Position numbers and translations under genes: made by a program
Origin: Macrostomum lignano
Lineage: Eukaryota
Reading direction: 5' to 3'
DNA length: 64,000 bases
Assembly: GCA_002269645.1 (NCBI GenBank)
Contig: NIVC01002524.1
Span: 62,001-126,000 of the forward strand
The notes under the pieces: model-generated
What the model saw: the letters and a program-made list of their open reading frames with translations, nothing else
Told to the model about the DNA's origin: nothing
Database searches by the model: none
Shown: piece after piece, positions 1-64,000 of the stretch
How positions within the stretch are numbered: position 1 is the first letter of the stretch
How the letters are laid out: every line of letters starts with the position of its first letter

Positions 1-254
1 TCTACCTGTCTCCCTACCTGTCTCTCTACCTGTCTCTCTACCTGTCTCCCTACCTGTCTCTCTACCTGTCTCCCTACCTGTCTCTCTACCTGTCTCTCTA
101 TCTGTCTCTCTTCCTGTCTCCCTACCTGTCTCTCTACCTGTCTCTCTACCTGTCTCTCTTCCTGTCTCCCTACCTGTCTCCCTACCTGTCTCTCTACCTG
201 TCTCCCTACCTGTCTCTCTACCTGTCTCTCTATCTGTCTCTCTTCCTGTCTCCC
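1..254. repeat. 12-bp minisatellite (TACCTGTCTCTC/CC), runs off the window start
   Basis: Unit repeated about 20 times; ends next to a pyrimidine tract and acceptor (gtctttcccag, AG at 264-265). Confidence 0.95.
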
Positions 255-265
255 GTCTTTCCCAG

Positions 266-303
266 ATCCATCCAGCTGTCTCAGGATCTGCTACTACTGG
301 TAG
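266..303 (+). CDS. Possible terminal exon of an upstream gene (xPSSCLRICYYW*)
   Basis: Acceptor tttcccag follows an array, as at other introns here, and a short open frame runs to TAG at 301-303. Frame and identity cannot be confirmed. Confidence 0.25.
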
Positions 304-559
304 CTTTTTAAAACTAAAACTGCATAGACTCTAGATTACTCCAGATTAAAATTGGTCAACCGGATTGTTTATAGCGAAATTCTCTTCGATTTTCCAATGG
401 CAACGATTGGCTCCAATCCTATTCTATTTATAGTTTCTGTAGCTACTAGATATAGCATGCACAATAGCAGATGGGCAACGACCGTTGCTCTCTATTAACT
501 TTTGCCTGAAGTCAAAATTCCTGCAATTAATACTCAATCTAAACTGATCGGCAGCCGCC

Positions 560-3500
560 ATGTCAGCTCAGAAGCCCAGCAACTATCGCTCTCTGGAGGA
601 GTCTTCTCATCCCATTGGCAGCAGTGTGCACCATAGGCTAAGCAATAGTAATAATAAATATTGCTAGTTTTTCATAATTATCAAGCTTGTATTTTAAGTC
701 CGCCAAAGTTTTTATGCAGTAGCCAATTTGTATACTTACTATCAGCTGCTTTATTATGCAGCAATATTCTATTTATTAATTTCAATTCTGTACCAGAGCT
801 TCTGTGTTCTAGTTATTCCATTTTGAAATTTTATCCAGTGTGCTGGTGTTCAGCTTTTTATTGGCTTGTTTTGCTTACTTGGGAGCTGGTTTTTTATTTC
901 AAGCAGAAATAATTAATTCCAATTTTGCCTGCCCCTCTCAACCCCAACCTGCCCCTCTGAACCCCACCCTGCCCCTCTCAACCCCACCCTGCCCCTCTCA
1001 ACCCACCCTGCCCCTCTCAACCCCACCCTGCCCCTCTCAACCCCACCCTGCCCCTCTCAACCCCACCCTGCCCTCTCAACCCCAACCTGCCCCTCTCAAC
1101 CCCACCCTGCCCTCTCAACCCCACCCTGCCCCTCTCAACCCCACCCTGCCCCTCTCAACCCCAACCTGCCCCTCTGAACCCCAACCTGCCCCTCTGAACC
1201 CCACCCTGCCCCTCTCAACCCCACCCTGCCCCTCTCAACCCCACCCTGCCCCTCTCAACCCCAACCTGCCCCTCTGAACCCCACCCTGCCCCTCTGAACC
1301 CCACCCTGCCCCTCTCAACCCCACCCTGCCCCTCTCAACCCCAACCTGCCCCTCTGAACCCCAACCTGCCCCTCTGAACCCCACCCTGCCCCTCTGAACC
1401 CCACCCTGCCCCTCTGAACCCCACCCTGCCCCTCTCAACCCCACCCTGCCCCTCTGAACCCCACCCTGCCCCTCTGAACCCCACCCTGCCCCTCTGAACC
1501 CCACCCTGCCCCTCTGAACCCCACCCTGCCCCTCTGAACCCCACCCTGCCCCTCTGAACCCCACCCTGCCCCTCTGAACCCCACCCTGCCCCTCTGGACC
1601 CCGCATGCCCCAGGCCTGTTTCACACCATCTTAATCCGGAGACAGTTTCTGACACTCCCGACTGATTTCCGTCGCCATCCCGCAGATGCCCGCGGCCTGC
1701 TGAGCGATGCCGCCGATCGAGACATCGGCAGCGGAGCCGACAGTAAGGCGACGGCCTCGGCTAGCTCAGATTTTGATGGCATCGGCGACGGCGAGGAGAC
1801 CTACACGGTGGAGCATGCAGTTGAGAAGCTGGGATTTGGTCGGTTCCAGCTACGGATTCTGTTCATTTGCGGCATCATGACGGTGAGAGTTTCGTTGAAA
1901 AATCAATATAGTTAGCGAAATCCCGCCCACACAGTCTAGCAAGAGAGCAGAAAGAATTTCCTATGTAGCTACACCGACCAGCTGCTCAAACTGCAAAAGT
2001 AGCTCTCCTTACAGGACTCACTTTTTTCTGAATTGTTGCAGTTCACGCACAGACCGTTCGCTTCTTCTACTGGGTATGAAAGTCTCGCGATATTTTAAAA
2101 GTTCTTGGCTCAAATTCCTAGTCGACCTCGCTTGCTGCGTCGTATTAGTTGTTAAATAACTGTCATGTGTTGCGAGTTTGCAAGAAATCTTCATAGTGAT
2201 GCAATTTGTGTAGCCAGTGTTTCTAGTTACTTATATTCTAAGGCAAAATGTTTAATGCGCTGTGCTTTGAGCTACAGCCTTCAGATGCAAATTTTGTAGA
2301 TACAGATATAAAAGCCAGACACAGACAGACAATCTGTAGAGCTACAGAACCCAGACACAAACAGTCTGTAGAGCTGCAGAACCCAGATACAGACAGACAA
2401 TCTGTAGAGCTACAGAACCCAGATACAGACAGACAGTCTGTAGAGCTACAGAACCCAGATACAGACAGACAATCTGTAGAGCTACAGAACCCAGATACAG
2501 ACAGACAATCTGTAGAGCTACAGAACCCAGATACAGACAGACAGTCTGTAGAGCTACAGAACCCAGATACAGACAGACAATCTGTAGAGCTACAGAACCC
2601 AGATACAGACAGACAATCTGTAGAGCTACAGAACCCAGATACAGACAGACAATCTGTAGAGCTACAGAACCCAGATACAGACAGACAATCTGTAGAGCTA
2701 CAGAACCCAGATACAGACAGACAGTCTGTAGAGCTACAGAAACCAGACACAGACAGACAATCTGTAGAGCTACAGAACCCAGACAGAGCCCAGACACACT
2801 GTCCGCACGCTATTCCCGCTCCGCGCAGGCCGCGGACGCCATGGAGATGCTGCTTCTCTCTGTACTGGGCCCGGCACTTCGCTGCGACTGGCAGCTCAGC
2901 TCCGCCCAGGTGGCCATCATCACCACGGTGGTGTTTGCGGGCATGTTCGGCGGCGCGCCCGCCTGGGGCGCCGTGTCGGACAAGCACGGCCGGAGAGGCG
3001 TGTTCGGCCTGAGCCTGAGCCTCATCGCCTATTTCGGCCTGCTATGCTCATTCTCGCCAAGCTTTTTCTGGCTGGTGTCGCTCCGCGGCATGGTTGGATT
3101 CTGCATCAGCGGCGCCACCTCATCCTTCACGCTGCTGTCCGAGTACCTGCCTCAGACCTACAGGGCCAAAGTGCTCATAGCCTACAATGTGTTCTGGGGA
3201 TTGGGAAGTTCGTTTGAAGTTCTTCTGGCCTACATGGTGTTGCCTAACCTGGGATGGCGCTACCTGACTGCCTTCTCTGCCCTGCCGCTCTTCATCTTCA
3301 TGCTGGCTCTGGGGGTGAGTTCTGTGTTATCGCCTCTGCAATCACCTCCATCAACTATCTTCCCTACAATCTCCTCCATCAAGAATTATCCCTACAGTCT
3401 CCTCCATCAAGAACTATCCCTACAGTCTCCTCCATCAAGAACTATCCCTACAGTCTCCTCCATCAGGAATCGCCCCTACAATCTACATTGAGACTCTCCA

Positions 3501-6500
3501 CAATAACCTTGGTGAATCTCCGCAATAACCTTGTAAAATCTCCACAATAACCTTGGTGAATCTCCGCAATAACCTTGTAAAATCTCCACAATAACCTTGG
3601 TGAATCTCCGCAATAACCTTGTAAAATCTCCACAATAACCTTGGTGAATCTCCGCAATAACCTTGTAAAATCTCCACAATAACCTTGGTGAATCTCCGCA
3701 ATAACCTTGTAAAATCTCCACAATAACCTTGGTGAATCTCCGCAATAACCTTGTAAAATCTCCACAATAACCTTGAGGAATCTCCCCAATAACCTTAAGG
3801 AATCTCCCCAATAACCTTAAGAAATCTCCCCAATAACCTTTTAAAATCTCCACAATAACCTTGGGAAATCTCCCCAATAACCTTAAGGAATCTCCCCAAT
3901 AACCTTAAGAAATCTCCCCAATAACCTTTTAAAATCTCCACAATAACCTTGGGAAATCTCCCCAATAACCTTGAGGAATCTCCCCAATAACCTTAAGGAA
4001 TCTCCCCAATAACCTTTTAAAATCTCCACAATAACCTTGGGAAATCTCCCCAATAACCTCGGGGAATCTCCCAATATTCACCTTGGTGAATTTCCCCAAT
4101 AACCTTTTAAAATCTCCACAATAACCTTGGGAAATCTCCCCAATAACCTCGGGGAATCTCCCAATATTCACCTTGGTGAATTTCCCCAATAACCTTGGGG
4201 AATCTCCCTAATAACCTTGAGGAATCTGTTGTAAAGTGAGTTTACTCACTGCTTTGTTTTGCTAGTCGGTGTTTGGGGGTCAAGGGATCCGATGTACATG
4301 CGCGCTCTGTTTGTATATGTACATGCGTTCTCGAGTAAATATAAGAATAGCTCCACCCTTTGGGTGAGGCTTTGAATTTTGTTTGTTGGACTAAACCTGA
4401 CTGGCTTGTCTCTCGCTCACCACAGAATCTCCCCAATAACCTTAAGGAATCTCCCCAATAACCTTTTAAATCTCCACAATAACCTTGGGGAATCTCCCTG
4501 AATAACCTTGGTGAATTTCCCCAATAACCTTGGGGAATCTCCCCAATAACCTTGGAGAATCTACCCAATATCCTTGAAGAATCTCTTAATAACCTTGGGG
4601 AATCTCCTCTTTAAATAGAAGAACTTTAAAATGCTACTATCTCATTGGCTCATTGCTGTTTAGTTCCTGCCTGAATCTGCCCGATACCTGCTGGCTTCCG
4701 GGCAGCCTAAGAAGGCGGCCGCCGTCATCGACCAGATTGCCAGAGACAATCGAAAGCCGCCAATGACTGGCCGGCCTGTGGCCGCCAGCGTCACGGAGGT
4801 GAGAATTTTTTTGCTGAAATCTGACATTTTCGTGGGTCTCTAGATCAGTCTAATTGAGAGGGTTGCCTAACTAAGAGGGTTGCCTAACTAAGAGGGTTGC
4901 CCAACTAAGAGGGTTGCCTAACTAAGAAGGTTGTCTAGCTAAGTGGATTGCCTAATTGAGAAGGTTGTCTAGCTAAGTGGGTTGCCTAATTGAGAGGGTT
5001 GTCTAACCAAGTGGGTTGCCTAATTGAGAGGGTTGTCTAACCAAGTGGGTTGCCTAATTGAGAGGGTTGCCTAACCAAGTGGGTTGCCTAATTGAGAGGG
5101 TTGCCTAACCAAGTGGGTTGCCTAATTGAGAGGGTTGCCTAACCAAGTGGGTTGCCTAATTGAGAGGGTTGCCAGACGAAGAGGGTTGCATAAGAGAGTT
5201 TCCCGACAAATTATGAAAGTTCTCAGACTAAGTGAACTGTCATTAACTATCTGAATTTAGATCTTTTATAAAAAACGATTTAAAAAATATCCATCTAGCA
5301 AGCGACAATCTTTCCTTGTGCCTCTGCGTCCGAGGTTTCAGGCTGACCGGGGCACCCTGCTGTCGCTGTTCCACCCCAACTACAGGCGCACCACGCTCAC
5401 CCTGTTCTTCATGTGGTTCGGCGTTGCCTTCCTGTACTATGGCATCGTGCTGATTAGCACAGAGATCTTTCACTTTCACAGCGACTGCTACGGTAGCTCC
5501 GAGGTCACCGTAGGTCACAACACCACGGAGATTGTCACTGACGAGTCCTGCTGTCGGAGTCTGCAGCCGGACGATTATAAGGCCATGCTAATCTCTTCGT
5601 TTGGCGAGTTCGTCATCATACCGTTTAATCTGATCACGATTGACGCCCTGGGCAGGCGTTGGACTATGGCTATTAATTATGGACTCACCAGCGTGTTCTT
5701 TGGCCTCACCTATATCTGCGTGCCCAAGGCTGTCACTACAGCTTTTCTGTTCATGATTCGGGCGCATGCGGCTGGCATATTCAATACCATCTATATTTAT
5801 ACTGTGGAGGTGCGTTTTCACTGTTTTCTGCTGTCTGTGACTGCCTGACGAATGGAAACTGCCGTGTCTGTGTGACTGCCTGACGAATGGAAACTGCCGT
5901 GTCTGTGTGACTGCCTGACGAATGGAAACTGCTGTCTGTGACTGCCTGACGAATGGAAACTGCTGTCTGTGACTGCCTGACGAATGGAAACTGCTGTCTG
6001 TGACTGCCTGACGAATGGAAACTGCTGTCTGTGACTGCCTGACGAATGGAAACTGCTGTCTGTGACTGCCTGACGAATGGAAACTGCCGTGTCTGTGACT
6101 GCCTGACGAATGGAAACTGCCGTCTGTGACTGCCTGACGAATGGAAACTGCTGTCTGTGACTGCCTGACGAATGGAAACTGCCGTGTCTGTGGCTGCCTG
6201 ACGAATGGAAACTGCCGTGTCTGTGGCTGCCTGACGAATGGAAACTGCCGTGTCTGTGGCTGCCTGACGAATGGAAACTGCCGTGTCTGTGGCTGCCTGA
6301 CGAATGGAAACTGCCGTGTCTGTGACTGCCTGACGAATGGAAACTGCTGTGTCTGTGGCTGCCTGACGAATGGAAACTGCCGTGTCTGTGGCTGCCTGAC
6401 GAATGGAAACTGCCGTGTCTGTGGCTGCCTGACGAATGGAAACTGCCGTGTCTATGGCTGCCTGACGAATGGAAACTGCTGTGTCTGTGGCTGCCTGACG

Positions 6501-7054
6501 AATGGAAACTGCCGTGTCTGTGGCTGCCTGACGAATGGAAACTGCCGTGTCTGTGGCTGCCTGACGAATGGAAACTGCCGTGTCTGTCTGTGAGTGCCTG
6601 ACGAATGGAAACTGCCATGTCTGCGGGTGATGATCGGAAACTGCCGTGTCTGCGGGTGATGATCGGAAACTGCCATCTATGATGCCTACTAAAAAGTCCA
6701 ATCCAGTTCGCACCTGCTCAATCTCTCCGCCAGGTGTACCCAACCGTAGTGCGCAGTGTTGGCCTTGGCGTCTGCTCCTCGATAGCTCGACTCGGCTCGA
6801 TGTCGACTCCATTTGTAGCGCAGGTGCTGATGCCGGACGTCAGCGTCCTGCTAGCGTTCTGCGTCTACGTGACCGTTGCCGTGGCCTGCGCCGTCCTAGC
6901 CCTACTGCTGCCGATTGAAACACGCGGTCGCGCGATGCCGCAGGGCTTGGCGGAGGCAGACCCGGACATTGTGGCTTTCAGGGCCGACAGCGTCGATGGC
7001 GAGGGCAGGGGCGCCACGGCAGAGATTCGAATGCAGGGCCGCTCGGAGAACTGA
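560..7054 (+). CDS. SVOP: SVOP/SV2-related MFS transporter, about 556 aa; join(560..623,1686..1882,2829..3314,4664..4798,5342..5809,6734..7054)
   Basis: Motifs TYTVEHAVEKLGFGRFQ, ADAMEMLLLSVLGPALRCDW, SDKHGRR, LPESARYLL and EVYPTVVRSVGLGVCSSIARLG match SVOP. Exons 2-6 have GT-AG borders with consistent phases, and the total of 1671 nt is divisible by 3. Exon 1 (560..623) is tentative. Confidence 0.9.
928..1596. repeat. 20-bp C-rich minisatellite (CCCCACCCTGCCCCTCTCAA) in SVOP intron 1
   Basis: About 33 tandem units visible. Confidence 0.95.
2292..2785. repeat. 36-bp minisatellite (ATCTGTAGAGCTACAGAACCCAGATACAGACAGACA) in SVOP intron 2
   Basis: About 13 units; source of the spurious SVELQNPDTDRQ ORF. 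Confidence 0.95.
3345..4610. repeat. About 22-bp minisatellite (AATCTCCCCAATAACCTTGG-like), with a 44-bp dimeric higher-order repeat at about 3490-3770, in SVOP intron 3
   Basis: Tandem units visible; interrupted by about 200 bp of unique sequence at 4228-4424. Confidence 0.9.
4856..5190. repeat. 17-bp / 34-bp dimer minisatellite (AGAGGGTTGCCTAACTA) in SVOP intron 4
   Basis: Tandem units visible. Confidence 0.9.
5830..6672. repeat. 31-35-bp minisatellite (CTGCCTGACGAATGGAAACTGCCGTGTCTGTGG) in SVOP intron 5
   Basis: About 25 units beginning about 20 nt after the donor at 5810. Confidence 0.95.
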
Positions 7055-7145
7055 AGCTGCCTCGGAATCGTTTATTGAGTGCAATCGGCAAATAGTTTAG
7101 CAATCATATTGATGAGTCAATCAGGTATCTTAGCCAACTATGCTC

Positions 7146-7627
7146 CACCAATCAGATAGCTCAGCCAATCAGATAGCTTAGCCAATCAGACAGCTTAGCC
7201 AATCAGATAGCTTAGCCAATCAGACAGCTTAGCCAATCAGACAGCTTAGCCAATCAGATAGCTTAGCTAATTAGATAACTTAGCCAATCAGATAGCTTAG
7301 CCAATCAGATAGCTTAGCCAATCAGACAGCTTAGCCAATCAGATAGCTTAGCCAATTAGATAACTTAGCCAATCAGAGTGGTCAGCCAATCAGATAGCTT
7401 AGCCAATCAGACAGTTTAGCCAATCAGATAGCTTAGCTAATTAGATAACTTAGCCAATCAGACAGCTTAGCCAATCAGATAGCTTAGCCAATCAGACAGC
7501 TTAGCCAATTAGATAGCTTAGCCAATTAGATAGCTTAGCCAATCAGATAGCTTAGCCAATCAGATAGCTTAGCCAATCAGACAGCTTAGCCAATCAGATA
7601 GCTTAGCCAATCAGATAGCTTAGCTAA
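7146..7627. repeat. 17-bp minisatellite (AGCCAATCAGATAGCTT) downstream of SVOP
   Basis: About 28 units; a short related array occurs at 8572-8655. Confidence 0.95.
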
Positions 7628-8571
7628 GCATTAGAAACACTGGAAGAGCTTTTCGTATTGTTTTAATCTAAGTCAAAACCGTAACAATTATTTCCTAAAT
7701 GCTCCGTATTGAAACTGTGTGTGCTTTCCTGTCTTAATTAGCTCGGTAGTAATGCTTCATCATTGCCATGTCTGGTTTTGGTTTACAAATTAAATGTAAT
7801 TTAGAGCCTTTATCTTATTGGCTATTTAACGGCATTTTTTGATATTACAATGCGCATCTCCATCATATAGGTTTACTCACCTGTTGTATTGATAGTTTAA
7901 GCCTGTACTTATTCATTCGAATAGGCTCATTAACTGCTCTCACCTGTTGCATTAATAGCGCTTTTATTCCAAGCCGTATATATTGATCTATATTTTGCGT
8001 TCTTCCACTCGGCGCATTTTCCCGGCTTTTTCTGTTGCGTTTTTTCCCCAGAACTTTGTTGTATTTTTTGATGTAAACAATTCCATTATATATCGAGTGG
8101 GAGAATTTCAGATTTTATCAGATACTTCTTATATCCACTTTGTAATTCTGCTGTTGTTGCGGTCCAAGCTTCACAACTATTTATTGATAGAGCTATTTGA
8201 CTTTGCGAGAGCTAAGCTTATAAATGGCACTATACATTGTTTGCGCTGCATATTATCTAGTAATTATTATTGCCACAGTAAACATGACAGATAGTTTTAA
8301 CCTTTTCTCCCCCTGATTTTGGGCCTAGGCCAGGAGTCGGCAAACTTTTTTACCTCAAGGGCTAGATAAAGAATCCAGTTCATGGCTGCGGGCCAGATGA
8401 GAGAGGAAATGAGAGGGAAATCGTAGATAGAGATGAGAGACAAACGATGGAAGATAAGAAAAGAAAAGAAGGGAAAGAAGAGAGAGGAGAGGGAGAGAAA
8501 TGGGGAAGAAGAGACAGCAACCTTGAGCGGGCCGGATTGCTATTGTGAAGTTTCAAAGGTCGGATCCTATG

Positions 8572-8655
8572 CTCAGCCAATCAGATAGCTCAGCCAATTA
8601 GATTGCTCGACTAATTAGATTGCTCAGCCAATTAGATTGCTTAGCCAATCAGATT
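8572..8655. repeat. Short 17-bp array related to the 7146-7627 array
   Basis: About 5 units of AGCCAATYAGATWGCTY. Confidence 0.75.
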
Positions 8656-9204
8656 GCTCTGCCATCTGAATAGTTTTAGCTTTTGTCTGGCTAAGTTAGA
8701 AAACAGGCATCCAAAGTTGAAAGCCTACAGTAACAACGACAGGTTGGACCATAGACAACACGAACAAATTAGACACCTAGAGTCGGGTATCCAGACTTCA
8801 ATTTATGGTCACAGAGCAATTTGTAGCCAAGTTCCGAAAAAATGCGGGCTGTCTATGGCCAAACCTGTCAACCTGTGTTTCTGTAAGTTTACAAATTAAT
8901 GACCATTACTCATAAAGATTGATTTGATGTTGTTTCAATTGTCGTTTTAATGGATCAGTGCGTTGTTGCTGTTGTTGCTGTTGTTAGGCATCTGTCTGTG
9001 ACCATTATTTTGTGCTTGACAATTATAGCTTTATGCGATAAGTTTATTAATCTGCCATGCGCATATCAGGTGTATTGAGTTATTTAAATAGATGTATCCA
9101 GATTAACAAGAAGTTGCTTGCCTAACGATGGCATTTGAAAACGAACTGCTTTTTTAAACTAGTTACTGAACATTTTCTGGCTGAGAGTCATTCTGAGAGT
9201 GAGG

Positions 9205-9722
9205 CTGAGAGTGAGGGAAGGAAGCGGGGAGGAAGGGAGAGTGAGGGAAGAAAGCGGGGAGGAAGGGAGAGTGAGGGAAGAAAGCGGGGAGGAAGGGAGA
9301 GTGAGGGAAGAAAGCGGGGAGGAAGGGAGAGTGAGGGAAGAAAGCGGGGAGGAAGGGAGAGTGAGGGAAGAAAGCGGGGAGGAAGGGAGAGTGAGGGAAG
9401 AAAGCGGGTAGGAAGAGAGAGTGAGGGAGAAAGCGGGGAGGAAGGGAGAGTGAGGGAGAAAGCGGGGAGGGAGAGTGAGGGAAGAAAGCGGGGAGGAAGG
9501 GAGAGTGAGGGAAGAAAGCGGGAGGAAGGGAGAGTGAGGGAAGAAAGCGGGAGGAAGGAGGGAGAGTGAGGGAAGAAAGCGGGGAGGAAGGGAGAGTGAG
9601 GGAAGAAAGCGGGGAGGAAGGGAGAGTGAGGGAGAAAGCGGGGAGGAAGGGAGAGTGAGGGAAGAAAGCGGGGAGGAAGGGAGAGTGAGGGAGAAAGCGG
9701 GGAGGAAGGGAGAGTGAGGGAA
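9205..9722. repeat. 30-bp purine-rich minisatellite (GAGTGAGGGAAGAAAGCGGGGAGGAAGGGA)
   Basis: About 17 units. Confidence 0.95.
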
Positions 9723-9872
9723 GGTAGTCAGGAAGAGAGGCTATAGAAAGGACAGTGGCGAGCTTACACAGCCATACGCGCAATGATTACAGAGCCGTGG
9801 CCAATTTTCAAATTCATGTACCGCGGTCTTCCAGACTTCACACTTGAGCATTAGAGCTGTAGAAGCAGCAGC

Positions 9873-10142
9873 ATGCGCTGGTGGCGGGTCGCCAGCTACT
9901 GCCTGACATTCGGCCTGGGCTTCGCCTGCGGCTACGGAGCCTACGCGGCCAGGCTGCGCTTTCTGCGCTGGCGGCAGGACCGGCTGGCTAGGAAGCTGGG
10001 CTCCGTGCGGGACCAGCTGCGGCGGGCCACGGGCGGCAGCACAGTCGGGGCTGGGGCTGCGGCGGCCGCGGCCGCGATTAGACGGCGGGCTGACAGCGGC
10101 AGCGCTGAAGCCTCTGCGACTGATGGCGGCGAGGTGCTGTAG
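9873..10142 (+). CDS. MTLN: Mitoregulin-like single-pass microprotein, 89 aa, with an Ala/Gly-rich C-terminal extension
   Basis: TFGLGFACGYGAYAARLRFLRWRQDRLARKLGSVRDQL aligns without gaps to human mitoregulin AFASGVLLGWQANRLRRRYLDWRKRRLQDKLAATQKKL (recalled sequence; 14/38 identical). GC3-rich codons; AATAAA at about 10248. Confidence 0.7.
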   Translation: MRWWRVASYCLTFGLGFACGYGAYAARLRFLRWRQDRLARKLGSVRDQLRRATGGSTVGAGAAAAAAAIRRRADSGSAEASATDGGEVL

Positions 10143-10321
10143 ATGGATGAACACTGGCGCACTGACTGACTTTGTATTCCTATTTGTTGCTACTACAGTT
10201 GTACAAGCGAAGTACAATATGTTTCCCTGTTAGCTGTTTTATGTTTTAAATAAACGATACCAATTTTGCTTTGTATTCATTTTGGAACTTGATTCTTTAT
10301 TTTAATGCTAGGATACAGGAA

Positions 10322-11050
10322 AGTAGATAGTACAGACAGATAGTACAGACAGGTAGTACAGACAGGTAGTACAGACAGGTAGTACAGACAGGTAGATAAT
10401 ACAGACAGATAGTACAGACAGGTAGATAGTACAGACAGGTAGATAGTACAGACAGGTAGATAGTACAGACAGGTAGATAGTACAGACAGGTAGATAGTAC
10501 AGACAGGTAGATAGTACAGACAGGTAGATAGTACAGACAGGTAGATAGTACAGACAGGTAGATAGTACAGACAGGTAGATAGTACAGACAGGTAGATAGT
10601 ACAGACAGGTAGATAGTACAGACATGTAGATAATACAGACAGTAGATAGTACAGATAGGTAGATAGTACAGACAGGTAGATAGTACAGACAGGTAGACTG
10701 AGCTGACAGGTAGACAGAGCTGACAGGTAGACAGAGCTGACAGGTAGACAGAGCTGACAGGTAGACAGAGCTGACAGGTAAACAGAGCTGACAGGTAGAC
10801 AGAGCTGACAGGTAGACAGAGCTGACAGGTAGACAGAGCTGACAGGTAGACAGAGCTGACAGGTAGACAAAGCTGACAGGTAAACAGAGCTGACAGGTAG
10901 ACAGAGCTGACAGGTAGACAGAGCTGACAGGTAGACAGAGCTGACAGGTAGACAGAGCTGACAGGTAGACAGAGCTGACAGGTAGACAGAGCTGACAGGT
11001 ACACAGAGCTGACAGGTAAACTGAGCTGACAGGTACACAGAGCTGACAGG
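10322..11050. repeat. Compound array of two 17-bp units (AGATAGTACAGACAGGT, then AGACAGAGCTGACAGGT)
   Basis: Abrupt unit switch at about 10695. Confidence 0.95.
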
Positions 11051-11068
11051 TATTAAACCCTTTCAAAG

Positions 11069-11986
11069 GCTCAAGGCGCATCAAAGCAACTGCCACCGCT
11101 CAGCCCGGCCGATGAGCAGCGGCTGCGCCAGCTGACCGCTTACGTCAGCGAGGCTGTTGGCGAGCCGGCCGCAGCTAAAAGCGGAGGAGCAGCCGGAGTT
11201 GCCGCCTCCGCTCGCGCCGAACGCGCGGCTCAGCTGGCGTCTCAGCTGAGCCGGGCCGGCCACTCCGGGCGCCTGCGCGCGCTCGCCGATGACGCTCTGG
11301 CCGGCGCCAGACGACGCGCCTGCGCCAGTCTGGTCGGCGCCCTTAGCGGCGACTTTCTGCGCGCCGTAGTGGCCGCCTGTCAGCGGCACCGCCAGTCGGT
11401 CAGCTCACTGGAGTCGGCGCTGAAGTTGCGGCTGGCCGACTCGGCCAATGCCGGCATGCGCGAGGAGGTGCTCGGCTTCCGGCCGGTGGCAGACGCTCTG
11501 GACCAGCTGCTGGCCGAGCTGGTGTCCGCCGAGCCCCGCACCAGCAGCGACGCCGCGCCCGGAGCCAATCGGCTGCGCGCCCTGTGCGACGCGCTGGCCT
11601 CCGTTGGCGCCTTCGACTCGCTGGTCTGGTCGCGACATCTCCGGCCGCGCCTTGCCGCCGAGTTCGCCGTCCTGGCCGAGTCGCTGCTGGCCGGCGCCGC
11701 CGACGCGGCCGCCTACCTGACCGCCGTTCGGGACGCCGCTGAGCGAGTGGCCGGTCGGGCGGCCCGCCGCTATCGGCCTGAGGTGGCATCGGCGACGAAG
11801 GCGCTGGCGGCCGAGGCTCTGGTGCGGGGCCACTGGGCAACCTGCGTGCAGCTGCTGGCTGCCGACCTGCAAGAGGCCAGCGGCGTCGAGCCGCTGGCCA
11901 GGCTGTGCCGCTCCCTGCCCGCTGAGTTCGGCGCCACCCAGCTGCTGGCGGAGGCCGCGCTGGCAGCCGGGTGGCGCTGCCTGACA
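11069..11986 (+). CDS. Large GC-rich coding exon, tentatively a divergent cullin N-terminal helical repeat; gene ends unresolved
   Basis: Acceptor tttcaaag (AG at 11067-68); stop-free frame from 11069 with strong GC3 bias. AYLTAVRDAAERVAGRAARRYRPEVASATKALAAEALVRGHW has the pattern of cullin repeat [42 protein letters not shown] (recalled). Possible donor at 11987; unspliced, the frame continues to 12322. Confidence 0.55.
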
Positions 11987-12314
11987 GTGGGGGACTGGCC
12001 TGATCTGGCTTTGGGGGACTGGCCTGATCTGACAGGGTGGGACTGGCCTGATCTGACAGTGGGGGACTGGCCTGATCTGACAGTCGCGGACTGGCCTGAT
12101 CTGACAGTGGCGGACTGGCCTGATCTGACAGTGGCGGACTGGCTTGATCTGACAGTGGCGGACTGGCCTGATCTGACAGTGGCGGACTGGCCTGATCTGA
12201 CAGTGGGGGACTGGCCTGATCTGACAGAGGGGGACTGGCCTGATCTGACAGTGGGGGACTGGCCTGATCTGGCAGGGTGGGACTGGCCTGACCTGACAGG
12301 GTGGGACTGGCCTA
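11980..12314. repeat. 24-bp minisatellite (CTGACAGTGGCGGACTGGCCTGAT)
   Basis: About 14 units, in frame with the preceding exon (LTVADWPD). Confidence 0.95.
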
Positions 12315-13080
12315 GTTCGTGACTGATTGGGAATTAGATCGGTAGGCTATTAGCTACTCATAACTTTCAGTAGCATAGTAAGCACATCTGTGTCCATCCA
12401 GTACTGCCAGCTCGTACAAATGCTTTTTATACCTACTTTTTCATAGACTGTGATTCCCCAGTTTTACTAGCCTGTAAAAAGTGTGCCTTATTCTACTTAA
12501 GTCAGTAGTGTGTTGCGGTGCTTATCAATGAATACTTGCTAATAGCTTTTTGCATTTTTTATCGATGTGGATTGCAGAGTTCTTTTAACAGCTTTTTTAC
12601 GTAACCGAGAAATATTTTATAGAAGTTTATTTCGAATACTTGGAAATTCCGATCTATTTTTTGAGGCCGTTCAATTGACATTCACGTATCAGTGCTCAAA
12701 ATAGTTTTGTTTTTTAGACTTTGAAGTAGTCGTTTCTTCAGCAACAATACATTGCCAGTTTAGCCTGAAAGCAGCAGGACTTTATTGTTTATTTATTTAT
12801 TTGCAAATTTGCAAATTGACAATAAACCGGGGTTACTGGTTTCTACTATCAGTAGTACACTCGGTGCATTATACTTGAACTTCGAGTTCTTCTTCAAAGT
12901 TGGTAAACACCAGGCTGCGGCTGTTGCTGGTGTTGGCAGCAGCAATGGAAGCCTCGCTATTGATGCCGCGAATGGCGCGCTGCGGCTCCGGCTGGCATGA
13001 CCGGCTGGGGAGGCGAGTGTGGTGATTGGAAGATTGGCAGCGCGCATTCGAATCCCGTTGCTTGTGGGATAAATTGGCAA

Positions 13081-16000
13081 TCATGGGCCCTGCCGCAAAT
13101 CAAAGCAACAGTCGATCCGGGGGCAGCTAGGGGGAGCCAACCAGTCAAGCATTCCACTGAAGCTCGAAACTTCACAGATTCGAAACTTCACAGATTCGAA
13201 ACTTCACAGATTTGAAACTTCACAGAATCGAACCTACACAGAATCGAAAATTCACAGAATCGAAACTTCACAGAATCAAATCTTCACAGAATCGAATCTT
13301 CACAGAATCGAAACTTCACAGAATCGAAACTTCACAGAATCGAATCTTTACAGAATCGAATCTTTACAAAATCGAACCTTCACAGAATCGAACTTTCACA
13401 GAATCGAACCTTCATAGAATCGAACCTTTAATGAATCGAATCTTCACAGATTCGAAACTTTACAAGCTCGAAAATTCACAAAATCGAAACTTCACAGAAT
13501 CGAAACTTCACAGAATCGAAAATTCACAGAACCGAAACTTCACAGAATCGAACCTTCACAGAATCGAACCTTCACAGAATCGAAAATTCACAGAACCGAA
13601 ACTTCACAGAATCGAACCTTCACAGAATCGAACCTTCACAGAATCGAAAATTCACAGAATCGAAACTTCACAGAATCGAACCTTCACAGAATCGAAACTT
13701 CACAGATTCGAAACTTCACAGAATCGAAACTTCACAGAATCGAACCTTCACAGAATCGAAACTTCACAGATTCGAAACTTCACAGAATCGAAACTTCACA
13801 GAATCGAAACTTCACAGAATCGAAAATTCACAGAATCGAACCTTCACAGAATCGAAAATTCACAGAATCGAAACTTCACAGAATCGAACCTTCACAGAAT
13901 CGAAAATTCACAGAATCGAAACTTCACAGAATCGAAACTTCACAGAATCGAAACTTCACAGAATCGAACCTTCACAGAATCGAAACTTCACAGATTCGAA
14001 ACTTCACAGAATCGAAACTTCACAGAATCGAACCTTCACAGAATCAAATCTTTACAGAATCGAAACTTCACAGAATCGAAACTTCACAGAATCGAATCTT
14101 CACAGAATCGAAACTTCACAGAATCGAAACTTCACAGAATCGAAACTTCACAGAATCGAAACTTCACAGAGTTAAAACTTCACCAGCTCGAACCTTGACG
14201 TCCCCAATTGGTGACTCTATTTCCTAGCAGTAATTTCCCAACATTCACAATTGATCGGGTCCGCTGAATACTGAATTAGACTAGCCATCTATTCGGTTCT
14301 AAACTGGCTACTTATAAGTAGTCATAAGCGGAATGCATGCACATATTCGGCACAAAGCAACGGTTTTCACGGCCGATGCATGCAGTAAGCGGGGCCACGC
14401 CCCCTGCGCAGCTCAGGCTGGCTAGATCTGGGGGGACACGCCCAGTCTCACAATGATTGAATTCCGCTTTTGACACAGGGAGGGGGACGCCTGCACTATA
14501 GCCCCATACCCCCATACAATAAAAATCGCGGGGCGGCTCAAGCCATTGGAAACCTTTCATGTTCATTTGTCCGACATTTTGTGTTCTTTTTTGCTTGAAT
14601 GCTTGCGTTTATTGGGCACCCAACCCACCATGCGATTTCAATTTGAAAATTGGCATTCATCTTAGCTCTCTGTCGGGCTTGTAAATGGATGCGATTTTCT
14701 CTGTCTCACCAGTCGCCGTCAGCGGCCAGGCTTTTGCTTGAGGAGCTCCGCCGTCGTCTTCGATGATGCTCAGCATGGCAACCGGAGCCGTGACGGCAGC
14801 AGCAGCAGCAGTGGGCGCTGCCGTCACCGATTGTGGCCACTTCCTGCAGCTTGCTGGCTGCCAGTCTAAGGCTGGCGTCCACGTCTGAAGTGCTGCCACT
14901 GCCGCGTCCGCCTCTGTTGGTTGAGGGTTGGTGCTAGGGTTATGGCTAGGGCTATGGCTAGGGCTATGGCTAGGGCTATGGCTAGGGTTATGGCTAGGGT
15001 TATGGTTAGGGTCATGGCTAGGGCTATGGCTAGGGCTATGGCTAGGGCTAATGCTATGGTTATGGCTAGGGTTATGCCTAGGGTTATGGCTAGGGTTATG
15101 CCTAGGGTTATGCCTAGGGTTATGCCTAGGGTTATGGCTATGGTTATGGCTAGGGTTATGGTTAGGGTCATGGCTAAGGCTCTGGCTAGGTTAGGATTAG
15201 GGTTTAAGGGTTCTGATTTACTTATCTTGGTTGAGAAGGAGCTTTCTACACAGATGCAACCTAAAGATTGCATGAATTTGTTTTGTTACCTGGTAAACAA
15301 AAGAGGTAAACAAAGCAGGTATTAGTTAATTAGTAAATTCGTTAACTATTTAGTTATTACTTTAATCTAATTAATTTCGTTAATTAATTAAGTAAGTTAA
15401 TTAATTAGTTAATTCGTTAAGTAACAATAGAGAATGCTAAACCATGCCTGTAGGCCTTCCTCTTATTTTTCGCATTCGTGAAGTCCCTCCCTAGCAGTTG
15501 ATTGATTAAATTTTAAAGCAATTGCTTCTGAGCGATTTATGATAAAAATAGAACTCGCAGACGCTGAGAAATGGCAGCAGAGTTTGTGCAGAATGCAATG
15601 CTCTATTATTTTCATTTTCAGCAGTTCACCAGCAACCCTAGCGGTCCGTCCCCATTGTCAAGGAAAAACTAGCAAAAAGCTAAAAACAAACAATTAGAAA
15701 ATCAGACGTTAGCGAAGGACCCCAGCTACAATATTCTTTGTCATACTTTTCGAACAATTTTTTGTTGGCTTTGAATCAGATTTTTAAACATTTTTTTTCA
15801 TATGATGAACTGCCGGAGCTTCATCTATCATTGGCTATGACCAATAAATTATGACATCAATTTTGATTATGACCAATTATGACAGATCAATTTTGACTAT
15901 GACCAATTATGACAGATCAATTTTGACTATGACCAATTATGACAGATCAATTTTGACTATGACCAATTATGACAGATCAATTTTGACTATGACCAATTAT

Positions 16001-19000
16001 GACAGATCAATTTTGACTATGACCAATTATGACAGATCAATTTTGACTATGACCAATTATGACAGATTAATATTGACTATGACCTATCTATGACCAATAT
16101 TGAGTATGACCAATCTATGACCAATATTGACTATGACCACTATGACCAATATTGAGTATGACCAATCTATGACCAATATTGACTATGACCACTAAATAAT
16201 GACAACAATTTTGACTATGACCAATTATGACAGATTAATATTGACTATGACCAATCTATGACCAATATTGAGAATGACCAATCTATGACCAATATTGACT
16301 ATGACCACTATGACCAATATTGAGTATGACCAATCTATGACCAATATTGACTATGACCACTCAATGATCAATATTAAGTATGAGCACTCAATGACCAATA
16401 TTGAGTATGACCAATCTATGACCAATATTGACTATGACCACTAAATAATGACATCAATTTTGACTATGACCAATTATGACATCAATTTTGACTATGACCA
16501 ATTATGACATCAATTTTGACTATGACCAATTATGACATCAATTTTGACTATGACCAATTATGACAGATTAATATTGACTATGACCAATCTATGACCAATA
16601 TTGAGTATGACCAATCTATGACCAATATTGACTATGACCACTATGACCAATATTGACTATGACCAATCTATGACCAATATTGACTATGACCACTCTATGA
16701 TCAATATTGAGTATGAGCACTCTGTGATCAATACTGACTATGGAAGCCCTATGATCAATACTGACTACAGCAAGTAGTGCATATATGACCAGTAAAATCC
16801 ATGACTCAGATTGCTTGTCATGCCTGTCACTGCGATGACATGATTATCGATTTTCAATTCCAAAGAGACTGTGCACCATCAGTGCAGTCTACCCAGCCGA
16901 GCTCACCCAGCTGCTCTTGGCGGCATGTCCGCCGAGTTCTCCTTGGTCTGGTAGGCCGAGTCGCCCAGCCTGGCCTTCACTGGCGTCGGGCAGTCCCGCT
17001 CGCTGCGGCGGTGGCCGCGGTGACGCTGACATCGATTTCGGCTGCTGCTGCAGCTGGAGCGGCAGCTGCCCTGACGGTTGAGCGGCTGCGGCGGCGGCGG
17101 CGGCGGCGGCCCGGCCTGAGGCTTCTGTGTCGGCGCCGACTCAATCGAAAGCTGCACCTCCGCCGCCGCGCCCGCTGCCGCAGCATCCGTTGCCGTTGCC
17201 GCCGCTTCAGATGTCGGCGACTGCCTAGACGATACGCTGGCAGTGTCGCCGCCGCTCTCCCGCGGATGCTCTGGCCCACCGCCCAAGCATTCGAATCCGA
17301 AGTCTTGCGCGAATTCGTTGTCGTTGTCGTCCTCCAGCGCCCGGCGCCTCAGCCGGAGGAGTTGCCGCTGCCGCAGCTGCCTGCCAGCAGCCGGCAGGAT
17401 CGCCGAGTGCGACTCGGTGGCGCGGCGGCTCCAGTCCTCCACGTAGATGAAGGTGTCCCCGGCCACGATGGGGGAGCGACAGTCGCCAGCGACGTCCTCC
17501 AGCGAAGGCGTCGGCGAGGCCAGCCGCGGCGGGCAGAGCTCCGCTGCCGAGGCCGAGGCTGGCGCGGCCGCTGCCCAGGCGCCCTTCGTCGAGTAGGTAG
17601 ACTTCGCTGAGGACGCTGCCACCGCCGCCGCCGCCGCCGAGGGCTCCGTCGCAAACGCCGCAGCTGAGGAAATCGGCGGCACGGCCAGCAACATCGGCGG
17701 TGGCGGCCGCGGCTGCGCGGACTCGCACAGCTGGCGGAGCTCCGCCCTGAACCGCTCCAGCCGGCGGTTCGCCAGCTCCTCGACGCGTCCTCTGGCGACG
17801 CCGGCATCGGTGCCGGGGCCGCAGGACACCGCCGAGACCGACCGGCGCCGACGCCGCTCCCGACCCTGACGTCGGAGCTGCCGGCTGGAGTTGCGGCGCT
17901 CGCGCCCGTCGGCCTGACTTCCCGCCTCCCCCTGCTCCTCCTCCAACTCGTCCGCTGCAGCCGCTTCGGCAGCAGCCGCCTTGGCCGCGGCGCAGCTCAT
18001 GTCCTCGATGGAGTTGCACTTCACCGCCTGGGCACCCTTGGCTCGGGCCTCCGCAGCTGTGGGTTGCTGGGCCAGCAGCCACGAGGCCACCCCGCTGTTG
18101 AACTCGCCACCGCAGCAGCTGGACGCCGACAGTCGCGGCTGCAAGGCTGGCAGCGGCTCCGCGTCCTCCGCCATAAGGCATCGCCGGCTTCGACTTCTTC
18201 GGCGGTGCTCCTGACCGCAGCTGCTCCCGGCCTCGGCGCCGCCTTCTCCGTGAAACCGCGCCCTCAGCACGAGCACCTCGGCCTGGAATCGACGCCAGCA
18301 GCGGCGGCAGGTGCAACCGGCGGAAGCCTGGCGGACCAGCCGGTCCAACAGTTGACGACGATTCGCCGCCGTCTCCGAGGTGTCCAGCGGGCCTTCAGCT
18401 GGCGGTCCGGGCGCCTCCGCCTCTGCCTCGGCCTCCTCCTGGCAGCAGCGGCGGCAGCGGCGCCCCCGTCTTCGCCGGGAACTTCCGCCGCCGTTCCAGC
18501 CTTCGTTATCGGCGATGTTCAATCGTCCAGCATCGCCTGCAGCCGACGACATCGCGGCGAAGTCGATGCAGCTCCTGCTGCCGCCGCAGACGCTTCCGCC
18601 ATGCCCATCCCGGCTTCGGCGGTGCCGCCGACTGCGTCGCCGACTCGACGACTCGGCGGCTCCGGTGGCCGCCGTGGCAGCCGACTCGCTGGTGCCCGCG
18701 CTGGCCATGGTGGTCGTGCGGTTCCGCGCGAACGCTCGCCTCTTGCTTGAGCAGCGGCGGCTACCGGCGCCGCCCTCCTCGCCTGTCGGCGAGTCCACGG
18801 TGAACAACACGCTGTCCGCCGCGGTCCGCAGCGCCAGCCGGCTGGCCACCTCGTCAGCGAGGGCCCGCATTGCCGCTTCCGCTTCGGCCGCTTCGTCTGC
18901 TTCCGCCGCTGTGACCTCGGATGACCTGACGGCCAAGGGGCTCGAAGCGTGAAACTGCAGAGTCGGCGACTGCTGGGTCGGCGACCTGCGGCCAGGGCCT

Positions 19001-21166
19001 TCGACGTGGTTGCTGGGAGTGACCTGCGGGAAAAATGTAAAAAAAGATGAACAACTGGCAGTTTGTAATCTGAACAATTCAAAACTGGATAATTGTTCTC
19101 GTCAAAATACTTTAAATTCGCCATCCGTTCTGACGCAAGATGAAGTTTTCAGCATTAAATCAGACCGAGTGGACTCAGAAATGAGAGTGCACTTTTTATT
19201 GCAACTGCAACTCCGTCTGCGTCTCCTACTGTAATGTCTCCTTCAATACCGCTCATACCGCTCTCTCTACGTCTCACCCCTTCTATCTCTCTCTACGTCT
19301 CTCCCCTTCTATCTCTCTCTACGTATCTCCCCTTCTATCTCTCTCTACGTCTCTCCCCTTCTATCTCTCTCTACGTCTCTCCCCTTCTATCTCTCTCTAC
19401 GTCTCTCCCCTTCTATCTCCGTCCCACCCCTTCTATCTCTCTCTCCCTCTCTTCCCTTCTATCTCCGTCTCACCGCTTCTATCTCCGTCTCTCCCCTTCT
19501 ATCTCCGTCTCACCCCTTCTATCTCCGTCTCTCCCCTTCTCTCTCCGTCTCACCCCTTCTATCTCTCTCTGTCTCTCCCTTTCTCTCCGTCCCACCCCTT
19601 CTATCTCTCTCTGTCTCTCCCTTTCTCTCCGTCTCTCCCCTTCTATCTCTCTCTGTCTCTCCCTTTCTCTCCGTCCCACCCCTTCTATCTCTCTCTGTCT
19701 CTCCCTTTCTCTCCGTCTCTCCCCTTCTAATTCCTTCCCTCTCACTTCCACTAGAACTCTGGCTACATGTACTAGCATTGTTATTCTCAGCACGGCACTC
19801 GACCAGTCACTGTTGCAGTCAGCCTATCATATCTCAAAGAGAGCCGAGCCCTCATACCTCGCCAGCCTCCAAGTCAAAGTCGAACGCAGTCACTCCCGTG
19901 TACTGCCTCGCCTGGTAGCCTAAAATTTCAGAAAACAATGGAGGTCAAATTTCACGTACTACAGTAATAAAGACGGTAGTTTTAGTTAATAAAAACTATC
20001 TAGTAGAGACAAAATGCGTTAGAACAAAGAAAGTTTCGCTATTGAAGTCAACCGAGACCTCTATTATTGAACAGACATTTAATATTTGATGCCTGCCTTT
20101 GAGGTGTGAAAATCTTTGAATCCATCTTTGTGTGTGCTATATCCGAGAGCTCATTATTGGCTCGTGAAAGTTCATTGTACTCTGTTGTCCCTCTTAGCCC
20201 TCATTATTGCATGTAAGAGCATGAGATTGAAAGCTGCCCGTCATCTCTGTGTTATAAATATTAAATGCTAGATTTTAGCGCCAATTTAGATTTGACTAGC
20301 GCCAATTTAGGCTAGATTTTAGCGCCAATTTAGATTTGACTAGCGCCAAATTAGGCTAGATTTTAGCAATAAATTAGTCGAGATTTTAGCGCAAATTTAG
20401 ATTAGATTTTAGCAATAAATTAGTCGAGATTTTAGCGCCAATGTAAGTTAGATTTTAGCTCCAATTTAAGTTTAATTTAGATTTTAACGTCAATTTAGAC
20501 TAGATTTTAGTGCCAATTAAATTAAATTTTGGCGCCGATTTAGACTAGATTTTAGCGGCCAAGTTAGACTATATTTTAGCGCCAATTTAATTAAATTTTG
20601 GCGCCGATTTAGACTAGATTTTAGCGGCCAAGTTAGACTATATTTTAGCGCCAATTTAATTAAATTTTGGCGCCGATTTAGACTAGATTTTAGCGGCCAA
20701 GTTAGACTATATTTTAGCGCCAATTTAATTAAATTTTGGCGCCGATTTAGACTAGATTTTAGCGGCCAAGTTAGACTATATTTAAGCGCCAATTTAGGAT
20801 CAAATGGGAAGACAATGCTGCTTCTTGATGTGCCTTAATGAGGCACAATGATTTCTACTCACCCGAGCCGACAGTCGCGGCTTCCATCGCAAAAGCTCCA
20901 TCAGCTGCCTCCGCGTCCACCGCTGAGGAGGCCTTCCAGCGGAACAGCCGGCACCGGGACAGGTCGTCTTCGTACTGCCGCTTGATGCAGGTGACGAGGC
21001 CCAGCAGCAGCAGCAGGCCAACCAGAGCGATGGCGCCGATCCAGAACGGCCCGTCTAGCAGGCTCTGCGGTGTTGGCTGCGGCGTCGGACGCGTTGCCAT
21101 GGTCACCGCCGCTGATGCTGCGGATGCCGCATCGATGAAGCTTGGCGCCGGTGGCGTGGTTGCCAT
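13081..21166 (-). CDS. Uncharacterised single-pass (type III-like) membrane protein with a long disordered cytoplasmic tail, about 920 aa; complement(join(13081..13156,14710..14913,16907..19023,19858..19919,20863..21166))
   Basis: TM segment FWIGAIALVGLLLLLGLVTCI followed by KRQ. Canonical splice sites with consistent phases (1,0,2,2); total 2763 nt. ATG at 21166 is in a ccATGG context. The last two exons are tentative; without splicing the frame stops at 16903. Confidence 0.65.
13165..14185. repeat. 16-bp minisatellite (CTTCACAGAATCGAAA)
   Basis: About 63 units; abuts the minus-strand acceptor at 13157. Confidence 0.95.
14930..15200. repeat. 12-bp (6+6) repeat GCTAGGGTTATG
   Basis: About 22 units; abuts the minus-strand acceptor at 14914. 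Confidence 0.9.
15832..16770. repeat. AT-rich minisatellite of about 30 bp (TCAATTTTGACTATGACCAATTATGACAGA) with shorter variants
   Basis: Tandem units visible. Confidence 0.9.
19262..19728. repeat. CT-rich minisatellite (CCCCTTCTATCTCTCTCTACGTCTC-like)
   Basis: Tandem variable units inside the intron 19024-19857. Confidence 0.9.
20268..20797. repeat. About 23-bp minisatellite with a 69-bp higher-order repeat (20515-20790)
   Basis: Four near-identical 69-bp blocks (23-aa period in the spurious ORF). Confidence 0.9.
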
Positions 21167-21267
21167 GGAGACTGCGGATTACTGTGGGAGGTTAGCAACA
21201 ACAAAAGGCTAAGGATAGGTGACTGAGGGACTGGAAGGAGAGGCGGAGGGAAGGAGTGGCTAAACAG

Positions 21268-21738
21268 TATGAGTGAGGCTGAGTGAGTCTGAATGAGTCT
21301 GAGTGAGTGTGAATGAGTCTGAGTGAGTCTGAATGAGTCTGAGTGAGTGTGAATGAGTCTGAATGAGTCTGAGTGAGTCTGAGTGAGTCTGAGTGAGTCT
21401 GAGTGAGTCTGAGTGAGTGTGAATGAGTCTGAGTGAGTCTGAATGAGTCTGAGTGAGTCTGAGTGAGTGTGAATGAGTCTGAATGAGTCTGAGTGAGTAT
21501 GAGTGAGTGTGAATGAGTCTGAGTGAGTCTGAATGAGTCTGAATGAGTCTGAGTGAGTCTGAGTGAGTCTGAGTGAGTCTGAGTGAGTCTGAGTGAGTCT
21601 GAGTGAGTGTGAATGAGTCTGAATGAGTCTGAGTGAGTCTGAATGAGTCTGAGTGAGTCTGAGTGAGTCTGAATGAGTCTGAATGAGTCTGAGTGAGTCT
21701 GAGTGAGTCTGAGTGAGTCTGAGTGAGTCTGAGTGAGT
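21268..21738. repeat. 10-bp repeat (GAGTGAGTCT/GAATGAGTCT)
   Basis: About 47 units; lies between an acceptor at about 21172 and a gtaagt donor at 21806 on the minus strand. Confidence 0.95.
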
Positions 21739-22364
21739 CCTATTGCGCAGACCACAGGGCAACGCAGAGAGCCAGCTGAAAGTGAGGGAGTTCAGCTGGA
21801 ACTTACTTGCAAAGCCGGCGGCTCCAAGCGACCGTGGGCAGTTACTGTACCCTTGGTCGATGTTTTATCGACATGCGCCGGTGCTAGATACTCGAGTATA
21901 TGTAGTTCGATTGGGATAATGGGGACTCTCTGGCAGGCACTCTCACTGCTCCGCCCTTCCAGCAGCCAGTGATCGAAAGCCTGCAGCTTCATCCCGAGTT
22001 CCTCTTCTCTCTCCATCCGATCTCTCAGACTGGCGCAGCCTCCGGGGTGAAAGCTGACCCGGACAGGAGGCTGGGAGTGCCTGCAATTATCTATTCGACA
22101 AATCCATTTGCATAAAAAATATTGTTGCATTCTCTGTACTCGCAGGCGGCTGTGGCCATGAGCTCTGCTTCCGCGTTTTTTAAGCACTAAAAATAAGAAA
22201 CGCTTTATATCTTCTTGGGGTCAGTGGGGAAACTCGGACACCCCGTGACCTGTGGAAAATCAAAAAAATATCCTTGCACTTTTGCTGGCAGTGCAGGTTC
22301 TTCATCAAACGACCAACAACAGAGCTTTTTAGTGGTAGACTGTCTCGATAGCCCCATGATTCTT

Positions 22365-23272
22365 GGGGGAGGCCGCTGTGCTACCCCCATGGTCCACAGG
22401 AGGAGGCCGCTGTGCTACCCCCATGGTCCACAGGAGGCCGCTGTGCTACCCCCGTGGTCCTCAGGAGGAGGCCGCTGTGCTACCCCCATGGTCCTCAGGA
22501 GGAGGCTGCTGTGCTACCCACGTGGTCCTCAGGAGGAGGCCGCTGTGCTACACCCGTGGTCCTCAGGAGGAGGCCGCTGTGCTACCCTTGTGGTCCTCAG
22601 GAGGAGGCTGCTGTGCTACCCCCATGGTCCTCAGGAGGAGGCTGCTGTGCTACCCCCGTGGTCCTCAGGAGGAGGCCGCTGTGCTACACCCGTGGTCCTC
22701 AGGAGGCCGCTGTGCTACCCCCATGGTCCACAGGAGGCCGCTGTGCTACCCCCGTGGTCCTCAGGAGGAGGCCGCTGTGCTACCCCCGTGGTCCTCAGGA
22801 GGAGGCCGCTGTGCTACCCTTGTGGTCCTCAGGAGGAGGCCGCTGTGCTACCCTTGTGGTCCTCAGGAGGAGGCTGCTGTGCTACCCCCATGGTCCTCAG
22901 GAGGAGGCTGCTGTGCTACCCCCATGGTCCTCAGGAGGAGGCTGCTGTGCTACCCCCATGGTCCTCAGGAGGAGGCTGCTGTGCTACCCCCGTGGTCCTC
23001 AGGAGGAGGCCGCTGTGCTACCCCCATGGTCCTCAGGAGGAGGCCGCTGTGCTACCCCCGTGGTCCTCAGGAGGAGGCCGCTGTGCTACACCCGTGGTCC
23101 TCAGGAGGAGGCCGCTGTGCTACCCCCGTGGTCCTCAGGAGGAGGCCGCTGTGCTACCCCCGTGGTCCTCAGGAGGAGGCCGCTGTGCTACCCCCGTGGT
23201 CCTCAGGAGGAGGCCGCTGTGCTACCCCCGTGGTCCTCAGGAGGAGGCCGCTGTGCTACCCCTGTGGTCCTC
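22365..23272. repeat. 34-bp (31-bp variant) GC-rich minisatellite (GGTCCTCAGGAGGAGGCCGCTGTGCTACCCCCGT)
   Basis: About 27 units. Confidence 0.95.
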
Positions 23273-23704
23273 GCTACTAAAGAGACATCCTTGTAAAAAA
23301 AAATATGAAAACAGAAGTAACAGTAAATCTATAGGCTAGGCATAGGAGGCAGCCACTGGTTTTAAGCGCAATGTCTTATCGCAAAAATTGATCTAAATGA
23401 ACGCGCGGTGACTAATTATAAATGTACACCTGGGCCTGAATGTACAACCAGTGGCCTCACTGTCCTGTCCATTCTCACCCCCGAAACTCCGCCACAGGTG
23501 GGTAAACTGGCTGCGATGTTAGTTAACTGGTGTGTCCAATTCTTCAATATATATATAGCAGAGCTGTTCGCAATACTGCGTTTAGAAATATACTTTATTA
23601 AAGCAAAATCACCTTTGCACCTATATTGCTAAGTAAGTATAATTATTGCTGTTTTGTATTGTTGCTATTTTCTATACTTTGATGAAATACGAGCTAACAA
23701 TATC

Positions 23705-24688
23705 AACTTCTATGAGATAGAGTTAGCAAAGCTGTATCCAGGGCTCGTGAGTTCGAGCACTGGAGAGTCTAAAGAGTCCTGAGTTCGAGCACTGGAGAGT
23801 CTAAAGAGTCCTGAGTTCGAGCCCTGGAGAGTCTAGAGGGTTGTGTTTTCGAGCACTGGAGAGGGTCTAAAGAGTCCTGAGTTCGAGCACTGGAGAGTCT
23901 AAAGAGTCCTGAGTTCGAGCACTGGAGAGTCTAGAGGGTTGTGTTTTCGAGCACTGGAGAGTCTAAAGAGTCCTGAGTTCGAGCCCTGGAGAGTCTAGAG
24001 GGTCCCGAGTTCGAGCACTGGAAAGTCCAGAGGGTCGTGAGTTCGAGCACTGGAGAGGGTCTAAAGAGTCATGAGTTCGAACACCTGAGAGTCTAAAGAG
24101 TCCTGAGTTCGAGCCCTGGAGAGTCTAAAGAGTCCTGAGTTCGAGCACTGGAGAGTCTAAAGAGTCCTGAGTTCGAGCACTGGAGAGTCTAAAGAGTCCT
24201 GAGTTCGAGCCCTGGAGAGTCTAGAGGGTCCTCAGTTCGAGCACTGGCAAGTCCAGAGGGTTGTGAGTTCGAGCACTGGAGAGTCTAAAGAGTCATAAGT
24301 TCGAACACCTGAGAGTCTAAAGAGTCCTGAGTTCGAGCCCTGGAGAGTCTAGAGGGTCCCGAGTTCGAGCACTGGCAAGTCTAGAGGGTTGTGATTTTGA
24401 GCACTGGAGAGGGTCTAAAGAGTCATGAGTTCGAGCACTGGAGAGTCCAGAGAGTCGTGAGTTCGAGCACTGGCAAGTCTAGAGGGTCCTGAGTTCGAGC
24501 ACTGGAGAGTCTAGAGGGTCCTCAGTTCGAGCACTGGAGAGTCTAGAGGGTCGCGAGTTCGAGCACTGGAGAGTCCCAAGGGTCGCGAGTTCGAGCCCTG
24601 GAGAGTCTAGAGGGTCGCGAGTTCGAGCACTGGCGAGTCCCAAGGGTCGCGAGTTCGAGCACTGGAGAGTCCCAAGGGTCGCGAGTTT
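23705..24688. repeat. 32-bp minisatellite (GAGTTCGAGCACTGGAGAGTCTAAAGAGTCCT)
   Basis: About 30 units. Confidence 0.95.
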
Positions 24689-25209
24689 AAACATTCCGGA
24701 GATAACTGCGAGGCCAGAAATGGAACGCAGAGCACCCGAGCACTAATGAAGTTGGCAATGGATTCATCATGCTAGCTACACTTACTAAGCTCTTAGCCCA
24801 TCCAAACTACAGCAGCAGCCTTCAATTGGAGCTTAATCGATTTTCGATGGACAGATGGGTAGCCTCGAGATGGAATGGTCCCAGGCGATGTCAATATTGA
24901 TCAGCCCGAGTGCCCCAGCAACCACGCAGTGCTGCTGAGTTTAATGTGGATTCCCGGCCAAGATCGACTCCCAAACAGACCTTGCTGCTTTTCGTGAAGA
25001 TCAAAATAACAGTCAGTCTTCATGCAAACTGGCTTTCCGGGCTTCCAGATCAATGAAAACTCGCTGGGGAATTGTATTCGGCTGTCTGTGCGATCGGCAC
25101 TATGAAATGCTGATGGAAATCAATCTTTAATCTTCTGCAACCTTGTTTCTATTCTTCGGTACTCCTGAATCTGGGTACCCTGATACAGTGTACCCTCCGA
25201 TTCTGGGTT

Positions 25210-25765
25210 ACCTGATTCCCAGTAACCGGTATCAGATTCCCAGTAACCAGTGCTCGATTCCCAGTAACCGGTACCCATTTCCCAGTAACAGGTACCCGAT
25301 TTCCGGTAAACGGTACCCATTTCCCAGTAGCCGGTACCCATTTCCCAGTAGCCGGTACCCATTTCCCAGTAACCGGTACCCGATTCCCAGTAACAGGAAC
25401 CCGATTCCCAGTAACCGGTACCCATTTCCCAGTAACAGGTACCCGAATTCCGGTAAACGGTACCCATTTCCCAGTAGCCGGTACCCATTTCCCAGTAGCC
25501 GGTACCCATTTCCCAGTAACCGGTACCCGATTCCCAGTAACAGGAACCCGATTCCCAGTAACCGGAACCCGATTCCCAGTAACCGGAACCCGATTCCCAG
25601 TAACCGGAACTCGATTCCCAGTAACCGGAACTCGATTCCCAGTAACCGGAACCCGATTCCCAGTAACCGGTACCCGATTCCCAGTAAAATGGTACCCGAT
25701 TCCCAGTAAAACGGTACCCGATTCCCAGTAAAACGGTACCCGATTCCCAGTAAAACGGTACCCGA
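25210..25765. repeat. 21-bp minisatellite (CCCAGTAACCGGTACCCGATT)
   Basis: About 26 units. Confidence 0.95.
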
Positions 25766-25827
25766 ATTCTCACCTGGAATGGACCAGGAGTGCATAAGAA
25801 TGAAATTCTTACCCTCAGACTGTAAGC

Positions 25828-26049
25828 ATGAGCGCAGCGGGTCTATGCAACGCAATCCTGTGGCTACTGGTGCTGCTCCTACTCGCCTGGCCGCTGGGCT
25901 TCCTGTTGGTGTGGCTGTACATGCTGCTGTTGCCGTTCTCTGGCTGCATCCAGGCGCTGCGCTCCCTCACCGACCCGCTGCTGCACGTCGCCCAGCTGCC
26001 GCTGCGCTGCGCCGAGAACATGGTGCAGATGAAGCCGCTGTTCTCCTAG
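25828..26049 (+). CDS. Uncharacterised 73-aa hydrophobic (hairpin) membrane microprotein
   Basis: Strong GC3 codon bias (CTG/CTC/GTG); long hydrophobic stretch ILWLLVLLLLAWPLGFLLVWLYMLLLPF; upstream acceptor ccctcag 9 nt before the ATG; AATAAA at about 26170. Confidence 0.75.
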   Translation: MSAAGLCNAILWLLVLLLLAWPLGFLLVWLYMLLLPFSGCIQALRSLTDPLLHVAQLPLRCAENMVQMKPLFS

Positions 26050-26257
26050 ACTAACCAGATGGTGCCTTCCAAGTACAGTTGCACTTAGTATACCATTGCT
26101 CATAGCACCTCACCTGTTTTTAACCAATCATGCCGAAGGAAACAATACTGTTTTTATTCATTTTTTGATAATATAAACTGATCATCCGATTCAGGCGTGC
26201 CCTAATTGAGTCTAACACCTCTCGCATCTCCTACTTTTTCCTTGTAACTCATCTCTG

Positions 26258-26742
26258 TTCTCCCTCTCCCCAACCTGTTCTCCTCTCCCCAACCTGTTCT
26301 CCTCTCCCCATCCTGTTCTCCTCTCCCCATCCTGTTCTCCTCTCCCCATCCTGTTCTCCTCTCCCCATCCTGTTCTCCTCTCCCCAACCTGTTCCCCTCT
26401 CCCCATCCTGTTCTCCTCTCCCCATCCTGTTCTCCTCTCCCCATCCTGTTCTCCTCTCCCCATCCTGTTCTCCTCTCCCCAACCTGTTCCCCTCTCCCCA
26501 TCCTGTTCTCCTCTCCCCATCCTGTTCTCCTCTCCCCATCCTGTTCTCCTCTCCCCATCCTGTTCTCCTCTCCCCATCCAGTATTCCCTTTCCCTGTCCT
26601 GTTCCGCCTTTCCCCATCTGTTTTCCCTCTCCCCATCCTGTTCCGCCTCTCCCCATCCTGTTCTCTTCTCCCCATCCAGTTTTCCCTTTCCCTGTCCTGT
26701 TCCGCCTTTCCCCATCTGTTTTCCCTCTCCCCATCCTGTTCT
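26258..26742. repeat. 19-bp pyrimidine-rich minisatellite (CTCCTCTCCCCATCCTGTT)
   Basis: About 25 units. Confidence 0.95.
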
Positions 26743-27407
26743 TCATCAGTTCTCCTTTTTTAAATACAACTGAGCATATTATTGCTCACAGCGATATTTT
26801 TACTACGAGAGTAATAAATTGGCTGAACGAACATGCCCTGGGGGTTTGAGTCATTACTCATAAAAACGCGCTGACCAACATCCCCCACTCAAATATACAC
26901 AACGGTTTGCAGCCTCATCCAGTGCTTTAATTCTGTTTTGTGCGACATTGCGAGCGCAATAAAAATTTGAGACGTAGTATTCAATAATTTCAATAAATTA
27001 GATTCGCCGGCAGCTCCCTACGGGCTTGCTAGGACAGAGAGAAATAATAAAAGGTTAAGAGGCCAGCACAGAAATAGCAATATTCAGTTCTGTTCTTCTG
27101 GAAGAGGAAAGCTCCGGCAGCAACACCGGCAAGGGAGTTGGCTCAGAGCGGCCATTTGGCGGGGCGGTGCCGGAGGGCGAAATTTCCCCGCTGAGATTCC
27201 CCCCTCGCTGCGGCGATGGCTATAAATAATATCCTTATGGGGCTAAACCCTGGATGCCTCGAATTCTAATTAATAATTCATGCTCGACATCCAACTGCTG
27301 CGAGATTAGGCAGTAAAGTCTATGAACTCGGCTCTGCTTGTCTGCCTGGCTGCACTTGCGGACACAGTAAAGCACCCGCTGTCCTGTAGTGTGATTGTGG
27401 ATGGTAG

Positions 27408-28316
27408 CCCAGCAACTGAGGATCTGGGAGGCTGGCCCAGCAACTGAGGATCTGGGAGGCTGGCCCAGCAACTGAGGATCTGGGAGGCTGGCCCAGCAAC
27501 TGAGGATCTGGGAGGCTGGCCCAGCAACTGAGGATCTGGGAGGCTGGCCCAGCAACTGAGGATCTGGGAGGCTGGCCCAGCAACTGAGGATCTGGGAGGC
27601 TGGCCCAGCAACTGAGGATCTGGGAGGCTGGCCCAGCAACTGAGGATCTGGGGGGGGTGCGGTGGTCCACCAACTGAGGTTCTGAGAAGGGGCCAAACAA
27701 CAGAGGATCTGAGGTGGCCCGTGGCCCAGCAACTGAGGATCCGAGGGGGCCCAGCAACTGAGGATCCGAGGTGGCCCAGCAACTGAGGATCCGAGGTGGC
27801 CCAGCAACTGAGGATCCGAGGTGGCCCAGCAACTGAGGATCCGAGGTGGCCCAGCAACTGAGGATCCGAGGTGGCCCAGCAACTGAGGATCCGAGGTGAC
27901 CCAGCAACTGAGGATCCGAGAAGGTAGCCCAGCAACTGAGGATCTGGGAGGCTGGCCCAGAAACTGAGGATCTGGGAGGCTGGCCCAGCAACTGTGGATC
28001 TGGGAGGCTGGCCCAGCAACTGAGGATCTGGGAGGCTGGCCCAGCAACTGAGGATCTGGGAGGCTGGCCCAGAAACTGAGGATCTGGGAGGCTGGCCCAG
28101 CAACTAAGGATCTGGGAGGCTGGCCCAGCAGCTGAGGATCTGGGAGGCTGGCCCAGCAGCTGAGGATCTGGGAGGCTGGCTCAGCAACTGAGGATCTGGG
28201 AGGCTGGCCCAGAATTGAGGATCTGGGAGGCTGGCCCAGCAGCTAAGGATCTGGGAGGCTGGCCCAGCAGCTGAGGATCTGGGAGGCTGGCCCAGCAACT
28301 GAGGATCTGGGAGGCT
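27408..28316. repeat. 28-bp minisatellite (GGCCCAGCAACTGAGGATCTGGGAGGCT) with an internal 25-bp variant block
   Basis: Tandem units; variant block at about 27720-27925. Confidence 0.95.
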
Positions 28317-28924
28317 GAAGATGGACAAGCAATTAAAGAAATTTTTTCTATTGAAGAAGGTGGCGTACCTGAGAATGCAGATAGCCCCGGAGACAATAAG
28401 GCATACAAAAAGGTTTCACCCAATGAAACGTAGAGAAATCAGCCAGCCGTCTGCAACGTACGATTTCAATTGAATTAAACTAAGCTACTGCAAATCCAAA
28501 GAACCGTGCCGTGTCCGGCAGGAGTATTCTATAAGCAATTAAACATCTGGCCGCGCTCCCTGGCTCGGTTTAAATATTTCAACCGCAATGCAGCAGTTGG
28601 CCTCTCTCACGTGACTTGCTTTAAAAAGTGCAAATAACAAAATTTAAGGCCGAATTAGAAAAATAATTCAACAAAAAACAATCATATTCTCTACGGTTTA
28701 ATAAGGTGACGACTCCTCAAACCACATTGGCCAGCGTGTGTGCGCAAAACTCTTCAAATTCAAAACAAATTGCATATCTATTCTGCTTAGCTAATCATGC
28801 TACAAAATTATAACAGTGCAGTAACAGTAATAGTACGAGCGTATTACTAATATTAGAATGGAGAGAGGGCACTTAAAAGTACATTAGCATTAGGCTGAAA
28901 ACGGGTTACCTATTGAGGAAGACG

Positions 28925-29442
28925 GGTTCAATGAAGGACACGGGATGGTGACAGGTTCACTGAAGGACACGGAGGGTGACGGTTCACTGAAGGACACGGG
29001 ATGGTGACGGGTTCACTGAAGGACACGGGAGGGTGACAGGTTCACTGAAGGACACGGGAGGGTGACAGGTTCACTGAAGGACACGGGAGGGTGACGGGTT
29101 CACTGAAGGACACGGGATGGTGACGGGTTCACTGAAGGACACGGGAGGGTGACAGGTTCACTGAAGGACACGGGAGGGTGACAGGTTCACTGAAGGACAC
29201 GGGAGGGTGACGGGTTCACTGAAGGACACGGGATGGTGACAGGTTCACTGAAGGACACGGGATGGTGACAGGTTCACTGAAGGACACGGGAGGGTGACAG
29301 GTTCACTGAAGGACACGGGAGGGTGACGGGTTCACTGAAGTACACGGGATGGTGACGGGTTCAGTGAAGACACGGGATGGTGACAGGTTCAGTGAAGGAC
29401 ACGGGATGGTGAAATGTTCAGTGAAGGACACGGGAGGGTGAC
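28925..29442. repeat. 29-bp minisatellite (GAAGGACACGGGAGGGTGACAGGTTCACT)
   Basis: About 17 units. Confidence 0.95.
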
Positions 29443-30067
29443 GAGCTAAAACTGAAAAAGGGAAAATTTCCAATCAAATAAGACAGCCAACAACAGCGGT
29501 ATTACAGCAGCGCACCGACTGCTTAGAGCAGATTAGAACCATTATGCAAGAAATCAGAAGAACTCAATGGTAATTCAACAAGTAAAGTCCAGAATATTTT
29601 CGGGAGCTAATATACTATAGGCATGCAGCAGTGCGACACGAAACACATTGAAGAGGTTTAAGCAATAATAACATCACCCAGCCTGCATAGAGGTTCATCG
29701 TGCAAAGGCATAAAACTGAAGGAAACCGAGATTATCAAGGCAGCAGCACTAACCGCAATGGAATGCCATATGTACATAAAGCGGGCAGGCAGATTTAAGG
29801 CTGAAAAATAATAATAAAAGTCAAGATCACGTTTACAACTAAACCAGAAGACAGGAATGCTGGCAATAACTAATTAATAAATCACTGATTAATATAAACC
29901 GATTAAGAAAAGCGAGAAACATTCTCAGTGCGCAGGTGTGCGTGCGTCAGACTTGCGCAATAAATCAATTGCTATGCTGTCATTCTTATGGCAACAGAGG
30001 GAGTGCATCACGGAGCTAATTAAGGAAGACTAGTAGGCTTTAGCATTAAGCATGGGAAAGAAATCGT

Positions 30068-31247
30068 GTCAGTGTCAAAGTGTCAGATAGTGTATCTCCA
30101 ACTGTGTCAAGTGTCAGATAGTGTCTCCAACTGTGTCAAGTGTCAGATAGTATCTCCAACTGTGTCAAGTGTCAGATAGTGTATCTCCAACTGTGTCAAG
30201 TGTCAGATAGTGTATCTCCAACTGTGTCAAAGTGTCAGATAGTATCTCCAACTGTGTCAAGTGTCAGATAGTGTATCTCCAACTGTGTCAAGTGTCAGAT
30301 AGTGTATCTCCAACTGTGTCAAGTGTCAGATAGTGTATCTCCAACTGTGTCAAGTGTCAGATAGTATCTCCAACTGTGTCAAGTGTCAGATAGTATCTCC
30401 AACTGTGTCAAGTGTCAGATAGTATCTCCAACTGTGTCAAGTGTCAGATAGTATCTCCAACTGTGTCAAGTGTCAGATAGTATCTGCAACTGTGTCAAGT
30501 GTCAGATAGTATCTCTAACTGTGTCAAGTGTCAGATAGTATCTCCAACTGTGTCAAGTGTCAGATAGTATCTCCAACTGTGTTAAGTGTCAGATAGTGTA
30601 TCTCCAACTGTGTCAAGTGTCAGATAGTATCTCCAACTGTGTCAAGTGTCAGATAGTATCTCCAACTGTGTCAAGTGTCAGATAGTATCTCCAACTGTGT
30701 CAAGTGTCAGATAGTATCTCCAACTGTGTCAAGTGTCAGATAGTATCTCCAACTGTGTCAAATGTCAGATAGTATCTCCAACTGTGTCAAGTGTCAGATA
30801 GTATCTCCAACTGTGTCAAGTGTCAGATAGTATCTCCAACTGTGTCAAGTGTCAGATAGTATCTCCAACTGTGTTAAGTGTCAGATAGTGTATCTCCAAC
30901 TGTGTTAAGTGTCAGATAGTGTATCTCCAACTGTGTCAAGTGTCAGATAGTATCTCCAACTGTGTCAAGTGTCAGATAGTATCTCCAACTGTGTCAAGTG
31001 TCAGATAGTATCTCCAACTGTGTCAAGTGTCAGATAGTATCTCCAACTGTGTCAAGTGTCAGATAGTATCTCCAACTGTGTCAAGTGTCAGATAGTATCT
31101 CCAACTGTGTCAAGTGTCAGATAGTATCTCCAACTGTGTCAAGTGTCAGATAGTATCTCCAACTGTGTCAAATGTCAGATAGTATCTCCAACTGTGTCAA
31201 GTGTCAGATAGTATCTCCAACTGTGTCCAGTGTCAGGCAGTATCTCC
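30068..31247. repeat. 29/31-bp minisatellite (TGTCAAGTGTCAGATAGTATCTCCAACTG)
   Basis: About 40 units, beginning about 40 nt past the VMAC-like stop codon. Confidence 0.95.
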
Positions 31248-31284
31248 AGAGATGCAATACAAAAGTCGCATGTCACTAGTCTGC

Positions 31285-33228
31285 TCAAGCGTACAATTCC
31301 TTCTCAATCTTCTCCCCATTGGGCAGAGTGAGCTGCTGTTGCTGTTGACCAGCCGAGCCGTTTGCTGCCCGCTGAAGCAGCCGCTCGTTGGTGCTGGGCT
31401 CCCTGGGTTTCTCCCTGGGATCGTAGGCCTCCCGGTTGACATTGTACTTAGTGAACTGCTCAACCTGCTCCAAGGTGATCGTGATTTTAGCTAGAGCTGT
31501 CTTGTACTGCACCAGCTCGTCCACCATCTGGCAGCGCTGGCGCAGAGTCCGCATTTCGTGGTCCTTGCGCTCCAGAAGGTCAGTGAGACGGTTTACCTGT
31601 TAAGGGGTTCAGCGATTAGCAATTTAGCACACAGGTTTAAGGTCCAATTGTGAAGCTGGTGAGGGACCAGTTCTGAAGCTGGTGAGGGACTAGTTCTGAA
31701 GCTGGTGAGGGACCAGTTCTGAAGTTGGTGAGGGACCAGTCCTGAAGCTGGTGAGGGACCAGTCCTGAAGCTGGTGAGGGACCAGTCCTGAAGCTGGTGA
31801 GGGACCAGTACTGAAGCTAGTGAGAGACCAGTCCTGACGCTAGTGAGGGACCAGTCCTGAAGCTGGTGAGGGACCAGTACTGAAGCTGGTGAGGGACCAG
31901 TACTGAAGCTAGTGAGAGACCAGTCCTGACGCTAGTGAGGGACCAGTCCTGAAGCTGGTGAGGGACCAGTACTGAAGCTAGTGAGAGACCAGTCCTGACG
32001 CTAGTGAGGGACCAGTCCTGAAGCTGGTGAGGGACCAGTACTGAAGCTAGTGAGGGACCAGTCCTGAAGCTGGTGAGGGACCAGTTCTGACGCTAGTGAG
32101 GGACCAGTTCTGAAGCTGGTGAGGGACCAGTACTGAAGCTAGTGAGGGACCAGTCCTGAAGCTGGTGAGGGACCAGTCCTGAAGCTGGTGAGGGACCAGT
32201 ACTGAAGCTAGTGAGGGACCAGTCCTGAAGCTGGTCAGAGACCAGTCCTGAAGCTGGTGAGGGACCAGTACTGACGCTAGTGAGGGACCAGTCCTGACGC
32301 TAGTGAGGGACCAGTCCTGACGCTAGTGAGGGACCAGTCCTGACGCTAGTGAGGGACCAGTTCTGAAGTTGGTGAGGGACCAGTCCTGAAGCTGGTGAGG
32401 GACCAGTCCTGAAGCTGGTGAGGGACCAGTCCTGAAGCTGGTGAGGGACCAGTACTGAAGCTAGTGAGAGACCAGTCCTGACGCTAGTGAGGGACCAGTC
32501 CTGAAGCTGGTGAGGGACCAGTACTGAAGCTGGTGAGGGACCAGTACTGAAGCTAGTGAGGGACCAGTCCTGACGCTAGTGAGGGACCAGTCCTGAAGCT
32601 GGTGAGGGACCAGTACTGAAGCTAGTGAGAGACCAGTCCTGACGCTAGTGAGGGACCAGTCCTGAAGCTGGTGAGGGACCAGTACTGAAGCTAGTGAGGG
32701 ACCAGTCCTGAAGCTGGTGAGGGACCAGTCCTGAAGCTAGTGAGGGACCAGTCCTGAAGCTGGTGAGGGACCAGTCCTGACGCTAGTGAGGGAACAGTCC
32801 TGAAGCTAGTGAGGGACCAGTCCTGACGCTAGTGAGGGACCAGTCCTGACGCTAGTGAGGGACCAGTCCTGACGCTAGTGAGGGACCAGTCCTGAAGCTG
32901 GTGAGGGACCAGTCCTGACGCTAGTGAGGGAACAGTCCTGAAGTCGGTAAAGTACAGCTCTTGAAGGTGTGTAAGGGGCCAGTCTCTAACTCCAACTAAC
33001 CTGAGTCGTAGCTTTGCTCAGCTTCTGTCCCATGGCGTCCATCTCTCGCTGATACCTGGCCGACATCTCCGACACCATCTGATGCGCCTCGGCGTCTTTC
33101 TGTTGAGCTTGAGCCTCCATATCGGCGCAGCGAGCCTCCAGTTGAGCCACGCGCTCCATCATTGCTGAGAGGTGTTTGTTAGCCTCCTCTATGCTGGTCT
33201 TGTTGTGCGGCCCGGCTGAAGACCACAT
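31285..33228 (-). CDS. VMAC: VMAC-like coiled-coil protein, about 179 aa; complement(join(31285..31596,33001..33228))
   Basis: SIEEANKHLSAMMERVAQLEAR resembles human VMAC [22 protein letters not shown] (recalled), and VNRLTDLLERKDHEMRTL resembles VHSLQATVHQRDELIRQL. Phase-0 intron CAG|gttagt...ttaacag|GTA. The frame is open upstream to an acceptor at 33325, so the start could lie further 5'. Confidence 0.7.
31655..32942. repeat. 23-bp minisatellite (GAGGGACCAGTCCTGAAGCTGGT) filling the VMAC-like intron
   Basis: About 55 units. Confidence 0.95.
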
Positions 33229-33444
33229 GCTGAGGCTGCTTCTGTCAGCTGGGTACACAGCTTCTTTGTGATAGACGCTGACTGCGCTGGTGGCTGTTAC
33301 AGCTAATTGCGGCTGCCGCTGAGGCTGCGGGATAAAATTCGAAGGTGAGACATGCTAACTACAGGAGCCAGTAGTGGATATTGCACGACTAAGGCGACGG
33401 TGTGTAGAGCATCGTTACGTTGTTGTTTGTTATCTACACTAGGT

Positions 33445-34310
33445 GGGGACACATGTCTCGAGGTGCCACTAGATGTCTCAAGGTTGCCTAGTATCTACAG
33501 ACGAGGACACATGCCACTAGATGTCTCAAGTTTGCCTAGTATCTACAGATGGGGACACATGCCACTAGATGTCTCAAGTTTGCCTAGTATCTACAGATGA
33601 GGACACATGCCACTAGATGTCTCAAGGTTGCCTAGTATCTACAGATGAGGACACATGCCACTAGATGTCTCAAGGTTGCCTAGTATCTACAGATGAGGAC
33701 ACATGCCACTAGATGTCTCAAGTTTGCCTAGTATCTACAGATGAGGACACATGCCACTAGATGTCTTAAGTTTGCCTAGTATCTACAGATGAGGACACAT
33801 GCCACTAGATGTCTCAAGTTTGCCTAGTATCTACAGATGAGGACACATGCCAATAGATGTCTCAAGTTTGCCTAGTATCTACAGACGAGGACACATGCCA
33901 CTAGATGCCTCAAGTTTGCCTAGTATCTACAGATACGGGACACATGCCACTAGATGTCTCAAGTTTGCCTAGTATCTACAGATGAGGACACATGCCACTA
34001 GATGTCTCAAGTTTGCCTAGTATCTACAGATATGGGGACACATGCCACTAGATGTCTCAAGGTTGCCTAGTATCTACAGATATGGGGACACATGCCACTA
34101 GATGTCTCAAGGTTGCCTAGTATCTACAGATATGGGGACACATGCCACTAGATGTCTCAAGGTTGCCTAGTATCTACAGATATGGGGACACATGCCACTA
34201 GATGTCTCAAGGTTGCCTAGTATCTACAGATATGGGGACACATGCCACTAGATATCTCAAGGTTGCCTAGTATCTACAGATACGGGACACATTTCAAGGT
34301 GCCGCTAGAC
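33445..34310. repeat. 48/50-bp minisatellite (GAGGACACATGCCACTAGATGTCTCAAGTTTGCCTAGTATCTACAGAT)
   Basis: About 17 units. Confidence 0.95.
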
Positions 34311-34532
34311 AACATATTAGCTATTAGCTTGTTGAAATCCAAAGGTACAGAAATGAAAAGAACGCAAGACATTCGGAGCCAATATTTTTCAATCCACGGT
34401 ACTATCATTTTTGCTTTTGCTTTTTTATCGTAACGCATCGCAAGTCGCCTTGATATTCCACGCTCGAACAGACACTCAATATTCTGCAGTCAGCTTGACA
34501 GTCAAAAACCCAAAATTGTTTAATCCCCAGCC

Positions 34533-36336
<1,804 letters not shown>

Positions 36337-36690
36337 TTGTCAAGTTGACGGTTAGTACTGAAATTGTGTTTATTCCCGAGTATTTAGCCTGCGATGCTGG
36401 TTGAAAACGATAGACTTGGCTAGCTAGAAAATTTTATTTTCAATTCCTACTCTGGGTCTAGCAGAAAAAGCAGCAAGAACCAAAAGAAGCACAAGACAAT
36501 AACCGAATTTTCAAGCTTTATTTTCAATCCATCGTGGAACAGACGCCCAAAGGTGCTGCATTTATATTTTGCCCGCTACTCAAATTTTCTTTCGCAAAAC
36601 AAAAAATGAACGCTTTCAGAGCACAGAAGCAGAGCAGTTGCAGTCAAAAGGGGGCAGAAAGTTTTCGCCAAACGCCGATAACGCCAATAT

Positions 36691-37843
<1,153 letters not shown>

Positions 37844-37964
37844 GGTTATGCGTGGCTAGCACTGCATGCATTAAATAATACATATCACCTTCAAGCCAAC
37901 AGTAAATCTTAAAGATATTATCGACGAGCGCTTTGTGCACTTTTAAATACTCAGTAAGGGGGGG

Positions 37965-38560
37965 TTAAGAGGGGAAAGACTTCGTGGGGGCGGTTTTAGA
38001 GCGGAAAAGACTCCGTGGGGGGCGGTTTTAGAGGGGAAAAGACTCCATGGGGGCGGTTTTAGAGCGAAAAAGGCTCCGTGGGGGCGGTTTTAGAGCGGAA
38101 AAGACTCCGTGGGGGGCGGTTTTAGAGGGGAAAAGACTCCGTGGGGGCGGTTTTAGAGCGGAAAAGACTCCGTGGGGGCGGTTTTAGAGCGGAAAAGACT
38201 CCGTGGGGGCGGTTTACAGCGGAAAAGACTCCGTGGGGGCGGTTTTAGAGCGGAAAAGACTCCGTGGGGGCGGTTTTAGAGCGGAAAAGACTCCGTGGGT
38301 GCGGTTTTAGAGCGGAAAAGACTCCGTGGGGGCGGTTTTAGAGGGGAAAAGACTCCGTGGGGGCGGTTTACAGGGGAAAAGACTCCGTGGGGGCGGTTTT
38401 AGAGCGGAAAAGACTCCGTGGGGGCGGTTTTAGAGCGGAAAAGACTCCGTGGGGGCGGTTTTAGAGGGGAAAAGACTCCGTGGGGGCGGTTTACAGGGGA
38501 AAAGACTCCGTGGGGGCGGTTTTAGACTTTTAGAGCGGAAAAGACTCCGTGGGGTGGGGG
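37965..38560. repeat. 31/32-bp minisatellite (GGGGGCGGTTTTAGAGCGGAAAAGACTCCGT) upstream of RPS5 copy B
   Basis: About 18 units. Confidence 0.93.
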
Positions 38561-40076
38561 GATTTTAGAACGGGAGTTTCTGGACGGAAAGGTTTTACAG
38601 AATGGGCAAATCCTTATTCAGGATCTTTAGTCAATTGGATAATTTAAATTATAATCTTATGGCAGACAATAAAAAGGAAATAATGTATTCAGAAGCCTCT
38701 TAATGAAGTTAAGAGTCTTGAGTAATTGTTTCACATATCAATTTGAATTGGTCAGCAAATTGACAGCTGCTAAGCGAATGAACCTGAACAAACAAATTCT
38801 ATATGCTTATGTTAAGAGCGTAAAAGTGTGGACTCCTTAAATATAATCTATAACAGTCTCGATAAACAATGGATATAGCAGGATAAACGTGTCAGATTAA
38901 AAAAAAACAAAAAATGTGAACAACAGAAAACTACAACAATGACAAAGAAAAATTGTGAGAAGCAGGTGGTTAAACAGCGTAATAGGATTAATGGAAATAG
39001 CTTAAGTTATCAAATATTCGATAAGCTGTGTTGGATCAATTTTGTAGCAAGATCGAGGCCTTGCAACGTGCCAGGTCAGAATGAGACTGCCCCTGGATAC
39101 AGACAGACAAAATTACTATAATATGCAGCATTTATTACTGTAATTAATATTATGCATCAGTGGAGGCGGTTGAGAATGAAACATTCAAGAGATTTTCACT
39201 TCTATCATGGCAAAATAGTCTAATCAAAACACATTAAGTTACTTTGTGCGAATGAACTTGCTACTCACACTAGCTACGCTTAAGTAGTATTGATAGCGTA
39301 TTCTTCTTAAAATCTACACAAAAAATTAAAAACGAAAAAGAGTAACAACAATCATTAGAAAACGAATGGATTAACAAACAGGACAACAATGCTTGCAATT
39401 TGCAACATTACTTTATAGCAGAGACTATCTGGCATAACTAATAAAACGCCTCACTACTTAATATATAGGTAACATTGATGGGCAACGCCAGTCAGTCAGT
39501 AGACACTAGCAGTTATTTTTGTATAAAATCGGCCTTCAAAACTCATTTTAATGAATATTTTTTTCCTAAAACGAACACCTACCCCCAGTCACAGATACTA
39601 AAATAACTAGATAGGCCACTCAGCTTTCTACTTTCAGTTCAGTAGCAAAGAAGAATACATAAGCTATTTTATAAAAATAAAGGCAGCTGAAATGACTTTG
39701 ATAAGTTTAGAAGCCCAAGCTTGCAGGCAGGGGCAGGGGTGTGGAAGGCGCGATTGGAGGGTTTAAGCTGGGGGGGGGGGTAAGAGACAATAAAAGAGCT
39801 TTGGCTTTGAAAATACATTAAAATGCTTCGGTTTAACTTGCTACTGAACTGAAAGTAGATTAAACGCAAATTGGCAAGGGGCCCATCTAGTTATTTTAGT
39901 ATCTGTGCCCCCAGCCAATGAAATTTTGAAGGCCGATTTCAACTAATGTTTGCAATCTTCTGGATAGACTAATCACGAGATTTTACGCTTGTCAGATTCC
40001 CGACAAAAGCTACGAGGAACATTATTTGAATGAGGTCAGTAAATAGTCATCTAGACACACATTAATATTAGCCTTC

Positions 40077-42071
40077 TTAATCCATGAACTTGCGGTTGGG
40101 ATTGCCGCCAAAAAGAATGTAACGCAGCTCGGGCACCATCTGCGCGCTGATCTGCTCCAGACGGCTCTCCAAGTTGTTACACACTCGAATTTTGCCAGCC
40201 CGACCGATTACATCAACGCCGCCAACTGAGTCTGGCGGCAGGAAATTCTGCTTATCAACCTGCAGTTTCACTGGCCGGCCGGTCTCACGCTTGTACCGAT
40301 CGGCTGCCGCGCCCATCACGCGCTCGACTAGGTGAACATCGGCCTGGCGACAGCGGAGCACCGCCTCGGGTTCTAGCAGTTGGAACAGGCCCTGAGTAAC
40401 CAGGCCCTCCATTAGCTGGGCGTATCTGGGCGGGCGGGTGTAGTTTATGAGTTTATAGCAAGTCATAGAACAGAGCATTTATACATTGTTATTACTATAG
40501 ATAAGGGTGGATCTGAAGCTCACGCCCCCCCCCCCAAGGCACACAGATCGTACAAGCGTGACGAAGAGAAATTCCGGGCCAAGAAACATCCCAGAGTCAC
40601 TTTAATCGTCCCAGAGTCACTTTAATCGTCCCAGAGTCACTTTCATCGTCCCAGAGTCACTTTCATCGTCCCAGATGTTACTTTCATCGTCCCAGATGTC
40701 ACTTTCATCGTCCCAGAGTCACTTTCATCGTCCCAGAGTCACTTTCATCGTCCCAGATGTCACTTTCATCGTCCCAGATGTCACTTTCATCGTCCCAGAG
40801 TCACTTTCATCGTCCCAGATTCACTTTCATCGTCCCAGATGTTACTTTCATCGTCCCAGATGTCACTTTCATCGTCCCAGAGTCACTTTCATCGTCCCAG
40901 AGTCACTTTCATCGTCCCAGATGTCACTTTCATCGTCCCAGATGTCACTTTCATCGTCCCAGAGTCACTTTCATCGTCCCAGATTCACTTTCATCGTCCC
41001 AGAGTCACTTTCATCGTCCCAGATGTCACTTTCATCGTCCCAGAGTCACTTTCATCGTCCCAGATGTCACTTTCATCGTCCCAGATGTCACTTTCATCGT
41101 CCCAGAGTCACTTTCAGCGTCCCAGAGTCACTTTCAGCGTCCCAGAGTCACTTTCATCGTCCCAGAGTCACTTTCATCGTCCCAGAGTCACTTTCATCGT
41201 CCCAGAGTCACTTTCATCGTCCCAGAGTCACTTTCATCGTCCCAGATGTCACTTTCATCGTCCCAGAGTCACTTTCATCGTCCCAGATGTCACTTTCATC
41301 GTCCCAGATGTCACTTTCATCGTCCCAGATGTCACTTTCATCGTCCCAGAGTCACTTTCAGCGTCCCAGAGTCACTTTCAGCGTCCCTGAGTCACTTTCA
41401 TCGTCCCAGATGTCACGGTAACAAGTCGCCAAAAAGTGGCCTAAGAGTCCATTTGAGGCGTTTTATTGTCCATAGAGTCGTATCTGAGGCGTGCTGGAGT
41501 CGTTGTAGAATCACTGAGTTGCGTCTAAAGCGCCTCTCTGTTGACCGTCGCATTACAGTCGTTAAAAAGTCGCTAGAGAGTTGTTTGCAATGACATTTTT
41601 TGGCGATTCTTGTAACGGTAATGTTTTCAACGTATTGATTTGGGCCTAAAGTGTCAAAAGACCCCTGCAAACCAACTAACAGGAAAGTTCCATACCAAAT
41701 TTCAAGCGCAAGCAGTTTACCCAAGCTTACTTTCCCTGGTCCTTGACAATCTCCCGCAGGCGCTGCGTGGTCTCAGTCAGAACGTCGCGCAGGTGCTGAT
41801 CGCGCGCCTTCAGCACCCGCAGTCGGCCGTCGTTTTTCATATTGGAGTGCTGAATCTTCTTCTGCAACTCAGTCTGCTTCTCCTTTTTGCCATAGAATTC
41901 TAGGATCTTGACGCGTTCCTGCTGAACTAGACGCGACTTTTCAATGTTGAACTCTTCCTCGGCCTTGTTGTCAATCTCTTCTTTCTTCTCGTTGGCCTCC
42001 TGCTCGATGAAGGCCATCATCTGCTTGATCTGGCGTTCCACATCCGCGTCGCTTAAACCGCTACCGGACAT
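40077..42071 (-). CDS. ATP6V1E1: V-type proton ATPase subunit E, 229 aa; complement(join(40077..40425,41731..42071))
   Basis: [29 protein letters not shown]...EEEFNIEK and [16 protein letters not shown]...[12 protein letters not shown]; phase-2 intron AA|gtaagc...cgcccag|A; 690 nt in total. Confidence 0.96.
40588..41415. repeat. 20/21-bp minisatellite (GTCACTTTCATCGTCCCAGA) in the ATP6V1E intron
   Basis: About 40 units. Confidence 0.95.
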
Positions 42072-42187
42072 TTTTCTAGCTTAGTAGATTAGATTAAATT
42101 ACAACTGATTAATTACGACAGGCCTGTGGGACTTCCCAGTCATGAAAATTGTTTGATTAGCGATGGCGTTAACAGACACTCTATTCA

Positions 42188-42590
<403 letters not shown>

Positions 42591-42965
42591 GATATTATAT
42601 ACATATTGAAATACGCAGCTTGCGGCATAATTGAAGGCCAGCTGTCAGCATGATAAATTAAATTGAGCACAAGTTCACTCTGAATAGAAACTGCGCAGTG
42701 TTCGGACTTCCGACACCACACAATTCAAAGGACTTACAACTAGAAAAGGCTTAAAACAGCAAATAACTAAGACATAAGCCAGTTTTTTAATCCACGTAGC
42801 AGCATCGAGCGCGCGCACGGAGCAGAGCCTGCAGGCAGAGCAGCAGAGTAAAGATTTATCAATCAACTTATCGCAAACATCTGGCCACAAGTTGAGTCAA
42901 TCGGTCTCTTGGTGTAGCATGTAGCTAAATTATATCTTCGCCTACGTTCAGCCTATATTGGAACT

Positions 42966-43385
42966 TTAGCGAGGTCCCTGTGGACGGGCAGCGAATCCGC
43001 CGGCTCCCTGCGGGCCGCGGCCGCCCTGAGCGCCACCGGGGCCGCCTGCGCCCTGGTCCGGCCGGCTTGGGCCGCCAAAGCGGGGCGGCGGCGTGCGGTC
43101 CTTGCGGGCCTCGTGCGATCGGTTGCGCACCACCTTGGAGTGGATGGCGCAGCTGACGCAGTACTGCAGCTTGGCGTACAGCTTCGGCAGAGCGTAGGTG
43201 TTGGCCTCGTACACGGAGTTCTCGTTGATGTCGCGAACGGCGGCGGCTTCAACAATATTGCGGATGATGAACTTTTTAATTGATTTGTCCTTGGGCGTGC
43301 ACCGGCCGCAGTTGGTGCAGCGGACAATGCGGACGTGGCCGCGGCCCTTCTTGCTCCGTCCGTGATTGCGTCGCTTAACAGTCAT
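42966..43385 (-). CDS. RPS26: 40S ribosomal protein S26 (eS26), 139 aa, with a Gly-rich C-terminal extension
   Basis: [31 protein letters not shown] and [25 protein letters not shown]; uninterrupted CDS. Confidence 0.97.
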
Positions 43386-46300
43386 GCTGTGTACTGTGCT
43401 GGCTGAGGGGAATATATTTATTCAATTATAGGAAATTAGCTACTCAACTTAACAGCTTCTCATAATGTCGATTGTCGATCATTCATTTTAAGTTCTAGAT
43501 TTCAGTAGATGCTCCTGCATTTATTATTCTAAAGACTGACCATATATTGAAATTTTTGTGATAATCAGCATGTTTTTTATTATCAAAGCTAATCAGGCTA
43601 TACAAGCTAGAATGAGCCCTAAAAATAGAGAAGCAGGCACTGTTTATAGGGGTTGTAGTTGTAGGCTATACATACTTCAAGCTAGTATACTCAAGGACAA
43701 CTCACTTTGATATTAATAAATATAATCTAATAAAATAAAGCCAAAAATATAACTTACTTTTTTCCTTACAATTTTTAAACCTTAAAATTCTTTTAGATAA
43801 CCAAAAAGTTGCTAATTATGCAAGTTAATTTGATTTTTCAAATTACAAGCTATGTGCCTTAGATTTATAATCTTTTAAAGCAGAGATTTTAATATTCCAA
43901 TAATATTTTTTAATAAATTACATAAAATTTAATGCACATGTCTTGCTTTGGCAGTGAGAGTTAAAGGTGCTGTTTTATGGGGTCATATGCAATAGACAGT
44001 TTGATTCAATGCATTTATATATTATATAGTGGATATAATAATTTTGGAGCCCAGTTAAAGTCAAAAAAACAAGATTCTAGCAAAGCTTATGGTGCCAATA
44101 GAGCCCAGTTCAAGGCAAAAAAACTATGAGTCCAACAAAGCTAATGGTGTCAATGGAGCCTAGTTTGAAGTTAAAAACATAAAAAAATAGTTTTTCTTAA
44201 GAAAAAAGTAAATGTATACTTTGTTGCCAATAATAGTATCAAGTTATAGTAGCAACTAACTAGAAAAAGTCTTAAGACAACTATAGAAGATGGCTCTTGG
44301 GATCTTTACTTACAAATAAAGTTCCCTACTTGCAAAGGACTTAGCACTTGTCTTAGCACTTGCTTGTATTTAAAAAATAGAAACTATATACCAAAGGGTG
44401 TTGTGACATACATGCGCAACAGTCGGCCGAGTTGGCCAATCTGGCCAACTGATTTGGCAGCCAACCAAGGTAAGTTGCAAAAATGCCCATCCAAATAAAT
44501 ACCAAAGTAGTACTAAGTAGATGATGAGGCATTTTGTCTTAATAAGACAGTCATAGTTACTCCTGTCGTTTACCCAAAGTTGTGTTAATTTTGCTTCAGG
44601 GCTTCTTTTACATATAAGTCACATTTTTGGCCAAAAACTACATTGCATTTTTGTTAAAACTAAGTTGCATGGGCACTAGTCAGCTGTTGCCCTTGCCCTC
44701 CCCCCCAGGCTTCTGTCTGCTGCTGGGGCAGTTGCTTGTCCCTCCTGCCTACCCTCTGGCCTGTCTTTTGCCTATTTGCTTGTTTGTCCTTGTTTGCCCC
44801 CGTTTGCCTCGTGTTCTCATTTTGCAGTGCCTAGATAGCTTGGTTTGGCCTGCCTCTGTTTCATTCTTTGTTTGGCACCTCCAAATTTGGAGTGCCATTC
44901 TGTTTTCTGGTCCCACAGTCACGAGTGCCTTCACTTGTGGGCCTTTCCCCTTGTCATGTGAGCCAGTCACATGACAAGGCCTTCTTTTTTCTTTAGTCCA
45001 AAGTGCAATGATTTCATCATTGTACGCTAGGCTCATGTTTATGGGGAGATCATGTGCACCCAGACCCCCTTGTCTCCTCTGAGGCAGGGCCTGCTTGTTT
45101 GTTGCTAAAAATAGCAATAGTCACCTGACTCTCAGCAAGGGTCTTTTGTGCTATGGTGCAATCGATCCTCCCTATAAATGCAGCCCCTTTCATGGCTTGG
45201 CTCAGACAAGCTTTTCAGCCTTTCTGTTTTCCCGAGTAACCATTGTCCTAGTCCAGCGTATACTTTAAGTTTGTATACTGAGTTCGCATCTGAGTTTGAA
45301 CTCCCAAGACTCCTGACTTTGTGCATGACTACCTCTGATTGCTCTTGCTATCAATTAGCAGACCAGCTTGGATCGCCCGAAGCTAGCACTTTTGCTCTTA
45401 CCCCACACCAGCCTGGTAGGGACTGCTGATGGTGGGCACCTCTGCGTGAGAACTGCTAAATCTGCACAAAGTGCAAGTCTCTTTCTCTCATCTTAGTTAG
45501 TTGCATCTACAAGCTCAGCACCTCACCAAAGGCTGCGACTCTGCAAAGCTGGTGGCAGCACTACCTATGCTACAAGTATTGTTTCTAAGAAACTGGCAGC
45601 TAGAGGTCACCGTCCTGCGCTAGGAGACCTACCAGGCCATCTCCAGCCAATATCCCAGAAGCCTATACTTCAAAAACAAGGTTTTGTTTTAACAATTTCC
45701 ATTTGAGTGCGCCCTGGTGCATGTGGCAATGGGGTTGCCATAGTTAATTAATTTTTATTTAAATAGTTATTCAAATGCGTGCCCATATTTTCTTGCGTGA
45801 TTGCCAACCTATGGGGCCAACTGTAGTTCAATGACCTCACCTTTCCCTCTGTTGGCCCCAAGTATGGACCATTTGTTGAAATTTATTTTTCTAATTTCTG
45901 GCCCAATGCATTTTCATTAGCTGTTTTTAATCATTTTCTGCATGTTTTCAGTCAGTTTTTACTCAATAGCCATTGCCTGGCCCCGGTATTGGCGAGTTCA
46001 GGCCCCACACCTAGAATTAATATATATGTCTTATTATAAATAAGTTGCGCTCTGTTTAATTTCTGCATGCTCTTTCGCTCCCCCTCTCCTTTCTGTTTGC
46101 ACTTTTGCTCTCGTCTTTTTACTGTTAGATTAGCATATCAGTTTCTTTATTTTAAGTTTTCATTAGCGCACTGGTGCCCATGAAATCAATTGTCAGTAGC
46201 AATTTATTTTGATCTATAAATAACCTGCTCAAGCTATTAATAATCTGCTTCAATAATAAATATTGACAACTTAAACCTTTAATATTTATTTCATTGACAT

Positions 46301-47145
46301 AAGCCATGGCCTATCTTGAATCATTTGCCTGTGGGGCATAAAATAAACAAATTCTCAACTCAAAGAAAGCTCTGAGACCCTTTACAGGTCATTACTAGTG
46401 GCAGCAACTACCCTACTGAAAAGTAACCAGCTCAGCAAATTGACACATTAATTTATGGCATCAGCAATCTTTGGTGTTTCAATATTTGAACAACTGTGCC
46501 GCTCTACAACCACTCCGCTACAATTACGACTACCCCCCCTTGGACTTGAGAACCCGGCTGTCAGAGTAAAAGGATAAGAAATTTGTTGTGATTTGTTTAC
46601 ACAATTTTATGGCTTCATTTGTGCGAATGCAACGCTAACCAGTTTCGAGGAAACCCCAATCCCAATTTTCAAACCAAATCATTTATTTTCTTTCTCCACC
46701 CCCACCTCAAAATACTTAGACCTATTCTAAGAAATATTCTCAGACTTATTCTAAGATAAATAAACTCATAATTTATTAATAGAATATAAGCTTGGTGACA
46801 GTAAGTAAGATTAACAAAATAATAATTAAGAGCCCTGTTACAACTATAGGGAACAGCAGTGGGATAATTTTAGTAAAATGAAACATACCTGTAACAACTT
46901 TGGTGTCAGCAGTTGAGATTTCCATAGAGAGCCAAAGGGCCTATAATATTATTGTTAGAAATAAAATATTCTATAGAATATATCATTCTTGGATTAGATA
47001 CAAAACTTATAAAGAAAGCCATGAAGATAGCAAATTCCTGTATGCCAATAACAATGGTATGCACAAAAGACAAAACATTTAAAAGATAATGCAAAGCATT
47101 TCTTCAAGACAAATATGGCATTGGTAAGCCCTAACTCAAAATGAA

Positions 47146-47594
47146 GGCAGTGCTTATCTCCACGGTACTATAGGAATAATTTCTGTCTTATTCCAACAGT
47201 ACCGTGGGAATAATTTTCTGCTTATCCGCACGGCACACTGACGAGATAGCTGGCCCATCTTCTATATATGCTGTGGGAATATTAATTTAGTACTTACGGT
47301 TTAAGTGTAGTATAACAAAATAACTAAATAGGCCTAGAAGTAAAGATTTAATGGCTTTTTTATGAAAAAAACGCTGGTTGTGGTGTTGATCTAGATCAAC
47401 AGCTTCTTAGTATCCTCAATTTAAATTCCCTTTCAAAAAGCTATAAACTATTCACATACAGCATATATATATAGAAAGAAGATATGGCAGCTATCTCGTC
47501 AATGTGCCGTGCAGATAAGCAGAAAATTATTTGTTGGAATTCGTGGGAATAAGACAGAAATTATTCCTACGGTACTGTGGGGATAAGCACTGCC
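47146..47594. mobile_element. 449-bp non-autonomous DNA transposon (MITE) with TIRs of about 130 bp and a 9-bp TSD (Mutator/Merlin-like)
   Basis: Ends are GGCAGTGCTTATC...GATAAGCACTGCC; arms at about 47146-47275 and 47458-47594 are imperfect reverse complements; CAAAATGAA is duplicated at 47137-47145 and 47595-47603. Confidence 0.88.
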
Positions 47595-48415
47595 CAAAAT
47601 GAAATGCAATGATAGGCCTATTGTTTTTGGTTCCAACCAAAGGTCTAAAAATTTCTGCCACATAAACATATTTATAAAAAGATTATCTCATATAGTGTTT
47701 TCATTGAAAGTACAATTCTATAGTTTATAAAATATTGCCTTTTATATTTACAATGGGGTTCAAAATGTTTGTCATTCAGCCATTTTAAAAACTTGATTTT
47801 CAAAGCACTGTGTAAAGACAAAAGTGCTTATAATATGGAATATATAGGGTATGCTCATATAGTGTTTTCTTTCCATGCCTTTTAAAGTTTATTTTTGCAC
47901 AAAGCCTGAGCACCTCTCTGGATTTTTAGCAAAATGGATAAGAAGAAGTACTGAGCACTCAACACATTTTTTCACCTTGAAAAGGCTAAAAAAATCAATA
48001 GCGATTGAAAAGAAGGAGAGTGTTTAAGCATTAAGTAAATTAATAACTAATATGTAGGTAAAATGCTAAATAAACTTAAGATCATATTAACATCGACTGT
48101 AAATATAAAATATTTTTAACATTTGCCACTGATTCTGCCAACGTTGTGAACTAAGACGAAGTTAAAAATGAATACTCATTAAACTTAAATTTGCGGTAAA
48201 AAGCAGCGATAAAACAATTTTTTGTTAGGTAAAATCTAAATTTCAATACACATCAATGAATATCATTTGCTGTATTGTTTGTAACAGCAATAAAACTTTA
48301 AACTTTTAAAATTTTAATTAATTTTTTTACATTTTAAGAATGCAAAACGACGTAAGTTTACTCTGCTACCGCTTTCATGCCTTTCAACCTCAGTGTGCAC
48401 TCTGTCGGGTCCATG

Positions 48416-48493
48416 AGAATTGCCCGCAGACGAATTGCCCGCAGACGAATTGCCCGCCGAGATATGCCCGCAGGAGATTTTCCCGCCGAGATT
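48416..48493. repeat. Short array of about 16 bp (GAATTGCCCGCAGAC-like), about 5 units
   Basis: Visible tandem copies; may be the subterminal repeat of a decayed element. Confidence 0.6.
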
Positions 48494-49084
48494 AAAATTT
48501 TAAAATTAAGGCAAAAAAGAACTGCTATAGGATTTCTTTCCTGTGTATTTTATTAATTATCTTCAGAAATTCCCATCACGATATCTGTAAATCAAATTAT
48601 ATAGAGTGATAGTGTCGTTTACTATCCGCAACTTAGAGTTCATTACATCTTTAACAACCAATTGGCGCAATATAAATTTCAACTCCTGATTTTCGAGACT
48701 ACATGTACTTGTAGAATTGTACTTTTGTCATATACATGTACATGTACTTGTACTTGGATTCAATTTATTGAATTGAATAAATTGGGCTATACATTGTCAC
48801 CAATTTACACGTAGCTATAATTTTTTTCTTCTGAAATGCTATAAAGCGAAGTTTTCGAATACTTTTCTCAAATACCTTAAATATTATAATTAGCTCTGCC
48901 GAATAAGTCGCTGATCAAAGCACTGCACTTGGAGCTACATATTCTGGCAAATGAAAAGGCATCCTTACTTACTGGTTAGTATGTACAGTAAGTGCGAGAA
49001 TGCACGCGATTTTGGTGCAAAAAAACACAGAACTGCAATTACGCCTCTTAGAAATAATGAAACTATACCGGTATTCTGCAAGTT

Positions 49085-50521
49085 CTAGAGCTCGGACTTA
49101 ACGCCCTCAAACTTGTTGGGCCGTTTCTCGGCGTGGAATTTCTCAGCTGCGCGAACAAACGCGCGCACCTCCGAGTTCATTAAGTCGGGCAGTTCGAAAG
49201 CGGCAAAGTGACCGCCGTGGTCGAAATCAGCGTAGTGCAACAAGTTCGGATTGGTGACCCGGACGAAGCGCTCAGGAACACGGGAGAGCTCGTGGGCCAG
49301 GCAAGTCACTCCATACGGCACATCGGATGGCATTGATTGATAAGCTGAGGTAGCTTCCATGTCGCTGCCGAACGACTCCTTGTAAAGCCGCATGGACGAA
49401 GTGATGCTGCCAGTTGTCCAATAGATCATTACATTAGTCAGAAGCTCGTCCAGGCTGAATGTCGCCTTCAAGCCGACTAGGTTGCCATTTTCGGCAAAAA
49501 GATTCCCTGGCAAAGTCCACACGCTGAACTTTTCAATGATGTAGGCAGCCAGGCCCACTGGTGAGTCTGACAGGGCGTGGCCCACTGAGTCCGGCCGAGT
49601 CGAGTGTAGATGCATGTGCCCCGACTCTCGAATCGTGTTGCCGAACTTCTCCAGGTAGGGGAAGAGCTTGCCACAGTCCAGCCTGTTGAACAGGACACCT
49701 TCTGGCAGGAATGATCCCAGAATCGTCTGGATCATTATCGACGGCTGACGAACTGGCTGAGCAGGCATATTTGTATGAAAGCCGAGCACTCGCTCCGGAA
49801 ACAATCGAGGCATCACGTGACCGATGACGCTGCCGAAATCACCGGCTTGGATGTAATACTGGCGATACCCGAGCCTGACCATCAGCTTGTCGAACACTCG
49901 AGCACAGGCAGCGGCACTGAAGCCTCGCTTCTTCGCCGCTTCGGACCACCCGTATCCCGGAATCGAGGGAGCTACAACTTCGAACGCCAACCCGTCCGTA
50001 TCTGGAGTCGTCAGCAGTGGAATCAGCTTGTAAAACTCGAACACTGACCCGGGCCAACCGTGCAAAATCAACAGAGGCACTCGCTTCTTCACCCCCTTCT
50101 TCGACGGTTTCAGGTGCATAAAGTGCACTTTTAGTCCTTCGATCCGAGTGAAATAGTTCGGAAAACTGTTCAGGCGATCCTCCCAGACTCGCCAGTTGTA
50201 TTTGTTGAGCCAGTGAGACACCAGCTGCTTCATGAAGGCGCCGTTGAAGCCGTACTCGAAGCCGGAGTTCTCGACCGGCTCCACAAACTTGAACGCTTTC
50301 AAGCGCGACCTCAAATCGTCGAGTGTTGCATTGCTGACAGACAGTCTTGTGGCTTCCACCGCTTCGCCGTCGCTGCTTGAGTCGCTCGAGGCACCCCAGT
50401 TGAGCGTGGCTGGCAGGGCCGGCTTATCCGGAGCTGCGAGATTGTCCAGGCAGCCGAGGCCCGCAAGAAGCACGAATGCCAGACAGGCAGTGCAGGCCAG
50501 TGGGAGCAGAGTGTTGCACAT
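49085..50521 (-). CDS. EPHX1: Microsomal epoxide hydrolase (EPHX1/JHEH family), copy A, 478 aa, intronless
   Basis: N-terminal signal-anchor; HGWPGSVFEF oxyanion motif; nucleophile GDFG; DSPVGLAAYIIEKF; acid HEL; GGHFAAFE catalytic His. Confidence 0.95.
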   Translation of the reverse strand: MCNTLLPLACTACLAFVLLAGLGCLDNLAAPDKPALPATLNWGASSDSSSDGEAVEATRLSVSNATLDDLRSRLKAFKFVEPVENSGFEYGFNGAFMKQLVSHWLNKYNWRVWEDRLNSFPNYFTRIEGLKVHFMHLKPSKKGVKKRVPLLILHGWPGSVFEFYKLIPLLTTPDTDGLAFEVVAPSIPGYGWSEAAKKRGFSAAACARVFDKLMVRLGYRQYYIQAGDFGSVIGHVMPRLFPERVLGFHTNMPAQPVRQPSIMIQTILGSFLPEGVLFNRLDCGKLFPYLEKFGNTIRESGHMHLHSTRPDSVGHALSDSPVGLAAYIIEKFSVWTLPGNLFAENGNLVGLKATFSLDELLTNVMIYWTTGSITSSMRLYKESFGSDMEATSAYQSMPSDVPYGVTCLAHELSRVPERFVRVTNPNLLHYADFDHGGHFAAFELPDLMNSEVRAFVRAAEKFHAEKRPNKFEGVKSEL

Positions 50522-52006
50522 TTTTACTCCAATGTCTCCAAAAGCGTTTCTCTGACTGAGGTTTTAAATGTAAGATTTTCGTATACAGCCTTCGTTCGTG
50601 CATTTGCAACAAACCCCCTCAACACAATTACGAGTACGAGGGTGCAGGCATGAAATTGGGGTGGGCAGATTGCCTTAGTCTGGATAGTACTGTACTTTGC
50701 TCTAGTTGTCGGCTTGTGCAGTCTAGCCTTCTATCCTTTCCTGTTCCTATTTTACAGGGGTTTTGGGAACGTGCGAGTACTGTTTAAACTCATGCTTAAA
50801 GCCAACTATCTGCCTCTTGTACGTGCGACTATCCACTGCCCAAGGCCCATGCCCAAGTTACTGTGTGCCAATAGTAGTGCTTTCGTTCAATCGAGTAAAA
50901 CATCAGGATGCACTTAGCAATTGCGCAAAACTTCATTGCATTTAGAGTCGCGGCGCATTGAGTTTTTGTGTCGTTTTTTCGTGTACTTTCTGAAACACAC
51001 ACATCACAATACGTCGTATATTATTGTGCAGTGAAGTAACACCGGTGCTATTTTACAAGTATACGTAAATAAAGGAGTAAGAAGAAATTGCAGGGTGAGT
51101 ACACTTCTAGCGCACACAATAACTGTAAGATAGTACAGTGAGATAGCCAACCAAAAAGTAAAGCTCGGGCCAAGTTGAGCTGTTATCTATCACTAAACAG
51201 AAAACTCTACTCACAAAAAGCAACACGCCCTATTTTAATCAGCCAAAACAGCGATTGAAGAAAGAGTTAAACAGAAAATCTTCCATCAAAAACCTCAGTC
51301 AGAGAAACGCTTTTGGAGACATTGGAGTAAAAATGTGCAACACTCTGCTCCCACTGGCCTGCACTGCCTGTCTGGCATTCGTGCTTCTTGCGGGCCTCGG
51401 CTGCCTGGACAATCTCGCAGCTCCGGATAAGCCGGCCCTGCCAGCCACGCTCAACTGGGGTGCCTCGAGCGACTCAAGCAGCGACGGCGAAGCGGTGGAA
51501 GCCACAAGACTGTCTGTCAGCAATGCAACACTCGACGATTTGAGGTCGCGCTTGAAAGCGTTCAAGTTTGTGGAGCCGGTCGAGAACTCCGGCTTCGAGT
51601 ACGGCTTCAACGGCGCCTTCATGAAGCAGCTGGTGTCTCACTGGCTCAACAAATACAACTGGCGAGTCTGGGAGGATCGCCTGAACAGTTTTCCGAACTA
51701 TTTCACTCGGATCGAAGGACTAAAAGTGCACTTTATGCACCTGAAACCGTCGAAGAAGGGGGTGAAGAAGCGAGTGCCTCTGTTGATTTTGCACGGTTGG
51801 CCCGGGTCAGTGTTCGAGTTTTACAAGCTGATTCCACTGCTGACGACTCCAGATACGGACGGGTTGGCGTTCGAAGTTGTAGCTCCCTCGATTCCGGGAT
51901 ACGGGTGGTCCGAAGCGGCGAAGAAGCGAGGCTTCAGTGCCGCTGCCTGTGCTCGAGTGTTCGACAAGCTGATGGTCAGGCTCGGGTATCGCCAGTATTA
52001 CATCCA
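49848..52006. repeat. 718-bp inverted repeat arms (49848-50565 and 51289-52006) around a 723-bp spacer
   Basis: Arms compared by eye appear identical; they cover 44 nt upstream of the ATG plus codons 1-225 of both EPHX copies. Confidence 0.9.
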
Positions 52007-52763
52007 GGGTGGCGACTGGGGAGCCGGCATTGGTCACATAATAACAAGAGAGTTTCCGGAGCGAGTGCTCGGCTTCCATACCAATATGCCGATGCAGCCA
52101 TTCCGACAGCCATCAGTGATCGTACAGATGATCGCCGGATCGTTCATACCTGACGGTATCCTGTTTAGCAAGAAGGACGGACAAAAAATATTTCCCTACT
52201 TTGAAAAGCTGAGCGACATCATCCGTGAGAGCGGGTACATGCACATTCAAGCCACTCGGCCGGACACCATCGGGCACGCCTTGTCGGACTCGCCAGTGGG
52301 TTTGGCTGCCTACATTCTTGAGAAGTTTAGCGTTTGGACAGATCCGCAAAATAGGCTTTCCCAGACTGGCAACCTTATCGGCCCGAAGGCGGCCTTCAGC
52401 CTGGACGAGCTGCTGACCAATGTAATGATCTACTGGACCACTGGCAGCATCACTTCGTCCGTGCGGCTGTACAAGGAAGTTTTTAGTGAGAATAGGGAAA
52501 CTACGATGGCCTACTTCTCCATCCCGTCAGATGTTCCGCACGGAGTCGCAAGCTTCTCTAACGAGCTTTCTCGGGTGCCCGAACGCATCGTACGAGTTAC
52601 CCATCCCAACCTGCTACACTACGCTGACTTCGATCACGGCGGTCACTTTGCCGCTTTTGAACTGCCCGACTTGATGAACTCAGAGGTGCGCGCGTTCGTT
52701 CGCGCAGCTGAGGACTTCCACGCCAAGAAACGGTCGCCACTGGGTGAAGGCAAAGAGCTTTGA
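51333..52763 (+). CDS. EPHX1: Microsomal epoxide hydrolase (EPHX1/JHEH family), copy B, 476 aa, intronless
   Basis: Same motifs as copy A, with canonical GGDWG and ESGYMHIQ. Start placed at ATG 51333 by symmetry with copy A, not at the TTG at 51255. Confidence 0.95.
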   Translation: MCNTLLPLACTACLAFVLLAGLGCLDNLAAPDKPALPATLNWGASSDSSSDGEAVEATRLSVSNATLDDLRSRLKAFKFVEPVENSGFEYGFNGAFMKQLVSHWLNKYNWRVWEDRLNSFPNYFTRIEGLKVHFMHLKPSKKGVKKRVPLLILHGWPGSVFEFYKLIPLLTTPDTDGLAFEVVAPSIPGYGWSEAAKKRGFSAAACARVFDKLMVRLGYRQYYIQGGDWGAGIGHIITREFPERVLGFHTNMPMQPFRQPSVIVQMIAGSFIPDGILFSKKDGQKIFPYFEKLSDIIRESGYMHIQATRPDTIGHALSDSPVGLAAYILEKFSVWTDPQNRLSQTGNLIGPKAAFSLDELLTNVMIYWTTGSITSSVRLYKEVFSENRETTMAYFSIPSDVPHGVASFSNELSRVPERIVRVTHPNLLHYADFDHGGHFAAFELPDLMNSEVRAFVRAAEDFHAKKRSPLGEGKEL

Positions 52764-53741
52764 AAGAAATACCTACACTGATTTACATGTAACTGATAGA
52801 CTTCGAAAGTGACATTAGGTCATTTATATTTCTATACAAACTAACGGTTTCAATTAGCTCGCTCGTATTAAGATTGGTATTCTTAACCAGTTTCCTCACA
52901 ATTAGTCCGTTAAACAAAATTTCATAATATATATCAAAGTCTGGACCTCCACCTATCACTTCAATCCTTTACATTATTTTATTGATTTTCGCTAAAGTCA
53001 CCATGCCTAGAATGAATGTCGAGGAATTTTTTGAATAATTTATTTCTGAAGTTACTTCTATAATGAGTAACAAATATTTATTCGATTGATTTGTTGTGAT
53101 AATCAAATTTGGAAAAGAAAGCAGTAAAGAAAAATGAAAATCGTACATTTTTACAAAATATTCGAATCAGAAACAGAATCTGAGTTAAACATACCAAGTA
53201 AATTTATACGCTTGGATAGGAAGTACGTCATAGCTAAATGAAGGTCAGAGATGAGAAGGTTTGATAAGGGTTGAAAAGTGGTTAAACAAAAAACACATGC
53301 AAGTTTTGCCATCTTATCTAGCAGTACTGTAAATCATGCATACGCTCGTATCTTTCTCTGAGAGCTTCTTTTCTGTTTGAACATCCCGACAATATATTAC
53401 TACCGAAACCCTTGAAGCCATCGTTGTCAGTTGTCCAAATGTCTGCGAATAAACATGGCATGCGCTTATTTAGAGGCTTATTATATGCGATGTTACCAGT
53501 GTCAAGGAACGCATGGTTACAAGAAGTCCCAATGAAATAATGGTGCAATAAGGGAAACGAAGTATTATTTGGTCAATGATTAAATAAACCAGAGAAAGAA
53601 GTTTTAACGTTAATGCAACAAAACAAAAAACCTAAAGCAGCCGAGCTACATTTTAGTAAATCCCTGTAGGCCGCAGCGAGGGTCTGGGGCCTTTTGCGTC
53701 TGCCAGGAGGATCGTCAGCGCGTCCAACAGCTCTTCTCGGC

Positions 53742-56700
53742 TCAGCCGGTTCGCAGAGGAGCTGGATGTCCTAGTGCGCTAGCCTCGTGACCAACATCCT
53801 CGCCCACCATTAGGCCTAAGCGGGTCCTGTCGTTGCGCAATCCGATAGCCTGGTTGATTAGGTAGTGCACCAACACATCCGGATCGAACAGGTCCATCTT
53901 GACCCGCACCGGGCTGCTCGGTGCCCAACGGCCGAGGCCGGTGACGAGAAGTTCGCGCAATACGTCCAAAATGTTGAGCGGTGGTGATAGGGCTGAGTAG
54001 TTCTCGTACTCGTTGACGAAGGCGAACCTCTCGAACTGCCACAGAGCTCGACTGTTACTATCGATCTCGTCAATTGTCTTGGAAAAGAGCGCAACAATGA
54101 GGCTTAAAAGCAAAATGGTGGTGATGATTATGTAAATCGGTAGCAGGATGTAGGGCACGACGAATACAGCATCCGGGTGCGGACAGTTGAGGCTTGTGTT
54201 TTGGCGAGCTTCAAACACCTGGGCGCATTCGCTTCCAGTCATCTGGTCTAGGTGGTACTCGCCAAACATACTGTAGAAGCAAATATGCAGCACATGCCTG
54301 ATGACTTCAGACATGCTGAGTTGGTTTGGGTTGTAGGCAAAGAAACCGTTCGGATGCATTAAAGACGTCATGAAGATGCCAAATCCAAACAGATAGATGA
54401 ATAGGATGTATAGAAATGGCAGCAGGTCTTTGATGATCATAGTAGACATCATGGTGAGCTTCGGGCCAAAGTAGGCATTCACGCGTGCAATGTTGAGCAG
54501 CTTCACCCACATGAGAAGACAGGCCAGCCCGTAAAAGAAACGGGCACAGAACCATACATGATTCTCAAATAGTTCGGTAAACGTCTCCGGGGTCTCCTCC
54601 CGCAAGGCCATTGTAAGACGAAGGATGAAGGCGGTAATCATGAAGAGGCATGCAAAGCCGTCAACTATGTTCCATTTGTTTGAACCATACTCGTGGAAGC
54701 TGTCGTGCCAAAGCGACAGACCGAGCTCTCGCAGCTCCTCGATGATGAAGCCTAACGCGATTATGTAAGCACAAACCTCCAGTGGTGAAATTGTCCAGTT
54801 GAAGTCAATCAACACAGTGTAGGACATAATTAGAATCAGCGTCACGTGACTCATTGTAAAGTAGCGAAACTTAACACTCGGGATGTGGTAGAAGCAGTAC
54901 AGCAGGCCGATGAATATTTGTAGCTTCGCTTTCACAGACTTCCTCGAGCCAAATATTCGCTCTCCGCTAAAGTCGTTGTCAAACATGGTCGTCGCCGGTC
55001 CCGTATCTTCATGCAAGGCGAAGCTCTCGTTGCTTCCCATGCTGCCCTGAATGGTTGCATCATTCTGCTTCTGCTTCTGTTTCAGCTGCGGCTGCTGTTG
55101 TTCAACCCGTGAAGAAGCGCGGCCACCGTCATAAGCGTACAAGAGAATCGCCAAGAGAGGATTCATTGGGATGATGCCCATGATGACTGCGAATTCCCGC
55201 AGCCAAGGGTTCATATTGCAAAGAAAGCGCTGCCAGGTGATGTCCATGGCCTTCTGACAGACGTCCAAACGAAGAAAGGAGTCGCACTGACAGTTAGCCG
55301 CTAGATGAATGCAGCTCAAATTTCCGAATTCCGGCATGCTCTGCAATAGGTATTGGTAGGTCACCCACTTGTCCTCACTCATATCAACTTGAACTGCCTT
55401 GGTGAGTGCATCACAGGCAACGCGTTCACACTGGTCGGCAAGGTCAGTAACGGCAGGCAGCTGCAAGGCATCAATTTCCAAGACAGTGTTGAGCTTCCTA
55501 AGAATTCCGGCGGACAAAACGCAAAGAGGAACGATTTCGAACTGCGTCTTTCGCAGGAAAGCAAGGGTCAGATTGAACCTGCCAGTAAGAATGCTCCAAA
55601 CAGCTAGCGTCTCGACTGGATTGTTTATTTGCAGCGTATCTTTTCCAGACTCTCGAACGTCATCACCGGCTGATGGGGGGCTCATGCCAATGCATATGGC
55701 CACCCGCTGGTTGAGCTTGCGAAGATTAAATGCCTGCCGCTTTCCTCCTATCGTACCTGTGCCCGAATCCATAAAACAGGTGTAAAACTGCTTGCTTATA
55801 ATGCTGGCATCCCTGTTGGTGTTGTTATAAAGAGTAGAAATGTGGTCTTCAAGAAACCCGCTCACTCTGTCCCAGAGAACGCCACATTTCATTACATCAT
55901 TAAGTGCAGAAATATCCTCACGAAACAGGATGTACTTGGTTGTGAAGATTGCAATTGTGTCGATGATCTCACGATTTTCCGAGTATCTGTGAATCGCGTT
56001 GGTCTTCAGGGCAGCCATCAGAATAGTTTGGAACTCGATCACATCCTGTAGGTTCTCCTCATCAAGATCCAGCAACTCGTCGACTAGCTTCATCTCTTCA
56101 GCTGGGTCTCCGACTGTGTTGTAGTAGCAACGACGGCTCTCCGAGTCGATGAGCTGCAGCAAGCACAGGAATTCCTGAAAGCCGCGGCTCCTGTAGAGAT
56201 CCTGCGGCTTGGTCACCTTAGTGTCAGAAGACACGCGATCGGTAAAATGGCGAATCAGCTCGCGCAGCGTGCCGCGATTCTTGTTGCTCATCATGACGTC
56301 GATTGCGGTACGGCCGTCCGTAGTTTCCCGATCGACTGTAGCACCATGGTCTAGCAGCAGCTTCATTAGCGTAATGTTCTGATTGGCAACTGCAATGTGC
56401 AATGGCGTCTTGCCGTCAGCATCCTGAGCATTTATGAGTTCTGGCGCTGCTCCCAGCACGAGACCTGCGTGTTCTTGTAGGTCGTTTATGCAGGCTCGGT
56501 GCAGTGGTGTCAGCTGGGCCTGATCAACCAGGCTGGCATCGGCGCCGTGGCTTAATAGTAGCTCAAGGAGCACAGTGGAGCTGTCAGAGCACGCTTTGTG
56601 CAGCAAATAGTCCCCGGTGGGTAGTGCAACGTTTGGATTGGCGCCCTGCTCGAGTAGGAAGGCCACTGTTCCGGCCACATCGGGTCCTGATAGCGCATAG

Positions 56701-57146
56701 TGTATCGGTATGAAGCCGGCCGTGTTGGGTCGATTAATCTCAGCCCCTTGATCTAGGGCAATCTCTAGCAGTTTGATCTTGCTTAGAGCAGCTGCAACGT
56801 CGCTTAGACGCATGGCTTCATGCAGTTCCAAGTCGATTACCTTGGGATTGGCAAAACGTTTCAATGCCTCGATGTCATCGTCCATGATAGCTTGATACAG
56901 CAGTTCGGCTATGTTAGGTTGGGTCTCTACAGGTTGGATCACGGCATCGGAGTCCGCCCTCTCAGTTTCTGGCTCCCTGTCGTCTGCTTCTGGCCTGTCT
57001 TCCGTCACCTGGGGCGCGGTGGAATCGCGACGCTTTGTGGTTAGTCGGGTGCCGAACAATCGCAGGTTGCCGAAGCCCAACTTTTTATTCGTCTTCTTTT
57101 TCGAGCCGAAGAAGCCCTTGTCCTGAGACTCCGGTGGCGACGACAT
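53742..57146 (-). CDS. TRPM-like cation channel with N-terminal ankyrin repeats, 1134 aa, intronless
   Basis: Ankyrin repeats (TPLHRAC, GKTPLHIAV...LLLDHGA); MHR4-like LAVWSIL...FGNLSCIHLA...CQKAMDITW; pre-S1 FYHIPSVKF; six TM segments; pore FYSMFGEY; TRP box LWQFERF...EY...LSPPLN. Confidence 0.9.
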   Translation of the reverse strand: MSSPPESQDKGFFGSKKKTNKKLGFGNLRLFGTRLTTKRRDSTAPQVTEDRPEADDREPETERADSDAVIQPVETQPNIAELLYQAIMDDDIEALKRFANPKVIDLELHEAMRLSDVAAALSKIKLLEIALDQGAEINRPNTAGFIPIHYALSGPDVAGTVAFLLEQGANPNVALPTGDYLLHKACSDSSTVLLELLLSHGADASLVDQAQLTPLHRACINDLQEHAGLVLGAAPELINAQDADGKTPLHIAVANQNITLMKLLLDHGATVDRETTDGRTAIDVMMSNKNRGTLRELIRHFTDRVSSDTKVTKPQDLYRSRGFQEFLCLLQLIDSESRRCYYNTVGDPAEEMKLVDELLDLDEENLQDVIEFQTILMAALKTNAIHRYSENREIIDTIAIFTTKYILFREDISALNDVMKCGVLWDRVSGFLEDHISTLYNNTNRDASIISKQFYTCFMDSGTGTIGGKRQAFNLRKLNQRVAICIGMSPPSAGDDVRESGKDTLQINNPVETLAVWSILTGRFNLTLAFLRKTQFEIVPLCVLSAGILRKLNTVLEIDALQLPAVTDLADQCERVACDALTKAVQVDMSEDKWVTYQYLLQSMPEFGNLSCIHLAANCQCDSFLRLDVCQKAMDITWQRFLCNMNPWLREFAVIMGIIPMNPLLAILLYAYDGGRASSRVEQQQPQLKQKQKQNDATIQGSMGSNESFALHEDTGPATTMFDNDFSGERIFGSRKSVKAKLQIFIGLLYCFYHIPSVKFRYFTMSHVTLILIMSYTVLIDFNWTISPLEVCAYIIALGFIIEELRELGLSLWHDSFHEYGSNKWNIVDGFACLFMITAFILRLTMALREETPETFTELFENHVWFCARFFYGLACLLMWVKLLNIARVNAYFGPKLTMMSTMIIKDLLPFLYILFIYLFGFGIFMTSLMHPNGFFAYNPNQLSMSEVIRHVLHICFYSMFGEYHLDQMTGSECAQVFEARQNTSLNCPHPDAVFVVPYILLPIYIIITTILLLSLIVALFSKTIDEIDSNSRALWQFERFAFVNEYENYSALSPPLNILDVLRELLVTGLGRWAPSSPVRVKMDLFDPDVLVHYLINQAIGLRNDRTRLGLMVGEDVGHEASALGHPAPLRTG

Positions 57147-60100
57147 CTTGCGGTGGACGAACTGGTGTTTCAGGTCCGTCTTTCTTGGTCACTAGATGGT
57201 CAAAGAAATAGATTTTTCTGTTTAAGGAACACGAGTCACAGAGCTAGCTATTTAAAGCAATGTTAATCACTTTATAAAAAAAGTCGAAAACTCACACAGC
57301 CAAGCGAACATGTGAGACCGCCTTATCGATGGTTTATGCAAGGGCTGTTCTACTCGCTCGCGTTTCCCACTATTCTGAACCAGTCACTTGCCTTTCTTAC
57401 TAATTTGGCTAGATAAACTTTGCATGTCTAATTGGCACCCTCTACTGCTCAAGTGGAGCAGTTTCTACCTGTGTTTGCACTTCTTTTCTATTGAAACATT
57501 CGAGCCAAACTCCAATCTTTTTTCTGTTGGACAATTTTTATCTAATCAACAGACCAGACGGCTCCAATCATCTAATTGTGTGCTCACAAATTTGACAGCG
57601 ATTAAAAATTTAACTAAGAAAATTTGAGCAAAGGTAAATTAAAGATTAACCGCAATTTAACTGGAGCATACCTGGCGGCTGATTCTCTCGCGAATTCGTG
57701 CGTAAAAATTCTTTAATGAGCTCACCGGTGCAATGCGCAAACAATTTTGGAATGCTAAACAATCTGTTTTTTATCTCAAAGCCCAATTTGCATTTCATGC
57801 ACCACCAATCTCACTAATTGGCCGTGACCGTATTGGACATCGTTATGTACATGTCAGCGTAATGTACGCGTTTTTTCTATCTTTCTGGGGCCTGCTAGTG
57901 CTGGCGCAACCTCTGCGTCTGTCGATCACAGCTCTCACACACAAGTGATTAAATGCACCAGAGGGGATTACAACTGGTAGACTATGGGATTGTACATTAA
58001 TGCCATAGTCAGGTAATGTACATTAATTGGTGCCTTGGGGGTTGGCCCTCTATAGCGCACTGCATGCACAACCCCCAGGGAAATCCAATTAAGAAGTAGT
58101 TCAATGTTTAAGAAACTGATCCCCTGACCATAGCTGAGAGCTCATAAAGTTAAAATGACGCTAGTCTAAGTTGGAGTCTAATCTAGCGAAGAGAAGCTAC
58201 GATAATTGTGTCGGTTTATCCACTGATTATTATAAGCATGGTGTACAGTAGCATTAAAATTGCCACCCTAGACCCGAGCAAGCGGTGACAAACCATTCAT
58301 TTTTACAGTGGTGCTCAACCGTTCCCTAACCTCTAGGGCAGCACTTTTTATGATACTGATTTTAAAACCATTTCATGCAAAGGTTGTGGTGGGTCCGTCT
58401 ACCATAAATCATTGTGAAATTTTGAATGGCAAAAACGGATCAAAGTGTTTGAATCAAAAACTCGATGCAATGACGAAGACAAAATAGATGCATACTACTT
58501 TCAGTAACTCCGTCAACAAATACCCGATGCGCGCAGACAGCAGCTGTAAAACTTCCTTGACAGGGATGAAGAAAGTCTTACTGAGTCTTACGGCTTTACT
58601 GCTTTACTGAATCCTTTACTGATACGGGCAAAACGTACTCAGCGAGGGAACTCACGAGAGGCTACAGCTTTTATTAGCAACTCATCCAGCCTGTAATACA
58701 ATATCTTTCTAGCCAGCCTAAAAATATTAATCAAGAAGCTCCACTGCGCCGGGCCCTCGATAAAAGTCTGTCTGTTGCTAACAATTATGCAGCCGTAATA
58801 ACTGCAGCCATCGCATCCCTGACCCCCCCCCCTGTCTCTTCGATTGCCGCCAGAATTGAATTCGCTCTCAAATCTCCTCAGAGGAGAGGAGGGGGCGAGC
58901 AGACTGCGCTCAGAAGTAGAGAAAAAGCCGAATCTATCCAAAGGCCAACCTCGCCCTCGTTTTCTCTACACTTTCCGTTCGACGAAGAAGCTGAAAGAAG
59001 AAGATTGGGGCAGCCAGAGTTTTCTATTCTTAGCCTTTAGCCCGTGGCCTCGAAAATGGCAGCCGGTTTCAAGGAGGAGGGCGATGGGGATTAAGAATGG
59101 GAGCTGGGAGAAGAGGAGAGGCGGCAAGAGAGACTGGAGAGGGGCACGGCACTGCAGTCGCAGTTGTTAGAAACGCAGGCCGCCCGTGTTCAATAGATAG
59201 ATAAAGATTGCCTGCCTGCTGGCTACAGGGTCTGGGGGCCGAATTGTCCTTTCCTTTTCCTGTTCCCTAATCCCCAACTTGCCGCCCCACCCCAGCTGTC
59301 CCGCCTGTCACTGACGCAGGTGATAGGATGCGCCGGGATTATTGGGGGCGGCACCTCATGAATCTGGGTCGGATAGCAGAGTGCACGGATAACTAAGTTG
59401 CCATTCGGATTCGCTGTAAACACACTGAACACGCCAGAGATTTCTCTAACTATGCTTTTTAATATTTTTTACCACTTTGACCATTTTGAGTTTTGCGGCT
59501 TTCGGTTGCAGCCGCACGGATTAGTTAAAAGCTTCGCTAGAAACGTGGAACAGCTGACCACCACTCTACTGAAAGTTGAACCCGCCGCCGCTCTAAACTT
59601 AGCGGAAGCAAGAAATTGATTGGCGCGAATAAAATGACCAGCGCGCGCAACAATATCGCCGACAAACCTTGAATAGGAGCATCGGGTGTAGGCGGCACCG
59701 GAGTAATCAGCATTGGCATTTCACCCTGTTCGTGTCTCGAACCCCCTTCTATCCGACCCTTCAGCCCACTGCCTGCACCCCAGCCGCTTTCTGCCCGCTT
59801 TTAGAGGAAAGTGTAAGATTGGGAAATGTTTGCGGGGTGTCTTGTCGGTTTGGACTTTGGAAGGCTGGTTGGGGGGGGGGGCAGTGCGTAATGGGAATCG
59901 CGGAAACTTGCCGGAGCTTTGGGCGATCCCAACTCGACCGATTTCAGTCTGGCTTTGGTTCTATCAGTGCATTTCTCTGGCCTCCTCTCCATCCTTTTGC
60001 TTTGCTTCTTTTCCCTGTAATTTGATCCTAGTAACCGATTCTGACGGTAAGAAAAAGGGCTTAGGGATAAAGCGGCAGATGGGCTGCGAGGATGCCGATC

Positions 60101-60362
60101 CCCTTCTCTTCATCCCAGAGCCGTCCCGGCTCTAAAGCCAGCCAGTTCTGATGTCCGCGAGATTTTCCTCGCTATCGCATAATGCTGGCTGATGCTTCCT
60201 AGTTTGATGAGGGATGAGAGGCAGCTGGGAAATGAGCTCGGCGAGAGGGGTTTTTGCCTCGTCGATGTCTACCAGAGATGCCAGTGTGTTGAAGCTCTTC
60301 AGACCGGGAGTCTCGTAGTAACACTTCTCTTCTCAATATTTTCGCGAAAGTAATTTTCCTCG

Positions 60363-62980
60363 CTAGGGCTCGGTCTCGCTCAGATCAGCAGCATGGCGCC
60401 ACCAAACTGTGTTGACAAACTGTGTTCGATCTGCAGTGGAAGATTGATAGCAGCACGCACTCCTATTCTAATCTTATACTGTATCGCACTGACTTCCACT
60501 CGCTCTCTTGGCAATTAGGTAACTTTCGGCACCTTTCGGTTTTGGCTTTCGGGAGCGCTAATCTAATTTCCGAACAAGGAACACTAGTAGAGCATGTTTC
60601 TGCTTGCCGAATTGTTCGGGTAAAGGCACGAGAGATTTTGTATTTCTGCTTTGCCGTTAGTTTTTAGCAAACATAATCCAGAAATAAGAGCTATCTATTG
60701 ATAAAGTTACCTTTGCATTTGCTTGCAAATATTTCTTGCTTATTTTTTCGGTAACACAAATAAAGGGTACACACATGTAGAGCAGTGCAAGGGTAACTAG
60801 ATGTGTTCAAGGGTGTCTAGATGACTGCAATGGTGTCTAAATGAGTGCAAGAGTATCAGATGAGTGCGAGGGCATCTAGATGAGTGCAAGGGTATCTAGG
60901 TGAGTGCGAGGGTATCTAGATGAGTGCAAGGGTATCTAGGTGAGTGCGAGGGCATCTAGATGAGTGAAAGACTATCTGTAGATGAGTGAAAGAGTATCTA
61001 GATGAGTGAAAGAATATCTAGATAAGTGCAAGGGGATCTAGGTGAGTGCGAGGGTATCTAGATAAGTGCAAGGGGATCTAGGTGAGTGCGAGGGTATCTA
61101 GATGAGTGCAAGGGTATCTAGATGAGTGCAAGGGTGTCTAGATGAGTGCAAGGGTATCTAGATGAGTGAAAGAGTATCTAGATGAGTGAAAGAGTATCTA
61201 GATGAGTGAAAGAGTATCTAGATGAGTGAAAGAGTATCTAGATGAGTGCAAGGGTATCTAGATGAGTGAAAGAGTGTCTAGATGAGTGCAAGGGAATCTA
61301 GGTGAGTGCGAGGGTATCTAGATGAGTGCGAGGGTATCTAGATGAGTGCGAGGGTATCTAGATGACTGCAATGGTGTCTAAATGAGTGCAAGAGTATCAG
61401 ATGAGTGCGAGGGCATCTAGATGAGTGCAAGGGGATCTAGATGAGTGCAAGGGGATCTAGATGAGTGAAAGAGTATCTAGATGAGTGAAAGAATATCTAG
61501 ATAAGTGTAAGGGGATCTAGGTGAGTGCGAGGGTATCTAGATGAGTGCAAGGGTATCTAGATGAGTGCAAGGGTATCTAGGTGAGTGCGAGGGCATCTAG
61601 ATGAGTGAAAGACTATCTGTAGATGAGTGAGAGTATCTAGATGAGTGCGAGGGTATCTAGATGAGTGCGAGGGTATCTAGATGAGTGCGAGGGGATCTAG
61701 ATGAGTGAAAGAGTATCTAGATGAGTGAAAGAATATCTAGATAAGTGCAAGGGGATCTAGGTGAGTGCGAGGGTATCTAGATGAGTGCAAGGGTATCTAG
61801 ATGAGTGCAAGGGTATCTAGGTGAGTGCGAGGGCATCTAGATGAGTGAAAGACTATCTGTAGATGAGTGAGAGTATCTAGATGAGTGCGAGGGTATCTAG
61901 ATGAGTGCAAGGGGATCTAGATGAGTGAAAGAGTATCTAGATGGGTGAAAGAATATCTAGATAAGTGCAAGGGGATCTAGGTGAGTGCGAGGGTATCTAG
62001 ATGAGTGCAAGGGTATCTAGATGAGTGCAAGGGTATCTAGGTGAGTGCGAGGGCATCTAGATGAGTGAAAGACTATCTGTAGATGAGTGAGAGTATCTAG
62101 ATGAGTGCGAGGGTATCTAGATGAGTGCAAGGGGATCTAGATGAGTGAAAGAGTATCTAGATGAGTGAAAGAATATCTAGATAAGTGCAAGGGGATCTAG
62201 GTGAGTGCGAGGGTATCTAGATGAGTGCAAGGGTATCTAGATGAGTGCAAGGGTATCTAGATGAGTGCAAGGGTATCTAGATGAGTGCAAGGGTATCTAG
62301 ATGAGTGCAAGGGGATCTAGATGAGTGCAAGGGTATCTAGATGAATGCAAGGGTGTCTAGATGAGTTCAAGGGTGTCTAGATGAATGCAAGGGTGTCTAG
62401 ATGAGTGCAAGGGTATCTAGATGAGTGCAAGGGTATCTAGATGAGTGCAAGCAAGGGTATTATTAGTCGAGGCTTCTTTACCTTGAAACTTTGCGCCCTT
62501 CAGGGTAAACGCAATGCTGGAGTCCGTCCCACTTGGTTGAAGATGGCAAGCAAGATCCCATTTTGGAGTGACGTATGCTTAGGTTAGATCGATGGTTAGA
62601 ATGTCACAGTTGCTCAACTCGCCTATGAAGCCAATTCAGACAATTCAATTGATTAGCGGTCACTGGGATTGCAGATAAGCGGCATTGGATTTTCTGCTGT
62701 CACAAAAATATCAATCAGTCTCCACTGGAGATGAGGAAATATGGAAATTTTTAGTCAGGGTCACAAAATTTGCCTAGAAATTCATTAACGAAATTGATTT
62801 TTTTTCAACTTTATTTTATAGTTGGCATAAATTACAGTGGGTGAAGTTTTACCCGAAACAACCTCCGCGTGGCAATTAGCCAATTTGACTTAATCCAGTT
62901 AGAAATTTACGCTGAATGGATAGAGAGAGCTGCAGCTCTGCTAGAATCAGAGGCAGGGCGAAGCCGCAACCCCAGATCGG
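60363..62980 (-). CDS. 3' exons of an unidentified gene entering from beyond the window; complement(join(60363..60430,62482..62577,62911..62980))
   Basis: Three exons with GT-AG borders and matching phases (0/1, 1/1, 1/stop) give PIWGCGFALPLILAELQLSLSIQPYVTPKWDLACHLQPSGTDSSIAFTLKGAKFQDRTQFVNTVWWRHAADLSETEP*. No family recognised. Confidence 0.5.
60780..62460. repeat. 20-bp minisatellite (GATGAGTGCAAGGGTATCTA) with block duplications of 220-240 bp
   Basis: About 80 units; the marker variant GACTATCTGTA recurs periodically. Confidence 0.95.
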
Positions 62981-62995
62981 CTGGAAAAAGTGATG

Positions 62996-64000
62996 GCGCC
63001 CCTTGCAGTAGCTTTGGCGCATATGGAACTGACGACCGTTGCAGTAGCTTTGGCGCTTATGGAACTGCAACGACCGTTGCAGTAGCTTTGGCGCATATGG
63101 AACTGACGACCGTTGCAGTAGCTTTGGCGCTTATGGAACTGGCTCCCCTTGTAGTAGCTTTGGCGCATATGGAACTGGCGCCCCTTGCAGTAGCTTTGGC
63201 GCTTATGGAACTGGCGCCCCTTGCAGTAGCTTTGGCGCTTATGGAACTGACGACCGTTGCAGTAGCTTTGGCGCTTATGGAACTGACGACCGTTGCAGTA
63301 GCTTTGGCGCATATGGAACTGACGACCGTTGCAGTAGCTTTGGCGCATATGGAACTGACGACCGTTGCAGTAGCTTTGGCGCATATGGAACTGACGACCG
63401 TTGCAGTAGCTTTGGCGCTTATGGAACTGGCTCCCCTTGTAGTAGCTTTGGCGCATATGGAACTGGCGCCCCTTGCAGTAGCTTTGGCGCTTATGGAACT
63501 GGCGCCCCTTGCAGTAGCTTTGGCGCTTATGGAACTGGCTCCCCTTGTAGTAGCTTTGGCGCTTATGGAACTGGCGCCCCTTGCAGTAGCTTTGGCGCAT
63601 ATGGAACTGACGACCGTTGCAGTAGCTTTGGCGCATATGGAACTGACGACCGTTGCAGTAGCTTTGGCGCATATGGAACTGACGACCGTTGCAGTAGCTT
63701 TGGCGCATATGGAACTGACGACCGTTGCAGTAGCTTTGGCGCCTATTGAAAATGGCTCCCCTTGTAGTAGCTTTGGCGCATATGGAACTGGCTCCCCTTG
63801 CAGTAGCTTTGGCGCTTATGGAACTGGCGCCCCTTGCAGTAGCTTTGGCGCTTATGGAACTGGCTCCCCTTGTAGTAGCTTTGGCGCTTATGGAACTGGC
63901 GCCCCTTGCAGTAGCTTTGGCGCATATGGAACTGACGACCGTTGCAGTAGCTTTGGCGCTTATGGAACTGGCGCCCCTTGTAGTAGCTTTGGCGCATATG
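62996..64000. repeat. 36-bp minisatellite (GCAGTAGCTTTGGCGCATATGGAACTGACGACCGTT), runs off the window end
   Basis: About 28 units; abuts the minus-strand acceptor at 62981. Confidence 0.95.

What the first reader, a model, noticed from the sequence alone, without database searches (positions are those of the whole stretch)
49085..52763. Head-to-head epoxide hydrolase pair with a 718-bp identical palindromic tract ending at the nucleophile motif
Seen: the two copies appear identical from 44 nt upstream of the ATG through codon 225 (...YYIQ). They then diverge abruptly (AGDFGSVIG vs GGDWGAGIG), with many synonymous and non-synonymous differences across the cap/lid region, and become similar again near the catalytic His. 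The 723-bp spacer is unique. Inference: this is an old duplication whose 5' halves are homogenised by arm-to-arm gene conversion while the substrate-determining half is kept divergent. The arms could also form a cruciform or fold-back RNA.
Basis: partly seen in the sequence, partly recalled or inferred. Interest (0 to 1): 0.7.

Follow-up and report, generated by a model that had tools for sequence, protein, structure and literature searches.

The report
Flatworm epoxide hydrolase pair, half-homogenised
Two old, back-to-back copies of a detoxifying enzyme gene in the flatworm Macrostomum lignano keep their first halves letter-for-letter identical by copying from each other, while their catalytic halves stay very different; this is a clean but ordinary example of partial gene conversion.

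Summary
Two intronless microsomal-type epoxide hydrolase genes lie head to head: A at 49085-50521 (-) and B at 51333-52763 (+). They are 100% identical over 718 nt, from -44 to codon 225. Identity then drops at once to 72.5% (dS about 1.07 against 0.006). A unique 723-bp spacer separates the arms.

The window is Macrostomum lignano contig NIVC01002524.1. Two other contigs of the same assembly carry the same locus, matching the three subgenomes described for this neopolyploid. All three have the palindrome and the same 3' boundary. In one of them, three substitutions relative to the window occur in both arms. So arm-to-arm gene conversion continued after the subgenomes separated, and an assembly artefact is unlikely.

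The 3' halves are too diverged to recombine now: the longest identical run is 24 nt. The boundary therefore sustains itself, and selection to keep them apart is possible but not shown. Copy A has replaced four residues invariant in 114 relatives (G226A, W229F, lid Tyr302His, Q306H). It keeps the Asp/Glu/His triad and is under purifying selection, so it probably has an altered function.

Cruciform or fold-back RNA roles are unsupported: the two mRNAs share the same sense sequence. This is a new example of a known process, of moderate interest.

The parts
49085..50521 (-). Copy A: intronless 478-aa microsomal-type epoxide hydrolase with a derived active site (AGDFGS, lid His302)
   Evidence: ORF. 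Pfam EHN 1.4e-30 and Abhydrolase_1 1.3e-17. Residues.
51333..52763 (+). Copy B: intronless 476-aa microsomal-type epoxide hydrolase with the canonical active site (GGDWGA, lid Tyr302)
   Evidence: ORF and ATG. Pfam match. Best solved relative is Bombyx JHEH 4QLA, E 4.5e-104. Exact product found on NIVC01002524.1.
49848..50565 (-). Left arm of the perfect inverted repeat: 44 nt of 5' leader plus codons 1-225 of A
   Evidence: Exact reverse complement of 51289-52006.
51289..52006 (+). Right arm of the perfect inverted repeat: 44 nt of 5' leader plus codons 1-225 of B
   Evidence: The same boundary is present in two homeologous contigs.
50566..51288 (.). Unique 723-bp spacer between the divergent genes, presumably holding both promoters. 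Its outer 15 nt on each side (50566-50580 and 51274-51288) are still homologous, with 3 mismatches.
49085..49847 (-). Unconverted 3' half of A (codons 226-478): nucleophile elbow, cap, acid and His
   Evidence: 72.5% nt identity to B, dS about 1.07. pN/pS 0.23 between homeologs.
52007..52763 (+). Unconverted 3' half of B (codons 226-476)
49829..49846 (-). Nucleophile motif of A, AGDFGS (Asp228 kept; Gly226Ala, Trp229Phe)
52008..52025 (+). Nucleophile motif of B, GGDWGA
49616..49618 (-). Codon 302 of A: His in place of the lid Tyr that is invariant in 114 of 114 relatives. B has Tyr at 52236-52238.

Best explanation
This is an ancient inverted duplication of an intronless microsomal epoxide hydrolase (EPHX1/JHEH-type) gene in Macrostomum lignano.

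Shown: the 5' 0.72 kb of the two copies is kept identical by recurrent intrachromosomal, non-reciprocal repair, in which one arm is copied onto the other (arm-to-arm gene conversion). This stretch holds the leader, the membrane anchor, the EHN domain and the hydrolase core up to the nucleophile elbow. Conversion has continued since the three subgenomes of this neopolyploid separated.

Inferred: conversion tracts are bounded upstream by the end of homology, at about -59 to -44. Downstream they are bounded at +674, where identity collapses (12 mismatches in 30 nt, no identical run longer than 24 nt afterwards), so heteroduplex cannot extend. The step probably began as one copying event that ended there, or as an early escape of the 3' half. 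It may be reinforced by selection, because copy A has a remodelled catalytic pocket that conversion would erase.

The result is two enzymes with one shared N-terminal half and two different catalytic and cap modules.
For: The 718 nt are exactly identical, and dS steps from 0.006 to 1.07.

The same pair with the same 3' boundary is present on three contigs of GCA_002269645.1: NIVC01002524.1 (the window), NIVC01002444.1 (L001, 97.5% identical) and NIVC01000240.1 (L003, 99.5% identical). This matches the three homeologous subgenomes reported for this assembly, where 3-copy blocks make up 69.6% of its length and the SNP rate is about 2.2% (PMC10733133).

The L001 arms differ from the window arms at offsets 209, 269 and 423. 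Both L001 arms carry the same new base at each site, and only one difference (-36) is unpaired. In the arms the six sequences therefore group by locus, whereas in the 3' halves they group by gene type.

In L001 the B arm carries the A-type bases at -46/-45, so the upstream tract end differs between homeologs. This implies separate events.

Proteins predicted from the other assembly of this line (ML2) show both the A-type and the B-type 3' halves joined to the same N-terminal half, including 10 codons upstream of the ATG (P0002, P0206).

Both copies are under constraint: dN/dS is 0.18 between A and B, and pN/pS is 0.23 between A homeologs.
Against: No raw reads were examined, and both assemblies use the same PacBio data set. 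Sequence-level confirmation therefore does not rest on independent data.

No orthologous pair from another Macrostomum species was found in the protein collection. Long-term concerted evolution cannot be separated from a fairly recent founding event followed by maintenance.

Only three covarying sites carry the argument for conversion after the split.

GC3 is barely higher in the converted half (0.71 against 0.65), and an unlinked paralog is higher still. There is thus no GC-biased-conversion signature to add support.
Confidence: 0.85

Rival explanations
1. The boundary is held by selection (the Teshima-Innan type of model). Conversion would otherwise spread through the whole gene, but tracts that carry one copy's nucleophile, cap or lid residues into the other are removed, because A and B have different functions.
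For: The step sits exactly at the nucleophile motif. Copy A alone has changed residues invariant in 114 relatives (G226A, W229F, Y302H, Q306H) plus three that are at least 95% conserved. It still keeps an open frame in all three homeologs, with pN/pS 0.23. The model and its opsin example are described in PMC3924837.
Against: Divergence is a saturated plateau over all 757 nt, not a peak around a few sites. At 72.5% identity, with runs of 24 nt or less, conversion is mechanically improbable whatever selection does. Overall amino-acid change is not faster on the A lineage (20 against 14, p = 0.39), and the excess of hits on conserved sites is not significant (7/19 against 1/14, p = 0.10).
Confidence: 0.35
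2. There was a single recent replacement and no ongoing process. One copying event overwrote the 5' half of one diverged paralog with the other, and the arms have simply not had time to diverge.
For: A sharp step with a flat saturated plateau beyond it is what one event with one endpoint would leave.
Against: The event would have to predate the split of the three homeologs, since all three share the boundary. Yet three of the four later substitutions in L001 are present in both arms. Independent parallel hits at three sites have a probability of roughly 1e-8. The upstream tract end also differs between homeologs.
Confidence: 0.08
3. The identity is an assembly or polishing artefact. It was created by read correction, consensus calling or Pilon polishing of repeated sequence, or by a chimeric fold-back read.
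For: The assembly is Canu on PacBio CLR reads, polished with Pilon using multi-mapping Illumina and RNA-seq reads. The genome is triplicated and repeat-rich.
Against: A fold-back chimera has no unique 723-bp spacer, and its arms would not continue as 72%-identical genes. Three contigs independently show the structure, with locus-specific variants shared by both arms. Mixing of reads among all six arms would not produce that pattern. Reads several kb long span the whole 3.7-kb structure. A different assembler gave gene models with the same shared half.
Confidence: 0.03
4. The palindrome is functional as a nucleic-acid structure: a cruciform, or a fold-back RNA that feeds small-RNA pathways.
For: A perfect 718-nt inverted repeat would pair if it were ever single-stranded or transcribed as one unit (sequence).
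Against: The arms are ordinary coding sequence under protein-level constraint. Transcription is divergent, so the two mRNAs are identical in sense and not complementary. The 723-bp spacer disfavours extrusion (general knowledge). Nothing in the data calls for such a role.
Confidence: 0.03

Closest known systems
Gene-conversion-maintained palindromes of primate Y and X chromosomes (P1-P8; PMC3723533, PMC8981503, PMC3403216)
   Same: Inverted arms flank a unique spacer. Near-perfect arm identity is maintained by recurrent arm-to-arm conversion. The conversion is shown in the same way, by variants shared between arms within a lineage but differing between lineages.
   Different: Those arms are 9 kb to 1.45 Mb long, hold whole (often testis-expressed) genes and lie on sex chromosomes. 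Here the arm is 0.72 kb, ends in the middle of a coding sequence and lies in a flatworm with no sex chromosomes. No GC-bias signal was seen.
Partial concerted evolution of duplicated genes with a divergent segment (human red/green opsins; Teshima and Innan 2008, reviewed in PMC3924837)
   Same: Old duplicates are homogenised over part of their length, and the functionally distinguishing residues lie in the unhomogenised part.
   Different: The opsins are tandem and show a local peak of divergence around two sites. Here the copies are inverted, and the whole 3' half is a saturated plateau beginning at a single-nucleotide step. Selection was not demonstrated.
Inverted Hsp70Aa/Ab pair of Drosophila and other ectopic conversion among Drosophila and Caenorhabditis paralogs (own knowledge; reviews PMC3924832, PMC3966223)
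   Same: Closely spaced, divergently oriented paralogs are homogenised by conversion.
   Different: In those cases the whole coding region is usually homogenised. Here only the 5' 47% is.
Microsomal epoxide hydrolase EPHX1 and insect juvenile hormone epoxide hydrolase (4QLA)
   Same: EHN domain plus alpha/beta-hydrolase fold, HGWP motif, Asp/Glu/His triad, N-terminal hydrophobic anchor. Copy B keeps every invariant residue.
   Different: Copy A has His in place of the first epoxide-polarising Tyr, Phe in place of the Trp next to the nucleophile, and His in place of an invariant Gln. The genes are intronless.

Membership tests
Microsomal epoxide hydrolase family (EPHX1/JHEH) | N-terminal EHN domain followed by an alpha/beta-hydrolase fold | tested here: met
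   Pfam PF06441 at 1.3-1.4e-30 and PF00561 at 1e-17 to 1e-19 in both copies. 4QLA at E 4.5e-104.
Microsomal epoxide hydrolase family (EPHX1/JHEH) | Catalytic triad Asp/Glu/His (human Asp226, Glu404, His431; PMC8331186) and the HGWP oxyanion motif | tested here: met
   H154-G-W-P, D228, E411 and H438 are present in A and B in all intact homeologs. They occupy columns that are 109-113 of 114 conserved.
Microsomal epoxide hydrolase family (EPHX1/JHEH) | Two epoxide-polarising tyrosines (human Tyr299, Tyr374) | tested here: inconclusive
   Copy B has Y302 and Y380 (met). Copy A has H302 and Y380, so the first Tyr, invariant in 114 of 114 relatives, is not met. A belongs to the family by descent but may not be a canonical epoxide hydrolase.
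Microsomal epoxide hydrolase family (EPHX1/JHEH) | Epoxide-hydrolysing activity | not testable with these tools
   Needs an enzyme assay.
Conversion-maintained palindrome | Inverted arms with more than 99% identity around a unique spacer | tested here: met
   718/718 in the window and in L003, 717/718 in L001. Unique 723-bp spacer.
Conversion-maintained palindrome | Arms evolve in concert: substitutions are shared by both arms within a lineage and differ between lineages | tested here: met
   Offsets 209, 269 and 423 read G,C,A in both arms of the window and L003, and A,T,C in both arms of L001.
Conversion-maintained palindrome | Structure confirmed by reads or clones spanning both arms | not testable with these tools
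   Only assemblies are available: three contigs, plus gene models from a second assembler on the same PacBio data.
Massive ampliconic sex-chromosome palindromes (Y/X type) | Arms of tens of kb to Mb that contain whole genes | tested here: not met
   The arm is 0.72 kb and ends inside the coding sequence. It works like these palindromes but is not one of them.
Selection-limited gene conversion (neofunctionalisation under conversion pressure) | Divergence is maintained by selection and not by loss of homology | tested here: inconclusive
   A has active-site changes. But divergence is a plateau, and the longest identical run is 24 nt. The relative-rate test gives p = 0.39 and the conserved-site excess p = 0.10.

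The most novel reading that the evidence does not exclude
The step at the nucleophile elbow is enforced by selection. On this reading the flatworm keeps one shared, conversion-proofread N-terminal half (anchor, EHN domain, oxyanion half of the core) for two enzymes whose catalytic and cap modules have different chemistries. Copy A (Tyr302His, Trp229Phe, Gln306His) would be a neofunctionalised hydrolase that no longer uses the canonical two-tyrosine epoxide clamp.
Probability: 0.3. Interest if true: 0.55.

Novelty: new member of a known kind. Interest (0 to 1): 0.33.

Why it matters
For evolution: this is an unusually clean, internally replicated case of domain-level concerted evolution, with three homeologs in one genome. 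The same protein is half homogenised and half free to diverge, and the break falls at the catalytic nucleophile. That makes it a convenient system for asking whether homology loss or selection sets conversion boundaries.

For enzymology: copy A is a natural variant of the microsomal epoxide hydrolase pocket. It lacks one of the two tyrosines treated as essential support for catalysis, yet it is conserved.

For users of the M. lignano model: any probe, dsRNA, guide RNA or short read from the first 675 nt of the coding sequence hits both paralogs in all three subgenomes. Only the 3' halves tell them apart. The current annotation truncates copy A to 346 aa on two contigs.

Tried and rejected
Orthologs of the A-type half in other species. 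A second database search with residues 226-478 of A found only M. lignano sequences above 65% identity. The one Logan transcript, P0003 (SRR28338165), groups with the unlinked paralog P0004 and not with A or B. The age of the homogenisation could therefore not be dated across species.

Donor direction for the founding event. The outgroup paralogs are equally distant from the shared half (0.67-0.69) and give no polarity. Only the L001 upstream edge suggests A-to-B copying.

GC-biased conversion. GC3 is 0.71 against 0.65, and an unlinked paralog has 0.88 in the same region, so there is no signal.

Older conversion patches inside the 3' half. Low-difference stretches (offsets 1064-1123 and 1304-1393) coincide with invariant peptide motifs and still carry synonymous differences, so they were not pursued.

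A head-to-head arrangement as an older family trait. The third paralog (P0004, NIVC01000598.1) stands alone.

The bacterial promoter and terminator scanner was not used, because the organism is an animal. Structure prediction was not run, because the tools return no coordinates from which to measure the pocket.
Full report
**What is there**

The region holds two uninterrupted reading frames in divergent, head-to-head orientation. Copy A is at 49085-50521 on the minus strand (478 aa). Copy B runs from the ATG at 51333 to 52763 on the plus strand (476 aa). Both match the Pfam domains EHN (E about 1e-30) and Abhydrolase_1. The best solved relative is the Bombyx mori juvenile hormone epoxide hydrolase 4QLA (E 4.5e-104). 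They are therefore microsomal-type (EPHX1/JHEH) epoxide hydrolases.

**Check of the observation**

- The reverse complement of 49848-50565 is letter for letter the same as 51289-52006 (718 nt). This covers 44 nt before each ATG through the second base of codon 225.
- The next base differs (CAA/CAG). The motifs that follow are AGDFGS in A and GGDWGA in B.
- There are 12 differences in the first 30 nt after the boundary, and 208 of 757 over the rest of the gene.
- Nei-Gojobori estimates are dS 0.006 and dN 0 for codons 1-225, against dS 1.07 and dN 0.20 for codons 226 to the end.
- Chance cannot give this. The probability is about 1e-100 from overall divergence, or about 1e-59 from synonymous sites alone.
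- The spacer 50566-51288 is 723 bp. It is unique in the window and has no internal inverted repeat.
- Homology with three mismatches continues 15 nt further upstream, to -59, and then stops.
Codons 426-450 have no amino-acid difference but pS 0.52, which is purifying selection and not conversion.

**Origin of the window and replicate loci**

Copy B is found exactly on contig NIVC01002524.1 of Macrostomum lignano assembly GCA_002269645.1 (Mlig_3_7). L002 equals window 41333-62763.

Two further contigs of the same assembly carry the same locus with the same neighbours (V-ATPase E, ribosomal protein S26e, the pair, and an ankyrin/TRPM-like channel):

- NIVC01002444.1 (L001), 97.5% identical over 4.9 kb.
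- NIVC01000240.1 (L003), 99.5% identical over 9.2 kb.

This is what is published for this neopolyploid. About 70% of Mlig_3_7 is present in three paralogous copies, interpreted as three subgenomes (S, L1, L2), with about 2.2% SNP divergence (PMC10733133).

**The key test**

I aligned the six gene copies, A and B from each of the three loci.

- All three loci have the palindrome, and the first A/B difference is at the same base (+674).
- In the 3' halves the sequences group by gene type. A against A differs at 1-19 of 757 sites and B against B at 2-7, while A against B differs at 208-218.
- In the arms the sequences group by locus. The four arms of the window and L003 are identical to one another.
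- Both L001 arms differ from those four at the same three sites with the same bases: offset 209 G>A, 269 C>T, and 423 A>C (Lys142Gln).
- Only one difference, -36 in the L001 B arm, is confined to one arm.

Variants that are shared by both arms of one locus but differ between loci are the standard signature of arm-to-arm gene conversion. At least one conversion must have happened after these loci separated. Three independent parallel hits would have a probability of roughly 1e-8.

The upstream tract end also differs between loci. In L001 the B arm carries the A-type bases at -46/-45, so identity runs to -59 there. This points to separate events and, at that edge, to A-to-B copying.

**Artefact?**

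Mlig_3_7 is a Canu assembly of PacBio reads polished with Pilon (PMC5730564), in a triplicated, repeat-rich genome, so caution is warranted. Several points argue against an artefact:

- A fold-back chimera would have no unique 723-bp spacer, and its arms would not continue as 72%-identical genes.
- Mixing of short reads among arms would blur all six arms together. It would not produce locus-specific variants shared by two arms.
- PacBio reads are far longer than the 3.7-kb structure.
- Gene models from the other assembly of this line (ML2) show both the A-type and the B-type 3' halves attached to the same N-terminal half, including ten codons upstream of the ATG (P0002, P0206).

The two assemblies share the same PacBio data, so this is independence of assembler and not of data. 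I could not inspect reads.

**Why the boundary is where it is**

The 3' halves are now 72.5% identical, with no identical run longer than 24 nt. The boundary is immediately followed by the densest cluster of mismatches. On general knowledge of the homology requirements of recombination, heteroduplex cannot extend into such sequence. Once the step exists, it maintains itself without selection.

The flat, saturated plateau of divergence is not the local peak expected when a few selected sites resist conversion (PMC3924837). It fits two other origins better:

- A founding copy event that ended at +674 in already diverged genes.
- An early escape of the entire 3' half.

Selection may still contribute. 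Relative to 114 homologs, copy A alone has replaced four invariant residues: Gly226Ala, Trp229Phe, Tyr302His and Gln306His. It has also replaced three residues that are at least 95% conserved (Leu329Ile, Ala406Thr, Phe408Leu). Copy B keeps all of them.

By spacing and motif, Tyr302 corresponds to human Tyr299, one of the two tyrosines that polarise the epoxide. Asp228, Glu411 and His438 correspond to the Asp226/Glu404/His431 triad and are kept in both copies.

Copy A is not decaying. Its frame is intact in all three homeologs, and pN/pS between homeologs is 0.23.

The statistical tests are not significant:

- Amino-acid changes on the A lineage against the B lineage, polarised with two outgroup paralogs: 20 against 14 (p = 0.39).
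- Changes hitting sites at least 90% conserved: 7 of 19 against 1 of 14 (p = 0.10).

I therefore treat selection on the boundary as plausible (about one in three) and not shown.

**Age**

The 3' halves have dS of about 1, while A homeologs have pS 0.06. The duplication is thus far older than the genome multiplication. The third family member in this genome (P0004, 65-69% identical) is unlinked and stands alone.

No ortholog of the pair from another species was in the protein collection. I could not tell whether homogenisation is ancient or began shortly before the subgenomes split.

**Structure-forming ideas**

The genes are transcribed away from each other. The two mRNAs therefore contain the same sense sequence and are not complementary. 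A hairpin RNA would need a single transcript across the whole unit. Nothing in the sequence calls for a cruciform role, and a 723-bp spacer disfavours extrusion. These ideas remain untested and unlikely.

**Comparison with known systems, and verdict**

The mechanism is the one known from sex-chromosome palindromes (PMC3723533, PMC8981503) and from converted inverted or tandem paralogs (PMC3924832, PMC3966223). Partial homogenisation is known from the opsins and similar cases (PMC3924837).

It is not a member of the class of massive ampliconic palindromes, because its arm is 0.72 kb and ends inside a coding sequence. It works like them.

It is a new, tidy example of a known kind, made more useful by three homeologous replicates and by the coincidence of the boundary with the catalytic nucleophile. 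Interest is moderate.

It is practically relevant for M. lignano users. The 5' 675 nt of the coding sequence cannot distinguish the paralogs, and the deposited annotation truncates copy A to 346 aa on two contigs.

Noticed in passing
window 47146-47594 (target duplications at 47137-47145 and 47595-47603): A 449-bp fold-back element with terminal inverted repeats (GGCAGTGCTTATC...) is flanked by a 9-bp direct duplication, CAAAATGAA. It is present in the window and in L003. L001 has the empty site with a single CAAAATGAA. It looks like a MITE insertion that is polymorphic between subgenomes.
   Followed up: partly
window 1-42600 and 60784-64000: More than 30 different minisatellite arrays (periods 10-56 nt, up to 83 copies) fill most of the non-genic sequence. 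Many long 'ORFs' in the window are just these arrays.
   Followed up: no
L003 (NIVC01000240.1), copy B, offsets 1003-1006 from the ATG: A 4-nt deletion shifts the frame and truncates copy B to 334 aa on this homeolog (deposited as PAA87245.1). It is either a real inactivation of one of three B copies or a PacBio indel error.
   Followed up: partly
window 48497-53388 compared with L001: Divergence between homeologs is very uneven. The A 3' flank is 5.0%, the A 3' half 2.5% (pS 0.061), the arms 0.4-0.6%, the spacer 1.4%, the B 3' half 0.26% (pS 0.006) and the B flank 1.9%. In the B 3' half the window is closer to L001 than to L003, the reverse of the pattern elsewhere. This suggests exchange between homeologs on the B side.
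   Followed up: partly
window 49085-50521, 51333-52763, 53742-57146; L005 10001-11248: All three epoxide hydrolase paralogs, and the neighbouring 1134-aa ankyrin/TRPM-like channel gene, are single uninterrupted ORFs. The species is reported to average about 4.9 introns per gene. Retrogene ancestry or intron loss is possible.
   Followed up: no
window 49085-50521 (-); L003 and L004 gene calls: The deposited gene model for copy A on two contigs is a 346-aa fragment that starts inside the ORF (HFMHLKPS...), although a complete 478-aa frame with an ATG is present. The L001 homeolog is annotated at full length (PAA57799.1).
   Followed up: yes
window 48415-48489: There are short 15-nt direct repeats (GAATTGCCCGCAGAC-like, 3-5 copies) in the 3' flank of copy A.
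   Followed up: no

What the first reader, a model, noticed from the sequence alone, without database searches (positions are those of the whole stretch)
53742..57146. TRPM-type channel with ankyrin repeats in place of MHR1/2 (SLOG)
Seen: about 5-7 ankyrin repeats at aa ~80-300, then segments resembling TRPM MHR3/4 (VMKCGVLW..FLEDHISTLYN; NPVETLAVWSIL; FGNLSCIHLA...CQKAMDITW), then a TRPM-style pre-S1 (FYHIPSVKF), pore (FYSMFGEY) and TRP box (WQFERF..EY...PPL). Known: canonical TRPM channels have MHR1-4 and no ankyrin repeats, which characterise TRPA/C/V/N. Inference: domain swapping produced a chimeric channel with a new cytosolic sensor. The 3.4-kb CDS has no introns, whereas most other genes here are spliced, which suggests retroposition or a lineage-specific expansion.
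Basis: partly seen in the sequence, partly recalled or inferred. Interest (0 to 1): 0.8.

Follow-up and report, generated by a model that had tools for sequence, protein, structure and literature searches.

The report
Flatworm ankyrin-bearing TRPM-like channel (TRPM_MCLZ family)
This intact, intronless gene encodes a TRPM-type ion channel with ankyrin repeats where the usual SLOG/MHR1-2 domain would be; the design is real but already known from parasitic flatworms as TRPM_MCLZ, the target of the drug meclonazepam, and this gene is a free-living (macrostomid) flatworm relative of it.

Summary
Window 53742-57146 (-) is one uninterrupted 1134-aa ORF. It has a disordered N-terminus, six regular ankyrin repeats plus a cap (aa 79-306), a helical MHR3-like region, MHR4, a TRPM-type S1-S6 channel (FGEY filter, pore-loop cysteines) and a TRP box. 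Neither the protein nor the window contains any SLOG.

The novelty claim does not hold. The channel domain falls in a 96%-bootstrap clade with bona fide TRPM_MCLZ proteins. One of these, S. guineensis P0216, carries all eight published Sm.TRPM_MCLZ residues at their exact numbers. The literature (2023-2026) already describes TRPM_MCLZ as a TRPM-like channel that lacks MHR1/2-SLOG and carries N-terminal ankyrin repeats.

The window gene belongs to a 100%-supported macrostomid subclade, which has at least 11 paralogue clusters in Macrostomum lignano and is sister to the parasite orthologues. Its closest relative (52% identity, collinear) is also intronless. So are both neighbouring genes, so the lack of introns is not a local anomaly.

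Compared with parasite TRPM_MCLZ, the window protein differs at 4 of the 6 drug-contacting residues and keeps a canonical TRPM pore filter.

Verdict: new member of a known kind, of modest interest. The macrostomid expansion itself was not described in any paper I found.

The parts
53742..57146 (-). Complete single-exon CDS (1134 aa plus stop) of an ankyrin-bearing TRPM-like channel, in the macrostomid subfamily of the TRPM_MCLZ clade
56913..57146 (-). aa 1-78: N-terminal tail, predicted disordered and not conserved with the M. lignano orthologue
   Evidence: pLDDT about 30; the BLASTP alignment starts at aa 80
56229..56912 (-). aa 79-306: ankyrin repeat domain, an N-terminal cap helix pair plus six regular 33-34-residue repeats (first helices at 114, 147, 181, 214, 248, 281); it occupies the position of MHR1/2-SLOG
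   Evidence: Pfam Ank_2/3/4/5, E 1e-19 to 4e-12; PDB ankyrin/DARPin hits; AF2 pLDDT 81-93
55647..56228 (-). aa 307-500: all-helical linker. From aa ~397 it is homologous to the second half of TRPM MHR3 (ILFRED...VMKCGVLW...FLEDHISTLYN); aa 307-396 are unassigned
   Evidence: hhalign against canonical TRPMs starts at aa ~397; no beta-strands; no PDB sequence hit on its own; strongly conserved with P0002
55167..55628 (-). aa 507-660: MHR4-like domain (NPVETLAVWSIL, FGNLSCIHLA, CQKAMDITW)
   Evidence: Pfam PF25508 aa 500-625; aligns to TRPM4 558-689 and TRPM8 554-683; hhalign
54939..55097 (-). aa 684-736: Q/K-rich loop between MHR4 and pre-S1, predicted disordered and variable in length across the family
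   Evidence: pLDDT below 50; gapped region in alignment A1
54087..54935 (-). aa 738-1020: pre-S1 helix (FYHIPSVKF 752-760), S1-S4 voltage-sensor-like domain, S4-S5 linker, S5, pore helix, S6
   Evidence: TM-only search: the 60 best PDB hits are all TRPM; AF2 helices 756-781, 788-814, 824-848, 863-889, 908-930, 945-959, 991-1020
54246..54314 (-). aa 945-967: pore helix and selectivity filter F961-G962-E963-Y964; the pore-loop cysteines C974 and C988 follow
   Evidence: site table: canonical TRPMs have F/Y-G-E-L here, while parasite TRPM_MCLZ has F-E-x-S-I; the cysteine pair is conserved in most TRPMs and across the clade
54000..54071 (-). aa 1026-1049: TRP helix with TRP box W1036-Q-F-E-R-F1041 and E1046; the PPL motif follows at 1055-1057
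53742..53999 (-). aa 1050-1134 plus stop: short C-terminus with two helices (1058-1072, 1089-1102). It lacks the further C-terminal helix present in other family members
   Evidence: AF2; alignment A1 columns 1600-1700

Best explanation
The gene encodes a subunit of a tetrameric TRP cation channel of the flatworm 'TRPM-like' family. The founding, functionally characterised member of that family is TRPM_MCLZ (Schistosoma mansoni Smp_333650), the channel activated by the anthelmintic meclonazepam. The window protein belongs to a macrostomid (free-living flatworm) subfamily that is sister to the parasite TRPM_MCLZ orthologues. It is not a 1:1 orthologue of them.

Shown here:
(a) The domain order is ANK(6+cap) - MHR3-like - MHR4 - pre-S1 - S1-S6 - TRP helix, with no SLOG.
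(b) This order is conserved collinearly in the M. lignano orthologue and throughout the clade.
(c) The channel domain is TRPM-type and groups with bona fide TRPM_MCLZ.

Inferred by homology:
- The protein assembles as a tetramer and conducts cations through an F-G-E-Y filter, which is closer to canonical TRPMs than to the divergent parasite filter. The outer pore is probably braced by a C974-C988 disulfide, as in TRPMs.
- Gating is coupled through the TRP helix to the S1-S4 cavity, the same cavity that binds menthol in TRPM8, praziquantel in TRPM_PZQ and meclonazepam in TRPM_MCLZ.
- That cavity retains oxygen ligands at the five positions of the TRPM Ca2+ site (E804, E807, N826, D829, E1046), so Ca2+-dependent gating is plausible.
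- Four of the six meclonazepam-contacting residues differ (F763, F800, K882, F1041), as does the S4 determinant (N885). The natural or drug ligand is therefore probably different, and I predict no meclonazepam sensitivity.
- The ankyrin domain sits at the periphery of the cytosolic ring, where SLOG sits in TRPMs. It most likely serves as a protein-interaction or inter-subunit scaffold and not as a nucleotide sensor.

History: loss of SLOG with N-terminal ANK predates the split of macrostomids and neodermatans. The macrostomid lineage then expanded the family and holds it as intronless genes.
For: The ORF is intact. Domains. TM-only PDB searches list only TRPM in the top 60. Foldseek top hits are TRPM2/3/4/7/8/5, plus NOMPC. 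Exhaustive phmmer: the closest relatives, P0004-P0012 and P0017-P0019, all carry ANK plus a channel without SLOG, and all named ones are flatworm proteins. P0216 (S. guineensis) has H827, H831, Y864, E868, R943, H946, Y1038 and Y1117 at the exact published positions; S. mekongi has Y944 and E. granulosus has F952 (PMC12861061, PMC10788528). Opisthorchis P0011 holds the published exon 3a/3b channel duplication. NJ tree (455 columns, 161 sequences, 200 bootstraps): window+P0002 100%, macrostomid clade 100%, macrostomid plus TRPM_MCLZ clade 78% (34 taxa) or 96% (36 taxa), with no SLOG-bearing member. Direct BLASTP of window against P0216: aa 434-1067, 25% identity, E 4e-47. The orthologue P0002 is 52% identical and collinear over aa 80-1126, and is also a single ORF. 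The literature describes TRPM_MCLZ as lacking MHR1/2-SLOG and having N-terminal ankyrin repeats (PMC11731825; PMC12861061 calls the group 'TRPM-like').
Against: There are no expression or functional data for this gene. The tree is neighbour-joining with a simple distance correction. It has no labelled TRPS, TRPC or TRPN outgroups and is rooted at the midpoint. Support for the node joining macrostomid and parasite groups is 78% without the two basal M. lignano fragments. Only 2 of the 6 residues reported as drug-contacting and well conserved in 63 TRPM_MCLZ orthologues are kept, and the 'completely conserved' R943 is K here. Two of the five putative Ca2+-site residues are not conserved in the nearest orthologue (K816, S1057 in P0002), which weakens the Ca2+-gating inference. 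The window protein and P0002 lack the C-terminal helix that other members have, so the mode of tetramer assembly is uncertain. The source species of the window is not known.
Confidence: 0.82

Rival explanations
1. One reading: a novel chimeric channel created in this lineage by swapping MHR1/2 for ankyrin repeats, and spread or created by retroposition.
For: The architecture is as described. The CDS is intronless, whereas schistosome TRPM_MCLZ has two introns. General TRPM evolution papers state that TRPM/TRPS lack ankyrin repeats.
Against: The same architecture occurs in at least 11 M. lignano paralogue clusters and in trematodes and cestodes, and it has been published as TRPM_MCLZ since 2023. 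The intronless state is shared with the 52%-identical orthologue, so it is old. There is no poly(A) tract downstream, and the neighbouring genes are intronless too.
Confidence: 0.04
2. The family descends from TRPS (ced-11-like) or from a separate, deeper TRP lineage and not from TRPM proper; the TRPM resemblance would then reflect the shared TRPM/TRPS ancestor.
For: The clade's position relative to other TRPMs is unresolved in my tree: the next nodes have 16% support or less. Rohr et al. call the group 'TRPM-like' and place it next to, not inside, the other TRPMs. No TRPS structure exists, so the PDB searches cannot tell TRPS from TRPM.
Against: The highest-scoring hits outside the clade are flatworm and cnidarian TRPMs with SLOG. 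TRPS, like TRPM, is described as SLOG- and Nudix-linked and ankyrin-free, so this reading would not explain the architecture any better.
Confidence: 0.08
3. It is a member of one of the classical ankyrin-bearing TRP families (TRPN, TRPA, TRPC, TRPV) with a convergently TRPM-like pore.
For: It has N-terminal ankyrin repeats. NOMPC is the second-best Foldseek hit and a strong full-length sequence hit.
Against: With the ankyrin repeats removed, no TRPN/A/C/V chain reaches the top 60 PDB hits, while TRPMs score 97-57 bits. MHR3/MHR4 homology (PF25508; hhalign probability 100%) is specific to TRPM/TRPS. The NOMPC match is explained by its 29 generic ankyrin repeats plus the common TRP fold.
Confidence: 0.02
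4. The ORF is a non-functional or unexpressed copy (a dead retrocopy) that merely remains open.
For: It is intronless, there are no expression data, it has a short C-terminus lacking the terminal helix, and several otherwise conserved pocket residues are substituted.
Against: A 3.4-kb ORF stays open in two species that have diverged to 52% protein identity. Conservation is concentrated in structured regions (ANK helices, MHR3/4, S1-S6, TRP box), while the N-terminal tail and loops have drifted. This is the signature of purifying selection.
Confidence: 0.04

Closest known systems
TRPM_MCLZ (Schistosoma mansoni Smp_333650 and its about 63 orthologues in trematodes, monogeneans and cestodes), the meclonazepam-activated 'TRPM-like' channel
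   Same: Same domain order: N-terminal ankyrin repeats, no MHR1/2-SLOG, MHR3/4-like region, TRPM-type S1-S6 and TRP helix. The channel domains form one clade (96%/78% bootstrap). Conserved S1 H (H831 = H767), S2 EE pair, S3 N/D, pore-loop cysteines and TRP-box W.
   Different: About 25% identity over the MHR/channel part. The window protein lies in a macrostomid-specific sister subclade with many paralogues, against a single gene in parasites. Four of the six drug-contacting residues differ (H827F, Y864F, R943K, Y1117F), and the S4 determinant H946 is N. The filter is FGEY, like canonical TRPM, where parasites have F-E-x-S-I. The gene has one exon where the parasite gene has three. It is about 250 aa shorter, with a short C-terminus.
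Canonical TRPM channels (nvTRPM2, TRPM3, TRPM1, TRPM7, TRPM8, TRPM5, TRPM4)
   Same: MHR4 and the second half of MHR3, the pre-S1 motif FYxxPxxKF, the S2 EE / S3 NxxD Ca2+-site positions, the F/Y-G-E filter, the pore-loop cysteine pair, the TRP box W-x-F-x-R and the PPL motif. These are the best structural matches.
   Different: No SLOG/MHR1-2, with canonical ankyrin repeats in its place. No Nudix or kinase domain. No long C-terminal coiled coil. TRP box is WQFER where TRPM has WKFQR.
Flatworm ANK+SLOG TRPMs (Clonorchis/Opisthorchis 'TRPM2' P0021; M. lignano Mlig003066 P0022)
   Same: Flatworm TRPMs with Pfam-significant N-terminal ankyrin repeats. Deleting SLOG from this architecture would give the window protein's domain order.
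   Different: They retain SLOG and a full-length PF25508 domain. Their channel domains lie in a different, 93%-supported clade, and no supported sister relationship to the TRPM_MCLZ clade was found.
TRPN / NOMPC
   Same: Ankyrin repeats N-terminal to a group-1 TRP channel with a TRP box; a strong Foldseek hit.
   Different: NOMPC has 29 repeats joined to the channel by a linker domain, with no MHR3/4. Its TM domain scores below every TRPM in the PDB.
TRPS (ced-11-like, 'soromelastatin')
   Same: Sister family of TRPM, sharing MHR-type cytosolic domains and TRP box 1.
   Different: TRPS is described as SLOG- and Nudix-linked with no detectable ankyrin repeats. Its relationship to the window protein was not tested, because no labelled TRPS sequences were available.

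Membership tests
TRPM_MCLZ / flatworm 'TRPM-like' clade | N-terminal ankyrin repeats and absence of the MHR1/2-SLOG domain | tested here: met
   Pfam Ank E 1e-19 with no LSDAT hit; AF2 shows seven helix pairs and no alpha/beta SLOG fold; no SLOG-coding DNA in the window
TRPM_MCLZ / flatworm 'TRPM-like' clade | The channel domain groups with bona fide TRPM_MCLZ, to the exclusion of SLOG-bearing TRPMs | tested here: met
   NJ bootstrap 96% (36 taxa) / 78% (34 taxa). TRPM_MCLZ identity of the reference sequences was verified by eight residue numbers. Caveat: this is a distance tree without labelled outgroups.
TRPM_MCLZ / flatworm 'TRPM-like' clade | 1:1 orthology with Smp_333650: the six ligand-contacting VSLD/TRP residues (H827, H831, Y864, E868, R943, Y1117) are conserved | tested here: not met
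   The window has F763, H767, F800, E804, K882, F1041, so 2 of 6 are kept, and it sits in the macrostomid sister subclade. It is therefore filed as a member of the family, not as a TRPM_MCLZ orthologue.
TRPM_MCLZ / flatworm 'TRPM-like' clade | Three-exon gene, with exon 3 encoding the whole channel domain | tested here: not met
   Single exon here and in M. lignano; three exons confirmed in S. guineensis. This is a feature of the parasite genes and does not define the protein family.
TRPM_MCLZ / flatworm 'TRPM-like' clade | Forms a cation channel activated by (S)-meclonazepam | not testable with these tools
   Needs heterologous expression. From the pocket substitutions I predict insensitivity (inference).
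Canonical TRPM | MHR1/2 (SLOG) N-terminal domain | tested here: not met
Canonical TRPM | MHR3 and MHR4 cytosolic domains | tested here: met
   PF25508 above its cut-off; hhalign probability 100% from aa ~397. The first ~90 residues of the linker (aa 307-396) are unassigned.
Canonical TRPM | TRPM-type S1-S6, pore filter, pore-loop cysteines and TRP box | tested here: met
Canonical TRPM | C-terminal rib and pole helices (coiled coil) | tested here: inconclusive
   A conserved helix at 1089-1102 aligns with the family's 'QAFxLRN' helix. The further C-terminal helix seen in paralogues is absent in the window protein and P0002.
TRPN/TRPA/TRPC/TRPV | TM domain most similar to that family; ankyrin repeats joined to the channel without MHR3/4 | tested here: not met
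   No non-TRPM chain among the 60 best TM-only PDB hits; MHR3/4 are present
TRPS (ced-11-like) | Groups with ced-11-like sequences; TRPS-type TRP box 2; SLOG and Nudix domains | not tested
   No labelled TRPS sequences were obtainable. SLOG and Nudix are absent, but that does not settle descent.

The most novel reading that the evidence does not exclude
The SLOG-less, ankyrin-bearing 'TRPM_MCLZ' design predates parasitism. It was present in the common ancestor of macrostomids and neodermatans. In free-living macrostomids it radiated into a large, intronless gene family (at least 11 clusters at 50% identity in M. lignano) that keeps an ancestral TRPM-type FGE pore and Ca2+-site residues, whereas parasites keep one copy with a remodelled pore. 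If so, the transgenic model Macrostomum offers a tractable system for working out the unknown physiological role and natural ligands of an anthelmintic target family. The flatworm ANK+SLOG TRPMs may also record the route by which the architecture arose (ankyrin gain first, SLOG loss second).
Probability: 0.5. Interest if true: 0.45.

Novelty: new member of a known kind. Interest (0 to 1): 0.3.

Why it matters
TRPM_MCLZ is one of only two validated TRP drug targets in schistosomes, and neither its physiological activator nor the role of its ankyrin domain is known. Three things follow from showing that free-living macrostomid flatworms carry an expanded sister subfamily with a more canonical TRPM pore. 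First, it dates the architecture to before the origin of parasitic flatworms. Second, it corrects the general statement in TRPM evolution papers, which did not sample Platyhelminthes, that TRPM-type channels lack ankyrin repeats. Third, it points to an experimentally tractable organism for functional work. As a discovery about channel architecture it is not new.

Tried and rejected
1. The word-indexed homologue searches, with the channel part alone and with a six-sequence family profile, found only the M. lignano orthologue and three canonical TRPMs. They were too insensitive. The exhaustive phmmer and a search seeded with P0017 were what worked.

2. I tried to show a single origin of the ankyrin module by sequence. 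Against a macrostomid-only ANK profile, generic ankyrins score higher (median 106 bits) than true TRPM_MCLZ ankyrin domains (median 40 bits) or ANK+SLOG TRPMs (50 bits). This is uninformative, so a single acquisition rests only on parsimony.

3. I tested whether the ANK+SLOG TRPMs are the sister group, and so a possible intermediate. They fall in a different clade, and the deep nodes are unsupported.

4. I looked for synteny with the M. lignano locus and found none beyond the gene itself and a shared MITE-like element.

5. I looked for retroposition hallmarks downstream of the stop codon and found none.

6. The supplement of Rohr et al. 2026, which I wanted for matching locus tags, is not held. 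I used residue numbering instead.

7. An Rfam scan of the window found nothing.

8. Discrimination between TRPS and TRPM was not possible, because no labelled TRPS sequences were available.

9. A repeat TM-only PDB search added nothing beyond.


Full report
OBSERVATION. Window 53742..57146 (minus strand) is a single uninterrupted ORF of 1134 codons. It has its own ATG and stop codons upstream. Pfam detects ankyrin repeats (aa ~149-283, E 1e-19) and the TRPM2-like MHR domain PF25508 (aa 500-625, 30.5 bits against a cut-off of 27). It detects no SLOG/LSDAT domain even at E<=1. Against the PDB, aa 503-1067 align in one stretch to nvTRPM2, TRPM3, TRPM7, TRPM1 and TRPM8.

An AlphaFold2 model built on a 12-sequence family alignment (mean pLDDT 72.7, pTM 0.66) shows seven helix pairs between aa 79 and 306. 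Six of them are spaced 33-34 residues apart. Residues 307-500 form a purely helical region, followed by MHR4, a disordered Q/K-rich loop (684-736) and a standard six-helix TRP channel with pore helix and TRP helix. No alpha/beta fold that could be a degenerate SLOG is present. tblastn with the SLOG regions of 13 TRPMs finds nothing in the whole 64-kb window.

IS IT TRPM-TYPE? With the ankyrin part removed, the 60 best PDB matches of the transmembrane region are all TRPM channels, from 97 bits (nvTRPM2) to 57 bits (TRPM4). No TRPN, TRPC, TRPA or TRPV chain reaches that list. A profile of the family without its ankyrin part aligns to a profile of 14 canonical SLOG-bearing TRPMs with probability 100% and E 1.4e-71 over 626 columns. 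The alignment begins at window aa ~397, where 'ILFRED..L..VMKCGVLW...FLEDHISTLYN' pairs with the MHR3 signature 'AL..NRV.FV.LFL.NG...FLT..RL..LYN'. It continues through MHR4, the pre-S1 motif, S1-S6 and the TRP domain. Foldseek's best matches are TRPM2, TRPM3, TRPM4, TRPM7, TRPM8 and TRPM5 structures. NOMPC ranks second only because of its ankyrin repeats plus the shared TRP fold. Residues 307-396 could not be assigned.

RELATIVES. An exhaustive phmmer search of 1.84 billion representatives with aa 302-1134 gave 1190 hits. The closest (28-39% identity) all combine N-terminal ankyrin repeats, mostly PF25508, and an ion-transport domain, without SLOG. All named members are flatworm proteins. At least eleven 50%-identity clusters come from Macrostomum lignano: Mlig021145, 030565, 020550, 019746 and relatives, 012389, 022043/007691, 033956/026745, 004154, 008432/029514, 000356 and 011337. 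Single genes come from trematodes (Opisthorchis, Dicrocoelium, Fasciolopsis, Echinostoma) and cestodes (Schistocephalus). The best match, M. lignano BOX15_Mlig021145g1 (P0002), is 52% identical and collinear from aa 80 to 1126. It is also encoded by one uninterrupted 3444-nt ORF, present on two contigs. The architecture is thus conserved, and it is not an assembly or gene-model artefact.

ALREADY DESCRIBED. General TRPM evolution papers state that ankyrin repeats are undetectable in TRPM and TRPS and infer an 'ankyrin-free' ancestor (PMC7306681). Neither that paper nor the 2026 MBE study (PMC13143021) mentions Platyhelminthes or flatworm genera in its main text. The parasitology literature, however, describes exactly this design. 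Park et al. [quoted passage not shown] Sprague et al. (PMC11731825) state that it 'lacks the NH2-terminal MHR1/2 or SLOG domain. [quoted passage not shown] Rohr et al. (PMC12861061) catalogue 63 orthologues, call the group 'TRPM-like', and report a three-exon gene whose exon 3 (the whole channel domain) is duplicated in Clonorchis, Opisthorchis and Paragonimus.

LINKING THE WINDOW PROTEIN TO TRPM_MCLZ. A search seeded with an unnamed clade member (P0017) returned named schistosome, Fasciola, Echinococcus, Taenia and other orthologues. S. guineensis P0216 has H827, H831, Y864, E868, R943, H946, Y1038 and Y1117, which are all eight published Sm.TRPM_MCLZ residues at their exact numbers. S. mekongi has Y944 and E. 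granulosus has F952, as published. Opisthorchis P0011 contains two tandem copies of the MHR4-plus-channel module, which is the published 3a/3b duplication.

In a neighbour-joining tree of the MHR4-to-TRP region (455 columns, 161 sequences, 200 bootstraps):
- the window protein pairs with P0002 (100%);
- the pair lies in a macrostomid clade of 12 (100%);
- that clade is sister to the neodermatan TRPM_MCLZ group plus a few unnamed sequences (78%, or 96% when two basal M. lignano fragments are included).

No member carries SLOG, and the internal branching of the parasite group mirrors flatworm systematics. Direct BLASTP of the window protein against P0216 gives 25% identity over aa 434-1067, E 4e-47.

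HOW THIS MEMBER DIFFERS. At the positions of the six meclonazepam-contacting residues the window protein has F763, H767, F800, E804, K882 and F1041, so two of six are kept. The S4 sensitivity determinant H946 is N885. I therefore file it as a member of the family, in a macrostomid sister subfamily, and not as a TRPM_MCLZ orthologue, and I predict no meclonazepam sensitivity (inference).

The selectivity filter is F-G-E-Y. That is the canonical TRPM pattern (F/Y-G-E-L), whereas parasite TRPM_MCLZ has F-E-x-S-I. The pore-loop cysteine pair (C974, C988) is conserved. The five positions of the TRPM Ca2+ site carry E804, E807, N826, D829 and E1046, but two of them are K and S in the M. lignano orthologue, so Ca2+ gating is only a tentative inference. 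The window protein and P0002 end soon after a conserved helix (1089-1102) and lack the further C-terminal helix of other members.

INTRONS AND ORIGIN. S. guineensis TRPM_MCLZ has three exons over 38 kb. Its junctions map to window aa ~195 (inside the ankyrin domain) and ~562 (inside MHR4). The macrostomid genes lack both introns. The introns do not coincide with the ANK/MHR boundary, so they say nothing for exon shuffling. The intronless state is shared by two proteins that are only 52% identical. There is no poly(A) remnant. Both neighbouring genes, a head-to-head pair of epoxide hydrolases, are single ORFs too. Ancient retroposition or stepwise intron loss both remain possible, and neither is a feature of this locus alone.

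A second ankyrin-bearing flatworm TRPM lineage exists, with ANK-SLOG-MHR3/4-channel: P0021 in Clonorchis/Opisthorchis and P0022 in M. lignano, confirmed by Pfam. It would be a natural intermediate, but it falls in a different, 93%-supported clade, and the deep nodes are unresolved. Ankyrin sequence similarity is too generic to test a common origin.

MECHANISM (shown and inferred). Shown: the domain anatomy, its conservation, and family membership. Inferred from homology with TRPM structures and from the published function of Sm.TRPM_MCLZ as a ligand-activated cation channel: a tetrameric cation channel gated through the S1-S4 cavity and TRP helix, with the ankyrin domain replacing SLOG at the periphery of the cytosolic ring as a scaffold or interaction module and not as a nucleotide sensor. 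The ligand is unknown.

SOURCE ORGANISM. The source is not given. All close relatives are flatworm proteins and the nearest is from M. lignano. A ~370-bp MITE-like element at ~39590-39920 is about 90% identical to one in M. lignano. The window therefore most likely comes from a Macrostomum relative other than the sequenced M. lignano.

VERDICT. What appears to be undescribed in the papers I could search is the large, intronless macrostomid expansion of this family and its retention of a canonical TRPM pore. Rating: new member of a known kind, interest 0.3.

Noticed in passing
window 49085-50521 (-) and 51255-52763 (+): A head-to-head pair of microsomal-type epoxide hydrolase genes (Pfam EHN plus alpha/beta hydrolase), each a single ORF. 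They are 85% identical overall, but the first ~225 residues are 100% identical, which suggests an inverted duplication homogenised by recent gene conversion.
   Followed up: partly
window ~39590-39920; L001 ~6830-7290: A ~370-bp element with terminal inverted repeats, about 90% identical (apart from internal indels) to a copy next to the M. lignano orthologue. It looks like a MITE-type transposon family shared by the two genomes, which hints that the window comes from a Macrostomum relative.
   Followed up: partly
P0021 (Clonorchis sinensis / Opisthorchis viverrini 'TRPM2', 1708 aa); P0022 (M. lignano Mlig003066, three copies, 1781 aa): A second kind of ankyrin-bearing flatworm TRPM, with Ank_2 (aa ~63-219), then SLOG (LSDAT_euk), a full PF25508 domain and the channel. 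It falls in a separate, 93%-supported clade with S. japonicum 'TRPM2'. I did not find it described in the papers I read. It could be an intermediate on the way to the SLOG-less design, but no supported sister relationship was found.
   Followed up: partly
L001 4257-23444 (-) around the gene at 10001-13444 (+); protein P0003: In M. lignano the orthologue lies inside the span of a 3230-aa gene model on the opposite strand, so it is either nested in an intron or the model is an annotation artefact. UniRef entry P0003 is a fused model: fatty-acid hydroxylase (PF04116) plus a truncated copy of this channel.
   Followed up: no
P0011 (Opisthorchis viverrini T265_12782) aa 415-997 and 1125-1682: The deposited gene model concatenates both alternative copies of the channel-encoding exon (3a and 3b), giving a protein with two tandem MHR4-plus-channel modules. 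The second copy carries the schistosome-like S4 histidine (RTLH) and the first carries RTLN.
   Followed up: partly
window protein aa 804, 807, 826, 829, 1046, compared with P0002 aa 813, 816, 835, 838, 1057: The five positions of the TRPM Ca2+ site are E, E, N, D, E in the window protein but E, K, N, D, S in its closest orthologue, so Ca2+ dependence may differ even between these two.
   Followed up: no
L003 (Logan DRR639838 contig, 6849 nt), gene at 1298-4516: P0017 is a full-length ANK-plus-channel family member from an unidentified organism. It branches between the macrostomid and neodermatan groups and is encoded by an uninterrupted ORF, though the contig may be a transcript. Identifying the sample would show which other flatworm order carries the family.
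   Followed up: partly
window 13212-14198 (+): A 328-aa ORF with weak Pfam matches to the bacterial-type HTH_31 and DACNV domains, but no individual stretch passes, and NCBIfam gives nothing meaningful. Probably chance.
   Followed up: partly
window 1-2000, 8001-10000, 10277-11096, 60001-62000: Stretches with strong GC skew (-0.45, +0.37, +0.36), and a region where long ORFs overlap in three frames on one strand. tblastx matches low-complexity sequence in M. lignano. These are probably simple or low-complexity repeats.
   Followed up: no
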